IMG/VR virus record: IMGVR_UViG_3300045049_000125 | Location: 9,840 to 73,839 of that record | Length of the DNA stretch: 64,000 nucleotides | Source: a virus | Reading direction: 5' to 3' (one strand) | Shown: positions 1 through 64,000 of the stretch, one piece after another | Layout: every line of letters begins with the position of its first letter | Position numbering within the stretch: the stretch's first letter is position 1 | Notes under the pieces: generated by a model | Databases searched by the model: none | What the model was told of the DNA's origin: nothing | Seen by the model: only the letters and a program-made list of their open reading frames with translations | Made by a program: the position numbers and the translations under genes

Positions 1-86
1 CCATTCAAATTGCATCTGATCCTAATGGATCAAATATCGTTTATTCGCAAACTGTGAGCTTCGACCTAGAAATCGATGTGATTTAA
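1..86 (+). CDS. 3' end of a late gene (partial; probably tail/fibre-associated)
   Basis: Open frame IQIASDPNGSNIVYSQTVSFDLEIDVI* ending in TAA at 84-86, just upstream of the lysis genes. Confidence 0.5.
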   Translation, partial: IQIASDPNGSNIVYSQTVSFDLEIDVI

Positions 87-164
87 CAATACACGGAAGT
101 ACAACTATTGCGTCGTACTCGTGTAGAGTGCGACGCAATTACATACGGGCAGGGGTGCCGCCTC

Positions 165-485
165 ATGTGGGAAATGCTTATCGGGATTGCCTACGTTCGG
201 TGGGCCATTTTCGCCGCCGTGGGCGGCATCATCGGGTATTTGATCCGTTCCGAATCCATTAACGCTCGGGACTTCATCATTGAGACGTTGGGAGCGGGTT
301 TCATGGGTCTATTGGTGGCAATGGCGTGCACAGCGTATAACCTGTCCACACCCATCACCGGAGTGCTTGTGGGTGTATCTGCTCTTGCCGGAGCGCGTGC
401 GACACTAACAGCCATGGAACGGTTGATTAAGCGTCGCTTGAATCTTCCTGAAACATCGGACGAAGCCAATGGAAAAGCACCTTAA
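165..485 (+). CDS. Holin (LydA-like, 2-3 TM segments)
   Basis: Three hydrophobic stretches, basic C-terminus, upstream of endolysin; ATG at 165. Confidence 0.75.
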   Translation: MWEMLIGIAYVRWAIFAAVGGIIGYLIRSESINARDFIIETLGAGFMGLLVAMACTAYNLSTPITGVLVGVSALAGARATLTAMERLIKRRLNLPETSDEANGKAP

Positions 486-624
486 TCACGCCCGCCGGGC
501 CATCGTCATTCTCGTCGTGCTTTGCCTGGGCATTGCGTGGCAGGCATGGCACACGACACAGCGAGCAGATGCGGTTCTAGACGCATATGAGAGCACCTTT
601 TCAACGCCCATTGCGTCCCAATGA
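469..624 (+). CDS. Small single-TM lysis-cassette protein (51 aa), missed by ORF track
   Basis: MEKHLNHARRAIVILVVLCLGIAWQAW...; overlaps the holin end and has ATGA coupling to the endolysin. Confidence 0.65.
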   Translation: MEKHLNHARRAIVILVVLCLGIAWQAWHTTQRADAVLDAYESTFSTPIASQ

Positions 625-1061
625 CTACACAGCTCTCTCACTACTTCACGCTTGAGGAAATGATCGCGAGCGATTACGCGCGCGTTCATGGAATCGACAA
701 CACGCCTCCGGAAGATGTGCTTTATAACTTGAAGCACAAGACGTGTTTCACGCTCGATTACATTCGGGAAATGCTCGGATGTCCGATTCACATTAACTCC
801 GGCTATCGCTGCCCAGCGGTCAATGCCGGCGTTGGTGGCTCCCCGACATCCGCCCACACGCGCGGCCTTGCCGCCGACATTGTGGTTCCTGGGATGTCGC
901 TGATGGACGTCTACAAGTCCATCCGGGATTCGCAAATCGCTTACGATCAGCTCATCTTCGAGAACACGTGGTTGCACATTGGCCTCGACGCTACCATGCG
1001 CCGCGAAAACCTCGTGATGTACCGCGAGAACGGTAAAACCCTCTACAAGCCAGGACCATAA
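621..1061 (+). CDS. Endolysin, peptidase M15A family
   Basis: Motifs SGYRCPAVN..VGG..TSAH..GLAADI and WLHIG (Zn ligands His, Asp, His). Confidence 0.9.
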   Translation: MTTQLSHYFTLEEMIASDYARVHGIDNTPPEDVLYNLKHKTCFTLDYIREMLGCPIHINSGYRCPAVNAGVGGSPTSAHTRGLAADIVVPGMSLMDVYKSIRDSQIAYDQLIFENTWLHIGLDATMRRENLVMYRENGKTLYKPGP

Positions 1062-1063
1062 CC

Positions 1064-1246
1064 ATGTATTACCTTCAAATTGACGCTTTGCCGCGCGACG
1101 TGCATCCGGTTCCCGAGGACCAACTCGGTCGATTCATGGGATGCGGTATTGCCGACGCCGAAAGCGCGGCTCTTCAACTCGAATGGTGGGCCAAGCAAAT
1201 TCGCGAAGACGCGAAAGACTTTACTCCCGGTCCTCATTGGGGATAA
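1064..1246 (+). CDS. Hypothetical protein (60 aa)
   Basis: ATG 2 nt after the endolysin stop, AGGA upstream. Confidence 0.5.
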   Translation: MYYLQIDALPRDVHPVPEDQLGRFMGCGIADAESAALQLEWWAKQIREDAKDFTPGPHWG

Positions 1247-1324
1247 TATCGCACCCGCGACGCCTCGGACCGTTGCCAACGTGTACGCCATTGCACGTCC
1301 TCCCTGGGCTCAAGGATGAGCCAT

Positions 1325-1353
1325 TAAAAACCCGCCTCACGGCGGGTTTTTTC
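1325..1353. terminator. Bidirectional intrinsic terminator between convergent arms
   Basis: AAAAACCCGCC-TCAC-GGCGGGTTTTT. Confidence 0.85.
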
Positions 1354-1959
1354 TTATGCGCATTCGTCGCGGTTCTTCGCTAATCGCCTGCTCCATCCCT
1401 TTCCGAAGGTGCGCCAGTTCTTGGACGAGCGATAAGCAACCTCACGAAGGTCGTTGAGCATCAAGCAGGCGCGATACCTGTCCGGGGCGGCTTTGGTGGC
1501 TTGCGCGACCCATGCGAGGCTGCGCGGGCCGTGCTGGACGTAGCTGTCAAAGGCTTGATAGGCGAGTTCGTCATTCCTGATTCGGGATGCTCCGCTGTTA
1601 CGCCATAGTGATTCATAAATGAATCGCGCCACTTCGATAGGAAGGTCCGCCATGCGGCCTCGATATCCATAGTGTCGGGCTGTGGATTCAGTAATGCCAA
1701 ATCGGGTCGGGCCACCCGGATCACGGGCGCGGTTAGCGAATCCGCCTTCGTGGGCGAGTACACGATTGATGCTCCTGTGCATAACGGCCGCTCTGCGAGC
1801 CGTCTCCGCCGCCATCAGGGCATCGAGCAAGTCCGGTGCGGCTTTGGGTAGAGTGACGGGCTGGGCGTTCTGTGGCGCTGCTACGGCGTGGTAAGGAAGG
1901 GTGGTGGCCCAGCCAAGGGCGAAGGTTACAACGGCGATGAGTGCGGCTCGGTGCCACAT
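1354..1959 (-). CDS. Glycoside hydrolase family 108 muramidase with N-terminal signal peptide
   Basis: HEGGFAN..RDPGGPTRFGIT motif; C-terminal FGKGWSRRL; GGAGG RBS before ATG 1959; hydrophobic N-terminus. Confidence 0.85.
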   Translation of the reverse strand: MWHRAALIAVVTFALGWATTLPYHAVAAPQNAQPVTLPKAAPDLLDALMAAETARRAAVMHRSINRVLAHEGGFANRARDPGGPTRFGITESTARHYGYRGRMADLPIEVARFIYESLWRNSGASRIRNDELAYQAFDSYVQHGPRSLAWVAQATKAAPDRYRACLMLNDLREVAYRSSKNWRTFGKGWSRRLAKNRDECA

Positions 1960-2088
1960 AGTACGGTCCTCCGTGTCGAATGCATGGCCGAACATCGATC
2001 ATGCGCGCGGCGGTGGGACTTCCTGTGAAGTCGCTTTGCCGAATGTGTGAATTCCCTTTGTAACGCTTTCAGTGCGGTATTGTCAACT

Positions 2089-2280
2089 TTATTTAAAATT
2101 AACATCTACAACTTGGGCGTCCAGCGCCCAATATTGCGACTGCCTTTCCGTTGGGAAATAGTAGGCCGCCGTGCGCAGGGTTGGCGCCACAACGCGCGGC
2201 GTGTCGGGGTTGTAGATCACGCCATTGAACGTGATGGACGATGCCAGAAAAACGGATTCAAGGAAGGGTTCGAGGATCAT
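2089..2280 (-). CDS. Hypothetical protein
   Basis: 63 aa ORF in operon context. Confidence 0.5.
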   Translation of the reverse strand: MILEPFLESVFLASSITFNGVIYNPDTPRVVAPTLRTAAYYFPTERQSQYWALDAQVVDVNFK

Positions 2281-2287
2281 TCACCGC

Positions 2288-3091
2288 TCACTTGTCGCAG
2301 TGCTCGCGGTTATATTCGACGCTTCCCGGCGTAAGAGCGAAGCACAGATTGTAGTGGCGTTGCTGGTACTCGGAGAGCTGGTAAAGCGTGCCCACAACCA
2401 TGCGACCATCGTACCCGCGCATCTGGTAGAGATTGCCGCCGATGGGTTGCGGCATGATTCCGTCGCTTTGCAGCTTAAGCACGTCGTCTTTGGTCAACTG
2501 CACCAGCTTGGAAGGGTCTTTATTAGCCGGGCGTACATTGGTGCGGTCGTACGTGGAAGGCTGACGCACGCGACTGACGTAGGAACATTTCTCGCGCTCG
2601 ATCCACACGTATCGATTATGCGAGTCCGCAGGCTGCGCGTTTTCGCGAACGATGGTCACGGAATCGTTGATGGCCTCGACGGATGCGATGGCCGGCCCTG
2701 GCGCGGAAGTCTTAGCCGCTGCGCCAGTGGCTAATAGGCGGCCGAGCGCTTGCCCTACGCCAGCAAAGCTCTTGGCGGGGTCTTTGTAATTCGGATTCTC
2801 TTCCATCTGGCCGGAGACTCGGCATGTCTCCACGTACTCTTGGTCTAGCGGCAGCGGCGCCAACCCGGAACGCTTGGGAATGACGTGTTGGCCTTGCTCA
2901 TTGACGACGATCACAGAGCGCGGACTATCTTGTCCTGCTATGGTAGTCGCCATTGCGCCGGCAATACTCGCGTCCTGTGCGTGGGCCGACTGGCTGCAAC
3001 CAAGGATCAAGAGGGCTGTTGCGATGATCGACATTGCAAACGTTCGCCAGAAAAGCATGGCGTACGTGGAGGTGTGGCAGTTGCAGGTCAT
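2288..3091 (-). CDS. Secreted/lipoprotein-like hypothetical protein
   Basis: Hydrophobic IIATALLILGC followed by AHA-QD cleavage-like site; several Cys; own promoter. Confidence 0.6.
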   Translation of the reverse strand: MTCNCHTSTYAMLFWRTFAMSIIATALLILGCSQSAHAQDASIAGAMATTIAGQDSPRSVIVVNEQGQHVIPKRSGLAPLPLDQEYVETCRVSGQMEENPNYKDPAKSFAGVGQALGRLLATGAAAKTSAPGPAIASVEAINDSVTIVRENAQPADSHNRYVWIEREKCSYVSRVRQPSTYDRTNVRPANKDPSKLVQLTKDDVLKLQSDGIMPQPIGGNLYQMRGYDGRMVVGTLYQLSEYQQRHYNLCFALTPGSVEYNREHCDK

Positions 3092-3123
3092 GGCCGTGCG
3101 TCCTATGAAAGGGTGAATGTGAA

Positions 3124-3162
3124 AACGGGGCCGATTATGGCCCCGTTCGTATTACCAGTCAA
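3124..3162 (-). promoter_or_regulatory. sigma70-like promoter with -10 inside a hairpin
   Basis: TTGACT-17-CATAAT; inverted repeat AACGGGGCC/GGCCCCGTT. Confidence 0.6.
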
Positions 3163-3167
3163 GCGAT

Positions 3168-3353
3168 TTAAAACAGCTCGGGATGGCGCTCTTTCAGCGT
3201 GCGTTCAAACTGTTCAAACGCTTGCTGGGCGGGAAGGGTGTTTCGCCCGTTAGCAACGCGCCCCTGCTTCCACAACTCATCCCGGAGCTTGTTCAGGTCC
3301 ATCTTGATGGCCTTCACCCGAGCGAAGTCCGTGTCGTTGCCGGTCACTCGCAT
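3168..3353 (-). CDS. Hypothetical protein
   Basis: 61 aa ORF overlapping upstream gene end. Confidence 0.55.
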   Translation of the reverse strand: MRVTGNDTDFARVKAIKMDLNKLRDELWKQGRVANGRNTLPAQQAFEQFERTLKERHPELF

Positions 3354-4342
3354 TCGACGGCTCCATCTTCCGGTACGTACCAGCCCAAGACTTCGGTCAT
3401 GGCCTCGTCCAGTTCGTCGCCATAGCGAAGCGCTTCCTCGTCACCGGTAGCGCGATCCGCTTCATCAAGAAGCTCACGAATCACGAAAGGATGGCCGTCT
3501 TCAACGTCCGACGTGTTGCGCAGGGCACGATAGGCGGCGGCTTCCCAGGCAATGCGCGGGTTCCACTCGTTCAGGACCTCTTCCACGTGTTCCGGAAGCG
3601 CCGGTTGCATGACTTCGACAAGCGTTGCCTTTAGGGCATCGGCCATCGTCGCAAACGTCACCTCGGATTCCTGTGGGATGGTCCAGGGCGTACGGGCGAG
3701 GACGCTCATACCCGCATCGCCCAGCGTCTTTTCGGCGACAAGCGCCATGAAGCGGTCCCCAAGATCGTTGAGCTTTTGGTGCAGCTCACCAATGGTTTGA
3801 TCCCGTGCCCACAGATAGCGTTCGAGGTTGCTTGCCCGGCGTTCGGCGTCGTTGCGCTCGTCCACAATGCGGGCAAGCGCCTTTTCCGCTTTCATTGCCC
3901 GCTCATGCCAGCCTTTCAGAACGTTCACCAGCGCCTCAGCCGCTTCCGCGCTCTTGCCCAACCGTTCGACTTCGGCTTGCGCGATGTCCAGGCGGTTTTG
4001 CAACGCTTCGCCCTCGGCTGTCAGCGATTCAATGCGCTTATTCTTGGCGTCCAGGAGATCGATAAGGTTGCGATTTTGATCGCCAAGAACCTTCACCGAA
4101 TTCTCGGCGGCAATCGCGCGTGCCATGGCATGCTCGACAGCCATGTCACCGATTGTGTGGATGTACGGAGATGACTGCAACTCCATTTTAAAATCGATGG
4201 TAGTTCCCGTTAGAACCCAACCTGCCGATCGGATAGCCGGATGGTTGTGAAGTGCCCATGCGATTTTTTCCAGCATTTGAATGGTGAGTTCCTCGGTCGG
4301 AACAGGCCGGTCGATGGTGATTTGAATCTCATTCAGAGACAT
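3344..4342 (-). CDS. Coiled-coil hypothetical protein
   Basis: Long heptad-rich E/A/R/L segment; start MSLNEIQ. Confidence 0.65.
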   Translation of the reverse strand: MSLNEIQITIDRPVPTEELTIQMLEKIAWALHNHPAIRSAGWVLTGTTIDFKMELQSSPYIHTIGDMAVEHAMARAIAAENSVKVLGDQNRNLIDLLDAKNKRIESLTAEGEALQNRLDIAQAEVERLGKSAEAAEALVNVLKGWHERAMKAEKALARIVDERNDAERRASNLERYLWARDQTIGELHQKLNDLGDRFMALVAEKTLGDAGMSVLARTPWTIPQESEVTFATMADALKATLVEVMQPALPEHVEEVLNEWNPRIAWEAAAYRALRNTSDVEDGHPFVIRELLDEADRATGDEEALRYGDELDEAMTEVLGWYVPEDGAVECE

Positions 4343-4724
4343 TTTCCGGTTCCTTGTAGTTCGGCGTTGGGTTGGCAATTTCTTCTTCGATCATGCGATC
4401 TACTGCGCGCAGTCGCTTGGCCGATTCCTGTTCGATTTCATACCGCATGGCCTTCAAGGCTAGCAGGCGAGTGCTGAACAGCGACCGAGGTTGTTGCGAG
4501 GACACGTGATCCCAGCCAAACCCGTGGTAAATGGATGAGGAACACGCCTTCTCCGTGGTGCCGCGATAGGTGTTGAAATCCCATCCGTGAGTGAGAGACG
4601 GCCCCGAGCGCTCGTAGCTGTTGAGCGGCGGCGCAAGATCACGCGGTACCGGGCTTGTGGAGCGCAAAGCCGAGGCGGTCAAAGCCGCCTCAAACCGTGC
4701 TTGCTCTTTCTTGGTCATCGCCAC
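4329..4724 (-). CDS. Hypothetical phage protein
   Basis: 131 aa ORF tightly packed in operon. Confidence 0.6.
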   Translation of the reverse strand: MAMTKKEQARFEAALTASALRSTSPVPRDLAPPLNSYERSGPSLTHGWDFNTYRGTTEKACSSSIYHGFGWDHVSSQQPRSLFSTRLLALKAMRYEIEQESAKRLRAVDRMIEEEIANPTPNYKEPENVSE

Positions 4725-4727
4725 GAG

Positions 4728-4913
4728 TTAGCCCTCACCTTTGATTTCCTGAATGTCAGTCGGACCGTTGAAGACGAGCCATTTACCGGTCTCGCTGTCG
4801 ATGACGTAATACTCGTCACACTCGGCGAATTGCAGTGCGAGGACTTCGTTGTTGGTGCCTTTGACGCAGCCGTCGAACTGGTCAACGATGATGAAGCGGA
4901 ACGGAAGAGCCAT
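4728..4913 (-). CDS. Hypothetical protein
   Basis: MALPFRFII...; GAGG RBS; TAGACA-17-TACACT promoter upstream. Confidence 0.6.
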   Translation of the reverse strand: MALPFRFIIVDQFDGCVKGTNNEVLALQFAECDEYYVIDSETGKWLVFNGPTDIQEIKGEG

Positions 4914-5145
4914 TTTTAAAACCTCGGATGATGTTGTGTTGCGCGAGTGTATTACAAAGAAATACAGTTGTCTAGTTCGGAATTTCCACAACCCACAGCC
5001 GTGGCCCTTGCCATGCGTAAAAGCCTTCGTCATCGAATTCCGCTACGTATTTCAGGGCTTCGTCATAGGTGATGCACCCGTGCCCTATAACCTCCCGTGG
5101 CGCACCTAACAGAATATGTGACGCCATGATTTTGAATTTCATGGC

Positions 5146-5685
5146 TTAGTCCTGCCAACTCGGGTAATCCGAGCATTCGATGTGCTGAATTTCTCCGCTG
5201 GTCAGCGGAATGACCTTACGTGGTTCCGGTGGATGGTCGGGCATCGGACGAGGCGGCGCAGGATGCGCCTGACGAGGCTTCGGCGTCTCGTCAATCACTA
5301 CCACATCCATTCCCAGGCTCGCAGCGCGGCGGCGCAGGTCTTCAAGGTCACGCAGCTTACGCGCAGCCTCGTCGCTCTTTGTCTGTTTGTTCACATAGGC
5401 AATTAGCGCGGCACGCCAATCCGAATCAAGAAAGATATTCGCGGGAAAGATGAAGTCCTCGCTCTCTCCACCAAACAGTTCTACCTGCACAAGGATTTTG
5501 TTTCCGGAAATACGGACGTTTTCAATCTGCCACGCCCCAAGAACACGAATTTCCGAAGGATAAATTGCCGTGAGTCGGCGATACTCGTTCACTATAGGAA
5601 CAATAGCTATTGCCAAAGCGCTTAGCGCAGTCTCGGCAACGTGCTTCTTGCTTTCAAAATCTTGAATCAACTCAAGAGTATTCAT
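5146..5685 (-). CDS. Hypothetical protein with Pro-rich C-terminus
   Basis: 179 aa ORF, GAGG RBS. Confidence 0.6.
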   Translation of the reverse strand: MNTLELIQDFESKKHVAETALSALAIAIVPIVNEYRRLTAIYPSEIRVLGAWQIENVRISGNKILVQVELFGGESEDFIFPANIFLDSDWRAALIAYVNKQTKSDEAARKLRDLEDLRRRAASLGMDVVVIDETPKPRQAHPAPPRPMPDHPPEPRKVIPLTSGEIQHIECSDYPSWQD

Positions 5686-5848
5686 TTAAAACCTCACTCG
5701 GCAAGTTTGTATGTACTAAGAACGAACAAGGAAAAACCGATCACCATGAGAACAAGCCTTGTTTCCATGTGACCGGGCGGCATCAGCAGTGCTGGACCTA
5801 GGCATACCAAGTAGCTTAGAACCATCAACAGGAATCGATAGCGGCGTT

Positions 5849-6166
5849 TCACAAGGTAAGCCCCAGCGCTCGCGCGATGGAATGGCATACCAAGTCGTAG
5901 CCGTCCAGTAAGCCCGCGTGATAGTCGTTCTCAATGCGGAATCGCTTGGACAAATCCCGAAGCTCCACGAGAAGCCCGTTTTGCCATCCGGCACGGAGTG
6001 GGATGTTCGTGTCAGCCCACCACTTCACGTGTTCAGCGCATTCCAAAACGCCATCGTAAAGCCCGTGGATGAAATCGCTACGGTTTATCGCTACCGGGCC
6101 GGGAATGCCCTCCCGGTAGACGCGCGTTGCATCACGGATAACCTGATGCAAATCGACTGTGCTCAT
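5849..6166 (-). CDS. Hypothetical protein
   Basis: ATGA overlap with upstream ORF. Confidence 0.55.
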   Translation of the reverse strand: MSTVDLHQVIRDATRVYREGIPGPVAINRSDFIHGLYDGVLECAEHVKWWADTNIPLRAGWQNGLLVELRDLSKRFRIENDYHAGLLDGYDLVCHSIARALGLTL

Positions 6167-6378
6167 TTGATGCGGTCCTTAAGAAGTTCGTAAGCCTGTT
6201 CGAGGTCTTCGGCGGCGTCTTTCAAATCGTCGCCGGCGAGGATCATTCCTCGATCAGCTTGGGCACGCATGATGCGCGCACGCAGGGACAAGATGGACAG
6301 AGCGGATTCCACGGGATCGGTGTGGACGGGCTGAATCATTGAGGTTTCCATGTCAATACGGAATGAAGTCTTGACCAT
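6163..6378 (-). CDS. Hypothetical protein
   Basis: Packed ORF. Confidence 0.5.
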   Translation of the reverse strand: MVKTSFRIDMETSMIQPVHTDPVESALSILSLRARIMRAQADRGMILAGDDLKDAAEDLEQAYELLKDRIK

Positions 6379-6679
6379 GGCCTAGCGGATCGTCTTCGGC
6401 CATAGCCTCATTGTACATACGTTCCAGCTCTTCGCGTCGAATGCTGTCACGCTGCGACTCAATAATCGCCTTTGCGTTCGCAAAGTCAACCACTCGCGCA
6501 TTGTTGTGTTTGAAGCGCGACAGGGCCGCGAGCGCCGTCCCCTTGTGGCGATAGCACAGCACGATTTCGGGACGGTCGGAGGTCCACCAGACCGAATTGT
6601 CAAGATTTCGGTCCACAAGCGCGAGAGTATCCACGCCAAGGGATTGCCCTCGGCGTGCGTCGCAGATGATTGCGTACAT
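6353..6679 (-). CDS. Hypothetical phage protein
   Basis: 108 aa, GAGG RBS. Confidence 0.6.
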   Translation of the reverse strand: MYAIICDARRGQSLGVDTLALVDRNLDNSVWWTSDRPEIVLCYRHKGTALAALSRFKHNNARVVDFANAKAIIESQRDSIRREELERMYNEAMAEDDPLGHGQDFIPY

Positions 6680-6692
6680 TTAAAACCTCTTG

Positions 6693-6947
6693 TTATTCGG
6701 AATCCCAGCCCATCGCAAGAGCCAGTTGTTTCACGGCCGCGCGGCTGTCATCGTTGTCGCGGATGTAGCCAAGGTTTGGAAGGTTGCCCATTCGCCACAG
6801 AAGCAATTCGCCCGCTGCTGCACGCAGCGCGTTCAGCTCTTGAAGGACGGTTTGCGCCTCGTCGGGCGTCAGGATCGCACAACCGACGTAATGACCATCC
6901 CGTGGGAAGTTAATGGCATTTTCGAGGATGTTCCGGGCGGCGCTCAT
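6693..6947 (-). CDS. Hypothetical protein
   Basis: ATGA coupling with 6944..7153. Confidence 0.55.
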   Translation of the reverse strand: MSAARNILENAINFPRDGHYVGCAILTPDEAQTVLQELNALRAAAGELLLWRMGNLPNLGYIRDNDDSRAAVKQLALAMGWDSE

Positions 6948-7153
6948 AGGACGCGCACCCAATGGAAGCCGTCCGCGTCCTCGTAGTGGCCGCCCGGCTC
7001 AAGGCAACGTACACGCGGAAGCTCGTCGTCAGGAAGGAAGGAGGGAAGGTTATTGTCAGAAATGGCGCGCCAATCGTCGCCTGCCTGAACCCGGCGCGCT
7101 TCGTGAAGCGCGCGATCTAGGGTATCACTGAGAACGTAAATTGCATCTTTCAT
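6944..7153 (-). CDS. Hypothetical protein
   Basis: 69 aa ORF. Confidence 0.55.
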   Translation of the reverse strand: MKDAIYVLSDTLDRALHEARRVQAGDDWRAISDNNLPSFLPDDELPRVRCLEPGGHYEDADGFHWVRVL

Positions 7154-7180
7154 GATTGTGAGCCTGTGTGGATTGAGGGT

Positions 7181-7405
7181 TTAGATCGTGATGCCGTACT
7201 CAACGAAGTCGCGCGCGGCCTCGGTCGGAACATAGCACGTGCCGTAATCGCTATCTTCCCGCTTGAGGTAACCCATGCGGATCAGCTTGTTGATTGTGCG
7301 GCGCGCGCTCAGGTAACCGGTGAAATGGCTATCCATGGAGAAGGCAAAGCCCGTGCGGACGGCAACGTTGATGGTCTTGACTTCGATCTTGGTCAACTTG
7401 TTCAT
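7181..7405 (-). CDS. Small early protein
   Basis: Preceded by TTGACA-16-TATGAT promoter and CACACATTCGGAG leader. Confidence 0.6.
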   Translation of the reverse strand: MNKLTKIEVKTINVAVRTGFAFSMDSHFTGYLSARRTINKLIRMGYLKREDSDYGTCYVPTEAARDFVEYGITI

Positions 7406-7460
7406 TTCGTACTCCGAATGTGTGTTAGGTGTGAGAATCATACACCCTAATTTGAAACTG

Positions 7461-7589
7461 TCAAGCGATGGATAGCACTACTTCGCTATATCCGCTTTCC
7501 AACTTCCATTTTGCGAATGCGGCAGCGTTGACCCAATCGTCAAAAACTTGTGAACTGTTGTCCCAAGACACTTTCCACTTTTTGTTCAT
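7461..7589 (-). CDS. Small protein (42 aa), missed by ORF track
   Basis: MNKKWKVSWDNSSQVFDDW...; ATGA coupling with upstream ORF; its stop lies in the next -35 box. Confidence 0.55.
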   Translation of the reverse strand: MNKKWKVSWDNSSQVFDDWVNAAAFAKWKLESGYSEVVLSIA

Positions 7590-7813
7590 GATCGTTCGTC
7601 CAATGAGTGTTCTTTGTCGCATTGTCGCATAGCCTTATCCATGGTTCTATGCGTAACGATAGTTCCCGGCGCCCATGTCGTTCCTGAACGACGATACGCG
7701 GCCGAATGCCATACCCCATTGATCTTCCACACGTAATAACGGTGGTCTTCATCCGGAACGGCAATGTTCATCCGGTATTTATCCGGAGGGACAGGCTTAA
7801 ATTGAAGCTCCAT
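7586..7813 (-). CDS. Hypothetical protein
   Basis: MELQFKPV... ORF. Confidence 0.5.
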   Translation of the reverse strand: MELQFKPVPPDKYRMNIAVPDEDHRYYVWKINGVWHSAAYRRSGTTWAPGTIVTHRTMDKAMRQCDKEHSLDERS

Positions 7814-7830
7814 TCTTACACCTTGGTTAT

Positions 7831-7858
7831 AAAAAGGGCGGCACACGGCCGCCCTTTT
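7831..7858. terminator. Intrinsic terminator downstream of the adhesin gene
   Basis: AAAAGGGCGG...CCGCCCTTTT. Confidence 0.8.
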
Positions 7859-7880
7859 AGATTACATCAGTGCTATTCAA

Positions 7881-8960
7881 TTACCAAGCGTACCCGGCCG
7901 AAACCTTGACCGCGAGGTGATGCCCGAACCCATAGGAATCGGACAGCGCTCGGCTGATGCCTCCACCGATGTTGAACTGTTCGTTGACCTGATAGCCGAA
8001 CGCCAGACCCATGGCCGAGGCGCCATTGAACGATCCGAAGCCGCCGCCCACCCACTTCTGACCAGGAGCCAGTTGCGGAACCTGCGGAATCGCCATGGCC
8101 TGCGCCGTGCCGATGCTGGCGAAGCGAATGGCCTTGGTCAGGCCGGCGGCCACCTGTCGATCAGTGTAGGCGTTCGCCCAATTCAGGGTCTCAGCGGATG
8201 CGGACGCCACGCGGCTGTCGGTATATGCGGACGCGCTGGCGACGGCCGAGGCAGTTGCAGCAGTGGTCGCTGCGTTCAGTTGGTCCACGGTAACGGCGTC
8301 CGGAGCATTCTGACCTGCCGGACCCTGCGGACCTGCGGGGCCTTGCGGGCCGGTATCGCCCTTGGGGCCAGCCACGCCGGACTGCGCCAGAATATCCACG
8401 CGGGTCGAAAGCGCCGAAACCTGCGAACTCAGACCATTGAACTGAGCCATGTTCACGGCGTCACCATCATTGATGCCGGCGGCCACGTGGATCAGGCGCC
8501 GGTCACCGTACGTTGTGGAACCGAAAGATACGACATTGGACAATCCGTCATCGGACGATCCGAAACCGAACACGCCAGACATGGTGCCACTGGCCCAATT
8601 GAATGCGCCCACCGATGTGGTGTAATCGCCCGTGGCGCTCGACTTGTAGCCGATAGCCGAGCGGTACGCTTCGCCGGCATCATGCGCAGTGGTGCTGATC
8701 GTACCGGTATAGGCATACGCGCCCAGGGCGGTATCGCCCCGACCGATGGCCCATGCGGAATAGCCGACTGCCGTGCCGTAGTCGCCGGCCTTGGCGATGC
8801 GTGGTCGCGTGACGCCATCCGGGCCAGTAACGTTCATGGTGGGCGTGCTGGCGCCGATGGCGACAGACTGCGGAGTGGTGGGAAAACCTACCGGAATGGT
8901 CTGAGCGAACGCGCCCAGGGCCACGAAGGCCATGACTACGGAAAAGAGAATGCGTTTCAT
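7881..8960 (-). CDS. YadA-family trimeric autotransporter adhesin with collagen-like insert
   Basis: Signal peptide; SVAIG/TAVG/TALG/SAIG head repeats; neck RRLIHVAAGINDGDAVN; GPxGxx repeats; AYTD stalk; beta-barrel anchor ending SAGYAW. Confidence 0.9.
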   Translation of the reverse strand: MKRILFSVVMAFVALGAFAQTIPVGFPTTPQSVAIGASTPTMNVTGPDGVTRPRIAKAGDYGTAVGYSAWAIGRGDTALGAYAYTGTISTTAHDAGEAYRSAIGYKSSATGDYTTSVGAFNWASGTMSGVFGFGSSDDGLSNVVSFGSTTYGDRRLIHVAAGINDGDAVNMAQFNGLSSQVSALSTRVDILAQSGVAGPKGDTGPQGPAGPQGPAGQNAPDAVTVDQLNAATTAATASAVASASAYTDSRVASASAETLNWANAYTDRQVAAGLTKAIRFASIGTAQAMAIPQVPQLAPGQKWVGGGFGSFNGASAMGLAFGYQVNEQFNIGGGISRALSDSYGFGHHLAVKVSAGYAW

Positions 8961-9045
8961 GTGCGATTCCTCGATGGTTGGTAATGGAAGGTGTTGCGGC
9001 TCTTTTATACATCACCTTTGCTGAACGCCAGCCTACTGTTTTAAA

Positions 9046-9306
9046 TCACAGACTTGACATAAAGCCCGACAGGTCAACGCCATAGGTCTTGATGGCGCAG
9101 ACATGGATTTTCTCCGGCCGGCTGCGCCGCGAAGGCTCGAACAGACGCCATGCGCCGTCCTCACGTTGACCCCACACCAATCCCGCCTTTCCACAGCGTT
9201 GGCAGACGAGATATTGCGGCTCTTCGTCGTATTGGTCGTCAGCGTATGGGATGCCGCATGCGCGGTCGATCATGCGATCAACGAAGAAATCGGCCCAATC
9301 ACCCAT
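9046..9306 (-). CDS. Small Zn-ribbon protein
   Basis: CQRCG...HVC motif. Confidence 0.6.
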   Translation of the reverse strand: MGDWADFFVDRMIDRACGIPYADDQYDEEPQYLVCQRCGKAGLVWGQREDGAWRLFEPSRRSRPEKIHVCAIKTYGVDLSGFMSSL

Positions 9307-9452
9307 CACCAACCCGCCTCATAGCCGGAGCCGTCGCATTCGGGACACTCCACGAAGTCATCTTCGTCTTCATCCCAAATCTCGCCCGTTCCTTCGCAGA
9401 TTTCGCAAAGCTCGTAGTCCCCTTCGCACAACCCACAGTAGCACTTAGCCAT
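9306..9452 (-). CDS. Acidic Cys-rich mini-protein (48 aa), missed by ORF track
   Basis: MAKCYCGLCEGDYELCEICEGTGEIWDEDEDDFVECPECDGSGYEAGW; DnaJ-type CxxCxGxG repeats; AGGA RBS. Confidence 0.7.
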   Translation of the reverse strand: MAKCYCGLCEGDYELCEICEGTGEIWDEDEDDFVECPECDGSGYEAGW

Positions 9453-9454
9453 GG

Positions 9455-9619
9455 TCAAATTCCTTGTTTTGAAGCGTAGTTGCCAAAACTGGCGTACTGA
9501 TGCGGACGTTTCTTTTTCGTCGTCAGCGCGTTGCCGCCGGCCACCTTGTCTTTGCGAAGCTCCCAGGACAAGCGATTGGCTTCACGCCAGGGGTTAACCT
9601 TCTTCGGCTTGGCATCCAT
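9455..9619 (-). CDS. Small basic protein
   Basis: MDAKPKKVNPW... Confidence 0.45.
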   Translation of the reverse strand: MDAKPKKVNPWREANRLSWELRKDKVAGGNALTTKKKRPHQYASFGNYASKQGI

Positions 9620-10086
9620 TAAAAATCGCCGTCTTTGACGTGAAAGCACATGATGCCGTTCTTGCGCCACATGTCCACGATGCGGCGCCGATCATCAAAG
9701 ACGCCCACGAGTCGTGCACGATCTTCCGGGAGCATACGATCAAGCATTTCCTGTTTGATGACGTTATCCGGACGGTAGTCACCATTCGCTCGCATGACGA
9801 CTTGGCCGTTTTCAAGTTGGGCTGCGTCTAGTGGAGTGTAATTCCACAGCCATTCCAGCGTCTTCCCTCGCACGCTCTCAGGACGCCCGGTGAAGAACCA
9901 GATTTCGGCGTCATGCACATGCAATGCTTCGAGAACTTGCATGACCGGCTCATTCACGCCGTCCTTGTCGCACAGCTCGTAGAACACGTCCCACTGCTGC
10001 TCCGCGCGGTCGCATTCCACAAGGTGGCGACGGTGATCCGGATCAGATAGCGTGCCGTCGATGTCGAAAATCCAAAGGGGTCTCAC
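9619..10086 (-). CDS. HAD-family 3'-phosphatase (T4 PseT phosphatase-domain-like)
   Basis: FDIDGTL, FTGR, MR..GDYRPD..IK, FDDR motifs. Confidence 0.88.
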   Translation of the reverse strand: MRPLWIFDIDGTLSDPDHRRHLVECDRAEQQWDVFYELCDKDGVNEPVMQVLEALHVHDAEIWFFTGRPESVRGKTLEWLWNYTPLDAAQLENGQVVMRANGDYRPDNVIKQEMLDRMLPEDRARLVGVFDDRRRIVDMWRKNGIMCFHVKDGDF

Positions 10087-10289
10087 GGCTTTCTCTCCGG
10101 AATGAAGTATGAAACGTGGTCAAGTGACCACTCGCGCTTTGCGAGCAGCCCTTGACGACGCATTTTTTCGAGGCGTTGAAGCAACTCACTAGTCCCCGCT
10201 CGCCATGACAAAGGATTGATGACGAATGTACCGCGCGAGCGGCAAACCTGCAAAATCGTCGCTTCGTCAGGAATGGTTCGGCGGCTCAT
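10083..10289 (-). CDS. Small wHTH-like hypothetical protein
   Basis: Coupled ORF. Confidence 0.45.
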   Translation of the reverse strand: MSRRTIPDEATILQVCRSRGTFVINPLSWRAGTSELLQRLEKMRRQGLLAKREWSLDHVSYFIPERKP

Positions 10290-10461
10290 TCGCAATAACC
10301 TCCTTCGCTACGAGCCGCCGCGTCAACAGCGTCATAGGCCGAGTTATAGAGGTTATATTCTCCGGCCCACCAGGGTGCGCAAGACCATTTGGTGGAATCT
10401 CTGTGGAATTTAAGAGTGTACGCCGGATGTCCAGCCAACCATGCGAAGCGTTGAGCGTTAT

Positions 10462-11085
10462 TCATGTACCATCCTCCCCGGCAAGCGTCGGGGCGGCGGA
10501 GAGCAGCTTACGAACTGCCCGTAACGCATCGTTCCGGGCAATCGATGGCTGATAACCTTCGAGTACGGCGCGGATCAAATCCAGCTCATCGCGCCATCCC
10601 TCCGGCACGGCCGCGCGCTCGGCGGTGTTTTTAAGCGTTGCTAGAACGTCGCGCAGCAGGTCGAGCGAAACGGACGTATCTACCATATAACCCATGCGCT
10701 CGGCGCCAGACAGGATTCGCCGGATGCTGTTGGCCGCCTCACCCTGCGCCACCTCTCCGGAATTTCCGGATGGCTGCGCGACACGCACAACGCATACGTG
10801 GTCAATCCCATGATGCGGGCAACCTTCATCCTCGCACAGTTCTTCGCTTCGAGCCTTCCATAAATCGAAAGCCATTTGCGCCGACATCCACATTTCTGCG
10901 CTCGTTCCCAAGAAGGTTTCGAGGCGAATCGCCATTTCGGCAGAAATTCCGCTCTTGCCGTTAAGAATTCTAGAAAGCGAAACTCGTGTTATCCCTAATC
11001 GCTTGGCGGCTTCGGTGACCGATAAGGTGGCCAGATACTCGCGCAATATCTCTCCGGGATGCGCAGGGTTTTTCATGCGGCTCAT
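10462..11085 (-). CDS. HigA/VapI-type antitoxin HTH domain fused to a phage mosaic C-terminal region
   Basis: N-terminal PAHPGEILRE...SVTEAAKRLGITRVSLSRILNGKSGISAEMAIRL...GTSAEMW...Q...DLW is a textbook HigA; tail AVPEGWR...LLSAAP. Confidence 0.85.
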   Translation of the reverse strand: MSRMKNPAHPGEILREYLATLSVTEAAKRLGITRVSLSRILNGKSGISAEMAIRLETFLGTSAEMWMSAQMAFDLWKARSEELCEDEGCPHHGIDHVCVVRVAQPSGNSGEVAQGEAANSIRRILSGAERMGYMVDTSVSLDLLRDVLATLKNTAERAAVPEGWRDELDLIRAVLEGYQPSIARNDALRAVRKLLSAAPTLAGEDGT

Positions 11086-11086
11086 C

Positions 11087-11320
11087 TCAAATCTTCCAGA
11101 CAGTGTGATGAATCCCGAACGCGGTAAGCTCTTCCTCGTACGGGCGCGTGTCGGTGACAGTGAGGATTCCCCGGTTGAGACGGATAGCCAACCCTACATC
11201 TTCGTTGTCCTCCGTTCGCTGCCATTTGGCAGCGAAATCGGACATGTTGACATTGATCGTTCCGGCGAATGCGTGCGCCGGTTTCAAATAGCGCACGCGG
11301 TTGTTGTAAGCCTTCCCCAT
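11087..11320 (-). CDS. Hypothetical protein
   Basis: Packed ORF. Confidence 0.55.
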   Translation of the reverse strand: MGKAYNNRVRYLKPAHAFAGTINVNMSDFAAKWQRTEDNEDVGLAIRLNRGILTVTDTRPYEEELTAFGIHHTVWKI

Positions 11321-11322
11321 GG

Positions 11323-12090
11323 TCAGCAGGCGCAGGAGAAGAACGACGGCGAACGGTCGTATTCGTTTTCACCAGTCGGCCGCTTGCCGGTGATGATTTC
11401 GTACTTGTCCCAAAACACGGGATCAGTGCTGACGCCCTCAAGGAGGCCGCCCTTGGTGAGGTAATCACCGCCCCACTTCGATTCGGGATCAACCCACGAA
11501 TCGGCATAGCGCATCAGCTCGTAATAGCTGACTTCCGCATAACCGTCATCATAATCCGAACCGCTCAGGCTTTCGGCGTAGTTGTCGATCCAACACACGG
11601 CGGCGCAGACCTTGGCGACCTGTTCTTCGTATTGGAACGACGTGAAGTTCCCCACTCCGCCCATGCGGTCGGCCCAATCGATCATGGCATGCCGAACGCG
11701 CTTGTCCTCAGGACTGACGGAATGCGGTTGCTTCGGCTTGTCGCTGCCGTCTTCCGTGGTCTCGGGGAAGGACGGATGCTCCCACACGTGGCGCAGGCTC
11801 TTGACGGTGCGCGGCAGCAAGACGAGCCAGAAGCGCTCACCCATCATCACGTTCCGCTCAAGGAACGGATCGACAATGCCGGTTGCCTCCTTGCCGCTCC
11901 GGCCGCCGGCCGAATACGCCTTGCCGTCCGGACCGAGATACACGCGGTCGCCGGGGCTGAAATAGCCGCCGGCTTCGGCAGGATAGACCGCGAGGTGGAT
12001 CGCATCGCGCTTCTCGTTCTCGGTGATGATCGTGCCCAGGGTTTCCAGCGCGTCGGTGGTGACGCTGCGCTTGTCGCCATTGTTTACCAT
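11323..12090 (-). CDS. Hypothetical phage protein
   Basis: RDAIH..V, GIVDPFL, SLRHVWEHP motifs, C-terminal CAC; GAGG RBS. Confidence 0.7.
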   Translation of the reverse strand: MVNNGDKRSVTTDALETLGTIITENEKRDAIHLAVYPAEAGGYFSPGDRVYLGPDGKAYSAGGRSGKEATGIVDPFLERNVMMGERFWLVLLPRTVKSLRHVWEHPSFPETTEDGSDKPKQPHSVSPEDKRVRHAMIDWADRMGGVGNFTSFQYEEQVAKVCAAVCWIDNYAESLSGSDYDDGYAEVSYYELMRYADSWVDPESKWGGDYLTKGGLLEGVSTDPVFWDKYEIITGKRPTGENEYDRSPSFFSCAC

Positions 12091-12149
12091 TTTGAAATCC
12101 TCAGTTATGTGGTTGTTGCCGGCGCAGTGTATTACGCCGGCGTTGATTG

Positions 12150-13688
12150 TCAAGCGGCCAAACCGTACGTCCCATGCACTCCGGCCATAATTCGCTCCGC
12201 GATTACGCGCAGGCTTTCGAGCTGTTCAGATACTTGGATCGACACACTGTACTCAGCTTCACGCCGAGCACGCGCGTCCGAATCCCGTTCAGCCTGCTTT
12301 TCGGCGGTCTCCGTCCCCGCCCGCTGCTCGCGTTCCAGCTTGAGGCGAAGATGCGTTTTGCGCGGCAAGCGGCCGTTGGCGATGTCGGCGCGGCGCTTGT
12401 AGCGAGCAGCCACCTCGGCGGCTTTCTTTTCATCACGCTCGCGGCGCAGGCGTTCCGAACGCGATTCCACGCGAGCCAGCGCATTCACTTGCTCTGCGAC
12501 GGCCGCCTGTTCGGCTTCCTGAGCAGCCTTCGCTGCCTTGGCGGCTTCGTTGGCCGCACGCTTCTTGAGCTGTCGCGTCTGCCATGACTTGTCCTTGTAG
12601 TGGCGGAAGCGCCGCGCAATCTGCTTGGCTTCGTCTTCGTAATCCGCCGGGTCAAGCCCGAGCATTACCAGCATGTTTTTGAACCCTTCAAGGCGCTTTT
12701 CGAGCGGCATCATGCGCAGTTCGTCATTGTTCTCCGGAATGTCGGTGGCGTCGAACGTCAGCGCGGTTTGCCGGCTCACGTGGCGCACGATGGCGTCAAC
12801 CAGACGAACATACTTGGAAAGGTCTTCGACGTTTTCCGGCATTTCAAAATTGCGGAATTCGACGGTTCCCAGGCTGTTTTCGACGCGAACGATATAGTCT
12901 TTCGCCATCGGCAGCGTAACCGCACCATACTGAAACGACGTCTTATTCATCCCTTTCTTGCGGTAGATCAATCGCTTGCGCGAATCGTGCAGGCGCGCAT
13001 AGACATTTTCCAGCTCGCGCAGCCAGTAATTGCGATCCCACTCGTACATCCATTCGCTGCGCTGATGCAGGTTGCGAGTAAGCTGCTGAATCTCGCGGAG
13101 ATTATCCGCAATGTCCATTTCAATCTGTTCCACGGTCTGAACGCTTGCGCCACGCAAGCCGAGATGTACGGCCGTCAGCGGTTCGGCGTTGATGTTGTCC
13201 GTCAGGCCAATGAACGCCCAGGACAACCACGGATTCTTCGCCGCGAAGACGGCCATGCGGCGGCAGTACAGCTTGCGCGCGCTCAGGTCGCCGATGTGGC
13301 GCGTATCGGTGTGAATGTGGGCGCCACCGCCATTGAAATGCACGAGCTTCGGCGTCAGGTTCAGGCTTTCCGCATGGTGCGTGATGACGCGCGCCCGACG
13401 CATGAGGGCATCCAGCGATTTGTAAGGTTTCGTGGGGACTTCCACGCAATCCGGGTCCGTACCGCAGTGGTAAACCGCAACCTTGCGTAGGCGGAGAATC
13501 GTTTTGAGCTGTGCCGCGAAGAAGCACACCGCGCTATGGCGGTCATGCACGCAAGATGCCCAACCCTCGTCTTCATCGTCATCGTTGCGCAGATTGTAGA
13601 GCGCACCGTAAGCATCGGCTATTTCGTCCCACACGGCCGGCATGTAGGTCAGTTCAATGCCCATCTTGGTGGCAAGCTGCAAATTCAT
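12150..13688 (-). CDS. Putative amidoligase (COOH-NH2 ligase fold) with charged C-terminal tail
   Basis: MGIEL, VEVPT, GGAHIH, GTVEFR motifs. Confidence 0.7.
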   Translation of the reverse strand: MNLQLATKMGIELTYMPAVWDEIADAYGALYNLRNDDDEDEGWASCVHDRHSAVCFFAAQLKTILRLRKVAVYHCGTDPDCVEVPTKPYKSLDALMRRARVITHHAESLNLTPKLVHFNGGGAHIHTDTRHIGDLSARKLYCRRMAVFAAKNPWLSWAFIGLTDNINAEPLTAVHLGLRGASVQTVEQIEMDIADNLREIQQLTRNLHQRSEWMYEWDRNYWLRELENVYARLHDSRKRLIYRKKGMNKTSFQYGAVTLPMAKDYIVRVENSLGTVEFRNFEMPENVEDLSKYVRLVDAIVRHVSRQTALTFDATDIPENNDELRMMPLEKRLEGFKNMLVMLGLDPADYEDEAKQIARRFRHYKDKSWQTRQLKKRAANEAAKAAKAAQEAEQAAVAEQVNALARVESRSERLRRERDEKKAAEVAARYKRRADIANGRLPRKTHLRLKLEREQRAGTETAEKQAERDSDARARREAEYSVSIQVSEQLESLRVIAERIMAGVHGTYGLAA

Positions 13689-13755
13689 GAATCGGCTCCG
13701 TATGTGTGATTTGTGTGTGACAACGGAGCCAGATTAATGGCTCCGTTTTAGATTG

Positions 13756-14271
13756 TCAAGCTTTCCCATTCACCTTTTTCACGTGAACCAACACGCGAAG
13801 ATGAAGGCATTGAATGTTGTACCCGCCTGCGCGGATCGTGCTGACAGTCACGCGCTGCTCGCCGGCATCCGTCATCACATAGAAAACGCCGTTGAAGCCA
13901 TCGGAGGAACGAGCGTAAGCGCTGCTCAAAACTTCCGTTACGCCGGCCTTGTCCAGCTTGCGGGCGATGGTGGCATTGCGCTTGGCGACGACGGCGGCGC
14001 TGTGCTTGTCCATGAGCGCATCGATATCGGCGACCGGGCAGCCGTACAGGCGCTTATACCATGTCTTTCCGCCCGCGATGGCGAACAGAATTTGATAGTA
14101 GCGCCACACATTCCGGGAAAGGGACTTGGCCTCGTCGGAGGCTTTCCATTCATTGATGGCCGCAACACGCTCGTGCGCCCATTTACGAGCGGCGGCCGCG
14201 ACTTCGACGTCCAGCGGAGCGAACAGGTCGTTCAGGCTGGCGATGATGGCTTGGCGGGCTTCGTGCGACAT
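13756..14271 (-). CDS. Hypothetical phage protein
   Basis: C-terminal IRAGGYNIQCLHLRVLV motif recalled from other phage proteins. Confidence 0.7.
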   Translation of the reverse strand: MSHEARQAIIASLNDLFAPLDVEVAAAARKWAHERVAAINEWKASDEAKSLSRNVWRYYQILFAIAGGKTWYKRLYGCPVADIDALMDKHSAAVVAKRNATIARKLDKAGVTEVLSSAYARSSDGFNGVFYVMTDAGEQRVTVSTIRAGGYNIQCLHLRVLVHVKKVNGKA

Positions 14272-14299
14272 AGGATTCTCCGAATGTGTGAATTTTGGA

Positions 14300-14533
14300 T
14301 TAAGCGATGGTGATGACGGAGCAGGTGTGACCTTCGGTGGTCTTGGTGGTCAGCGTGGCGCCCTTGAGACGGGCAAAAGCCTTGGCGGCCTCGGCGTGCT
14401 TCTTGCCGGTGACGATGATGCACGTGTCATCGTTACCCCACGCCTTGGCGCGAGCCACCAAGATTGCCACGTCAGCGCCGAAGGTCTTGCGGGCGGACTC
14501 GTTGATGGCGCGAATGTCGTTGGTCAGGCTCAT
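14300..14533 (-). CDS. Small early protein
   Basis: Downstream of TTGACA (14588-14593). Confidence 0.6.
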   Translation of the reverse strand: MSLTNDIRAINESARKTFGADVAILVARAKAWGNDDTCIIVTGKKHAEAAKAFARLKGATLTTKTTEGHTCSVITIA

Positions 14534-14606
14534 GGCGGCTTCCGGTTGTGTGGTTGGTGAAGCTCATACTACTCCGATTTAAAACCGTGTCAACACCTTT
14601 TTGAAA

Positions 14607-15035
14607 TTATTTTTCGAGGTTGTCGGTTCGCTGACGATGGCGGGTGCATATCCACGCCCATTCCCGTGCGAAGCGTTCGCCTGAGGGTATGCCTGAATCC
14701 CGATATTGGTCCGGCTGAACGGTTTCCCAGCGATAGAATTCCTTGTCCTTCGCGAACAAACGACGAAACCGCATCGGATCGCAATGGCGCGTGCGCGGCT
14801 TGCGCAGGTTCGGCGTCAGCTCGAAAGGCATGGATGTCGGAAGGAAGCGAAAGGGGGTTGCGCCGGTCACGTCAGAGTCTTCCTCGAAGGGGTCAGGGAG
14901 GTATGCCGGATAAATTCGATATAGGACGACGCAACGACAACGTGGAAGCTCTTCATACGGCGCTATCCAGTGGTTACGCAACCACTTGTCGTCAACCGGG
15001 CCGGGCGTGGAGAAGTAGCCAAGCGAACCGGTCAT
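14607..15035 (-). CDS. Hypothetical protein
   Basis: MTGSLGYFS... ORF. Confidence 0.55.
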   Translation of the reverse strand: MTGSLGYFSTPGPVDDKWLRNHWIAPYEELPRCRCVVLYRIYPAYLPDPFEEDSDVTGATPFRFLPTSMPFELTPNLRKPRTRHCDPMRFRRLFAKDKEFYRWETVQPDQYRDSGIPSGERFAREWAWICTRHRQRTDNLEK

Positions 15036-15036
15036 G

Positions 15037-15246
15037 TCACAGCTCCGGACCCTTATCAAGCATATGCTTGAGGCGCATGCACGTGTGGCAGTCGCGAAGC
15101 GTCTTAACAGCTCGTTCAAGATCACGAATCGATTTGTCTGCCGCAAGAATGTCCAAGGGCTGCGCATAGGCAGGCATGGCTTCGGCGATGTCCAGGATTT
15201 CGGATACAGCCATATTAAATAGAGCTGGCGCCTGAATGGGAAGCAT
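15037..15246 (-). CDS. Hypothetical protein
   Basis: AGGA RBS. Confidence 0.5.
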   Translation of the reverse strand: MLPIQAPALFNMAVSEILDIAEAMPAYAQPLDILAADKSIRDLERAVKTLRDCHTCMRLKHMLDKGPEL

Positions 15247-15256
15247 TTGAAATTCC

Positions 15257-15496
15257 TTAGTGGAGAATGTGCCCGGGTGAACGTTCGACACGCATCACCT
15301 GAATACCTATTTCAGAGGAAATTGCCTCTATGCGGTCGCTTAATTGGAAATTGAAATCAACTCCGGGATTTAGAGGCGAAGTTTCGACATATTGGATATC
15401 CAGGTCTGTAACGATGACTGTGACATACGGAGATTCAAAATCCACCGTGTCACAGTGGTAAAACGCCATACCGTATTTTAAACCATTATCAGACAT
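15257..15496 (-). CDS. Hypothetical acidic protein (AT-rich DNA)
   Basis: Packed ORF. Confidence 0.5.
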   Translation of the reverse strand: MSDNGLKYGMAFYHCDTVDFESPYVTVIVTDLDIQYVETSPLNPGVDFNFQLSDRIEAISSEIGIQVMRVERSPGHILH

Positions 15497-15707
15497 TTTC
15501 ACCTCTGCGCTTAATTGCGGATTTAATGCGTCTTACACGACGCACGCTTAGGGCTTTCATAGACTGCGCTTTGCGCATGCTTTCCTCAGCCCTAGCGATT
15601 CGATTTTCCTCCGCATTTAGCCACACTTGAAGTGTGAGAAGTGAAGTATTCGGGTTTTCAATATCGGCCAATAAATCTCTATCTCGATTGCGTTCAGAAG
15701 CTTTCAT
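15489..15707 (-). CDS. Small coiled-coil protein (AT-rich DNA)
   Basis: Preceded by TTGCTA...TACAGT promoter-like site. Confidence 0.55.
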   Translation of the reverse strand: MKASERNRDRDLLADIENPNTSLLTLQVWLNAEENRIARAEESMRKAQSMKALSVRRVRRIKSAIKRRGENV

Positions 15708-15796
15708 GATTTCTCGTAGTCGTGACGTAATACAAGGCTCACTGTACAGCTAAAGAAATACGTTTAGCAAGCCCATACAGCAGTTGCCGAAAACCT

Positions 15797-15905
15797 CGAC
15801 ATAGGGAACATAGGCATGCTACCCTCAACGATGTGATAGCGGTTCCACCGCAGCCCGGGACGGCTTCTCATCACCTTGAGGTATGCATGCACTGTTCCTA
15901 TGTCG
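15797..15905. ncRNA. Candidate structured RNA: long bulged stem with branched apex
   Basis: CGACATAGG/CCTATGTCG, GAACA/TGTTC, GCATGC/GCATGC, TACC-TCAA/TTGAGGTA; apical hairpins GCGG-TTCCA-CCGC and AGCC-CGGGAC-GGCT. Confidence 0.5.
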
Positions 15906-15925
15906 CCGACCGAAATTTAGTCATT

Positions 15926-15951
15926 AAAAAGCCCGCTTTACGCGGGCTTTT
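15926..15951. terminator. Bidirectional intrinsic terminator
   Basis: AAAAAGCCCGC-TTTAC-GCGGGCTTTT. Confidence 0.8.
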
Positions 15952-15962
15952 CTGTTTAAAAC

Positions 15963-16979
15963 TCAACCCGGCCATTTCCAGAATTCGGCCAAAATGGGCG
16001 GTTGTGCGAATCCCCAGCGGTGCGCAATCCCCATGGCATTCAGGCCGCGAGCTGTGGCCTGAATCAGTCGTTGGGCGAGTGTACGCTGTGCCATTCGGCG
16101 CCACTCGTCTCCCTTCTTGCGAGCGACATCTCCCGTCTCAGGGTGCAGACCCATATCACGCAGGAAGACGATCCCGCCTGTGGGAAGCGTGATTCGCAGG
16201 CCGGCAACCTGTGGAGTAAGGCGCACGTTTTCAAACGTGATTCGATGCGCCGGGCGGTTTTCGCCATCCTTCACCGGACCCACATCGATGGTGACTGGTT
16301 GCGCCGAATCCAGCGCGATTTTAGACGCGAGATACACATTTTCGGTGAACATCTCTCCATGCACCTGCGCCAGTATCGTGGCATTGCCCGGACCTTGCCA
16401 ACCGGCCGATTCGATGCCATGGGCATCCATGTGCATCGCCTCGTCAAAATCGTAACCTAGCGCTTGCAGGATGTGCATACCTTTCAAATGGGAAGTGTTC
16501 ATGAGCCATGCGAACGTCCACGCCACGCCACCCCAATCAAGGTTTGCTGCGAACGTCCCCGGCTCGCCGCCGGCCTTGATGTAGGCGCGGATACCGTTCA
16601 CCCACGCCTGTGCGGCCGGATCGTGATCTACGCCCGCGCGAACCAGTCCCTCGGCGTCCACGTGGTCGCATTCGTACGTGATTGCCAGCAAATCCAGGCT
16701 CCCCACCTGATATCCCTTCAATCGATCACAGAGAACCGAGCAACCCGTATCCATGTCCGGATTGATGAACCAAATCTTGTCGGACACGTTCATGAGTTTG
16801 CGCGCCAGTTCGTTGCCGAGGCGTGTGGGGAAATCCACCTTGTTCACGCGCCGAAGATCACTCAGGCGCGACAGGCGCGGGCCGAACTCTTCAAAGGGCA
16901 ATACCTGTTGGAGCGGATACATCGGATAGATGCCCGAATCGGCGTATTCGATGTAATCGGGCGTGACATTGATGAACAT
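15963..16979 (-). CDS. Degenerate family-A (SPO2/APSE-like) DNA polymerase domain, predicted inactive
   Basis: Colinear remnants: DLLAIT (motif A), KGMHILQALGY (motif B), LRITLPTG, RLIQATAR; motif C HDE absent. Confidence 0.5.
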   Translation of the reverse strand: MFINVTPDYIEYADSGIYPMYPLQQVLPFEEFGPRLSRLSDLRRVNKVDFPTRLGNELARKLMNVSDKIWFINPDMDTGCSVLCDRLKGYQVGSLDLLAITYECDHVDAEGLVRAGVDHDPAAQAWVNGIRAYIKAGGEPGTFAANLDWGGVAWTFAWLMNTSHLKGMHILQALGYDFDEAMHMDAHGIESAGWQGPGNATILAQVHGEMFTENVYLASKIALDSAQPVTIDVGPVKDGENRPAHRITFENVRLTPQVAGLRITLPTGGIVFLRDMGLHPETGDVARKKGDEWRRMAQRTLAQRLIQATARGLNAMGIAHRWGFAQPPILAEFWKWPG

Positions 16980-16980
16980 T

Positions 16981-17517
16981 TTAAAATCCTCGGTAGATGA
17001 GTCCACGGAATGTGCCACATTCCTGGCAAAACCAACAGTGTTTAGGGTTCTCGGCTCCGCATGGCGTGTATTCGCCTTCCTGAGCAATCAGCCCCATGGC
17101 GCGCGAGCGCATCGGGAAGGGCTCTCCGCAGCGCCACGTGCGCCGCGCAGGCTCAAGCCCTAGAATTGGCTCGGGCTCCATCACGTGGACGATAGGACGC
17201 GGCATGGCGATCTTCTCGAAGTACCGGCGCACGCCCTTCCATCGCTTGTCGCTGTCCACGCGGTGCATGTTGTAGCGCTGATGGACGATGCACACATCCA
17301 CCGGACCCATGCGGCGCTTGTTCGCGCTGTAGTGGCTCAGGGCCATGACAAGCACTTGGTCACGATGGTCGCAGCCTGCCGACAGATTGCGCTTAGGTGG
17401 ATGCGCAAGGATGTGGTCTGCGAGCATGGCCGCGTCTTGTGGAAACGCTTCGAGAATCAGCACCCGTGCGTTAGGGCGCTGATTCAAAACGTTCGCTAGG
17501 ATTGTCATGATTTCCAT
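16981..17517 (-). CDS. Degenerate SF2 (RadD/YejH-like) helicase domain fused to a Zn ribbon
   Basis: Aligns by eye to RecA1 of 44356..46143 with DEAH replaced by HQRY and no Walker A; ends CGAENPKHCWFCQECG. Confidence 0.5.
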   Translation of the reverse strand: MEIMTILANVLNQRPNARVLILEAFPQDAAMLADHILAHPPKRNLSAGCDHRDQVLVMALSHYSANKRRMGPVDVCIVHQRYNMHRVDSDKRWKGVRRYFEKIAMPRPIVHVMEPEPILGLEPARRTWRCGEPFPMRSRAMGLIAQEGEYTPCGAENPKHCWFCQECGTFRGLIYRGF

Positions 17518-17520
17518 GGA

Positions 17521-17751
17521 TCATTTCCAGCGCGCACCCGTCCGACCGCTGATTTTATGCTGCAAGATCATTTCGTAAGTTTCCCCGTTGTGCAGCTCCA
17601 CCACGGCGCGGGAATCGTGCTCACCCGTCTCGCCCAACCAGTTGAGCGCGTACTCAATGGCGTCCGTCTGTTCGTAGTCAGGATTGCCGCGAACGATGCT
17701 CTGCTGCGCGCAGAGCGTTCCGGCGCTGTTATAAAACTTGACCTTAATCAC
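17521..17751 (-). CDS. Hypothetical protein
   Basis: AAGGAG RBS. Confidence 0.55.
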   Translation of the reverse strand: MIKVKFYNSAGTLCAQQSIVRGNPDYEQTDAIEYALNWLGETGEHDSRAVVELHNGETYEMILQHKISGRTGARWK

Positions 17752-17880
17752 GTTTGAAAATCTCCTTTATCCGTTTGCGTTCGGCCCGCTTCGCTTGTCG
17801 TTTCTGCTGCTTAATTGCACGTTTCTCCGCACGCTTCTTGTTGCGTGCGGGATCGCGAGCCTTGTCGTCACGTCCGGCGG

Positions 17881-18093
17881 TCATGGCGTCGGACGTGTCA
17901 CCTTGTGGGCCATCACCGCGCTGTACGCGGTGCGAACGTCGCAGTCATGCATGTCGCGATAGGCGCGCACCGCTTCGACCGTCAGTCCGGCATCCATCAG
18001 CTCCGGCCACGGAATTCCTTCGCACAGCTCGCGAAGTTTGGCATCCAGCGCATCGCGTTCGGCCTTGATCCTCAGAATCTCTTTCATGGTCAT
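17881..18093 (-). CDS. Small protein with ribosomal L7/L12 C-terminal-like motif
   Basis: GLTVEAVRAYRDMHDCDVRTAYSAV resembles G.KI.AIK.YR...G..L.EAK..V. Confidence 0.4.
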   Translation of the reverse strand: MTMKEILRIKAERDALDAKLRELCEGIPWPELMDAGLTVEAVRAYRDMHDCDVRTAYSAVMAHKVTRPTP

Positions 18094-18221
18094 TCCACGA
18101 TGAATAGTTCGCCGCACATCTCGCATTCGGTGAAGCCCGTGAAATCACCTTCTTGTTCAAGGGCTTCCCCGCAGGCGGGACAGTCGAAATGGGTGTAGAT
18201 GAATCCGGAAACGCTATCCAT
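18090..18221 (-). CDS. Acidic Zn-ribbon mini-protein (43 aa), missed by ORF track
   Basis: ...CPACGEALEQEGDFTGFTECEMCGELFIVE; ATGA coupling to the next gene. Confidence 0.65.
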   Translation of the reverse strand: MDSVSGFIYTHFDCPACGEALEQEGDFTGFTECEMCGELFIVE

Positions 18222-18223
18222 GG

Positions 18224-18526
18224 TCAATCCTTCCCCTCGAACAGTTCCGGGCACAGGGCGCGGCAGACGGCGAGCGCGCCCTCGCGATCCAGCACCACGC
18301 TATTGCCCATGGAGCGTGACGTTTCACGCTTTCCGGGACGGCTGTAATGCTCCACCATGTGCAGATCGATATGCGCATGATGACCATCTTGCGCTCGCTT
18401 ATCCGCCACGTTGCGAATTTTCAGCGTGGAAACCGTAACACATCCGGTAAGCACGTCATTCACCTGATTAACTACCACGGGATAAAGCGAATCCTCGTGG
18501 AGCGTAGCGACTTTCTGAACGTACAT
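18224..18526 (-). CDS. Hypothetical protein
   Basis: GAGG RBS. Confidence 0.55.
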   Translation of the reverse strand: MYVQKVATLHEDSLYPVVVNQVNDVLTGCVTVSTLKIRNVADKRAQDGHHAHIDLHMVEHYSRPGKRETSRSMGNSVVLDREGALAVCRALCPELFEGKD

Positions 18527-18530
18527 GGTT

Positions 18531-18689
18531 TTAATCCTCGTCAGCGTTGCGGCACGGCGCATTGGCCGCGCGGTTAGTGGCGTCGTTCTTTAGCCAGATG
18601 AGACCGCAGTGAGCGCAGACCGGCCAGTGGCAAATGGTCCACAACCAGCGGTGGGACTTGTCTTTCTTGGGTTTGAACTTGGGAGCCAT
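18531..18689 (-). CDS. Small Cys/His protein
   Basis: CAHCGL.WLKN motif. Confidence 0.55.
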   Translation of the reverse strand: MAPKFKPKKDKSHRWLWTICHWPVCAHCGLIWLKNDATNRAANAPCRNADED

Positions 18690-18693
18690 CGTA

Positions 18694-19596
18694 TTACATT
18701 CCGAAATACTTTTCAAAGCAAATAGGGCCAATGCCTCGGTCGATGCTTTCCCCGTTGGTCAGCTCGCGACCGCAGCAGGAACACACGCCGAAGCGCTTGC
18801 CGTAGGCGATGGCCGATTGTGCGGGATCGGCGGTGACGGCCACGATTTCCGCTGTCTGCTCGGCAGTGCAGTCGCGCGTGCCCAGGAAGCGGCCGTTCAC
18901 GATCTTGCCCAGGTAATCGCCCGTGGCCTTGTGCTTCACGTACACGGCGCCTGCGTTGACGCTCTGCGCCTTGGCAAGCGAGAAGACGAATGCGTGATGC
19001 TCGCCGGCAAGGAGGATTTTCGGCGTCCGGATGCCCTTTTCCGTGGCTCGGATGAGGCTTTCCTTGATGTTCGAGACCGCGACCGCAGGCGCCTTGGCTT
19101 CGCGTTCAGCCTTGGCGGCAGCCAGCTTCGCCACGCAAGATTTAGCGGCGGCTAACTGGCGCTCCGTCAGCTCGCCGAACTTCTCGGCGGTCTCGCGCAG
19201 GCTAATGGCGAAATCGAAGTTTGAACCTGTCCACCATCGCACGATGTCCGGATGAGCGGCGCAGAACGCGGCGAATTTCTCGGCCACGGCATTCTGCTTG
19301 CGCTCCTTGGCCTTGCGCGAGGCGGCGCGGCTCTTGGCTCGCTGTTCCGGGCTGGTGGCGAATTCGAGCTTTCCCGTACCGCCGCATTTGAAGCATGTCG
19401 AACCGTGGATGCTGTAGCCACGATATCGGCCGGTGCCCATGCACTTGGGGCACTTTTCGATGTAGGGGTGCACTGCCGGTAGCGCCTTGACCTGCGTGAT
19501 GTCGGTGGGAACGCCCAGGCGCTCGGCCAGCTTATCAAGCTGGCCCACGTTAAGGCGCACATCGTCCAGGTCGTTCAGGTCGTTGAAGTCGATCAT
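18694..19596 (-). CDS. DUF6011-like protein with N-terminal DnaJ-type Zn finger
   Basis: CPKCMGTG, CFKCGGTG; C-terminal CSCCGRELT...SIDRGIGPIC. Confidence 0.75.
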   Translation of the reverse strand: MIDFNDLNDLDDVRLNVGQLDKLAERLGVPTDITQVKALPAVHPYIEKCPKCMGTGRYRGYSIHGSTCFKCGGTGKLEFATSPEQRAKSRAASRKAKERKQNAVAEKFAAFCAAHPDIVRWWTGSNFDFAISLRETAEKFGELTERQLAAAKSCVAKLAAAKAEREAKAPAVAVSNIKESLIRATEKGIRTPKILLAGEHHAFVFSLAKAQSVNAGAVYVKHKATGDYLGKIVNGRFLGTRDCTAEQTAEIVAVTADPAQSAIAYGKRFGVCSCCGRELTNGESIDRGIGPICFEKYFGM

Positions 19597-19599
19597 GAC

Positions 19600-19803
19600 T
19601 CAGCCCTCCGCCTTGAGAAGACGAGCAGCCATCATGTGCTGCACCTTTACGTTATTCCAGAAAACAAGGTCGGCAGCATTGGAACGGATGCTGAAAGCAT
19701 CGGGGATATGGCGACCATCTTGGCGAATCTCCACGATCATGCGGGAAGCGTCGCGGGCCTCGCGGATGTGGAAACGAATCTTGGCAGCAGTGGAAGCGCG
19801 CAT
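19600..19803 (-). CDS. Small early protein
   Basis: TTGACA-17-TATTCT promoter plus CACACATTCGGAG leader. Confidence 0.6.
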   Translation of the reverse strand: MRASTAAKIRFHIREARDASRMIVEIRQDGRHIPDAFSIRSNAADLVFWNNVKVQHMMAARLLKAEG

Positions 19804-19858
19804 GTTGAACTCCGAATGTGTGAAAGTGGAACTAGAATATAGCTCCACTTTAAAACTG

Positions 19859-20104
19859 TCAAGCGTCGATGCCGGGGAAGTAGTACGAAAGCGCCTTCCG
19901 ACCTTCCGCCAGACAATCCGCCATTTCCTCGGAAAGCCAGCCTAGTCCCCGTGCACGCTTTTCGGCCAAATGCACGAAATTCAGCAGCGCGTTGACGACC
20001 GGAGGAACGTGGTCTCGCTGTTCGCGCAGCCATTCGGCAGTGAGCGGCGCATGATGGGTTTCAGCAACGATGGCGGCGCCTTCAAACTGATTACGAATGT
20101 TCAT
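19859..20104 (-). CDS. Small early protein
   Basis: GGGAG RBS; stop overlaps next -35 box. Confidence 0.6.
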   Translation of the reverse strand: MNIRNQFEGAAIVAETHHAPLTAEWLREQRDHVPPVVNALLNFVHLAEKRARGLGWLSEEMADCLAEGRKALSYYFPGIDA

Positions 20105-20134
20105 GGTGAAACTCCCGTCTGTGTGGGTTGTTGG

Positions 20135-20362
20135 TTAGCACGGGATTCCGTGTTCAGTCATGAATTCCGCGCCACTATCGGCGATGAAAGACAGACAATC
20201 GTTATACGTACCTTTAAAGCGCGGCTTTGCAATTGCCGGTACGGTCCAGACGAAGCGCTTTGCAGCCATGTCGGTGGCGTACCCGCCAACCTGACTCCGG
20301 TTCATCTTGAACACTTCGAATCTGTTCCCATTGGCTCGGATGGTCATGCGGTTATAGTTCAT
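20135..20362 (-). CDS. Small early protein
   Basis: Downstream of TTGACA at 20420-20425. Confidence 0.55.
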   Translation of the reverse strand: MNYNRMTIRANGNRFEVFKMNRSQVGGYATDMAAKRFVWTVPAIAKPRFKGTYNDCLSFIADSGAEFMTEHGIPC

Positions 20363-20421
20363 GTTCGCGATTCCGTCTGTGTGGTTGGCGGGAGTCATCA
20401 TCTCACCAATTTAAAACCGTG

Positions 20422-22494
20422 TCAACGGTTCAATTTGACGTATTCGTGCGGATAGCCGAATTGGTCATTTTCGTGAAAAATCTCGAAGAAATGACGGGTT
20501 GCACCGGCTTTGAGCAGAGCGTTCACGCGGTTACGATCCCATCCCGGCCAGCCCGGCATCTCCCAGCACATCGCGTGCACATGTTCGCGCGTACCGGGTT
20601 TCATGGTGAACCGTTCCATATTCGTCCGGAACATGAAGTCAGCCAGCAACGCGCAATCTTCGTCAGAAATGCCGTTGTTACCCTGCGCAATGGGTCCGTT
20701 GCTCAGGTTCGAGGTAAACGCTTCAAGATCGGGCGCCGCATCGATCACGCATGACATATCGGGCTGGCCCCATTGATCGGTTCCAACCTGTACACCCTTC
20801 AATACAAAATTCGCACCGATATTGTCCGCGCCGTCCTTCACCTTCTTCGTGGACCATGAACGAATGCCGCTGTCGCGGTCACGTTTAACCTCGATAGCCG
20901 AATCGATGCCTGCCAGAAATGCGCTAGACCCTCGCGGACCGCGCTCCGTGTCCTTACCGCTATGGTGAATCAGGATCACCACGCATTGCGTCTCACGAGC
21001 CAGGGTTTCGACCGCAACGAGATATTTCGACATCTCGGCCATGTCGTTTTCGTTCATGCCCGGCGCCGATTTCGCCAGCGTATCGATGCAAATGACGCCC
21101 TGACGCTGCTTGTTCTTGTAGATGGTGCGAATGAGCTTTTCCATATCTTCGGATTTGAGAATGTTCAAGCCATTCGTGAGCATCATCATGCGGCCCATGT
21201 TGCCGTGATGGATGCGATAGGCATACACGCGATTGCGCAAACCGGCCTCGCCTTCGAGACCAACATAAGTCACAGGGACTTGCCGTGTCTTGCGACCGAA
21301 CCAGTCATGACCGGATGCCACGGCCGCGAGCATATCCAGTGCAAGGAACGTCTTGCCCGAGCCCGAAGGCCCGTACACTGATGCCACCCCGCGTGCAGGC
21401 AACACGTTGTGAATGATCCACTCGGTTTGTGTGTATTCGGTCACGTCGTCAGTCCACAGTGCAGGGAATTCTTTTTCGCCATCCTCTTCGCCGAAAGCAA
21501 TTTCAATGTCTTCGGGATTGAACATTCGCCCCGATGCTTCAAGATCGGCGGCGGCGGCATTGATGTTTCGTTTAAGCCATCCCTCATATTGAGCCCGGCT
21601 CAGACCTGCGCGATTCTCGGAGCGATTCATGTACTCCGCGCATGGACTCTGCGTGTATAGACGCAATACCTGCTCATAATTTAATGAGCACTGTATCAGG
21701 TCCATAACCACTTGATAATGCATGTCAGAACCTCCCGTTTGGGATTGGTTCTTGTACATGTAATTTGCAGTCTCTGGGCAGCGGCGGAACATCTGCACCA
21801 TGACTTCAAAATCCGTATGCTTCGGATTATCGTGCCATTGGGCATTACTTCCTTGCGCTGCCTCTTTTGCAAGAGCGCAGCGTTTGAACAAGTAGTTTTG
21901 GAAATTTTCAGGAAGTGTGGAGAAATCAGCAAATCCCATGTCGGGATCGCTTACCACATCACCTGTTAGAAACACGAAACCGTTAACAACGCGAGTATCT
22001 ACTTTTTTCTCGCCGTTGTTGGTATTGCTCAATTGAGCCGCTTCAATGTCGCTCAACCAGTAAAAAGCGTGATAGCCCACACCCGACACACTGCGCTCCG
22101 TCCACGTGGGAGCGCGGTCCAAGATGTCATAGTGGGCTTGCTGTGTGAGCGCGGGCGTCGTCGGCGCGTCCGTGTCATCCAAATCCACACAGACGAGATT
22201 TTCAGGCATGTACAAAATGAGGCCGTGTACCTTGTTAGGCTGCTCGGCCTTGAGGTATTCGACTTCCTGAAACGCCTCTTCAAACGACATAGACGTTTCG
22301 AGACGGTTGGGACTGTAGCGTTCCCCCGTCACGGGATTGCGACCCACGGTCTTCACCACATCACCCGCATCATCCCAATGCGTCGAATAGGTGCCGAATC
22401 GGAAATCTTGGAAGTTGCGGAAAATCTCCGGTGTTACATGCGACTGTGCAGTCGCCACTGCTTCTCCGGAAAAATCGAAATTCAAATCTGCCAT
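20422..22494 (-). CDS. Primase-polymerase / RepA-like (AAA_25) helicase
   Basis: VDLDD, ERSVSGVGYH (prim-pol); GPSGSGKT, IDTL, IHHSGKD..RGPRGSS (helicase). Confidence 0.9.
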   Translation of the reverse strand: MADLNFDFSGEAVATAQSHVTPEIFRNFQDFRFGTYSTHWDDAGDVVKTVGRNPVTGERYSPNRLETSMSFEEAFQEVEYLKAEQPNKVHGLILYMPENLVCVDLDDTDAPTTPALTQQAHYDILDRAPTWTERSVSGVGYHAFYWLSDIEAAQLSNTNNGEKKVDTRVVNGFVFLTGDVVSDPDMGFADFSTLPENFQNYLFKRCALAKEAAQGSNAQWHDNPKHTDFEVMVQMFRRCPETANYMYKNQSQTGGSDMHYQVVMDLIQCSLNYEQVLRLYTQSPCAEYMNRSENRAGLSRAQYEGWLKRNINAAAADLEASGRMFNPEDIEIAFGEEDGEKEFPALWTDDVTEYTQTEWIIHNVLPARGVASVYGPSGSGKTFLALDMLAAVASGHDWFGRKTRQVPVTYVGLEGEAGLRNRVYAYRIHHGNMGRMMMLTNGLNILKSEDMEKLIRTIYKNKQRQGVICIDTLAKSAPGMNENDMAEMSKYLVAVETLARETQCVVILIHHSGKDTERGPRGSSAFLAGIDSAIEVKRDRDSGIRSWSTKKVKDGADNIGANFVLKGVQVGTDQWGQPDMSCVIDAAPDLEAFTSNLSNGPIAQGNNGISDEDCALLADFMFRTNMERFTMKPGTREHVHAMCWEMPGWPGWDRNRVNALLKAGATRHFFEIFHENDQFGYPHEYVKLNR

Positions 22495-22507
22495 TGCCGC
22501 CTCGGAG

Positions 22508-22535
22508 AAAAAGACGCCGGCATTAAGCCGGCGTC
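22508..22535 (-). terminator. Intrinsic terminator after SSB gene
   Basis: GACGCCGGC stem plus U-tract on minus strand. Confidence 0.7.
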
Positions 22536-22569
22536 CAATGGTACCGCTTCGTATTGCTTCAAGCCAAGC

Positions 22570-23271
22570 TTACTGCTCATCCCATGGCTGGTCGCCGTTG
22601 TCGATGAACTCGTCCTGCTGCTCCACAAACTGCTCTTCTTCAACAAACTGCTCTTCCTGCACCGGACCCGGCTTCGGTGAAGGGTTCGGACGAGTCGCCG
22701 GACGAGTACGCGCGGCCTGCTGTTCGCCACCCTGAGCCTGCGCCGGGGCGCTGGTTGCCGGACGGTTGCCGAAGCCCGCCGGACGCTGCGCGGCGCCGCT
22801 GGCGGGGCGAGTCTGTCCACCGGCAGACGGACGCGACGTGCCACCCGCTGCACCGCTCGAAATCGGCTCGTAGCTGTCGATTTCGTTGCGTGCCGCATAC
22901 TTCTCGGCACCCGTCGCCGGATCGATCTGCGCGGCCTTGATCTTGACCTTGATGCGCAGCGGCTTTTCGAGAAGCTGGTCAGTGGTGGTCAGTTTCAGCA
23001 CATTGATCGCGTGGCAGATGGCCGACAGTTCGCCCTGAGCGATCTTCTGCGCTTGCTCGGATTTGTTCTCGATGTTCAGACCGGCGAAAACCACGCGGCC
23101 GTCATAATCGCCTCCGATGATCTTGAATTGCAGGTTCAGACGCTTGCCGCTGCCGTCGCTAGTGGGCTTGATTTCAGCGGTGGTAATCTTCGCGTTGTAG
23201 AGATTCGCCGGAATCGGCTCACGGCCAGTGGAAGGGGCAACGGTGGTCGCGTCGAAGGAAAGAAGTGCCAT
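22570..23271 (-). CDS. DUF669-family ssDNA-binding protein
   Basis: EPIPA..Y..I...EIKPT..G.G..L.L.FKI..G.Y.GR; acidic C-terminal tail. Confidence 0.85.
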   Translation of the reverse strand: MALLSFDATTVAPSTGREPIPANLYNAKITTAEIKPTSDGSGKRLNLQFKIIGGDYDGRVVFAGLNIENKSEQAQKIAQGELSAICHAINVLKLTTTDQLLEKPLRIKVKIKAAQIDPATGAEKYAARNEIDSYEPISSGAAGGTSRPSAGGQTRPASGAAQRPAGFGNRPATSAPAQAQGGEQQAARTRPATRPNPSPKPGPVQEEQFVEEEQFVEQQDEFIDNGDQPWDEQ

Positions 23272-23370
23272 ATTTTTAGTTCCTGTGTTTAGGGTTTCGT
23301 CATTTGATTGGCCTCGCGATTGTGTGGAATGTGTGGGTGAAAGCTCATCTTACATGTACAGCAACGTAGA

Positions 23371-24099
23371 TCAAGAAGCGTAAGCGAGAATTTTGCGAAT
23401 GATGTTGCCCATGTGCGCCTCTTCCATAAGATCAAGCGCGCCGGAGCGGCATTTCGCATCGTACGAAAGATCGGGCTGCGTTTGGAAATAGCGGAACGAA
23501 CCTCCCTCATCCTCGCCCACACGGAGCGCATACATTTCATCGAAGAAGTATGGAATGCCCTGGCCGAGTTTGTTACCCGGCATCATGACGGAGCGCATGG
23601 TGATGCCACTCACTTCGTCCTTTTGGAGGCCCATCTTTGCCGACATGTACACATGCTTGCCGCTGATGTCGCGGAAAGATCGGATGAGCTTTTCGCCCTG
23701 ATCTTTCAATTCTCCATAAGCGGCACGCTTATCACGATTGAAACCATTAGCGGCAGTAAGGATTTGCTCCATGATTTCGGTAATGGAGTCCAGTGCGATG
23801 GTTTCGTACTGATCCGCCTCAGGGGACAGCGTGGCCCACTCGTACGCCTCGTTCAAGTCGGTGTAATCGCGCACCTTCAAGACGGGAATGTTATACGTGA
23901 TGTCCTCACGTCCGGCACCGAAAACACGTTCGATATTCTGGCGGGAGAGCGACAACAGACCCGATTCGGCCGAGATAAGCACGGGATTCGGGAGCGTGGC
24001 GACCTGCATCGTCTTGCCGACGCCTGCGGGTCCGTAAGCGAGGATTTTCACACCGTTGACCACGGCTTCCTCGCTGGTGGTGGTGAACTCGACTGCCAT
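23371..24099 (-). CDS. Sak4-like ATPase/annealing protein (AAA_24)
   Basis: YGPAGVGKT, ISAESGLLSL, LDSITE, AKCRSGALD..E. Confidence 0.85.
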   Translation of the reverse strand: MAVEFTTTSEEAVVNGVKILAYGPAGVGKTMQVATLPNPVLISAESGLLSLSRQNIERVFGAGREDITYNIPVLKVRDYTDLNEAYEWATLSPEADQYETIALDSITEIMEQILTAANGFNRDKRAAYGELKDQGEKLIRSFRDISGKHVYMSAKMGLQKDEVSGITMRSVMMPGNKLGQGIPYFFDEMYALRVGEDEGGSFRYFQTQPDLSYDAKCRSGALDLMEEAHMGNIIRKILAYAS

Positions 24100-24185
24100 T
24101 CGTTGAACCTCGGATGTTGCGAAAGGTGTTGCACCGTACCTATGTGTACAGCACGATGCAACACCTTTTGCGTGTTTTGAGCGAA

Positions 24186-24929
24186 TTAGTCATTCGTAGC
24201 TATGAATGCCCTAATAAATTTTTCTGCAACGTGCGGGACTATGGCGTTCCCGTAGGCCGCAATTGATGCCAAATCATCGGGAACCCCATCAGGGAGCAAT
24301 AGAACATCCCGGAAATTCTTCGTGTCTGCGGGCATTGGATGGGTAGGCCAAGGGAAAGCATTAAGGCTCCCGGGAGCGCGGGATATACTTTCCCGTTGCT
24401 TCGATGATAGCCCCGTCCAGTGGAATCCGTTTTTGACGCTGTAGGCCACGAACCACAATCTATTCCGTTCGTGGTCCGAATTTTCGCAACCGGCCGGGAT
24501 AGGCATTGCCCCCACGGTGTATTCCATTCCTTCCATATCACTGTAAACGTTCGCGAGCCATTTAGAAGCTGTCGCAACTTGCTCTCCAAAGATGATTGGA
24601 GGACGGCACTCGCTGATGAGGTGGAACCAGGCGGGCCATAGGTGCCGCTCGTCAGCAAACCCAATGCCTTTGCCTGCCGTGCTGAAAGGCTGGCAGGGGC
24701 ACGATCCGGTCCAGACGGGATAATCGTCGGGCCAACCGGCGAGGCGCAAGGCGAGCGGCCATCCTCCAATACCTGCGAAGAAATGGCATTGTGTGTATTG
24801 GGATAATTCATGTGGGCAAACATCTTCTATGCTTCGCGAATCAACAACACCATTTGGAATTTCTCCCGCTTGAATTAGATTTTTAAGCCATTCAACGCAG
24901 TACGGATCAATTTCGTTGTAGTAATTCAT
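24186..24929 (-). CDS. DNA cytosine-5 methyltransferase, alpha chain (lacks motif IX)
   Basis: FFAGIGG (I), GSCPCQPFS (IV), EQV (VI), H.R.RLWFVA (VIII), YGNAIVP (X). Confidence 0.9.
   Translation of the reverse strand: MNYYNEIDPYCVEWLKNLIQAGEIPNGVVDSRSIEDVCPHELSQYTQCHFFAGIGGWPLALRLAGWPDDYPVWTGSCPCQPFSTAGKGIGFADERHLWPAWFHLISECRPPIIFGEQVATASKWLANVYSDMEGMEYTVGAMPIPAGCENSDHERNRLWFVAYSVKNGFHWTGLSSKQRESISRAPGSLNAFPWPTHPMPADTKNFRDVLLLPDGVPDDLASIAAYGNAIVPHVAEKFIRAFIATND
24239..24823 (-). CDS. Nested alternative-frame methyltransferase beta chain (start uncertain, possibly TTG at 24658)
   Basis: Stop-free 194-codon alternative frame ending RRISGMFYCSLMGFPMIW, motif IX-like. Confidence 0.65.
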   Translation of the reverse strand: MFAHMNYPNTHNAISSQVLEDGRSPCASPVGPTIIPSGPDRAPASLSARQAKALGLLTSGTYGPPGSTSSASAVLQSSLESKLRQLLNGSRTFTVIWKEWNTPWGQCLSRPVAKIRTTNGIDCGSWPTASKTDSTGRGYHRSNGKVYPALPGALMLSLGLPIQCPQTRRISGMFYCSLMGFPMIWHQLRPTGTP

Positions 24930-24934
24930 CAATT

Positions 24935-25903
24935 CTACTCGGCCATCGTGATGGGATCGCGCCACGCTTTAAAACTTCCGTGACGCGGAACATCCTTCTC
25001 GCCATGCTTGAAGAACTTGTATGTGACCATCATTCCACGCAAGACATTCGGGTTCACTGTCCAAAGTTCCCACAGCGCGCGTCGCTGCTCATGCGTCAGC
25101 GTGCCCGGCCCAATGTCGAAATCACGCCGCGCTCCGTCCGGACCCTTGAAGTCATAGACGTGAATGCGGCCCACCATGTCCATGTCCACTTTGCCGGCTT
25201 TCGCGCTGCTGCGCTCGATATGTCCAAGGGCATTCCGGATGGCTTCGTTCATGTTGTGCTGTGCGGGGCTGAAACCCTCAATCACGGCTTCCGCGTCTTC
25301 AAAACGCTTTACCTTGATGAGTGTTTGCTCCTTCGTCGTGCTGCGCCCGTACTTGTATGCGTGATCGGGTGCACGAGTGCAAACGCCTTCGTAACCATGC
25401 GCCAACGCGCGGGTTTCGTAATCGTCCAACTCTTCCGGCGTGACCAGAACGGTTTGATTGACGTACGTCACACGCTTCAACCACTCCGCATCCGGAAATT
25501 CTTCTCGCAGCATCGCCAATTTCGTCTGCAACACGATTTGACGATCTGCCGCCGAAAGGTCCGGATTGCCGAAATAATCGAACACGTGGAACCACACATT
25601 AGGCTTGCCAGTCTTGCGCATCACCTCGGCGGTTCGCTGGATCACGTCCCGTGCATTCGGTGGCCCCACGGTCAATTCACCATCGAAACCATCAAGCTGT
25701 GGCCGTCCGAACAGCTCTTGCACGTACGGATTGGGAAACGGTTTGAGACTATATGCAACGAGCTGATCCGATCCCGGAAGTTTGACGGCGCGGAAGCCGT
25801 CAATTTTTGGGGATGCGAAGCACGGAAAGCGTTGTTTTTCGGCCTCGTAATCGCCGGCCTTCATGGGCTTGAACTGCGAACGCGGCTTAGCCATGAATGC
25901 CAT
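24935..25903 (-). CDS. ATP-dependent DNA ligase
   Basis: SPKIDGFR (motif I), FDGEL, HVFD, GYEGV, KVKRFEDAEA. Confidence 0.92.
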   Translation of the reverse strand: MAFMAKPRSQFKPMKAGDYEAEKQRFPCFASPKIDGFRAVKLPGSDQLVAYSLKPFPNPYVQELFGRPQLDGFDGELTVGPPNARDVIQRTAEVMRKTGKPNVWFHVFDYFGNPDLSAADRQIVLQTKLAMLREEFPDAEWLKRVTYVNQTVLVTPEELDDYETRALAHGYEGVCTRAPDHAYKYGRSTTKEQTLIKVKRFEDAEAVIEGFSPAQHNMNEAIRNALGHIERSSAKAGKVDMDMVGRIHVYDFKGPDGARRDFDIGPGTLTHEQRRALWELWTVNPNVLRGMMVTYKFFKHGEKDVPRHGSFKAWRDPITMAE

Positions 25904-26081
25904 CCTCCGGCCATGTGACGGATTCGTACTCTTCAAGCTTGGTGGTGGCCTTGCCGATGTTGCGCAAAGCCATGTCCACGTCGTCTTGCGTGCAGTCGGC
26001 AGACTGAATGCACGTAACGGCGGACTTCAACAAATAAAATGCGTCTCGGCGCAGATGGTCAACTTTCATTTGAAACTCCGA

Positions 26082-26837
26082 TCAGGGAAGACGTCGATAC
26101 TTATCGTACAGCTCCATCGTCTTAGGGAGCTGTGCGCGCAGCAGTGTATCAATCGCTTGCGCGTATTTCTGCGCCTCGATTTGCGCATGCGAGTGGTCGC
26201 GCAGGCGCAGGAAGTTCAGCAGGTTGTGCAAATCCTGCTTCCACAGCCAGTGCGTATAGTGATTCAGCGACAGCAGCATGCGCGCGTGTTCGGGTGCAAC
26301 ACCGTCCTTAATTGCGTCAAGATAATGCTCATATCCTGATTTGCAATGTTGGTGCAAGATGTATCTGAATCCGTCTTGCGTGCTTTGGTCAAGATTGTCT
26401 TCCTGGCCTTGCTTCTTGTTCGCCGCTTTTCCGCCGACGACTTCCGGGATATACCACTCTGCCGGAAGCGTGACATAACGACCGCTCACCTCGTTGATGC
26501 TTGTGGTTCGATGGCGTACGAACTGCCGAGCCACGAAGATGGGCAGCTTCATTTCAAGCCACACATCCACCATCTCAAACGGAGACGTGTGCCAATTGCG
26601 CATGAGATAATCTGCAAGCTTGTGGTCTTGCTCGGCGGTGCGATCCTCGTTCATCTGGTCGAATGACATGCGCGCCGCTTGCGCCGGGTCGCGGTCGTCG
26701 GCATCGAAGGGACGCGCAAGCAAGCCGAACTCGCGTTCTTCCATGTCATAGCCGAAACCGTTATGCGGGCGCCGTGTGGGGCCGGCGATGTTGCGGAGGG
26801 TGACAAAGCCGTGGTCAAGAACTTTCACGGTAGACAT
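26082..26837 (-). CDS. thyX: Flavin-dependent thymidylate synthase
   Basis: HTSPFE, RQFVRHRTTSINEVSGRY, E.AR..L, HAQ.E. Confidence 0.95.
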   Translation of the reverse strand: MSTVKVLDHGFVTLRNIAGPTRRPHNGFGYDMEEREFGLLARPFDADDRDPAQAARMSFDQMNEDRTAEQDHKLADYLMRNWHTSPFEMVDVWLEMKLPIFVARQFVRHRTTSINEVSGRYVTLPAEWYIPEVVGGKAANKKQGQEDNLDQSTQDGFRYILHQHCKSGYEHYLDAIKDGVAPEHARMLLSLNHYTHWLWKQDLHNLLNFLRLRDHSHAQIEAQKYAQAIDTLLRAQLPKTMELYDKYRRLP

Positions 26838-27124
26838 GCGATACGCTTCCGATAGATGGTGTTACGGGTTTCGATTTCCACGACACCGGCCAACAGCGTC
26901 GGAGATGTGGCAGCGTTCCAATCCTGCGGAACGGGGATCACGTGGCCGTCTGTACCAATGACGCGAATCACGCGGGACGTATACACATATTCCGTATCGC
27001 CGAGATGGGGATGACCCTGAACCTCGTAAAGCTCGGCGCGGTCCACATCGTAGAGAGGGCCGAGATATCCGATCCGGCCAAAGGTGACAATGGGCTTGTC
27101 ATCATGCGATTTAAAACTTTCCAT
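26825..27124 (-). CDS. Hypothetical phage protein
   Basis: HPHLG...VYTSRV...IETRNTIY motif. Confidence 0.6.
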   Translation of the reverse strand: MESFKSHDDKPIVTFGRIGYLGPLYDVDRAELYEVQGHPHLGDTEYVYTSRVIRVIGTDGHVIPVPQDWNAATSPTLLAGVVEIETRNTIYRKRIACLP

Positions 27125-27165
27125 AAGACCTCCGAAAATGAAGGGGCGTGCGCCGCCCCTAAGCG

Positions 27166-35426: not shown

Positions 35427-35653
35427 TACTTCTTACCCTCCTTTTTCCACTGTTCAACGAATTCCGTGACGAATTCGATGGAGAGCAGCGCGAGGAACAC
35501 CGCTGTCAGGATCACCGACGCGAAGAACACGCCCTTGATGACGAGCCATGCCGTCCAGATGAGAAGGCACACTACCGGAAGGATGACTGCGCAAAGTAGT
35601 GTGGACCATACAGCATGCTTGAGCGATTTGAAAACGCGATTGCCAAAGCTCAT
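35426..35653 (-). CDS. Two-TM membrane protein
   Basis: Two long hydrophobic segments. Confidence 0.6.
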   Translation of the reverse strand: MSFGNRVFKSLKHAVWSTLLCAVILPVVCLLIWTAWLVIKGVFFASVILTAVFLALLSIEFVTEFVEQWKKEGKK

Positions 35654-35654
35654 A

Positions 35655-37763
35655 TTAGCTCCAAAAAGAGTCAGAAACGATGTGGTCATCTTTCGTCATC
35701 GGCGCTGGACTTAGACCCTCTTCGGTCCAGCGCAGGGAATCACCAGTTATTCGCTTGATGACTCCAATGTCTTTCAAAATCTCGTTGGCTCGATAGACGT
35801 ACTCGTCGTAATTGATGTCATCAGGCATGCTGCCATCCGTGTCCATCAGAGGAATCGCCGCGTCCGACGAGGGGACGCGCTTCCCTGATTGAGCGTACAG
35901 CAAGCAATCGTCATAGTTTCGACCGTAGTAGTAACGCACTACCTTGCCGAGATACAAACGGAATGGATCGTCTATCTGTCGGTCCGTTCCCCATACCGCT
36001 CCGCCAGACACGTTGCGCACGGTAACAAAGTCATACACGTTAGTACAAGATCGAATCGTTTCCTCAATCGGTATACCTTCCGTCAAGAACTTCTCCACCG
36101 CATTCGCGCACACGTTGGCGCCCGGCGTGGTGCTTAGACCCTCCTTGGCATACAGACCCTTGCGCTTGGCCTCCTTCTTGCCGTCCTTGCCCTTCTTGAT
36201 GGCGAAATAGGAATTGACGTTTGCGCTGTGAATCGATTCGTATGACGTGTATTCCATTTCAAACTGGCACGTCTTCTGCCACCACGCGAGAATCTTATCG
36301 CGCAGCTCGGCTTGATCGTGACGAGCCTTGATGACGATACCGTCCGTGTTGGCCGAGATGACTTGGATGCCCACGGATTCCAGCGCATCAATAAGCATCA
36401 GCAATGAAAGCTGTCCGCTCAAGGTCACCTGGATTACAAACTGTGGCGAGTACAGAATAGAATACTTGCTACCAAACTTGCCGAACGATGAGTTAATAAC
36501 GATCTTGAGACTGTCGGCCACGACTTTGTTGCCCGTGGTCTTAGCCTCAAGGCGCGAACGCACAATCTCGTCATAGACTATGAGGAAGTCTGGACCCAAA
36601 TGCTCCGGGTATAGCTTCTGGTTTAGAATGATACGTGGATAGAACGACGCCACATCAGCGTCAACCAACGTGTATACATCATCCGCGTAGTGGCTTACTT
36701 CCTTTTCCGTCGAGTGAATGCCCCCGATGCCCAGGCGATAGACGCTGTTGCCAAGTCGGATATCCATCCCCGAAAGCGACTCGGGCAGGTCGATGTGTCC
36801 GCTTTCTCCGACGACGAAGCGCGAAGAACGCACGACTTCGAGCACAGAACGCATTGTTTCTGAACGATAGGACAGATACGACGGTACGTTATAGGCATAC
36901 GCAGTTCCGGGATCGATTTGCGGAGGTGTGGGCGAATAACCGGCCTGCCGCTCGAACATGGTTTTGATGACCTGTTCCGCAATCTGCGCGTCCGACTTGC
37001 TCAGCAGATTGATGCCGTATTGATTCGACATCGCAATGCGCAGGTCGATTTCACCCTTGAGTTTGTTCGCCAGTTCTTCTGTCAAGCGCAAGTCATTGCA
37101 CATGTAGTAGCGAACAATGGCTTTCTGTTCAAAACTCAAACGAGTTTCCGGAGGAAACGGAAGGTCTTGCATACGCTGCGTATGCATGCGGCCGCCATAG
37201 ATTTTAAGGCTATGAAATCCCGGCACGATTTCCTGCAAGTCAATTTGATCTTCCACACGCAGACGCGGACAACGTGCGCCTTTAAGGATGAGGGACGGGG
37301 CAACCTTTCCGACAATCATGTCGTCTGACGCCTTCTTGAGCGTGGCGTTATCCGCGCCGTTCAGAGCAAGCGCTAGCATGGTCAAGTCATACTTGTCGGA
37401 ATTAAATCCAATAATTGGAAAACGGTTTAGAATCCACGTTAGCTTAGAGATGTCGAGCGATAGCCCATTCTCGGGGTCAAGCTCCATCCAATCCACCTCG
37501 CCAGTGCGGCGATTGCGGAAGCCCACAGCGAAATAGTTGGGATAACACTCCGTATCCATCGACAGCCAATCACCAGCGGCCAGTGCTTCGCGCCAGGACT
37601 TCGGAGTCATTCGGGTGAGTCCTTCCATGCGCGTGGCCTTATCAAGACCGGGGAGGAAGGTGGGGGCCAGCCAGAACGGTTTGGGTTTGACTTTTTTTGG
37701 CTTCACAGCCATTCGTGGCTCGGACCAAAACAGTCCGATCGCATCATGTCGTTCTTTCGCCAT
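35655..37763 (-). CDS. Family B DNA polymerase with proofreading domain
   Basis: DTECY (ExoI), FNS.KYD, DVASFYP, KIVINSSFGK, NTDGI. Confidence 0.93.
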   Translation of the reverse strand: MAKERHDAIGLFWSEPRMAVKPKKVKPKPFWLAPTFLPGLDKATRMEGLTRMTPKSWREALAAGDWLSMDTECYPNYFAVGFRNRRTGEVDWMELDPENGLSLDISKLTWILNRFPIIGFNSDKYDLTMLALALNGADNATLKKASDDMIVGKVAPSLILKGARCPRLRVEDQIDLQEIVPGFHSLKIYGGRMHTQRMQDLPFPPETRLSFEQKAIVRYYMCNDLRLTEELANKLKGEIDLRIAMSNQYGINLLSKSDAQIAEQVIKTMFERQAGYSPTPPQIDPGTAYAYNVPSYLSYRSETMRSVLEVVRSSRFVVGESGHIDLPESLSGMDIRLGNSVYRLGIGGIHSTEKEVSHYADDVYTLVDADVASFYPRIILNQKLYPEHLGPDFLIVYDEIVRSRLEAKTTGNKVVADSLKIVINSSFGKFGSKYSILYSPQFVIQVTLSGQLSLLMLIDALESVGIQVISANTDGIVIKARHDQAELRDKILAWWQKTCQFEMEYTSYESIHSANVNSYFAIKKGKDGKKEAKRKGLYAKEGLSTTPGANVCANAVEKFLTEGIPIEETIRSCTNVYDFVTVRNVSGGAVWGTDRQIDDPFRLYLGKVVRYYYGRNYDDCLLYAQSGKRVPSSDAAIPLMDTDGSMPDDINYDEYVYRANEILKDIGVIKRITGDSLRWTEEGLSPAPMTKDDHIVSDSFWS

Positions 37764-37841
37764 TTTATATTCCTGAGGGTTAGGTGTTTACGCACACTCC
37801 GCGCCCGGCGCTATCCCCCGCCGGGTGGGTCGAGCAATGTA

Positions 37842-38123
37842 TTACTTCTTCTTGCGAGCGTCCATTTCGGCAATGAGCGCTGCCATTTCAGCGCGCTCGC
37901 GTTCGATCTTAGCCTTATGCGCAAGACCTCCGGCCATTCCATTTCTGCTGGGCGGGGCGAACAGCTCCTTCATGGTGATACCTGGGCGCGCATTCAGGCG
38001 TTTCCATAACGCACTTCTGGAACCGGTGTAGCCTTTCGATTGTCCATATTTGAAGAGATGTTGAAGAGAATTGAAGTACATTCCTTCAACGTGATAGCGA
38101 GTGTTAAGAACAAGCCCCGGCAT
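37842..38123 (-). CDS. Hypothetical DNA-binding protein
   Basis: Basic ORF between clamp-like gene and PolB. Confidence 0.55.
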   Translation of the reverse strand: MPGLVLNTRYHVEGMYFNSLQHLFKYGQSKGYTGSRSALWKRLNARPGITMKELFAPPSRNGMAGGLAHKAKIERERAEMAALIAEMDARKKK

Positions 38124-38125
38124 CG

Positions 38126-39100
38126 TCACAAACCTCGAATCGGAGTAATCAAACCACGAATGCGCACACCGTCTTTCATGCCTTGGAAATAGCCCGGCTT
38201 GGGGTATTCGTTGAAATCGATGCGCGTGGCAACCGGACGCACAAGCTTGAGCATGTCGATATTAAACGCGCAGTCGGGAAGATCGCCCACCGCGTAGCTC
38301 GCGCCTGTGTCGCTGCCAAGATGTGTCGATGCGATGCCGCCCTTGATGAAGATGCGTTTCAGGTCATCCACGAAGGGTGACAGCGCGTCGAGACTTGCCC
38401 ACAGCGCGCCCGGCACGCTCTGCAACGTGAGCGGTCGCTTTTTGAACATCTCCGGGATGCCCTCGGGAAAGCCCTGCTCGCGCAATTGTGTGCGCAGCCA
38501 GCGCTGGCCCTCGTAATGGAACGTTACGGACCGCGTGGAGAGCTGGACATGGGTAGGGTGCTCACCGATGCGCAACAACTCCTTGACGGCCACGGATGGC
38601 ACATTGGCGGGTGTGGGGAATACCGTCCCGGCTTTGGCCTCCACCAATATCACGTTGTTCGATGAGAACACCGATTCGCCTTTAAAATAGACGCCATTGT
38701 TCCATGCGTGGTTACTGTCGGTGCCCATGAAGGGCGCCATGATCTTTAGCGTTTCAATCAACGCTTTGCCATCGATGGGCGTAGCAATGCCTTCGGGCTC
38801 TGGATTTGGGATCGGCGTGTTGTAGCAATTCACAAACACCTTGTACGCGCCCGAGCGGACGCGCAGCTTGCCGGCCGGCGTCACGGTCAGCTCCACACCC
38901 TCATCTTTGCATAGGCCCACCGCCTTGGTTAGCTGCGCAGCGTCGGGCTGTACATCCAAGGCGGTGGGAATCGGGCAGGACATCGCGACAACGCCATTGA
39001 ACGCTTTCACGCGGCCATTCTTGATGATGAAGTGAGACAAGGCGCTATCGAACTTCGCCTTGCCCAGCGATCCGCTTACAAATTTCAATTCCTTGAGCAT
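38126..39100 (-). CDS. Sliding-clamp (DnaN beta)-like protein
   Basis: About 324 aa next to PolB; MLKELKFV.G, AFNG, NGVYF..SSNN, F.G...RGLI. Confidence 0.7.
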   Translation of the reverse strand: MLKELKFVSGSLGKAKFDSALSHFIIKNGRVKAFNGVVAMSCPIPTALDVQPDAAQLTKAVGLCKDEGVELTVTPAGKLRVRSGAYKVFVNCYNTPIPNPEPEGIATPIDGKALIETLKIMAPFMGTDSNHAWNNGVYFKGESVFSSNNVILVEAKAGTVFPTPANVPSVAVKELLRIGEHPTHVQLSTRSVTFHYEGQRWLRTQLREQGFPEGIPEMFKKRPLTLQSVPGALWASLDALSPFVDDLKRIFIKGGIASTHLGSDTGASYAVGDLPDCAFNIDMLKLVRPVATRIDFNEYPKPGYFQGMKDGVRIRGLITPIRGL

Positions 39101-39104
39101 GACT

Positions 39105-39515
39105 TTAGTCCGGCATAACGAAGCGAGTGATGCCCTTGTCATATTCTTTAATCCGGGTACATGACGGAGCTTCACCCAGCCATCGCCATTCCGTTTTTGT
39201 ATGGTTTCGCACTGCAACCCGTTCGCAACTTTCCCATGGGAGTAGACCGAAGAACCAACGTACTCGCGTGATGGTTTCCTCAAACCAATAGCTCACCGTA
39301 GGGCGTGCAACAATGGCCTCGGGTTCGGCACCGCATCGCGGACAGCACTTCCAATCGGCACTTGAATCGCTTGCCCAGGGCGAAGCGTTGATGAATGCCC
39401 AAAAAGGGGAGCAGTTCATGAGCGCACAATCCGGACACATTTGGGTTACTTTCCAATCTCCCGTCGCGGTGGTTCGATTTTTGATCGTCGTTGTGATACC
39501 TGTCTCTTTCGCCAT
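39105..39515 (-). CDS. Zn-finger hypothetical protein
   Basis: CPDC...CPRCG. Confidence 0.6.
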   Translation of the reverse strand: MAKETGITTTIKNRTTATGDWKVTQMCPDCALMNCSPFWAFINASPWASDSSADWKCCPRCGAEPEAIVARPTVSYWFEETITRVRWFFGLLPWESCERVAVRNHTKTEWRWLGEAPSCTRIKEYDKGITRFVMPD

Positions 39516-39561
39516 TGCAAAATCCTCTTTTGGGAGCGTGTACCGTATAGCAGTGTACAGC

Positions 39562-39592
39562 AAAAAGAAAGCCCCTCCGGAGAGGGGCTTTC
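39562..39592 (-). terminator. Intrinsic terminator
   Basis: GAAAGCCCCT/AGGGGCTTTC stem plus U-tract. Confidence 0.8.
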
Positions 39593-39616
39593 GATGTCAC
39601 CGCGCAGGGGTGAGAA

Positions 39617-40486
39617 TTACACGGCGGACTCAGCGGAAGCGGCAGCTTCCACGGGGTACACCTTACGTTCCCGCACCTTAATGCCATGGAAACGTCGATA
39701 GTTGTAATAAGCCGTCGTCTGCGTCAGCGGCGTGCCGTGATCGGCCAGTCCGCGAATGCGTTCCGCGTACTCATCAAACGTTGGCATGCGGCCAAGCGCT
39801 TCCTTTTCCTTCTCGATGATCGACCACAGATGATTCAGTAGCGAACCCGGCTTCGGTTTGTAGACGCCGTTCTGCTTTTCGGCCTGACGCTGGGCCGCGT
39901 TGGCTTCCCGACGTGCAGCATTCGAGGCGCGTTCAGCGGCGGCAGCTTCCGCCTTTGCCTTACGCTCGGCCTTCCGCTTCGCCTTCGCCTCTTCTTCGGC
40001 TTGACGCTTCGCGCGACCTTCGGCCAGCTTGGCATCGCGCTTGGCCTTGATTTCGGCCTTCTCAGCAGCTCGCGCGGCGCGTGCGGCCTGATTGCGTTCC
40101 TTGGCTTCGCGCTTCTCACGCTGACGGGCCGTCTCCGGCTTGGCTGGCTTCGTGGTCTCCGGCTCCGCGCTTACGCTGCCATCCGTGGTATCGCTGGATT
40201 CGGTAACGTCGTCATTGCTCACGATTTCGGCGTCGGCCAGGGACACGGTTTCAAAGGTTTCAACGCGAACATCAGGGGATTGGGTATTTTCTTCGTTCAT
40301 AGGTGCCTCGGTAGTTTTTCGGATGCTTTCTTGTCCCCGGGCGTCGTTCTCCGGCTGTAGGTCTGCGAGGTAATGGGCCGACTCTTCGTCAAAAGTCCAT
40401 CCAAGCTCAGCATCGAACGTCACCAAGTCATCGTTTCCTCGCACAATTTTGCGCAAGGCTCGTACGGCCTGAATCTTAGTTTGCAT
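39617..40486 (-). CDS. Ala/Lys/Arg-rich putative DNA-binding protein
   Basis: Low-complexity basic helix followed by globular QNGV.KP...W...YRRFHG domain. Confidence 0.65.
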   Translation of the reverse strand: MQTKIQAVRALRKIVRGNDDLVTFDAELGWTFDEESAHYLADLQPENDARGQESIRKTTEAPMNEENTQSPDVRVETFETVSLADAEIVSNDDVTESSDTTDGSVSAEPETTKPAKPETARQREKREAKERNQAARAARAAEKAEIKAKRDAKLAEGRAKRQAEEEAKAKRKAERKAKAEAAAAERASNAARREANAAQRQAEKQNGVYKPKPGSLLNHLWSIIEKEKEALGRMPTFDEYAERIRGLADHGTPLTQTTAYYNYRRFHGIKVRERKVYPVEAAASAESAV

Positions 40487-40581
40487 GATTGCCTCGGGAA
40501 GATTAGATATTACGGAAGTGAAAACGTTAAGTAAAGCATTGTGAAACGAAAACGGGACGTGTAGATACACGCCCCGTTAGA

Positions 40582-40824
40582 TCATTTCGTGCTAGGCGCG
40601 ATGACAGGCGTTGCTTTGCAAGCCTGTTCAATTCCGGGAGGATTCCAGCACTGGAATTTATAACCTGTGCACAGTTGCTTTAGCTGCGCGTCGCTGGTTG
40701 CCTGTGTCAGTGAATCCCCCTCGTGAGGCAAGACGGGCTCCCAGCCGGTGCAGTGATCGATAACGGTGACGGTTTCGCAGCCACCAATACACATCAGAGC
40801 CGCGATTAGAAACACGTATTTCAT
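40582..40824 (-). CDS. o-spanin-like lipoprotein
   Basis: Lipobox IGGC; Cys/Pro-rich; ATGA-coupled to TM gene. Confidence 0.65.
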   Translation of the reverse strand: MKYVFLIAALMCIGGCETVTVIDHCTGWEPVLPHEGDSLTQATSDAQLKQLCTGYKFQCWNPPGIEQACKATPVIAPSTK

Positions 40825-41183
40825 TTTCGCGCCTGTACCAGAATGTTCAGTCGGCCCGCTGAACTGTCGGGGTTGGCTTGGTCGAGACGGACGGCGCCCG
40901 GGAGGTTTTCCGGCGTGGCGGTTCTCTCACCCAATCGCGATGCCTCGGGCTTGATGTCGATCACCGAGATATTCGGCGGTCGCGCCTGAATCATGCTGTT
41001 TACGTCGCCGGTCACATTGATGACCTCCCGCAAATCCTTCGATTCGGCGTCCTTCGTGGCCTGTTCGGCCTTTTGCTTGCCCTTGGTATATGCCTCCCAC
41101 AAGGCCACTGCCAAGGCCAGCAAAGCAGCCAGCGCAAGGGCAATTTTCGCCTTAGCGCCGGCCAGTGTTGTGGCTATGCTCAT
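40821..41183 (-). CDS. i-spanin-like protein
   Basis: N-terminal TM then helical periplasmic region. Confidence 0.6.
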   Translation of the reverse strand: MSIATTLAGAKAKIALALAALLALAVALWEAYTKGKQKAEQATKDAESKDLREVINVTGDVNSMIQARPPNISVIDIKPEASRLGERTATPENLPGAVRLDQANPDSSAGRLNILVQARK

Positions 41184-41234
41184 TTGAGATTCCCTCACGC
41201 GCCGGGATGGCGCGCGGGGAGTGTACATCACTTC

Positions 41235-41738
41235 TCAGGCCGTACACAGCGGCGGGCACAGGTCGCCCGGGTCTTGATGCTTGGCGCCGCTCGGGGCCAT
41301 GCGGAGCGTTCCGTTCGTGTGGTAGTAGCCGATGGAGCTGACCCATTCCCCCGTGTCCCACAGGCCAACGGTCACGCCATCAGCGGTCACGCGGAACACG
41401 CTGTAGTTAAGTCCCTTGGCCGTGAGACCCATGTCACCGACCTTGTACACGTGCGGCTTCTCATAGGGAGGGATGAAATACATCACCGCCCAGTCATCCA
41501 TCGTCTCTTCGACCGTTCTAATGCGGTCCCAATCCCATCCCCGTGGCATATACGGGCCAAGGACACCCGCTTCGCTACGGTTGAAAAACGCCATTTCAAC
41601 TTCGCTTTCCCGCACATCGGCGTTGAAACCGCCGTCCCATACACTTGAGACTATGATGACGCGCCCATTCTTGAGAAATGCTGCCGCACCTACCGTGGGC
41701 TTATCTGAGAACGAGGGAACCTTGTCGTGCGGAGTCAT
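41235..41738 (-). CDS. Hypothetical protein
   Basis: ATGA-coupled ORF. Confidence 0.55.
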   Translation of the reverse strand: MTPHDKVPSFSDKPTVGAAAFLKNGRVIIVSSVWDGGFNADVRESEVEMAFFNRSEAGVLGPYMPRGWDWDRIRTVEETMDDWAVMYFIPPYEKPHVYKVGDMGLTAKGLNYSVFRVTADGVTVGLWDTGEWVSSIGYYHTNGTLRMAPSGAKHQDPGDLCPPLCTA

Positions 41739-42112
41739 GCGGCCACACTCGCGCTTTCGCGCGCCATAGCGATAGCCTCGTCATACTTCGCGAGGACCAT
41801 TTCATGCGTCGTGGTGGGCGCGTCGTTGAAATCGGCGATGACCATATGGTCTTGCCATTTCCGTTCAACGATGCGGCTGTTGACGGCCTCCCACAGGCGG
41901 CACGCCGCTGCGCTGCGCTCTTCGATGTGTTCCTCGCCCGGGACAACGGCACGGATGGCGCCGAGCATGCAAAAGCACACTGCCTTTTCCGGACCTTCCT
42001 TGGGCGGCACGCGCTGTCCTTCTGCGTCACGCCAAAGCACGCCCTTGGTCCAGTTCTTCGGGTCCGCGATTTTCGCGCGGGCTTCTTCCAGAATTTGAAT
42101 TTCGGTTTTCAT
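41735..42112 (-). CDS. DUF6197-like protein, copy 2
   Basis: W.KG...D..G....FCMLGAI...FND. Confidence 0.65.
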   Translation of the reverse strand: MKTEIQILEEARAKIADPKNWTKGVLWRDAEGQRVPPKEGPEKAVCFCMLGAIRAVVPGEEHIEERSAAACRLWEAVNSRIVERKWQDHMVIADFNDAPTTTHEMVLAKYDEAIAMARESASVAA

Positions 42113-42480
42113 ACTTTCCCCGCGTTGGTGAATTCGAGATGTGCGATAACTTCGTCCAAAAGCGAAAGGACGGGCCGGACGTTGGATTGAAAATCGTTCC
42201 ACAAGGCAAGACCGGGAAATTTCTCCGGCGCGTACCGTTCGGCATAACGGCGCGTGAGCCAATCGGCAAGCAGCGCTTTGGCGCCGGCTGTGACTTCGAT
42301 AGGCTCGCCGGCCACCATCGCCTCGCGGTCAATGGCGCCAATGAGGCAGAACCGCAGCGCATCGGGGTGGTTCAACGCCACGTGGTTGCCGTAGGCGTCA
42401 GATGCGAAATAACCCCGATGCCACGCGCCGGGCAACGACAGCGTGAACCTCGCGCCCTTGAGGATGTCGAGGGCATCCAT
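42109..42480 (-). CDS. DUF6197-like protein, copy 1
   Basis: W.RG...D..G....FCLIGAI...WND. Confidence 0.65.
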   Translation of the reverse strand: MDALDILKGARFTLSLPGAWHRGYFASDAYGNHVALNHPDALRFCLIGAIDREAMVAGEPIEVTAGAKALLADWLTRRYAERYAPEKFPGLALWNDFQSNVRPVLSLLDEVIAHLEFTNAGKV

Positions 42481-42749
42481 TACAGCAGACCGGCCGCATC
42501 GTAGTTGTGTGAAGGGATGGCGTCCTTCACGCGCTTAGCAGCGGCTACGCTGATCTTGTCGAACAGCGTATTGACACGCGCCTCGCTCAGCGGACCTCCC
42601 GCGCTCTTGCGATGCACTTCAATGAGCCCGAGGGTGTGTTTTTTGTAGATCACGTATTCGCTGTAAGTACGTGATCCACGTTGGAGCCCATCAACACGGG
42701 CCATGGCGAAGTAGGGATTTTCACGAATAAACCCGGTCTTGCGTGCCAT
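42480..42749 (-). CDS. Hypothetical protein
   Basis: GAGG RBS, TAATG coupling. Confidence 0.55.
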   Translation of the reverse strand: MARKTGFIRENPYFAMARVDGLQRGSRTYSEYVIYKKHTLGLIEVHRKSAGGPLSEARVNTLFDKISVAAAKRVKDAIPSHNYDAAGLL

Positions 42750-42770
42750 TTTGAAACGTTCCTCGGTCTG

Positions 42771-42989
42771 TTAGGCGGCCTGAGCCAGATTGTGAAGGGA
42801 TTCCCACGACGATTCGCACAGGCGCTGCCACGAACCTTCACCAAAAATCATCTCGTAGGCGGTTTCCACCTGGATGCCACCCTCTTTGACCATCAGGGCG
42901 AGCGTGGTCATGATGACTTTCTGACGGTCGTCAGTCTTAAGCTCGGCGGCGACAGCGTTCAGGAGATTGCGAGCGGCGGGCGTGGTCAT
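42771..42989 (-). CDS. Small early protein
   Basis: TTGACA-17-TAATCT promoter plus CACACATTCGGA leader. Confidence 0.6.
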   Translation of the reverse strand: MTTPAARNLLNAVAAELKTDDRQKVIMTTLALMVKEGGIQVETAYEMIFGEGSWQRLCESSWESLHNLAQAA

Positions 42990-43056
42990 GATTGCGAATC
43001 CGAATGTGTGGTCGATGGGTGTAGATTACAGGCGCGTATTACGCCTGTCAACACTT

Positions 43057-43473
43057 TTAGACCGAAACTTTTACGTCCACATTCACGGACACTTTCGGAG
43101 CCTTCTTGGACGCCTCGTACTCCGCCCACAGGCGCTGTTCACTCGCACGCACCCATTGTTCGTAATGTGCGGCCTTCTCGGCTTCTCGCCGCTTTTGGTA
43201 TCCGGGATCGTTTTCACGAATCTCGCGGATTTGGTCCGAAATCAGGTCGTGGAGCAGACTAAGACCCTCCCGGCTAACCCCTCGGGCGTCCATCAAATAA
43301 CGATAGTCGAGGCTAATTTGGGCATCCCACAATGAAATGCGGTCATCTCCCGGATAGCGCAATCGGAATGCACGAATGGCGAATTTGACGGCCACACGAA
43401 TTTGGTCGATGGTTGTGCATGACGCAATGACCTCGCAAGCCTTGCGTTCGGCATCGTACTTGTTGGCGATCAT
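43057..43473 (-). CDS. Hypothetical protein
   Basis: ATGA-coupled ORF. Confidence 0.55.
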   Translation of the reverse strand: MIANKYDAERKACEVIASCTTIDQIRVAVKFAIRAFRLRYPGDDRISLWDAQISLDYRYLMDARGVSREGLSLLHDLISDQIREIRENDPGYQKRREAEKAAHYEQWVRASEQRLWAEYEASKKAPKVSVNVDVKVSV

Positions 43474-43937
43474 ACGTCGAACCCCAACGCTTTCAGACCG
43501 GAAATTCGCGCCTGATGCTCCGGAGAGCCATCCGCCTCGGGAATTACGTATTTGACCTTGCGGCCGTCATACGCATAGAACATCACATCAATCCCCAGGT
43601 AACCGGCGCCCGGTTCCCGGAAGGCGAGACGCAACGGGACAGTCATGCCCCGGCCATTGGGGCGCCACATCCACCACATGGGTTCGTCGTGGCCCTCCAT
43701 TCCCCAAGGACCGACGTACCAGCGTTCACCGCAGCACGGGCAATAGCTCGTATCGGTCAGTTCAAGGATGGATTCCATGCGCTCGCAAGCCGCTTCGGCG
43801 CTAGTCGCCTGAATCCACACTCGCGACGCAACATGGTCATCGGAGACATACCGTCCGCCGCTGTTGTTTTGGTCGAACTCGAACCATTGCAGGCGCACAA
43901 CCTGCTCATTGGGAGCGATCAAGATATTTTCGGACAT
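43470..43937 (-). CDS. Hypothetical phage protein (QNNSGG / CPCCG.RW type)
   Basis: FDQNNSGG, IQA.S..A, YCPCCGERW. Confidence 0.7.
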   Translation of the reverse strand: MSENILIAPNEQVVRLQWFEFDQNNSGGRYVSDDHVASRVWIQATSAEAACERMESILELTDTSYCPCCGERWYVGPWGMEGHDEPMWWMWRPNGRGMTVPLRLAFREPGAGYLGIDVMFYAYDGRKVKYVIPEADGSPEHQARISGLKALGFDV

Positions 43938-44355
43938 TTAAATTCCTAGGATGACGGAAAAAAATTTACCGGCCCGATTCGCTAGAGCGAATAGGCAGTC
44001 GAGTAAATCCGGATCATGATTCCGCCCGCGCGCTGGGCGACAACCATCAATCTCGGAGGCAGAAAGGCCATGGCGTTGTTCCTTGATTGTGTGAGTCCGG
44101 TTGATCCGCCTTGGGCTACCCGCGTAACGCGGACCTGTACGGTTGTACGGCACTGTTGGGTAAGTAGAGAGGTTGGGTAGGTGGGTAGGTTCACGGTTCA
44201 CGCCGAGACGGTGCGCCGGAACTGCCGGCGCCCAGCGTACAACGCTCCACTAACCTTGCTGCCTGAGGCGGTCACTCGGGGATTCGGTGGACGAGCTATA
44301 CGACGTTAGTAGATTAGTATTACTAACCTGAATCGATGCTGAACAAATCAAACTT

Positions 44356-46143
44356 TTAGAACGGAATGTCTTCTTCCTGGAAAGAAAGCGCTATCTCAGG
44401 GTTTTGGTACACCTGCGCCTCTTCCGTTCCGAATGCCGTTCCGTCCATGCACCAATCGAGAATGTCCGGATATTTCTTATTGACCCACACTCGAATATGC
44501 GTTGTGGTTGGAAAAAAATCAGACTCTTCAATGACTTGCTCGGACGTTGCCGGAATCGATCCCGTAGGGAATCGCTTGCGGAACCATTTGTGTGCTTTGA
44601 ATTTGGCATAGCCGTCATGTTCAAAACACAGATATTCGTGAAACACTCGAATACCGCACGTATAAGACACGTGCACCATATCGGGCTTACCGGCTTTTTG
44701 GTGGAGCTGGTAAGACGTGTAATCCACGCGGAAGATTTCAACCTGAGGCGTACCGTCCTCGCTCTCTTTGATGAGGGCATCAGAGCTGGCCCGCTTGGTG
44801 ATTTTTTCTTTGATCGGTGGCGCTGGGCACTGGCAATGCGGACAGACACGCAACGAAGCGTGATACATCGTTCGGCAACCCGTATGTTCAATGACGCCGG
44901 GCATCCATACGGCCACCGCCGCACCCGTCTGCGGGTCTTCCAGCCATGTGGCGCATTCGCGCACGGGCGCCTCACCTCCACCTTTCTGGCCTTTCTTGCG
45001 CGGGATCACGGGATCGTTGATACAGCCCAGGCGCTTGGTGTTGCCCGCGAAATCGCCCACAAGGCAATCGCGATGCAGGACGTCGGCAGGCTTCGGGCGC
45101 GTGCCACGGCCAAGCATCTGGACCCACAGGACTGCGGACTTGGTGGCACGCAGCATCATGATGTAGTCCACGCTTGGCACGTCATAGCCAGTGGTCAACA
45201 CACCCATGTTGCAGAGCGCGCGGGCTTGTCCGCTTTCAAACAGATTCTTTGCGCCGTTGTTCGTGGCAGGGTCCATGGAATCCGGATCACCGGCCGGCTT
45301 TTTACTGTGGACGCACACCGCTGGCACGCCATAGCTATTGAGCCATTGCGTGACGTCCTCCACATGCTTCACGCCCGTGCAAAACACCAACCAGTGATTG
45401 CGGTCTGCCGCCGCGTCAAGGCTTTCCTCAATGGCAGCGCGCGTGATTTCCTCGCGATTCGTGACTTTTTCCAGCTCGTCTAGCTGGAAGTCGCCGGCCG
45501 TTGTGGCAACGTCGGACGTATCGATTTGCAGATTAGTGCGCAGTGGACGCAGTGTCGCAAGCCAATCATTCGCAATGAATTCGTGGAAATCTTCAATGCC
45601 GATTTTAGAATAGCAACGATGCGTAAATAGTGCATCGCCATCATCAATATTGCCCAAGCCCTGGCGCCACGGGGTGGCAGTCAGGCCAATCACTTTCATT
45701 TTCGGGTTGGCTTTCCACAGCCCCTCGATACACCGGCGATAGCGCGTCTTTGCCTTCCAGTCCACCATGTGGGCCTCGTCAATCAGCATGATTGAGCGCT
45801 TGCCGAATAGGTGCGGCTTCTTGGCTACGGAGTCGATGCCAGCCCACAGAATGGGCGCGTCCACTTCGCGGCGATTCAATCCGGCGTGGTAGATGCCGAG
45901 CGGAGCTTGCGGCCAGATGGATAGCAGCTTGTTGGAATTCTGTTGAACCAGAGTTTCAGAATGTGTTGCACAGAAAATGTGCGAATTTGGGAACATGTCC
46001 ATATAGCGATGGACGATGCCGCCCAGCACGATGGATTTGCCCGTACCTGTGGGTAGACAGATGGTCGGATGACCCTTATTTCCGGCGCGATAGTAATCAA
46101 AGGGGGCCTGGATGGCCTCAACCTGATAAGGGCGGAGTTGCAT
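44356..46143 (-). CDS. SF2 DNA helicase (RadD/YejH-like) with Zn finger
   Basis: LRPYQ, PTGTGKS, DEAH, LTATP, LTTGYD, QMLGRGTR; acidic DIPF tail. Confidence 0.93.
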   Translation of the reverse strand: MQLRPYQVEAIQAPFDYYRAGNKGHPTICLPTGTGKSIVLGGIVHRYMDMFPNSHIFCATHSETLVQQNSNKLLSIWPQAPLGIYHAGLNRREVDAPILWAGIDSVAKKPHLFGKRSIMLIDEAHMVDWKAKTRYRRCIEGLWKANPKMKVIGLTATPWRQGLGNIDDGDALFTHRCYSKIGIEDFHEFIANDWLATLRPLRTNLQIDTSDVATTAGDFQLDELEKVTNREEITRAAIEESLDAAADRNHWLVFCTGVKHVEDVTQWLNSYGVPAVCVHSKKPAGDPDSMDPATNNGAKNLFESGQARALCNMGVLTTGYDVPSVDYIMMLRATKSAVLWVQMLGRGTRPKPADVLHRDCLVGDFAGNTKRLGCINDPVIPRKKGQKGGGEAPVRECATWLEDPQTGAAVAVWMPGVIEHTGCRTMYHASLRVCPHCQCPAPPIKEKITKRASSDALIKESEDGTPQVEIFRVDYTSYQLHQKAGKPDMVHVSYTCGIRVFHEYLCFEHDGYAKFKAHKWFRKRFPTGSIPATSEQVIEESDFFPTTTHIRVWVNKKYPDILDWCMDGTAFGTEEAQVYQNPEIALSFQEEDIPF

Positions 46144-46162
46144 GATTCACCCAAAGAAAAAG

Positions 46163-46198
46163 GCCCGCTAGTGTATAGCGGGCGCTTTACGGTCACAA
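46163..46198 (-). promoter_or_regulatory. Hairpin with -10 in loop; -35 overlapping upstream stop
   Basis: TTGTGA-17-TACACT; stem GCCCGCTA/TAGCGGGC plus U-tract. Confidence 0.55.
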
Positions 46199-47152
46199 GT
46201 CAGGAATGACGCTATGGCCGTCGCATCCGGCCATCTGAGCAGTCTTGTTCAACGTGAAATCGAACTTGTCACACAACCATTGCGGCTCACCGTCCGCACC
46301 GAGAACCGTATCAGGGCGAGACCATTGGCATGTGCGGCAATTGCGTTCCACTTCACGAAGCTGACCGCGAATCGGCAAGCACAGCTTTTTAAAACTACAC
46401 CACTTGCAGGTCAGCTTTCCCAATCCGGCTCCGCGAATGCGCATAGGTGGCTTCGGCGAATGCACGACGACATGCGCGCGGTCCATGTACTGCAAAGCCG
46501 TCTCGCGGTTGTATTCCACGATTTCCGCATACAGATCGTCATCGTTCTTGTTGACGGCGAAGAACAGGCAGTATCGGAGACCGAATTTGTGCATGTAGAT
46601 TTGCATCTGGACATAGTAGGTCTCGTCACTCATCCGCACGCCGTTCAAAACCAGCTCTTTGAATCGCTTCTCGTTGTAGGTTTTGTATTCATTGAGCCAG
46701 GGCTCGCCCGGCATGGCGTCTGGCAGGTTGTGGACAATGCCGTCCATGGAACCCGCGAAATGTCCATCTGAGGACTGGAAACGGAGCTGTTTCCCGTTGC
46801 GTTGCTGTTCGACTTTGCAGCCAATCATCAGAAGCATGGCTATAAACCGTGCTTCTTCAAGATGACCACGATTCCACAGACGAAGCATACGCGCCCGCTT
46901 CTTCATCTCCGTGATTTCATCGTCTGCCAGCGCAATCGGGTCTTCGCCTACCCATCGAAACGCATACCAGATGGAGCGAGCACATTCCTTGCCAATTTGG
47001 GAGGCACCGAGATGCTGTCGTTTACCTTCATCCTCGCCACGATATGCATCGGTCATGTGGGGCAGCACCTTGCCCAGCCAATAGCGGAATTTGGCACCTC
47101 CATCCGCGTTGATCGCGTCCGTAATGGCCTGCAACGTGCGCTTAGCTTGCAT
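46193..47152 (-). CDS. Cas4-like PD-(D/E)xK exonuclease
   Basis: LGASQIG.EC.R..WY, GSMDG, EYKT, Y..QMQ.YM, CKWC...C. Confidence 0.85.
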   Translation of the reverse strand: MQAKRTLQAITDAINADGGAKFRYWLGKVLPHMTDAYRGEDEGKRQHLGASQIGKECARSIWYAFRWVGEDPIALADDEITEMKKRARMLRLWNRGHLEEARFIAMLLMIGCKVEQQRNGKQLRFQSSDGHFAGSMDGIVHNLPDAMPGEPWLNEYKTYNEKRFKELVLNGVRMSDETYYVQMQIYMHKFGLRYCLFFAVNKNDDDLYAEIVEYNRETALQYMDRAHVVVHSPKPPMRIRGAGLGKLTCKWCSFKKLCLPIRGQLREVERNCRTCQWSRPDTVLGADGEPQWLCDKFDFTLNKTAQMAGCDGHSVIPDL

Positions 47153-47807
47153 TGACAAGTTCCTCGGGATGCTCAGAAAAATGGGCTTTTAAATCGTTCA
47201 TGAAATAACCATGGATATTCCACACATACCACTTTTCTTCCTTCCCTCGTGCGTTTATTTCCGTGTAGAGCTGCGCCGCATCGTCCACGCCTTCACCTGG
47301 GACAAGCATGCCGTCCTCCATGCGAGCAACGCCCCACAAAAGCATCAGGTCTCGCACACGCTTCGGACTCGCGCCCAATATCTGCGCGATGTTGTAAAGC
47401 GACGTATAGCCTTCCGGATATTCGCGTTTTGGATGCTGTCCCGGTAGCGCATCCTTCGGCGCTTCCATGTTCTTTTTTACGATGGGTCGAAGAATTTCAA
47501 CCATGGAAGGATGCAGGATCATCCAAGACTTCGATGTCCCTGTATGAGGATTGAAATCCTCATACATCTTAACCAACCCTTCCGCCTTACTTGTCAATTC
47601 GCCATTGGTGAGCGAATAGCGACCAGTAACCAACGCCTTTTGAACTTGGACCCATGCACCGAATCCTGTGAGACCCAGCGCCTTGGCTACTTGCGCACGA
47701 CTCATAAAACCGTCTTCGTAGGTGCGTGCGTCACCACGTGAACGCTTTGGTTTCGGCCCCATTTCCTTTGCTCGCTTGACATAAAACTCTCGATCACTGC
47801 GTTTCAT
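47142..47807 (-). CDS. DNA-binding protein with two wHTH-like repeats
   Basis: SRAQVAKALGLT and SLYNIAQILGASPKRV; first gene of the leftward arm. Confidence 0.55.
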   Translation of the reverse strand: MKRSDREFYVKRAKEMGPKPKRSRGDARTYEDGFMSRAQVAKALGLTGFGAWVQVQKALVTGRYSLTNGELTSKAEGLVKMYEDFNPHTGTSKSWMILHPSMVEILRPIVKKNMEAPKDALPGQHPKREYPEGYTSLYNIAQILGASPKRVRDLMLLWGVARMEDGMLVPGEGVDDAAQLYTEINARGKEEKWYVWNIHGYFMNDLKAHFSEHPEELVNAS

Positions 47808-47834
47808 TGATGCCTCGGTTTGTTGCGTTGTGTA

Positions 47835-47887
47835 GTTGCCTATACAGCGTTGCCTATAAAGGGCACTGATGCAAGTTGCCTATACAG
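47835..47887. repeat. Three 13-bp direct repeats GTTGCCTATA(C/A)AG
   Basis: Copies at 47835, 47849 and 47875 in the divergent intergenic region. Confidence 0.85.
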
Positions 47888-47900
47888 TGACCGAAAAATT

Positions 47901-47930
47901 TTGACTACTTGATACGAAGTATGGTAAGCT
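47901..47930 (+). promoter_or_regulatory. Candidate promoter for the structural operon
   Basis: TTGACT-18-TAAGCT with TG extension. Confidence 0.5.
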
Positions 47931-48123
47931 CAAATGGATGAGAAGCCCTCCGGGGCTGCGGGCGGAGCCGCCATCACATCAATGAGCGCATACCTCTATC
48001 AGTAGTCAACCCGCCGTTTCGTTGATGTTTGAAACAAGCCAAACGTACAGCATCTGCTTTACGCTAACTTGTTGATTTCATACGGTACGTGTACCCTTGC
48101 GCGCGTCATGACGAGGGTACCCA

Positions 48124-50607
48124 ATGAACCTCTTTTCTCGCCTCTTCCGAAAGCGCCCGATTGCCAAGGCAGTCGAAGCGTCTAAAATCGTTCCTCGAAC
48201 AGCGGCCGATCTTGGTCCTGTGGAAATCACTCCGCCCGACTTCGCGGGCCTGCCGAAAAATCCGCTTGATGGACTTCCCACCATCAATGATTTTCCCACC
48301 GTAGAAAAGTTCGCCGAATCTAAAACCGTCCAGACCAAGGATGGAAAAGTTTTTGTTGGCGACGCGGCATCGCATCCGGTCATTACGCAGGACGGAACCT
48401 ATCAGGGATCGGGAACGCCATCCGTGAATGTGGCGTGGAGCGCGTACACGGTGCCGGAGGCTGTGGGCAACTGGTACAACGCGCAATCATTCATCGGCTA
48501 TCAAACCTGCGGTTTGATGCAACAGCATTGGCTTGTGGACAAGGCATGCCGTATGCCGGGCGAAGACGCCACGCGCAACGGTTATGAATTGTCGGTGATG
48601 AACGACGATGATCCGAATTTTGAAGGTCTTGGCGTGGACATCGAAACGTTTATTGCCCGCGTTCGCGAACTGGACAAGGATTATAAAATCGCTGAACACA
48701 TGCGTGAGATGTGGCGCTTCACGCAAGTGTTCGGTATTCGCGTGTGCATCTTCCAGGTGGAGAGTCAAGACCCTGATTATTACGCCAAGCCGTTTAATAT
48801 TGATGGCGTTACGAAGGGCTCGTATAAGGGAATCAAGCAGGTTGATCCCTATTGGATGATGCCGGTCTTTGGCGAAGGGTTCAGCGACCCAACCAGCCAA
48901 AATTTCTACGTTCCAGAATATTGGACTATTGGCGGAAAGAAATACCACAAGTCGCATTTGGTTATCGGCAAGGGGCCGGAACCAATGGACATTTTGAAGC
49001 CAATGTACATCTTTGGTGGCATTCCTCTGACGCAGCGCATTTATGAGCGCGTCTATAACGCAGAGCGCACAGCGAACGAAGGGCCATTGCTGGCTACATC
49101 GAAGCGTCAAACCGTACTGCACACGGATTTGATGGCAGCGGAAGCGCATCCGCAACGATTCTTGAATCGCATCATGAAATGGGTCTCTCACCGAGACAAT
49201 TTCGGCGTCAAGACGGTTGGTCTTGAGGATGCGGTTGAACAATTTGACACCTCGTTGGCTGATCTTGATTCGGTCATCATGAATCAATATCAGCTCGTGG
49301 CCGCTATCGCCGAAGTTCCGGCAACCAAGTTGCTGGGCACTTCTCCGAAAGGATTTCAATCCAACGGTTCGGGTGAAGAAAAGAACTACCATGAAAAGCT
49401 CGAATCTGTGCAAGCGTTCTTGACGCCACTGCTGCAACGCCACCATCAGCTCGTGGTCAAGAGCGAATATGGTGTGGACATCCAGCTTGAGGCGGTGTGG
49501 AACCGTACCGATTCGTTCACGGCGGCGGAGCTGGCCGATCTTAATTTGAAGAAGGCCCAAACGGGCGAAATTCTGCTCAACCTTGGTGCGACATCGCCGG
49601 ATGATGAGCGCAACCGTGTCAAGAATGATCCTCTCTCCGGTTACAACCACTTGGGCGACGAGGAAGCCTCAAGCGACATGGGTGCATCGCCGGAGAACGA
49701 AGCGAAATTGCAGACGGCAGAATCGAAGGAACAAACCGCGCAAGCAAAGGAAACGGAAGTGGGAGCGCCTTCCGATGCAATCGCTATGAAACCAGACCTT
49801 GATCGTCTGGCGGCATCGCTACAGCCACATATGGAAAACGACGATCTTGATGCAGGTCTCATGGATCGACTGCGCCAATTTCATGCGATGGTCACGGGAA
49901 GTGGGGCGGACAATTTGGATTGCGAAGACATCCGCCCCATTCTCGAAGCGCTGGCAAAGATGCTCAACGCTCCGTCTATTATGGATGCTATTACCGTTAA
50001 GCGTCGCGCCATGGAGCCCACCGTTACACGCTCGGTTCTGCCCAGCGTGAATCCTGCCATGCGTACCGAAGTCAACACGGGCGCACGCACATTGCTCGGA
50101 GATGCGGCAGTGGCAGGACGTGGCTACAGCGAGACCGGTTTGCCTGATTCAGGCATGGGTGCGAAGTACAGCCATCGCAATATGCCAAAGGTGAAAATGG
50201 GTCGTATGACCATTTCCATTGAAAATCGAAAAGGCACTGTGCGCTCGGGTGAGACATTGGAAGGAAAGGCATGGTCCACCCTAATGCCGCACCATTATGG
50301 TTACATCAACGGTGTGGAAGGCGCCGATGGCGATGAACTAGATGCTTTCGTTGGTCCGAACACAAAGAGCCGTCTTGTTGTAGTTATTAATCAGGTTGAG
50401 CCGACAAATCGCGAATTTGACGAACATAAAGTGATGTTCGGTTTTAATAGCGAAGAGGAAGCCCTTGAAGCGTACGCAATGAGTTATCAGAAGGATTGGG
50501 ACGGCTACGATTCGCATGTAGTATTCCAGGACTTGGAATCTTTCCGAGAATGGATGCGAAGCGCTGATCTTTCGGCGCCTTGCTCCGATTATCGAACGTT
50601 TGAATAA
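48124..50607 (+). CDS. Portal protein (DUF1073-like) fused to C-terminal InPase-like domain
   Basis: FIGYQ.C....QHWLV.KAC..P..DA.RNG, IA.VP.TKLLG.SP.G; tail IENRKG..RSG, YGYI....GADGD.LD.FVG, FDEHKVMFGF. Confidence 0.88.
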   Translation: MNLFSRLFRKRPIAKAVEASKIVPRTAADLGPVEITPPDFAGLPKNPLDGLPTINDFPTVEKFAESKTVQTKDGKVFVGDAASHPVITQDGTYQGSGTPSVNVAWSAYTVPEAVGNWYNAQSFIGYQTCGLMQQHWLVDKACRMPGEDATRNGYELSVMNDDDPNFEGLGVDIETFIARVRELDKDYKIAEHMREMWRFTQVFGIRVCIFQVESQDPDYYAKPFNIDGVTKGSYKGIKQVDPYWMMPVFGEGFSDPTSQNFYVPEYWTIGGKKYHKSHLVIGKGPEPMDILKPMYIFGGIPLTQRIYERVYNAERTANEGPLLATSKRQTVLHTDLMAAEAHPQRFLNRIMKWVSHRDNFGVKTVGLEDAVEQFDTSLADLDSVIMNQYQLVAAIAEVPATKLLGTSPKGFQSNGSGEEKNYHEKLESVQAFLTPLLQRHHQLVVKSEYGVDIQLEAVWNRTDSFTAAELADLNLKKAQTGEILLNLGATSPDDERNRVKNDPLSGYNHLGDEEASSDMGASPENEAKLQTAESKEQTAQAKETEVGAPSDAIAMKPDLDRLAASLQPHMENDDLDAGLMDRLRQFHAMVTGSGADNLDCEDIRPILEALAKMLNAPSIMDAITVKRRAMEPTVTRSVLPSVNPAMRTEVNTGARTLLGDAAVAGRGYSETGLPDSGMGAKYSHRNMPKVKMGRMTISIENRKGTVRSGETLEGKAWSTLMPHHYGYINGVEGADGDELDAFVGPNTKSRLVVVINQVEPTNREFDEHKVMFGFNSEEEALEAYAMSYQKDWDGYDSHVVFQDLESFREWMRSADLSAPCSDYRTFE

Positions 50608-50622
50608 TCAAGAGGGTTTGAA

Positions 50623-50925
50623 ATGACTGACGAAACACAATCTCCCGTTGATATCGCTGTGCCTCAACCCGTGGAAGACGTGAAGTCCGAAACACTTTTG
50701 GAAAAGCTGGAAGACGCAGCCCAAAAAGTTGAGGAAAAGATTGAAACCGTTATTGAAGGTGTAACGGAAAAGGTCAAGGGAAGTTCCAAGCGTAAGTCAA
50801 CGGCTTCGCCTACCGCGCAGGAAAGCGCATCTCCCGATCCTTCGCCGGAAAGCTCTCCGGAGGAATTGACTCCCGAGACCATTTCTTCGATTCTTCCTGA
50901 TTATCTGCGTCCGCATGGCTTTTAA
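50623..50925 (+). CDS. Small acidic low-complexity protein
   Basis: GAGG RBS, packed. Confidence 0.6.
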   Translation: MTDETQSPVDIAVPQPVEDVKSETLLEKLEDAAQKVEEKIETVIEGVTEKVKGSSKRKSTASPTAQESASPDPSPESSPEELTPETISSILPDYLRPHGF

Positions 50926-51781
50926 AGCATCCAAAGAACGCAAGCGAAAAGCTCGCGAACCTATCGCTCAGGGGACGCAGTTGATTGCGTCCGCTGCGAT
51001 TTCGGATGCTTACGGATCAGATTTAAAAGCTTTGATAGACCGTATGGTAAAGGACTACCATGCGGAGCTATCAGCCGCCATGCAAGCCCCGTCTGCGGAG
51101 GGTGTTCTTACGGAGGACGCCAGTGTTACCGGTCTCATGAAGCGCACTTTGCAGCGTCTTGACCGCAAGTGGCGCGGCATCTTCGCACCGTATGCAAAAC
51201 GAGCCGCCGAGGCATTTGTGGCTAAAACTGACAAGTATAGTCAGTTCAGCGCAAAACACAGTTTGAAGTCACTTGGCATCGATCAGCCAAAAGATGTCAA
51301 GACGCAGGAAATCAAAAACAGCCTGCAATCCGCGATTGAGCAGAACGTTTCCCTCATCACGAACATTCAAGAGAAGTTCGCGACCGAAATTGAGGGTGTG
51401 GTTTATCGATCCATCGCGAGCAGCAATCCGGAAGAGCTGGGCGCTGACAAAATCATGGACTTCCTGAAAGACCGGGAAGGCATGACGAAGCGTCGTGCGC
51501 AATTCATCGCGGAAGACCAAACCTCCAAACTCTATACGGCATTGAATAAATCTCGTATGGAGCAAAACGGTGTTTCTAAATTCAAATGGAAACATTCGTC
51601 TGCTTCATTGCATCCTCGTCAGACCCACATTGATCGTCAATATCAGGACGTGGGTTATGGACCGGGGATTTTCCGTCTGGATTCGCCGGAATTGTGGGAA
51701 GGTCCGGAGCAGGACCAAGGTTTGCCCGGCGAAGCGATCCATTGTCGATGCCGAATGATTCCCATTGTGGACCTGGATTAA
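50915..51781 (+). CDS. MuF / SPP1 gp7-like head morphogenesis protein
   Basis: RAQFIA.DQT.K, F.W.HS, PR..H, PGEAIHCRC...P. Confidence 0.9.
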   Translation: MAFKASKERKRKAREPIAQGTQLIASAAISDAYGSDLKALIDRMVKDYHAELSAAMQAPSAEGVLTEDASVTGLMKRTLQRLDRKWRGIFAPYAKRAAEAFVAKTDKYSQFSAKHSLKSLGIDQPKDVKTQEIKNSLQSAIEQNVSLITNIQEKFATEIEGVVYRSIASSNPEELGADKIMDFLKDREGMTKRRAQFIAEDQTSKLYTALNKSRMEQNGVSKFKWKHSSASLHPRQTHIDRQYQDVGYGPGIFRLDSPELWEGPEQDQGLPGEAIHCRCRMIPIVDLD

Positions 51782-51858
51782 GGCAGCATTTAACCAATGT
51801 TGCCGTACTACGCAGCCTTGCGCATTAACATACTCGCTATCTAATCAGGAGCTTTCCA

Positions 51859-53010
51859 ATGAACGGCCAATTTATTAGTTCTGAGCGCATTGTAACAAGC
51901 TCCGGTTATTTGCTTTTGAACGCAGATAATCTCGTGCTTAATAATTCGGGAACCGCATTGACGATTCCATCCAATGCGCGGACGGGCGATTATCTTCGCG
52001 TCATTAACACAAGCGCATCCACAGTGGATGCCTCGTGTGAAAATTCGGCATACGGTTTGATTGTCAATGGAAGTTTTGAAACTTCTGTGAGTCTTCCTCC
52101 GGGTTCGAGTTTCTATGGAGTTTTTGATTACGATCAAAACGTCAATGCGCATTTCTTCTATATCACCACGGACGCAGGTGCGGCTCCCACTCTTCCGATT
52201 GCCACAGCAACGACGACAGGCGTCGTCATGATCCCCACAGACGGTGGGCTGACTGTGGCCGGTGACGGTTCAGTGGTTCTGAATGCGGCACATACGAATG
52301 CCATTGGTGGCGTAAAGGTTGCGGTCAATAGCGGTCTGACCCTGGATAGCAACACGGGTGCCCTTTCGTTCAACGCAGGCACCAATCTCACCGTTGACGC
52401 CAATACGGGTGCGGTTTCGGTTGGCCCCGCATCGGCGGTGGCGCTGGGAGGCGTTCTTGTTACAGCGACATCGGGCCTCACAAATGTCGGCGGAGCCATT
52501 TCGGTGGCACCTGCGCAGGTCGCGCAAGTCGGTGGCGTCAAAGTTCCAGCGGCTAGCGGTCTGACTGTGGATGGGGCGGGAACGCTTGGCGTGAATCTCG
52601 GAAGTGGTATGGCAATTGTGAGTAACAAACTCACAAGTACCCGATTCTTTACAAGCAAGCCTTATGTACCAAGCGCTCCGTATGCTGCGGGGGACATCAT
52701 TTTCTATGAATATCTGCCTGCCGCATTGACTATTCCGGCGGGAGCGACGGGAAGCAAGTTTGCTTTCATCCTTCCTACAGGATCGCCCACAACCGCGATT
52801 AGCTCGGTGAACATCATGAAGAACGGCGTAAGCGTTGGGTCCATTAGCTTTCCCGTTACGGCCTCCACTGGCTCCCCTGTACTCGGAACTATTTCCGTTG
52901 CATCTGCTGTGTCTTTTGCTGCGGGTGATTCGCTGAGCTTGGTGGTAGCGGCAAATCCAGACGCAAACTTTACCGGTGTTTTTGGCACGTTCGTCGGAAC
53001 ATTTAGCTAA
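51859..53010 (+). CDS. Fibre-like virion protein with about 29-aa repeats
   Basis: Repeats of A....GGVKV...SGLT.D..G.L.V. Confidence 0.7.
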   Translation: MNGQFISSERIVTSSGYLLLNADNLVLNNSGTALTIPSNARTGDYLRVINTSASTVDASCENSAYGLIVNGSFETSVSLPPGSSFYGVFDYDQNVNAHFFYITTDAGAAPTLPIATATTTGVVMIPTDGGLTVAGDGSVVLNAAHTNAIGGVKVAVNSGLTLDSNTGALSFNAGTNLTVDANTGAVSVGPASAVALGGVLVTATSGLTNVGGAISVAPAQVAQVGGVKVPAASGLTVDGAGTLGVNLGSGMAIVSNKLTSTRFFTSKPYVPSAPYAAGDIIFYEYLPAALTIPAGATGSKFAFILPTGSPTTAISSVNIMKNGVSVGSISFPVTASTGSPVLGTISVASAVSFAAGDSLSLVVAANPDANFTGVFGTFVGTFS

Positions 53011-53020
53011 GGAGTTTAAA

Positions 53021-54655
53021 ATGAAACGATTGTATTTGTTTTTCATACTCATTGCCTTTTCGGTGTTCTTTTCACCGATTCACGGCAATGTGTTCGCTCA
53101 ACCGGTGAGTCCTTCGCAGCTATCCACTCTTCCACCGGATGGAAATCTGAGTTTCAATTACGCAAATCTGCCGGTGACATTTACGGGATTCGATTCGGAC
53201 ACGGTTTTGCAAACCGGATTTCCCTATCCGCATAATCAGTCTCTGAATCCTCAGTTTTATAGCAGCGGTCCTTACTTTTGGATTACCAACGGTGGCGATC
53301 CGACAAAGAAGCCAACGTTGTCTATCAAAATGCCAAATGGCATTTCCGCTTATGAGGGACAGACTGGAAACACAGTTTCTCAGGTTGATATCAAATGGGG
53401 AGAGACCGCCGTTTTGTTTCAGGACAACAGCGCCGGTTCTATCTACGGCGTAACTGTCACTTATTACTCCAATCCGGATAATCCACCCATTCCTGTTGCC
53501 AAAGAGAATTCCCTTGGCGGAGTGCTCGGCGGGACAGCGGGCGATGTTGTGGTTGACGGAACCGGTAAGATGACCATTCCAACAGCTCTTAAAACGACTG
53601 GTGGAACGATGACGTCCGGTCTCCTGGATATTCGCAAATCAACAACCACGTTCCCCGCGTGGATTCGCATATCGCAGGCGGTGGCTCAAAACGGTGTTAC
53701 AACATTCGGACCTACTGCCGAATATTTGCGATTGGGCGGAGGCGAATGGAACGTCAATTCTTATCGTCTCATTGGTTTTGGATACGCTCCCAACGCTACG
53801 GATAATCCTCCGGCATACGTCGGATTTCAAGAGACGAACAAGAGCGGTAACACGCAAGGCAATCTCCTTTTCGCGACTCGTGGCGCCACATCGAACACGC
53901 CACCCACTACTCGCCTGACTATTCTCGCTAACGGGGATATTCAAGCAGCAACAGGCTATAACCCGGTCAATGCTCTGTCGTTAACCACAAAGGGTTATGT
54001 GGACTCCATGCCGGGCATTGGTCCTACCAATGTGCTTAGTTCGGCTTCATGTGCTCCGACAACCATTGTCAATTTTGAATTTGACATTCTTTTCGGATGC
54101 ACGTCGATGACAATCCCTAAGATTTCGGATTTGAAAGCTAAAGGGGTTCGCGATGGAACCTTGTTCTATCTTCAAAGCCAAAAAGTTGCTTTGAAGACGA
54201 CAGTGACATTCCAGGACACGGTTTATACCGCAGGTCCAATTCAGCCAACTACCATTTATCCAGGCAACACCTGGATGTTTAAAATCAATGGTGACACGTG
54301 GCGCGCCATTCTGTTGTCAGATAGCTATGCAAGTTCCATATTCCCTATCAGTGCGAATACGACGCTTAGCGATATTCATGATGGAGACCTTTGGATAGCC
54401 ACGGGAACAAATTCGATCAACATCACCGTTCCAACCGCCGCCTCTCTTCAACCGGGCTGGCGTTTCTCTGTGAAATCCATGCTTCCCAATACTAAGGAAG
54501 CGTCCATGGGTTTCGCCGAAAACGTGATGGTGGCCGATCCGTCGAATGCCGCCGGAAGGACTGCCACAAAAACCATTATCGTTCAGCCCGCAACAATACG
54601 GTCTTTCATGTGGAACGGAACGGAGTGGTATGACATTTCTAATTCGAGTCCGTAA
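53021..54655 (+). CDS. Fibre/adhesin-like protein with signal-peptide-like N-terminus
   Basis: AAGGAG RBS; MKRLYLFFILIAFSVFF...VFA-QP; GGTMT.G, LTTKGYVD fibre motifs. Confidence 0.65.
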   Translation: MKRLYLFFILIAFSVFFSPIHGNVFAQPVSPSQLSTLPPDGNLSFNYANLPVTFTGFDSDTVLQTGFPYPHNQSLNPQFYSSGPYFWITNGGDPTKKPTLSIKMPNGISAYEGQTGNTVSQVDIKWGETAVLFQDNSAGSIYGVTVTYYSNPDNPPIPVAKENSLGGVLGGTAGDVVVDGTGKMTIPTALKTTGGTMTSGLLDIRKSTTTFPAWIRISQAVAQNGVTTFGPTAEYLRLGGGEWNVNSYRLIGFGYAPNATDNPPAYVGFQETNKSGNTQGNLLFATRGATSNTPPTTRLTILANGDIQAATGYNPVNALSLTTKGYVDSMPGIGPTNVLSSASCAPTTIVNFEFDILFGCTSMTIPKISDLKAKGVRDGTLFYLQSQKVALKTTVTFQDTVYTAGPIQPTTIYPGNTWMFKINGDTWRAILLSDSYASSIFPISANTTLSDIHDGDLWIATGTNSINITVPTAASLQPGWRFSVKSMLPNTKEASMGFAENVMVADPSNAAGRTATKTIIVQPATIRSFMWNGTEWYDISNSSP

Positions 54656-54664
54656 GGAGTGACC

Positions 54665-64000: not shown

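What the first reader, a model, noticed from the sequence alone, without database searches (positions are those of the whole stretch)
15963..17517. Candidate new system: a translationally coupled pair of dead replisome enzymes (pseudo-helicase + pseudo-PolA)
Seen: two intact ORFs 1 nt apart, followed by a terminator, each resembling a replication enzyme with catalytic motifs lost but no frameshifts or internal stops. The phage also has intact PolB (35655-37763) and SF2 helicase (44356-46143) genes. Known: several anti-phage systems are triggered by phage polymerase, helicase or SSB. Inference: an old PolA/helicase module was retained as decoys or inhibitors (titrating replisome-sensing defences, or binding host Pol I/RadD partners) rather than decaying.
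Basis: partly seen in the sequence, partly recalled or inferred. Interest (0 to 1): 0.85.

Follow-up and report, generated by a model that had tools for sequence, protein, structure and literature searches.

The report
Conserved orphan gene pair behind phage primase
Two tightly coupled genes at the end of a soil phage's primase-helicase operon are real, conserved and under purifying selection, but calling them a "dead helicase" and a "dead DNA polymerase" rests only on weak fold hints, and their function is unknown.

Summary
The anatomy is confirmed. Gene A (16981-17517, minus strand, 178 aa) and gene B (15963-16979, minus strand, 338 aa) are intact. One nucleotide separates them. A GAGGA ribosome-binding site for B lies in A's last codons, and a strong intrinsic terminator follows B.

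The pair is not decaying. It recurs, coupled and in the same order, in a distant relative (G001), directly behind the PrimPol/AAA_25 primase-helicase. A and B homologues share contig lengths in four further cases. A roughly 91%-identical strain variant gives pN/pS of about 0.18 for B's N-terminal half.

The "dead enzyme" reading is not established:
- No member of either family hits Pfam, PHROGs, NCBIfam, PADLOC or PDB sequences.
- hhalign of the B family against a phage PolA profile scores below a reversed control.
- A shows no similarity to the phage's own SF2 helicase.
- A is an alpha/beta domain of unclear fold plus a C-terminal zinc ribbon with four invariant cysteines.

My best guess (about 0.4) is a nucleic-acid-binding accessory heterodimer of the primase-helicase. 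The decoy idea is untested. The scan noted this pair only on this genome.

The parts
16981..17517 (-). Gene A, 178 aa, basic (pI 9.2). Family of 11 known members.
   Evidence: ORF and translation. Homologues at 32-71% identity and invariant residues. pI.
17173..17517 (-). N-terminal alpha/beta domain of A (residues 1-115). Conserved RPNARVL(I/V)LE strand with E23 and D28, then G48, Y63, G71, D74 and N83. Fold not assigned.
16984..17136 (-). C-terminal zinc ribbon of A (residues 128-178). Invariant W128, C130, G131, C153, N157, C164, C167, F170, R171, G172 and Y175.
   Evidence: Alignment A4. Sub-threshold hits to Zn_Ribbon_1 in 5 of 11 members (best E 0.0022) and to Zn_Ribbon_Prim in 3 of 11. 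Resembles the L40e/uS14 zinc ribbons.
16987..16991 (-). Shine-Dalgarno-like GAGGA for gene B, inside A's last codons (…YRGF*), 7 nt before B's ATG.
   Evidence: Read directly from the sequence.
15963..16979 (-). Gene B, 338 aa. Acidic N-terminal half (pI 4.8) and basic C-terminal core (pI 10.0). Family of 17 known members, 228-372 aa.
   Evidence: ORF and translation. Homologues. pI. Purifying selection in a strain variant.
16080..16367 (-). Conserved core of B (residues about 205-300): a helix, a beta meander, then a helix. Motifs are A..ALD[ST]PQ..T and ITF.N.R.S..vRGL.i.LPTGG..F.RDA. Invariant A218, A222, D224, T230, R253, G260, L261, F272 and R274.
   Evidence: Alignment A3. This is the best-modelled part of the AF2 model, pLDDT about 65-82.
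15927..15951 (.). Bidirectional intrinsic terminator that ends the operon, 11 nt after B's stop.
   Evidence: Perfect 10-nt arms. RNA fold -23.7 kcal/mol, z -3.86.
20422..22494 (-). Context: PrimPol + AAA_25 primase-helicase. The A-B pair directly follows this gene in the relative G001.
   Evidence: Pfam and PHROGs. 49% identical to L013:5914-7998. In L013 the A homologue's ATG at 7989 (the residue where protein P0025 begins) lies inside the primase-helicase ORF that ends at 7998. The listed ORF starts at a GTG at 7977.

Best explanation
A and B are the two subunits of a non-catalytic, nucleic-acid-binding accessory factor of this phage lineage's replication machinery. They are made in fixed ratio by translational coupling at the 3' end of the primase-helicase operon.

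Shown:
- Both are real, selected genes.
- Their order and coupling are conserved.
- In the relative G001 they are chained by overlapping start and stop codons to the PrimPol/AAA_25 primase-helicase.
- A ends in a zinc ribbon with four invariant cysteines.
- B has a strongly conserved basic core rich in invariant Arg, Asp, Asn, Thr and Gln.

Inferred:
- Basic A and acidic-N-terminal B form a heterodimer.
- A's zinc ribbon supplies in trans the template- or DNA-recognition zinc module. DnaG- and T7 gp4-type primases carry that module in cis. This AEP-type primase-helicase shows no CxxC motif.
- B's core binds DNA or the primase-helicase.
- B may descend from the fingers and palm of a family A polymerase with the catalytic carboxylates lost. 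This last point is only a weak lead.
For: Coupling and terminator:
- 1-nt spacing, an internal SD and a terminator after B.

Synteny in G001/L013:
- Order is DUF669 SSB-like (5100-5861), primase-helicase (5914-7998), A homologue (listed ORF 7977-8537), then B homologue (8534-9508), then a non-coding gap.
- The two genomes are colinear.

Co-occurrence:
- A and B homologues report identical longest-contig lengths of 17193, 14034, 70867 and 24977 bp.

Selection:
- pN/pS about 0.18 with third-position excess, p 4e-5.
- Invariant residues persist at 19-30% identity.

Protein features:
- Zinc ribbon with weak Zn_Ribbon_Prim and Zn_Ribbon_1 hits.
- Complementary charge: A pI 9.2, B N-half 4.8, B core 10.0.
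- No CxxC motif is visible in the part of the primase-helicase printed in the alignment (residues 1-673 of 690).
- Weak PolA-like fold for B from two independent models.

Possible origin next to the pair:
- A candidate origin with two perfect DnaA boxes and iterons lies directly after B in G001.
Against:
- Both AF2 models are poor (pLDDT 51 and 37), so no fold is assigned.
- B is the most diverged of all genes shared by G000 and G001 (27%, against 49-59% for the primase-helicase, polymerase and SF2 helicase). That is more typical of host-interaction genes than of core replication factors.
- In the window itself about 2.9 kb of small ORFs separates A from the primase-helicase.
- Cultured phages with the nearest polymerase (Seuratvirus CAjan) have no evident counterpart. 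The pair is therefore not essential for this type of replisome.
- The origin-like region of G001 is not conserved next to B in the window.
Confidence: 0.4

Rival explanations
1. Anti-defence or host-takeover pair. A and B bind or titrate a host factor or a defence sensor, for example one that recognises replisome proteins, and do not take part in phage replication.
For: - B is the fastest-diverging shared gene and A is among the faster ones.
- Both families are restricted to a handful of uncultured phages and are absent from 50,697 cultured phage records.
- The pair sits at the end of an early operon, next to ORFan genes.
- B gives a weak PolA-like fold hint while lacking conserved catalytic carboxylates.
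Against: - No similarity to any known anti-defence protein, and no PADLOC-related hit.
- Tight coupling to the primase-helicase in G001.
- A conserved core with invariant polar residues persists at 19-30% identity, which argues for a conserved target rather than an arms-race surface.
- The helicase likeness of A is not supported.
Confidence: 0.2
2. B is a new enzyme. Its invariant D224, R253 and R274, with the nearly invariant Q227, N251 and T267, form an active site acting on DNA or nucleotides. A is its zinc-ribbon targeting or regulatory subunit.
For: - The pattern of invariant polar and charged residues sits in a compact core.
- Purifying selection.
- The partner carries a nucleic-acid-type zinc ribbon.
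Against: - Only one invariant acidic residue, so a two-metal polymerase or nuclease site is unlikely.
- No match to any enzyme family or solved structure.
- No neighbouring nucleotide-metabolism or modification genes.
Confidence: 0.15
3. A phage-borne two-gene conflict module, such as a toxin-antitoxin pair, superinfection exclusion or a defence system, carried as cargo.
For: - Two tightly coupled genes followed by a terminator.
- Patchy distribution.
- Neighbouring promoter-ORF cassettes in the window.
Against: - No PADLOC, Pfam or NCBIfam hit.
- The syntenic position in two diverged, colinear genomes is unlike mobile cargo.
- No match in plasmids or in the scanned prokaryote genome contigs.
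Confidence: 0.07
4. Decaying remnants of replication genes with no function.
For: No recognisable catalytic motifs and no family hits.
Against: - Intact frames of conserved length in 17 and 11 homologues.
- Conserved coupling.
- pN/pS about 0.18.
Confidence: 0.02

Closest known systems
Family A DNA polymerases (Pfam PF00476; T7 gp5, Klenow, and split phage 'DNA polymerase part II' proteins)
   Same: - B's order of secondary structure (strand, about seven helices, beta hairpins, helix) and its size resemble the stretch from motif A to the C-terminus of PolA. That comparison is my own reading.
   Different: - No HMM or profile-profile similarity. The reversed control scores higher.
- Motifs A, B and C are absent or not conserved.
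- There is no thumb or exonuclease region.
- B's strongest conservation is in a motif unknown in PolA.
Zinc-binding domains of primases (T7 gp4 / DnaG ZBD, Pfam Zn_Ribbon_Prim) and generic zinc ribbons (L40e, uS14)
   Same: - Four invariant cysteines in a ribbon-like spacing at A's C-terminus.
- Weak hits to Zn_Ribbon_1 and Zn_Ribbon_Prim.
- The gene sits directly behind a primase-helicase that shows no CxxC motif.
   Different: - All hits are below the curated cut-offs.
- The first cysteine is 22 residues from the second, not a CxxC knuckle.
- The ribbon is C-terminal, on a separate protein, and ends in a family-specific FRG..Y motif.
SF2 helicase RecA-like domains (ResIII / Helicase_C), including the phage's own helicase at 44356-46143
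   Same: An alpha/beta domain of about 110 aa with a hydrophobic strand ending in Glu (VLILE). ESM Atlas lists helicase clusters at feature scores of 0.77 and, for most helicase rows, TM 0.31-0.40. One 117-aa Helicase_C cluster reaches 0.56 when normalised by its own length.
   Different: - BLASTP E 0.32 and hhalign probability 0.05 against the phage's helicase.
- No Pfam hit in any of 11 members.
- No Walker A motif and no motif VI.
- The AF2 model matches DHHA1-type domains instead.
Seuratvirus/Queuovirinae replication module (phage CAjan)
   Same: The window's polymerase is 45% identical to the CAjan and Seurat PolB. The SF2 helicase, Cas4-like exonuclease and DUF669 content are similar.
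   Different: CAjan has no detectable A or B homologue. No pair of similar size follows its primase.

Membership tests
Family A DNA polymerase (PF00476) | Significant match to the DNA_pol_A profile | tested here: not met
   No hit at E<=1 for any of the 17 B-family members. A six-frame search of the whole phage genome with PF00476 finds nothing at E<=10.
Family A DNA polymerase (PF00476) | Profile-profile similarity to genuine PolA sequences | tested here: not met
   hhalign of A3 against T7 gp5 gives probability 0.3. Against an 11-sequence phage PolA profile it gives probability 0.12, score 15.9. The reversed B alignment scores 20.1.
Family A DNA polymerase (PF00476) | Catalytic motifs: motif A Asp, motif B R...K...F...YG, motif C HDE | tested here: not met
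   The only invariant acidic residue in the 17-member alignment is D224. The candidate positions D77, D177, D232 and D275 all vary. No RxxxK O-helix motif is conserved.
Family A DNA polymerase (PF00476) | Right-hand fold (palm, fingers, thumb) | tested here: inconclusive
   [not shown]
SF2 helicase (ResIII / Helicase_C) | Profile match, or similarity to the phage's own SF2 helicase | tested here: not met
   No helicase family in Pfam for any of the 11 A-family members. BLASTP E 0.32 and hhalign probability 0.05 against 44356-46143.
SF2 helicase (ResIII / Helicase_C) | RecA-like fold | tested here: inconclusive
   [not shown]
Zinc ribbon | Four conserved zinc-ligand cysteines in two knuckles | tested here: met
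   C130, C153, C164 and C167 are invariant in 11 members. The Zn_Ribbon_1, DZR and Zn_Ribbon_Prim hits are all below their curated cut-offs. Metal binding itself was not tested.
Known anti-phage defence or conflict systems (PADLOC) | Match to a PADLOC model | tested here: not met
   No relevant hit among 10 members of both families.

The most novel reading that the evidence does not exclude
B is a genuine descendant of a family A polymerase. It has been reduced to a thumbless fingers-palm remnant without catalytic carboxylates, and it has gained a new conserved surface. Together with the zinc-ribbon protein A it forms a pseudo-polymerase complex. That complex would either act as a non-catalytic primer-template or primase-handoff factor, or mimic a replisome to defence sensors.
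Probability: 0.2. Interest if true: 0.7.

Novelty: new variant of a known kind. Interest (0 to 1): 0.35.

Why it matters
If the pair works with the AEP-type primase-helicase, it would be a new kind of trans-acting zinc module plus partner for phage priming or initiation. If B really derives from PolA, it would be a rare documented pseudo-polymerase kept under selection in a phage. As it stands, the pair is a well-defined, conserved piece of phage dark matter: two new protein families of 11 and 17 known members. The anatomy is clear and the hypotheses are testable, but no function has been demonstrated.

Tried and rejected

Structure:
The deeper alignments A3 and A4 could not be refolded.
- Foldseek against PDB with the B model: nothing at E<=0.001.
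- BFVD with the A model: nothing.

Sequence searches with no result:
- PDB sequence searches with four profiles: chance hits only.
- Scans of IMG/VR, JGI metagenome contigs and GTDB genome contigs found only one related locus, G001.
- tblastn against cultured phages with four family members, and against plasmids: no match.
- No close cultured relative of the primase-helicase.
- A literature search for phage PolA pseudoenzymes returned nothing relevant.

Expression and selection:
- No RNA holder was listed for the stretch.
- dN/dS between G000 and G001 was not attempted, because 27-39% amino-acid identity is saturated.
- The SNP list from read laying showed only 40 of 91 differences, all inside B, so A could not be tested in the same way.

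Gene model:
- The longer TTG-started ORF 15963-17087 (374 aa), and the extended gene call of P0004, are out-of-frame readings of A's conserved C-terminus. I rejected that start.

Full report
**What is there**

The window is bases 9840-73839 of a 73,839-bp IMG/VR virus record with direct terminal repeats. Its DNA is held by soil and rhizosphere metagenome runs.

At the flagged place two minus-strand ORFs are intact.
- Gene A is 16981-17517 (178 aa, P0001).
- Gene B is 15963-16979 (338 aa, P0002).
- A's TAA stop and B's ATG are one nucleotide apart.
- The last codons of A (TAC CGA GGA TTT TAA) hold a GAGGA 7 nt before B's ATG.
- A longer TTG-started version of B (to 17087) merely reads A's conserved C-terminus out of frame. 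The same artefact appears in the gene call of homologue P0004.
- Eleven nucleotides after B's stop lies a perfect 10-bp hairpin, 15927-15951, flanked by T/A runs. As RNA it folds at -23.7 kcal/mol, z -3.9.

**Are they real genes?**

Yes.

A has 10 known relatives and B has 16. All come from metagenome assemblies, and lengths are conserved (148-182 aa for A, 228-372 aa for B).
- The B family keeps A218, A222, D224, T230, R253, G260, L261, F272 and R274 invariant down to 19% identity. These lie in a core reading ALD[ST]PQ..T … ITF.N.R.S..vRGL.i.LPTGG..F.RDA.
- The A family keeps G48, L56, G71, D74 and N83. It also keeps a C-terminal block: W128, C130, G131, C153, N157, C164, C167, F170, R171, G172 and Y175.

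A 651-nt contig from other soil/rhizosphere runs carries a strain about 91% identical across the A/B junction and B's N-terminal half.
- Of the 40 differences listed, 26 fall on third codon positions (binomial p 4e-5).
- 25 are synonymous, giving pN/pS of about 0.18.
- A +1/-1 indel pair four bases apart restores the frame inside a hypervariable patch.

This contradicts neutral decay.

**Is the pairing conserved?**

Yes.

The only other virus record with the pair is G001 (IMGVR_UViG_3300044656_000109, 41 kb, locus L013). It is colinear with this phage. Its gene order is:
- DUF669 SSB-like protein (5100-5861);
- PrimPol/AAA_25 primase-helicase (5914-7998);
- A homologue (listed ORF 7977-8537; the ATG at 7989, where protein P0025 begins, lies inside the primase-helicase ORF);
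- B homologue (8534-9508, overlapping A's stop);
- a non-coding gap.

A and B homologues also report identical longest-contig lengths of 17193, 14034, 70867 and 24977 bp.

In the window, about 2.9 kb of small ORFs separates the primase-helicase (20422-22494) from A. These include a DUF6011/DnaJ-type zinc-finger protein at 18694-19596. None of these ORFs has a match in G001.

Between the two genomes the amino-acid identities are:

| Gene | Identity |
|---|---|
| DNA polymerase | 59% |
| SF2 helicase | 51% |
| Primase-helicase | 49% |
| DUF669 protein | 49% |
| Gene A | 39% |
| Gene B | 27% |

B is the lowest of all shared genes.

**Do they resemble a helicase and a PolA?**

By sequence, no.
- No member of either family hits Pfam, PHROGs, NCBIfam or PADLOC meaningfully.
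- Profiles find nothing in PDB sequences.
- PF00476 finds nothing in the phage genome at E<=10.
- I built an 11-sequence phage PolA alignment from T7, SP6, an ICP1-like phage, a LUZ24-like 'part II' protein and others. hhalign of the B family against it gives probability 0.12 and score 15.9. The reversed B alignment scores 20.1.
- A against the phage's own SF2 helicase gives BLASTP E 0.32 and hhalign probability 0.05.

By predicted structure, B has a weak but recurrent lead.
- ESM Atlas's own model (pLDDT 0.36) is nearest to DNA_pol_A clusters, TM about 0.31.
- My AF2 model (pLDDT 51) gives phage DNA polymerase I as the two best BFVD hits, E 1.4e-3 and 4e-3.
- These values are below the aligner's stated noise level, and Foldseek against PDB gives nothing. 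I treat this as a lead, not a finding.
- If it is true, the catalytic residues are gone. No candidate motif A or motif C aspartate is conserved.

For A the hints disagree.
- The Atlas lists helicase clusters at feature scores of 0.77 (its best feature hits, 0.79-0.80, carry no family), a level that shuffled proteins often reach. Structure matches to helicase clusters have TM by query 0.31-0.40, and one small Helicase_C cluster reaches 0.56 when normalised by its own length.
- What is solid for A is the zinc ribbon with four invariant cysteines. It gets sub-threshold Zn_Ribbon_1 hits in 5 of 11 members and Zn_Ribbon_Prim hits in 3 of 11, and it resembles the L40e and uS14 ribbons.

**What the phage already has**

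- A real DNA polymerase lies at 35655-37763 (phrog_1252, E 2.7e-190). It is 45% identical to the Seuratvirus/CAjan PolB.
- An SF2 helicase, a primase-helicase and a DUF669 SSB-like protein are also present.
- CAjan has no counterpart of the pair. The pair is therefore accessory to this kind of replisome.

**Most likely mechanism (confidence about 0.4)**

I read the pair as a co-translated heterodimer that binds nucleic acid and assists the primase-helicase.

Steps shown:
- selection on the genes;
- conserved order and coupling;
- chaining to the primase-helicase in G001;
- the zinc ribbon;
- charge complementarity (A pI 9.2; B N-half 4.8, core 10.0).

Steps inferred:
- the two proteins form a heterodimer;
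- A's ribbon acts in trans as the zinc module, which the AEP-type primase-helicase does not show (no CxxC motif is visible in the residues printed);
- B's basic core contacts DNA or the helicase.

A weak extra hint comes from G001. The 830-nt gap after B there looks like an origin.
- It holds the only two perfect DnaA boxes in 16.5 kb, in inverted orientation.
- It holds two 40-nt direct repeats with ACTTTACGCA units.
- It has AT-rich tracts.
- The window has only a 255-nt gap after B, with a GC dip to 44-47% at 15300-15900 and no such boxes.

**Rivals**

- An anti-defence or host-takeover pair (0.2) fits B's rapid divergence and the narrow distribution. Nothing else supports it.
- B as a new enzyme (0.15) fits the invariant polar core, but there is only one invariant acidic residue.
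- Conflict-module cargo (0.07) fits poorly with the fixed syntenic position.
- Decay (0.02) is contradicted by the selection data.

**Verdict**

- The label 'pseudo-helicase' is unsupported.
- The label 'pseudo-PolA' is a weak lead.
- The decoy function is speculation.

The scan has noted this pair only on this genome. Interest is moderate. The pair comprises two new protein families in a replication module, with clear experiments available, but nothing yet that would surprise a specialist.

Noticed in passing
L013:9600-10330: Candidate replication origin directly after the B homologue in the relative G001. It has a terminator, an AT-rich tract, and two perfect inverted DnaA boxes (TTATCCACA at 9864-9872 and 9929-9937). 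These are the only perfect copies in 16.5 kb. There are also two 40-nt direct repeats holding ACTTTACGCA units (9818-9857 and 9960-9999). It is not conserved in the window.
   Followed up: partly
window 17521-20104: A block of about ten small ORFs sits between the primase-helicase and gene A. It includes a 300-aa DUF6011 protein with a DnaJ-type CXXCXGXG finger (18694-19596). It has TTGACA promoter-like boxes at 20425 and 19862. None of these ORFs has a match in G001, so the block was either inserted here or lost there.
   Followed up: partly
window 15300-15900: GC falls to 44-47%, against 55-64% around it, just downstream of the terminator after gene B. The stretch covers two small ORFs and the non-coding 15708-15962.
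   Followed up: no
window 16712-16746: A strain variant from other soil/rhizosphere runs has a dense cluster of changes here, plus a +1 insertion after 16715 and a -1 deletion at 16719 that restore the frame. This is a hypervariable patch in B, residues about 78-90, the same segment that is gapped in the family alignment.
   Followed up: partly
window 12150-13688: A 512-aa minus-strand ORF with no Pfam or PHROGs hit. It is conserved at 37% identity in G001, downstream of the pair.
   Followed up: no
window 35655-37763: The phage's DNA polymerase (phrog_1252) is 45% identical to those of Seuratvirus/Queuovirinae coliphages (CAjan, Seurat). Pfam barely sees it (DNA_pol_B_2, E 0.0019).
   Followed up: partly
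window 15963-17087: The mechanical 374-aa ORF, and the 372-aa gene call of homologue P0004, both start inside gene A. Their first ~20 (P0004) to 36 (window ORF) residues are A's conserved C-terminus read in another frame. This is a gene-calling artefact, not a fusion.
   Followed up: yes

Follow-up and report, generated by a model that had tools for sequence, protein, structure and literature searches.

A small phage protein apparently derived from the first motor domain of a RadD-type helicase

The window analysed here is a stretch of 64,000 nucleotides from the record of a complete virus (73,839 bases with direct terminal repeats). Within a long run of minus-strand genes, a small gene of 178 codons stands at the far end of a replication/recombination module, in the order ATP-dependent ligase, C5 methyltransferase, Sak4-like protein, DUF669-type SSB, Prim-Pol/AAA_25 primase-helicase, several small ORFs, the small gene and a 338-aa gene. 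A DNA polymerase, a clamp-like factor, a RadD-like helicase and a Cas4-type exonuclease are encoded elsewhere in the genome. The full-length window stretch is present in soil and rhizosphere metagenome runs, which may represent its source sample, and no RNA run is found among the sequencing runs listed as containing it. The genes and features discussed below, all on the minus strand, are as follows, with the evidence for each in parentheses.

16981 to 17517, minus strand: the small gene, whole, 178 aa, with its stop codon at 16981-16983 (ORF list).
17167 to 17517, minus strand: predicted remnant of RecA-like domain 1 (RecA1), residues 1-117, beginning with the helix that follows the P-loop and ending with the motif III strand (hhalign, shuffle control, PDB search, AlphaFold, VIA-align).
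17464 to 17478, minus strand: conserved R-P-N-A-R loop preceding the first strand (column map, PDB search).
17272 to 17283, minus strand: H79-Q80-R81-Y82, at the position of helicase motif II (DEAH) (column map and family alignment).
17269 to 17298, minus strand: invariant D74 and N83, flanking the former motif II strand (column map and family alignment).
17002 to 17136, minus strand: putative zinc ribbon, residues 128-172, with the pattern W-x-C130-G ... C153-G-x-x-N157-x6-C164-x-x-C167-G-x-F-R-G (invariant residues, sub-threshold Pfam matches, shared spacing).
15963 to 16979, minus strand: the partner gene, 338 aa (sequence; homologous partners in loci L001 and L007).
44356 to 46143, minus strand: the SF2 helicase of the phage, 595 aa, RadD-like (Pfam ResIII and Helicase_C, phrog_16, NCBIfam RadD at E 9e-58).

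Two other products of the module have features of their own. A 300-aa phrog_4046 protein, encoded at 18694-19596 (minus strand) between the primase-helicase and the small gene, has a weak N-terminal match to the DnaJ-like zinc finger (PF00684, E 0.0078, below Pfam's cut-off) and carries a DUF6011 motif at its C-terminus. The DUF669-type SSB (22570-23271, minus strand) ends in the acidic tail ...DNGDQPWDEQ, unlike the DIPF tip of the helicase.

The ATG of the small gene is preceded two codons upstream by an in-frame TGA, so that the ORF cannot be extended to take in a Walker A motif. Upstream lies a 76-aa ORF (17518-17751, minus strand), which shares the frame of the small gene and is separated from it by its own TGA and one codon; neither a Walker A nor a family match was found for this ORF.

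The small-protein family is rare, with about 15 members. BLASTP recovered three close homologues of the window protein at 64-70% identity, and a search of 1.84 billion representatives added about 11 full-length homologues, down to 18% identity. The viral collection contains only two further loci (L001 and L007), scans of metagenome and genome collections with P0022 and a 4-member alignment gave no additional loci, and tblastn of the small protein against 50,697 deposited phage genomes gave no match. Comparison of the family with Pfam, PHROGs, NCBIfam and PADLOC likewise gave no match at usable thresholds, and the curated ResIII, DEAD and RadD models of Pfam and NCBIfam matched none of its members. 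Feature scores for the small protein in the Protein Atlas, at 0.80 or lower, serve as leads only.

All 15 members are intact ORFs of 148-187 aa that share 12 invariant positions (invariant residues include four cysteines, W128, G131, N157, F170-R171-G172, D74 and N83), and they fall into two subfamilies, one of three distant members and one of twelve nearer ones. Judging by these intact frames and invariant residues at identities as low as 18%, the gene is real and appears to be maintained by selection. The original prediction described it as a dead paralogue of the phage's own SF2 helicase. With its catalytic motifs gone, the protein may be called dead in the sense of non-catalytic, but not in the sense of a gene in decay; 15 intact frames and the invariant residues point instead to an old family under selection.

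The prediction was based on a pairwise alignment of the two window proteins, and as proof this alignment does not hold. BLASTP of the small protein against the helicase gives E 0.32, on a short segment other than the proposed register. The Smith-Waterman score of 36, compared with 33 ± 5 for shuffled sequences, is reached by 123 of 500 shuffles, and the glocal score in the proposed register (33, against 19 ± 7.7; 1.8 sd above) is reached by 28 of 500. Compared alone, the two proteins resemble each other no more than expected by chance, the score being indistinguishable from the shuffled controls, and significance comes from family profiles only.

Comparison of a profile of the 15 small proteins with one built from 28 homologues of the helicase at 44356-46143 gave a very different picture. 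With hhalign, residues 5-116 of the small family align to helicase residues 42-157 with a probability of 94.1% (E 1.2e-7), and the N-terminal domain taken separately against helicase RecA1 (residues 40-158) reaches 95.8% (E 6.8e-9), compared with 0.5% each against RecA2 and against the C-terminal part. The observed score of 55.2 lies 17 sd above column shuffles (12.4 ± 2.5, with a maximum of 20.4 in 200 shuffles), and the reversed small-family alignment scores 14.6. Both subfamilies find the same register independently, the distant three at 94.2% probability and the nearer twelve at 54.3%. It is also the register originally proposed: hhalign of the family profiles independently recovered the pairings PNARVLIL / PNSHIFCA, SAGCDHRD / HAGLNRRE and VLVMAL...VCIVHQRY / ILWAGI...IMLIDEAH, together with the further segments KRWKGVRRYFEK / TRYRRCIEGLWK and IVHVMEPEP / VIGLTATP.

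The strength of the signal varies across the family. Against the helicase profile the window protein alone is barely detectable, at 3.4 bits (E 0.003 for a single comparison); for the RecA1 profile this score ranks as the worst but five, compared with 17.7 bits for P0022, and the three distant members score best. Such a gradient, with the distant members most helicase-like and the window protein low, is what would be expected from descent from a helicase followed by drift. In a sequence search of the PDB, the 15-member profile placed E. coli RadD (6jde) at the top (E 0.0033), and a profile of the three distant members, searched against 177,635 PDB sequences, had RadD as its sole significant match (E 9.6e-5, RadD residues 43-152; the next helicase at E 0.78). 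Identity over the aligned helicase region is low, about 12% to the phage's own helicase and 11-16% across the hhalign and structural alignments. On the strength of these profile comparisons, we regard residues 1-117 of the small protein as homologous to the RecA-like domain 1 of the RadD-type SF2 helicase family.

The predicted structure points the same way. Four sequences gave an unusable AlphaFold model (pLDDT 37), and the model built with 15 sequences reached an overall pLDDT of 85.3; within residues 1-110, block means ranged from 86 to 97. Foldseek against the PDB returned almost solely SF2 helicases, all at E-values of at least 6.6e-3, with RadD (6jde_B) superimposing at an rmsd of 2.9 Å over 117 columns. 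In a VIA-align comparison with 48,161 chains, the best 50 matches were without exception first motor domains of SF2 helicases or SecA (Z 8.6-10.5); they cover model residues 1-123, with the target side beginning just past the P-loop, and RadD residues 35-160 are matched at Z 9.4 over 114 residues with 16% identity. A Foldseek search of the viral structure library gave the same SF2 picture, with no E-value reaching 0.001, and no other two-domain protein of this kind was found in that library. The RecA-like fold implied by the original prediction is thus clearly seen in the model: as predicted, the small protein has the RecA1 fold of an SF2 helicase, from which the central P-loop strand of the sheet is absent.

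Mapping of the alignment columns indicates which helicase elements have been lost and which retained. The alignment begins at helicase residue 38-40, directly past K36-S37, and the Walker A motif (G-x4-G-K-[ST]) is found in none of the 15 members. What is missing comprises the N-terminal ~37 residues with the Q motif and Walker A, the whole of RecA2 and the C-terminal domain; residues 118-178 form a linker and the zinc ribbon, with no hhalign match to RecA2 and no Helicase_C match. Within the retained region, helicase residues are replaced at motif Ia (T-H, Q-N), motif Ic (G-I-x-S-V), motif II (DEAH to HQRY, with H79-Q80-R81-Y82 aligned on helicase D122-E123-A124-H125) and motif III (T-A-T to E-P-E). 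Across the family, the motif II position holds H/N/D and then N/Q/D, with D-D kept in the three distant members only, which also retain A-P-T at motif Ia. Three specific claims made from the two sequences, namely that Walker A is absent, that the second RecA domain is absent and that DEAH has become HQRY, are all confirmed by these comparisons.

The residues common to the small protein and the helicase consensus in the column map are P15, R18, A47-G48, D53, G71, D74, an aromatic residue after motif II, L100 and P117. P15 and R18 correspond to helicase consensus P52 and R55, and R18 aligns with RadD R51. D74 corresponds to the Asp in the GHxD consensus of the phage helicases and is present in 15/15 small proteins and 19/28 helicases, and N83 is present in all 15 small proteins. 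Given the loss of Walker A, RecA2 and the motif residues, canonical ATP binding or hydrolysis and translocation are not expected from the sequence and fold, and in the absence of Walker A, a DExH box, RecA2 and any curated model match, annotation as a helicase is not warranted. We therefore describe the small protein as an apparent helicase-derived pseudoenzyme, in which descent from a helicase, loss of the catalytic residues and purifying selection are combined, its inactivity being inferred from these losses. Taken jointly, helicase descent and loss of catalysis are very likely.

The C-terminal part carries four conserved putative zinc ligands, C130, C153, C164 and C167; a further cysteine of the window protein, C161, lacks such conservation. 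Of the two knuckles, the second is canonical and the first has C153 only, with C130 lying 22 residues upstream in W-x-C-G. Pfam Zn_Ribbon_1 matches 12 of the 15 members, all below its cut-off, and AlphaFold confidence is 53-67 at residues 131-150 and 86-87 at residues 151-170. After RecA2, the helicase family has a ribbon of the form C-x2-C-x3-N-x6-C-x2-C-G, and the small protein has the same C-x3-N-x6-C-x2-C-G spacing; hhalign places C153, C164 and C167 on helicase C423, C434 and C437 (probability 41%, E 2.8e-4, 16 columns), a match that is suggestive at most, as many zinc ribbons have this pattern. In the alignment of the nearer subfamily, W128-x-C130-G131 falls on the invariant P-W-R-x-G of the helicase. 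As the helicase carries the RecA1 and ribbon pieces in the same order, loss of the 5' end, RecA2 and the 3' domain would be the most economical history. The original prediction of a C4 Zn ribbon fused to the helicase remnant can be kept as regards a putative ribbon, with its four invariant cysteines in a C-terminal position, but the ribbon was probably not fused on, as an internal deletion of RecA2 from a protein with a colinear ribbon of the same spacing fits at least as well. In the window helicase itself, the first zinc knuckle is split by a 25-residue insert between C397 and C423 (44875-44955, minus strand); its closest relative has a shorter insert of ~14 residues, and the other 26 homologues are compact, with C-x2-C in nearly all.

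Apart from the helicase at 44356-46143, the 73.8-kb genome has no ResIII match. Co-occurrence of the small gene with a RadD-like helicase is seen in two genomes (G000 and G001), and a 71,522-base contig with P0006 and P0037 probably represents a third; a helicase search of the L007 record, a 44%-complete fragment, gave no match but is uninformative on this point. Common membership of the RadD-type family, as judged from the profiles, agrees with the originally noted kinship to the phage's own helicase, but at about 12% identity and with an old family behind it, the small gene is not a recent or decaying copy. It may have arisen by duplication inside the lineage or have arrived from elsewhere. 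The last six codons of the helicase (44359-44376, minus strand) encode EEDIPF. Of the 28 phage helicase homologues, 24 terminate in D/E-D-(I/V)-P-F, the kind of tip found at the C-terminus of E. coli SSB (DDDIPF). A helicase with such an SSB-tail mimic could dock on the SSB-binding pockets of host or phage proteins; the papers searched yielded nothing on SSB-like tails of such helicases.

The second gene of the pair is closely, and apparently translationally, coupled to the first. In the window, the ATG of the partner gene follows one base after the TAA of the small gene, with GAGGA inside the last codons of the latter. In L001, where the small protein is about 40% identical to that of the window (39% by tblastn, 41% in the MAFFT alignment), a 323-aa partner homologue overlaps the small gene stop in the sequence TGATG, and the pair directly follows the primase-helicase. 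In L007, the small protein is 18% identical, and a 303-aa partner homologue overlaps it in the sequence ATGA. In three loci, with small proteins 18-41% identical, the two genes are thus either 1 nt apart or overlap by 1 to 4 nt. Their partner proteins align at 30% and 19% identity, and a block of the type G-L-R-I-T-L-P-T-G-G is common to all three. The L007 pair (7488-8923) lies away from recognizable replication genes, between a divergent cluster of small genes and the late genes, adjoining convergent lysis and tail genes. Given this position, the pair may be only loosely linked to replication and may represent a mobile cassette that serves some other purpose.

For the partner itself we found no family match, no PDB sequence match, no phage tblastn match and no Walker A. 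The possibility that it supplies the missing RecA2 was rejected, as it shows no relation to the helicase; comparison with the phage's own polymerase likewise gave no relation. Two weak hints of a family-A polymerase come from the Atlas, where its nearest models are DNA_pol_A clusters, at a TM of about 0.31 and from a poor model (pLDDT 0.36), and from phrog_7766 (PolA-like), which matches the L007 partner at 13.9 bits; Pfam DNA_pol_A has no match in the three phage records.

Overall, the best explanation of these observations is that the gene encodes a ~20-kDa non-enzymatic 'mini-RadD', proposed to act as a partner-bound accessory; we assign a probability of roughly 0.55 to this reading as a whole, and a little less than an even chance to the partner-bound accessory role. 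In this reading the small protein keeps the framework of RecA-like domain 1 between the helix that follows the P-loop and the strand of motif III, and a putative Zn(Cys4) site would join this framework to a ribbon laid out like the one that follows RecA2 in the helicase. It would be co-produced with the downstream 338-aa protein and most likely bind it, as suggested by the gene order. Docking to DNA, or to some protein also contacted by the helicase, would occur through the R-P-N-A-R loop, the A-G loop and the zinc ribbon, and the pair, standing at the end of a replication/recombination operon, would probably serve as a non-catalytic accessory or adaptor. A more elaborate version can be imagined, in which two former replisome enzymes, a P-loop-less half of RadD and a degenerate fragment of a family-A polymerase, form a two-subunit accessory that docks on acidic tails of the DIPF type (host SSB or phage helicase) and controls fork processing or recombination-dependent replication in soil phages of 60-74 kb; we consider this version rather improbable.

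Two other functional explanations were weighed against the mini-RadD reading. The small protein might be a decoy or regulator, whose domain 1 remnant binds a ...DDDIPF tail of the host SSB or the phage helicase and recruits, sequesters or switches the partners of the helicase or of the host SSB, with the downstream protein as cargo or effector. In E. coli RadD, a pocket of RecA-like domain 1 framed by R21, R49 and R145 accommodates the SSB tail (PMC10238739). R-P-N-A-R, the best-conserved N-terminal motif of the family, falls on the loop carrying RadD R49 and R51, and 24 of 28 helicase homologues, the EEDIPF-tailed window helicase among them, end in tips of this kind, so that the small protein might bind such tails. 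Yet the N-terminal helix that supplies R21, F20, L17 and T16 to the RadD pocket is absent, the equivalent of R49 is Asn, that of R145 is basic in only 6 of 15 members, and the SSB encoded by the phage ends differently (...PWDEQ), making a decoy unlikely. A second explanation places the pair outside replication altogether, as a host-takeover or anti-defence cassette, that is, a mobile two-gene module inhibiting a helicase-based system of the host by mimicry. The preservation of internal coupling in the different surroundings of L007, the position of the pair at an operon end in 3/3 loci and its absence from the 50,697 deposited phage genomes, as is often the case for accessory genes, would all fit such a module; against it, two of the three loci lie inside or at the end of a replication module, there is no PADLOC or other family match, and nothing identifies a target. 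We also regard this explanation as having a low probability.

Two further alternatives deny that the gene is a functional helicase derivative. The N-terminal domain could be a generic Rossmann-like alpha/beta domain of other origin that came to be combined with a common zinc ribbon, its likeness to RecA1 being due to chance or convergence, and it is true that the pairwise comparison is not significant, that no Pfam helicase model matches any member and that aligned identity is just 11-16%. This is largely refuted by a profile match that lies 17 sd above column shuffles and is specific to RecA1, being absent for RecA2, which has the same fold, as well as by RadD being the single significant match among 177,635 PDB sequences, by the best 50 structural matches all being SF2 or SecA first motor domains and by the helicase-like A-P-T (motif Ia) and D-D (motif II) of the distant subfamily; we give it very little credence. 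A recent partial duplicate of the phage helicase, now a functionless pseudogene in decay, would account for the loss of every catalytic motif beside a full-length relative in the same genome, but it is contradicted by 15 relatives, down to 18% identity, with intact frames and invariant Cys, Trp, Asp and Asn, by an identity to the phage helicase of about 12% and by the conserved coupling to the partner, and is hardly tenable.

If the mini-RadD reading is right, a phage helicase gene can shrink to a scaffold and a zinc ribbon and be long retained with the same partner gene. The analysis gives a name and a fold to a family that was blank in every library tested, and defines a protein pair as a candidate replication/recombination accessory; together with the SSB-like DDDIPF tail of the helicases, it suggests a network of tail-and-pocket contacts in these phages. 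Its practical weight is modest while the function is only inferred.

Among known systems, the closest is E. coli RadD (YejH; PDB 6jde, 7r7j, 8h5y), in which residues 43-152 align with residues 4-112 of the small family. RadD ZF2 is a typical zinc ribbon with C-x3-N-x6-C-x2-C spacing (PMC9049331), and the spacing in the ribbon of the small protein is identical. RadD has 586 residues, with a Walker A (K37), a DEcH box, RecA2, two zinc sites, a C-terminal domain and ATP hydrolysis, whereas the small protein has 178 residues and none of these catalytic parts, and its first zinc ligand lies 22 residues upstream in W-x-C-G. The phage RadD-like helicases of phrog_16 have the same domain 1 core in the same register, sharing the P, R, A-G and G..D residues, the Tyr after motif II and the Pro after motif III, as well as a colinear ribbon; unlike the small protein, they possess all SF2 motifs, RecA2, a C-terminal domain and the DDDIPF tail. 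The second knuckle, with its C-G-x-x-N ... F-C-x-x-C-G pattern, resembles Zn_Ribbon_1 (PF13240) and DZR (PF12773), but in contrast to generic bacterial ribbons the distant C130 stands in for the initial Cys of the first knuckle, and scores stay below Pfam's cut-offs.

Among viral pseudohelicases, we found none described that consists of just a portion of a single motor domain followed by a zinc ribbon and that is paired with a dedicated partner. The pseudohelicases Utp25 and D. radiodurans PriA keep the two-RecA-domain architecture. Yeast Utp25 and Deinococcus radiodurans PriA are reported to have lost their ATPase/helicase motifs and kept a non-catalytic role (PMC9539457, PMC4504706), and the small protein would resemble them in being derived from a helicase, stripped of its motifs and kept by selection. 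It differs from both in consisting of part of one RecA domain, in being viral and in having a dedicated partner gene.
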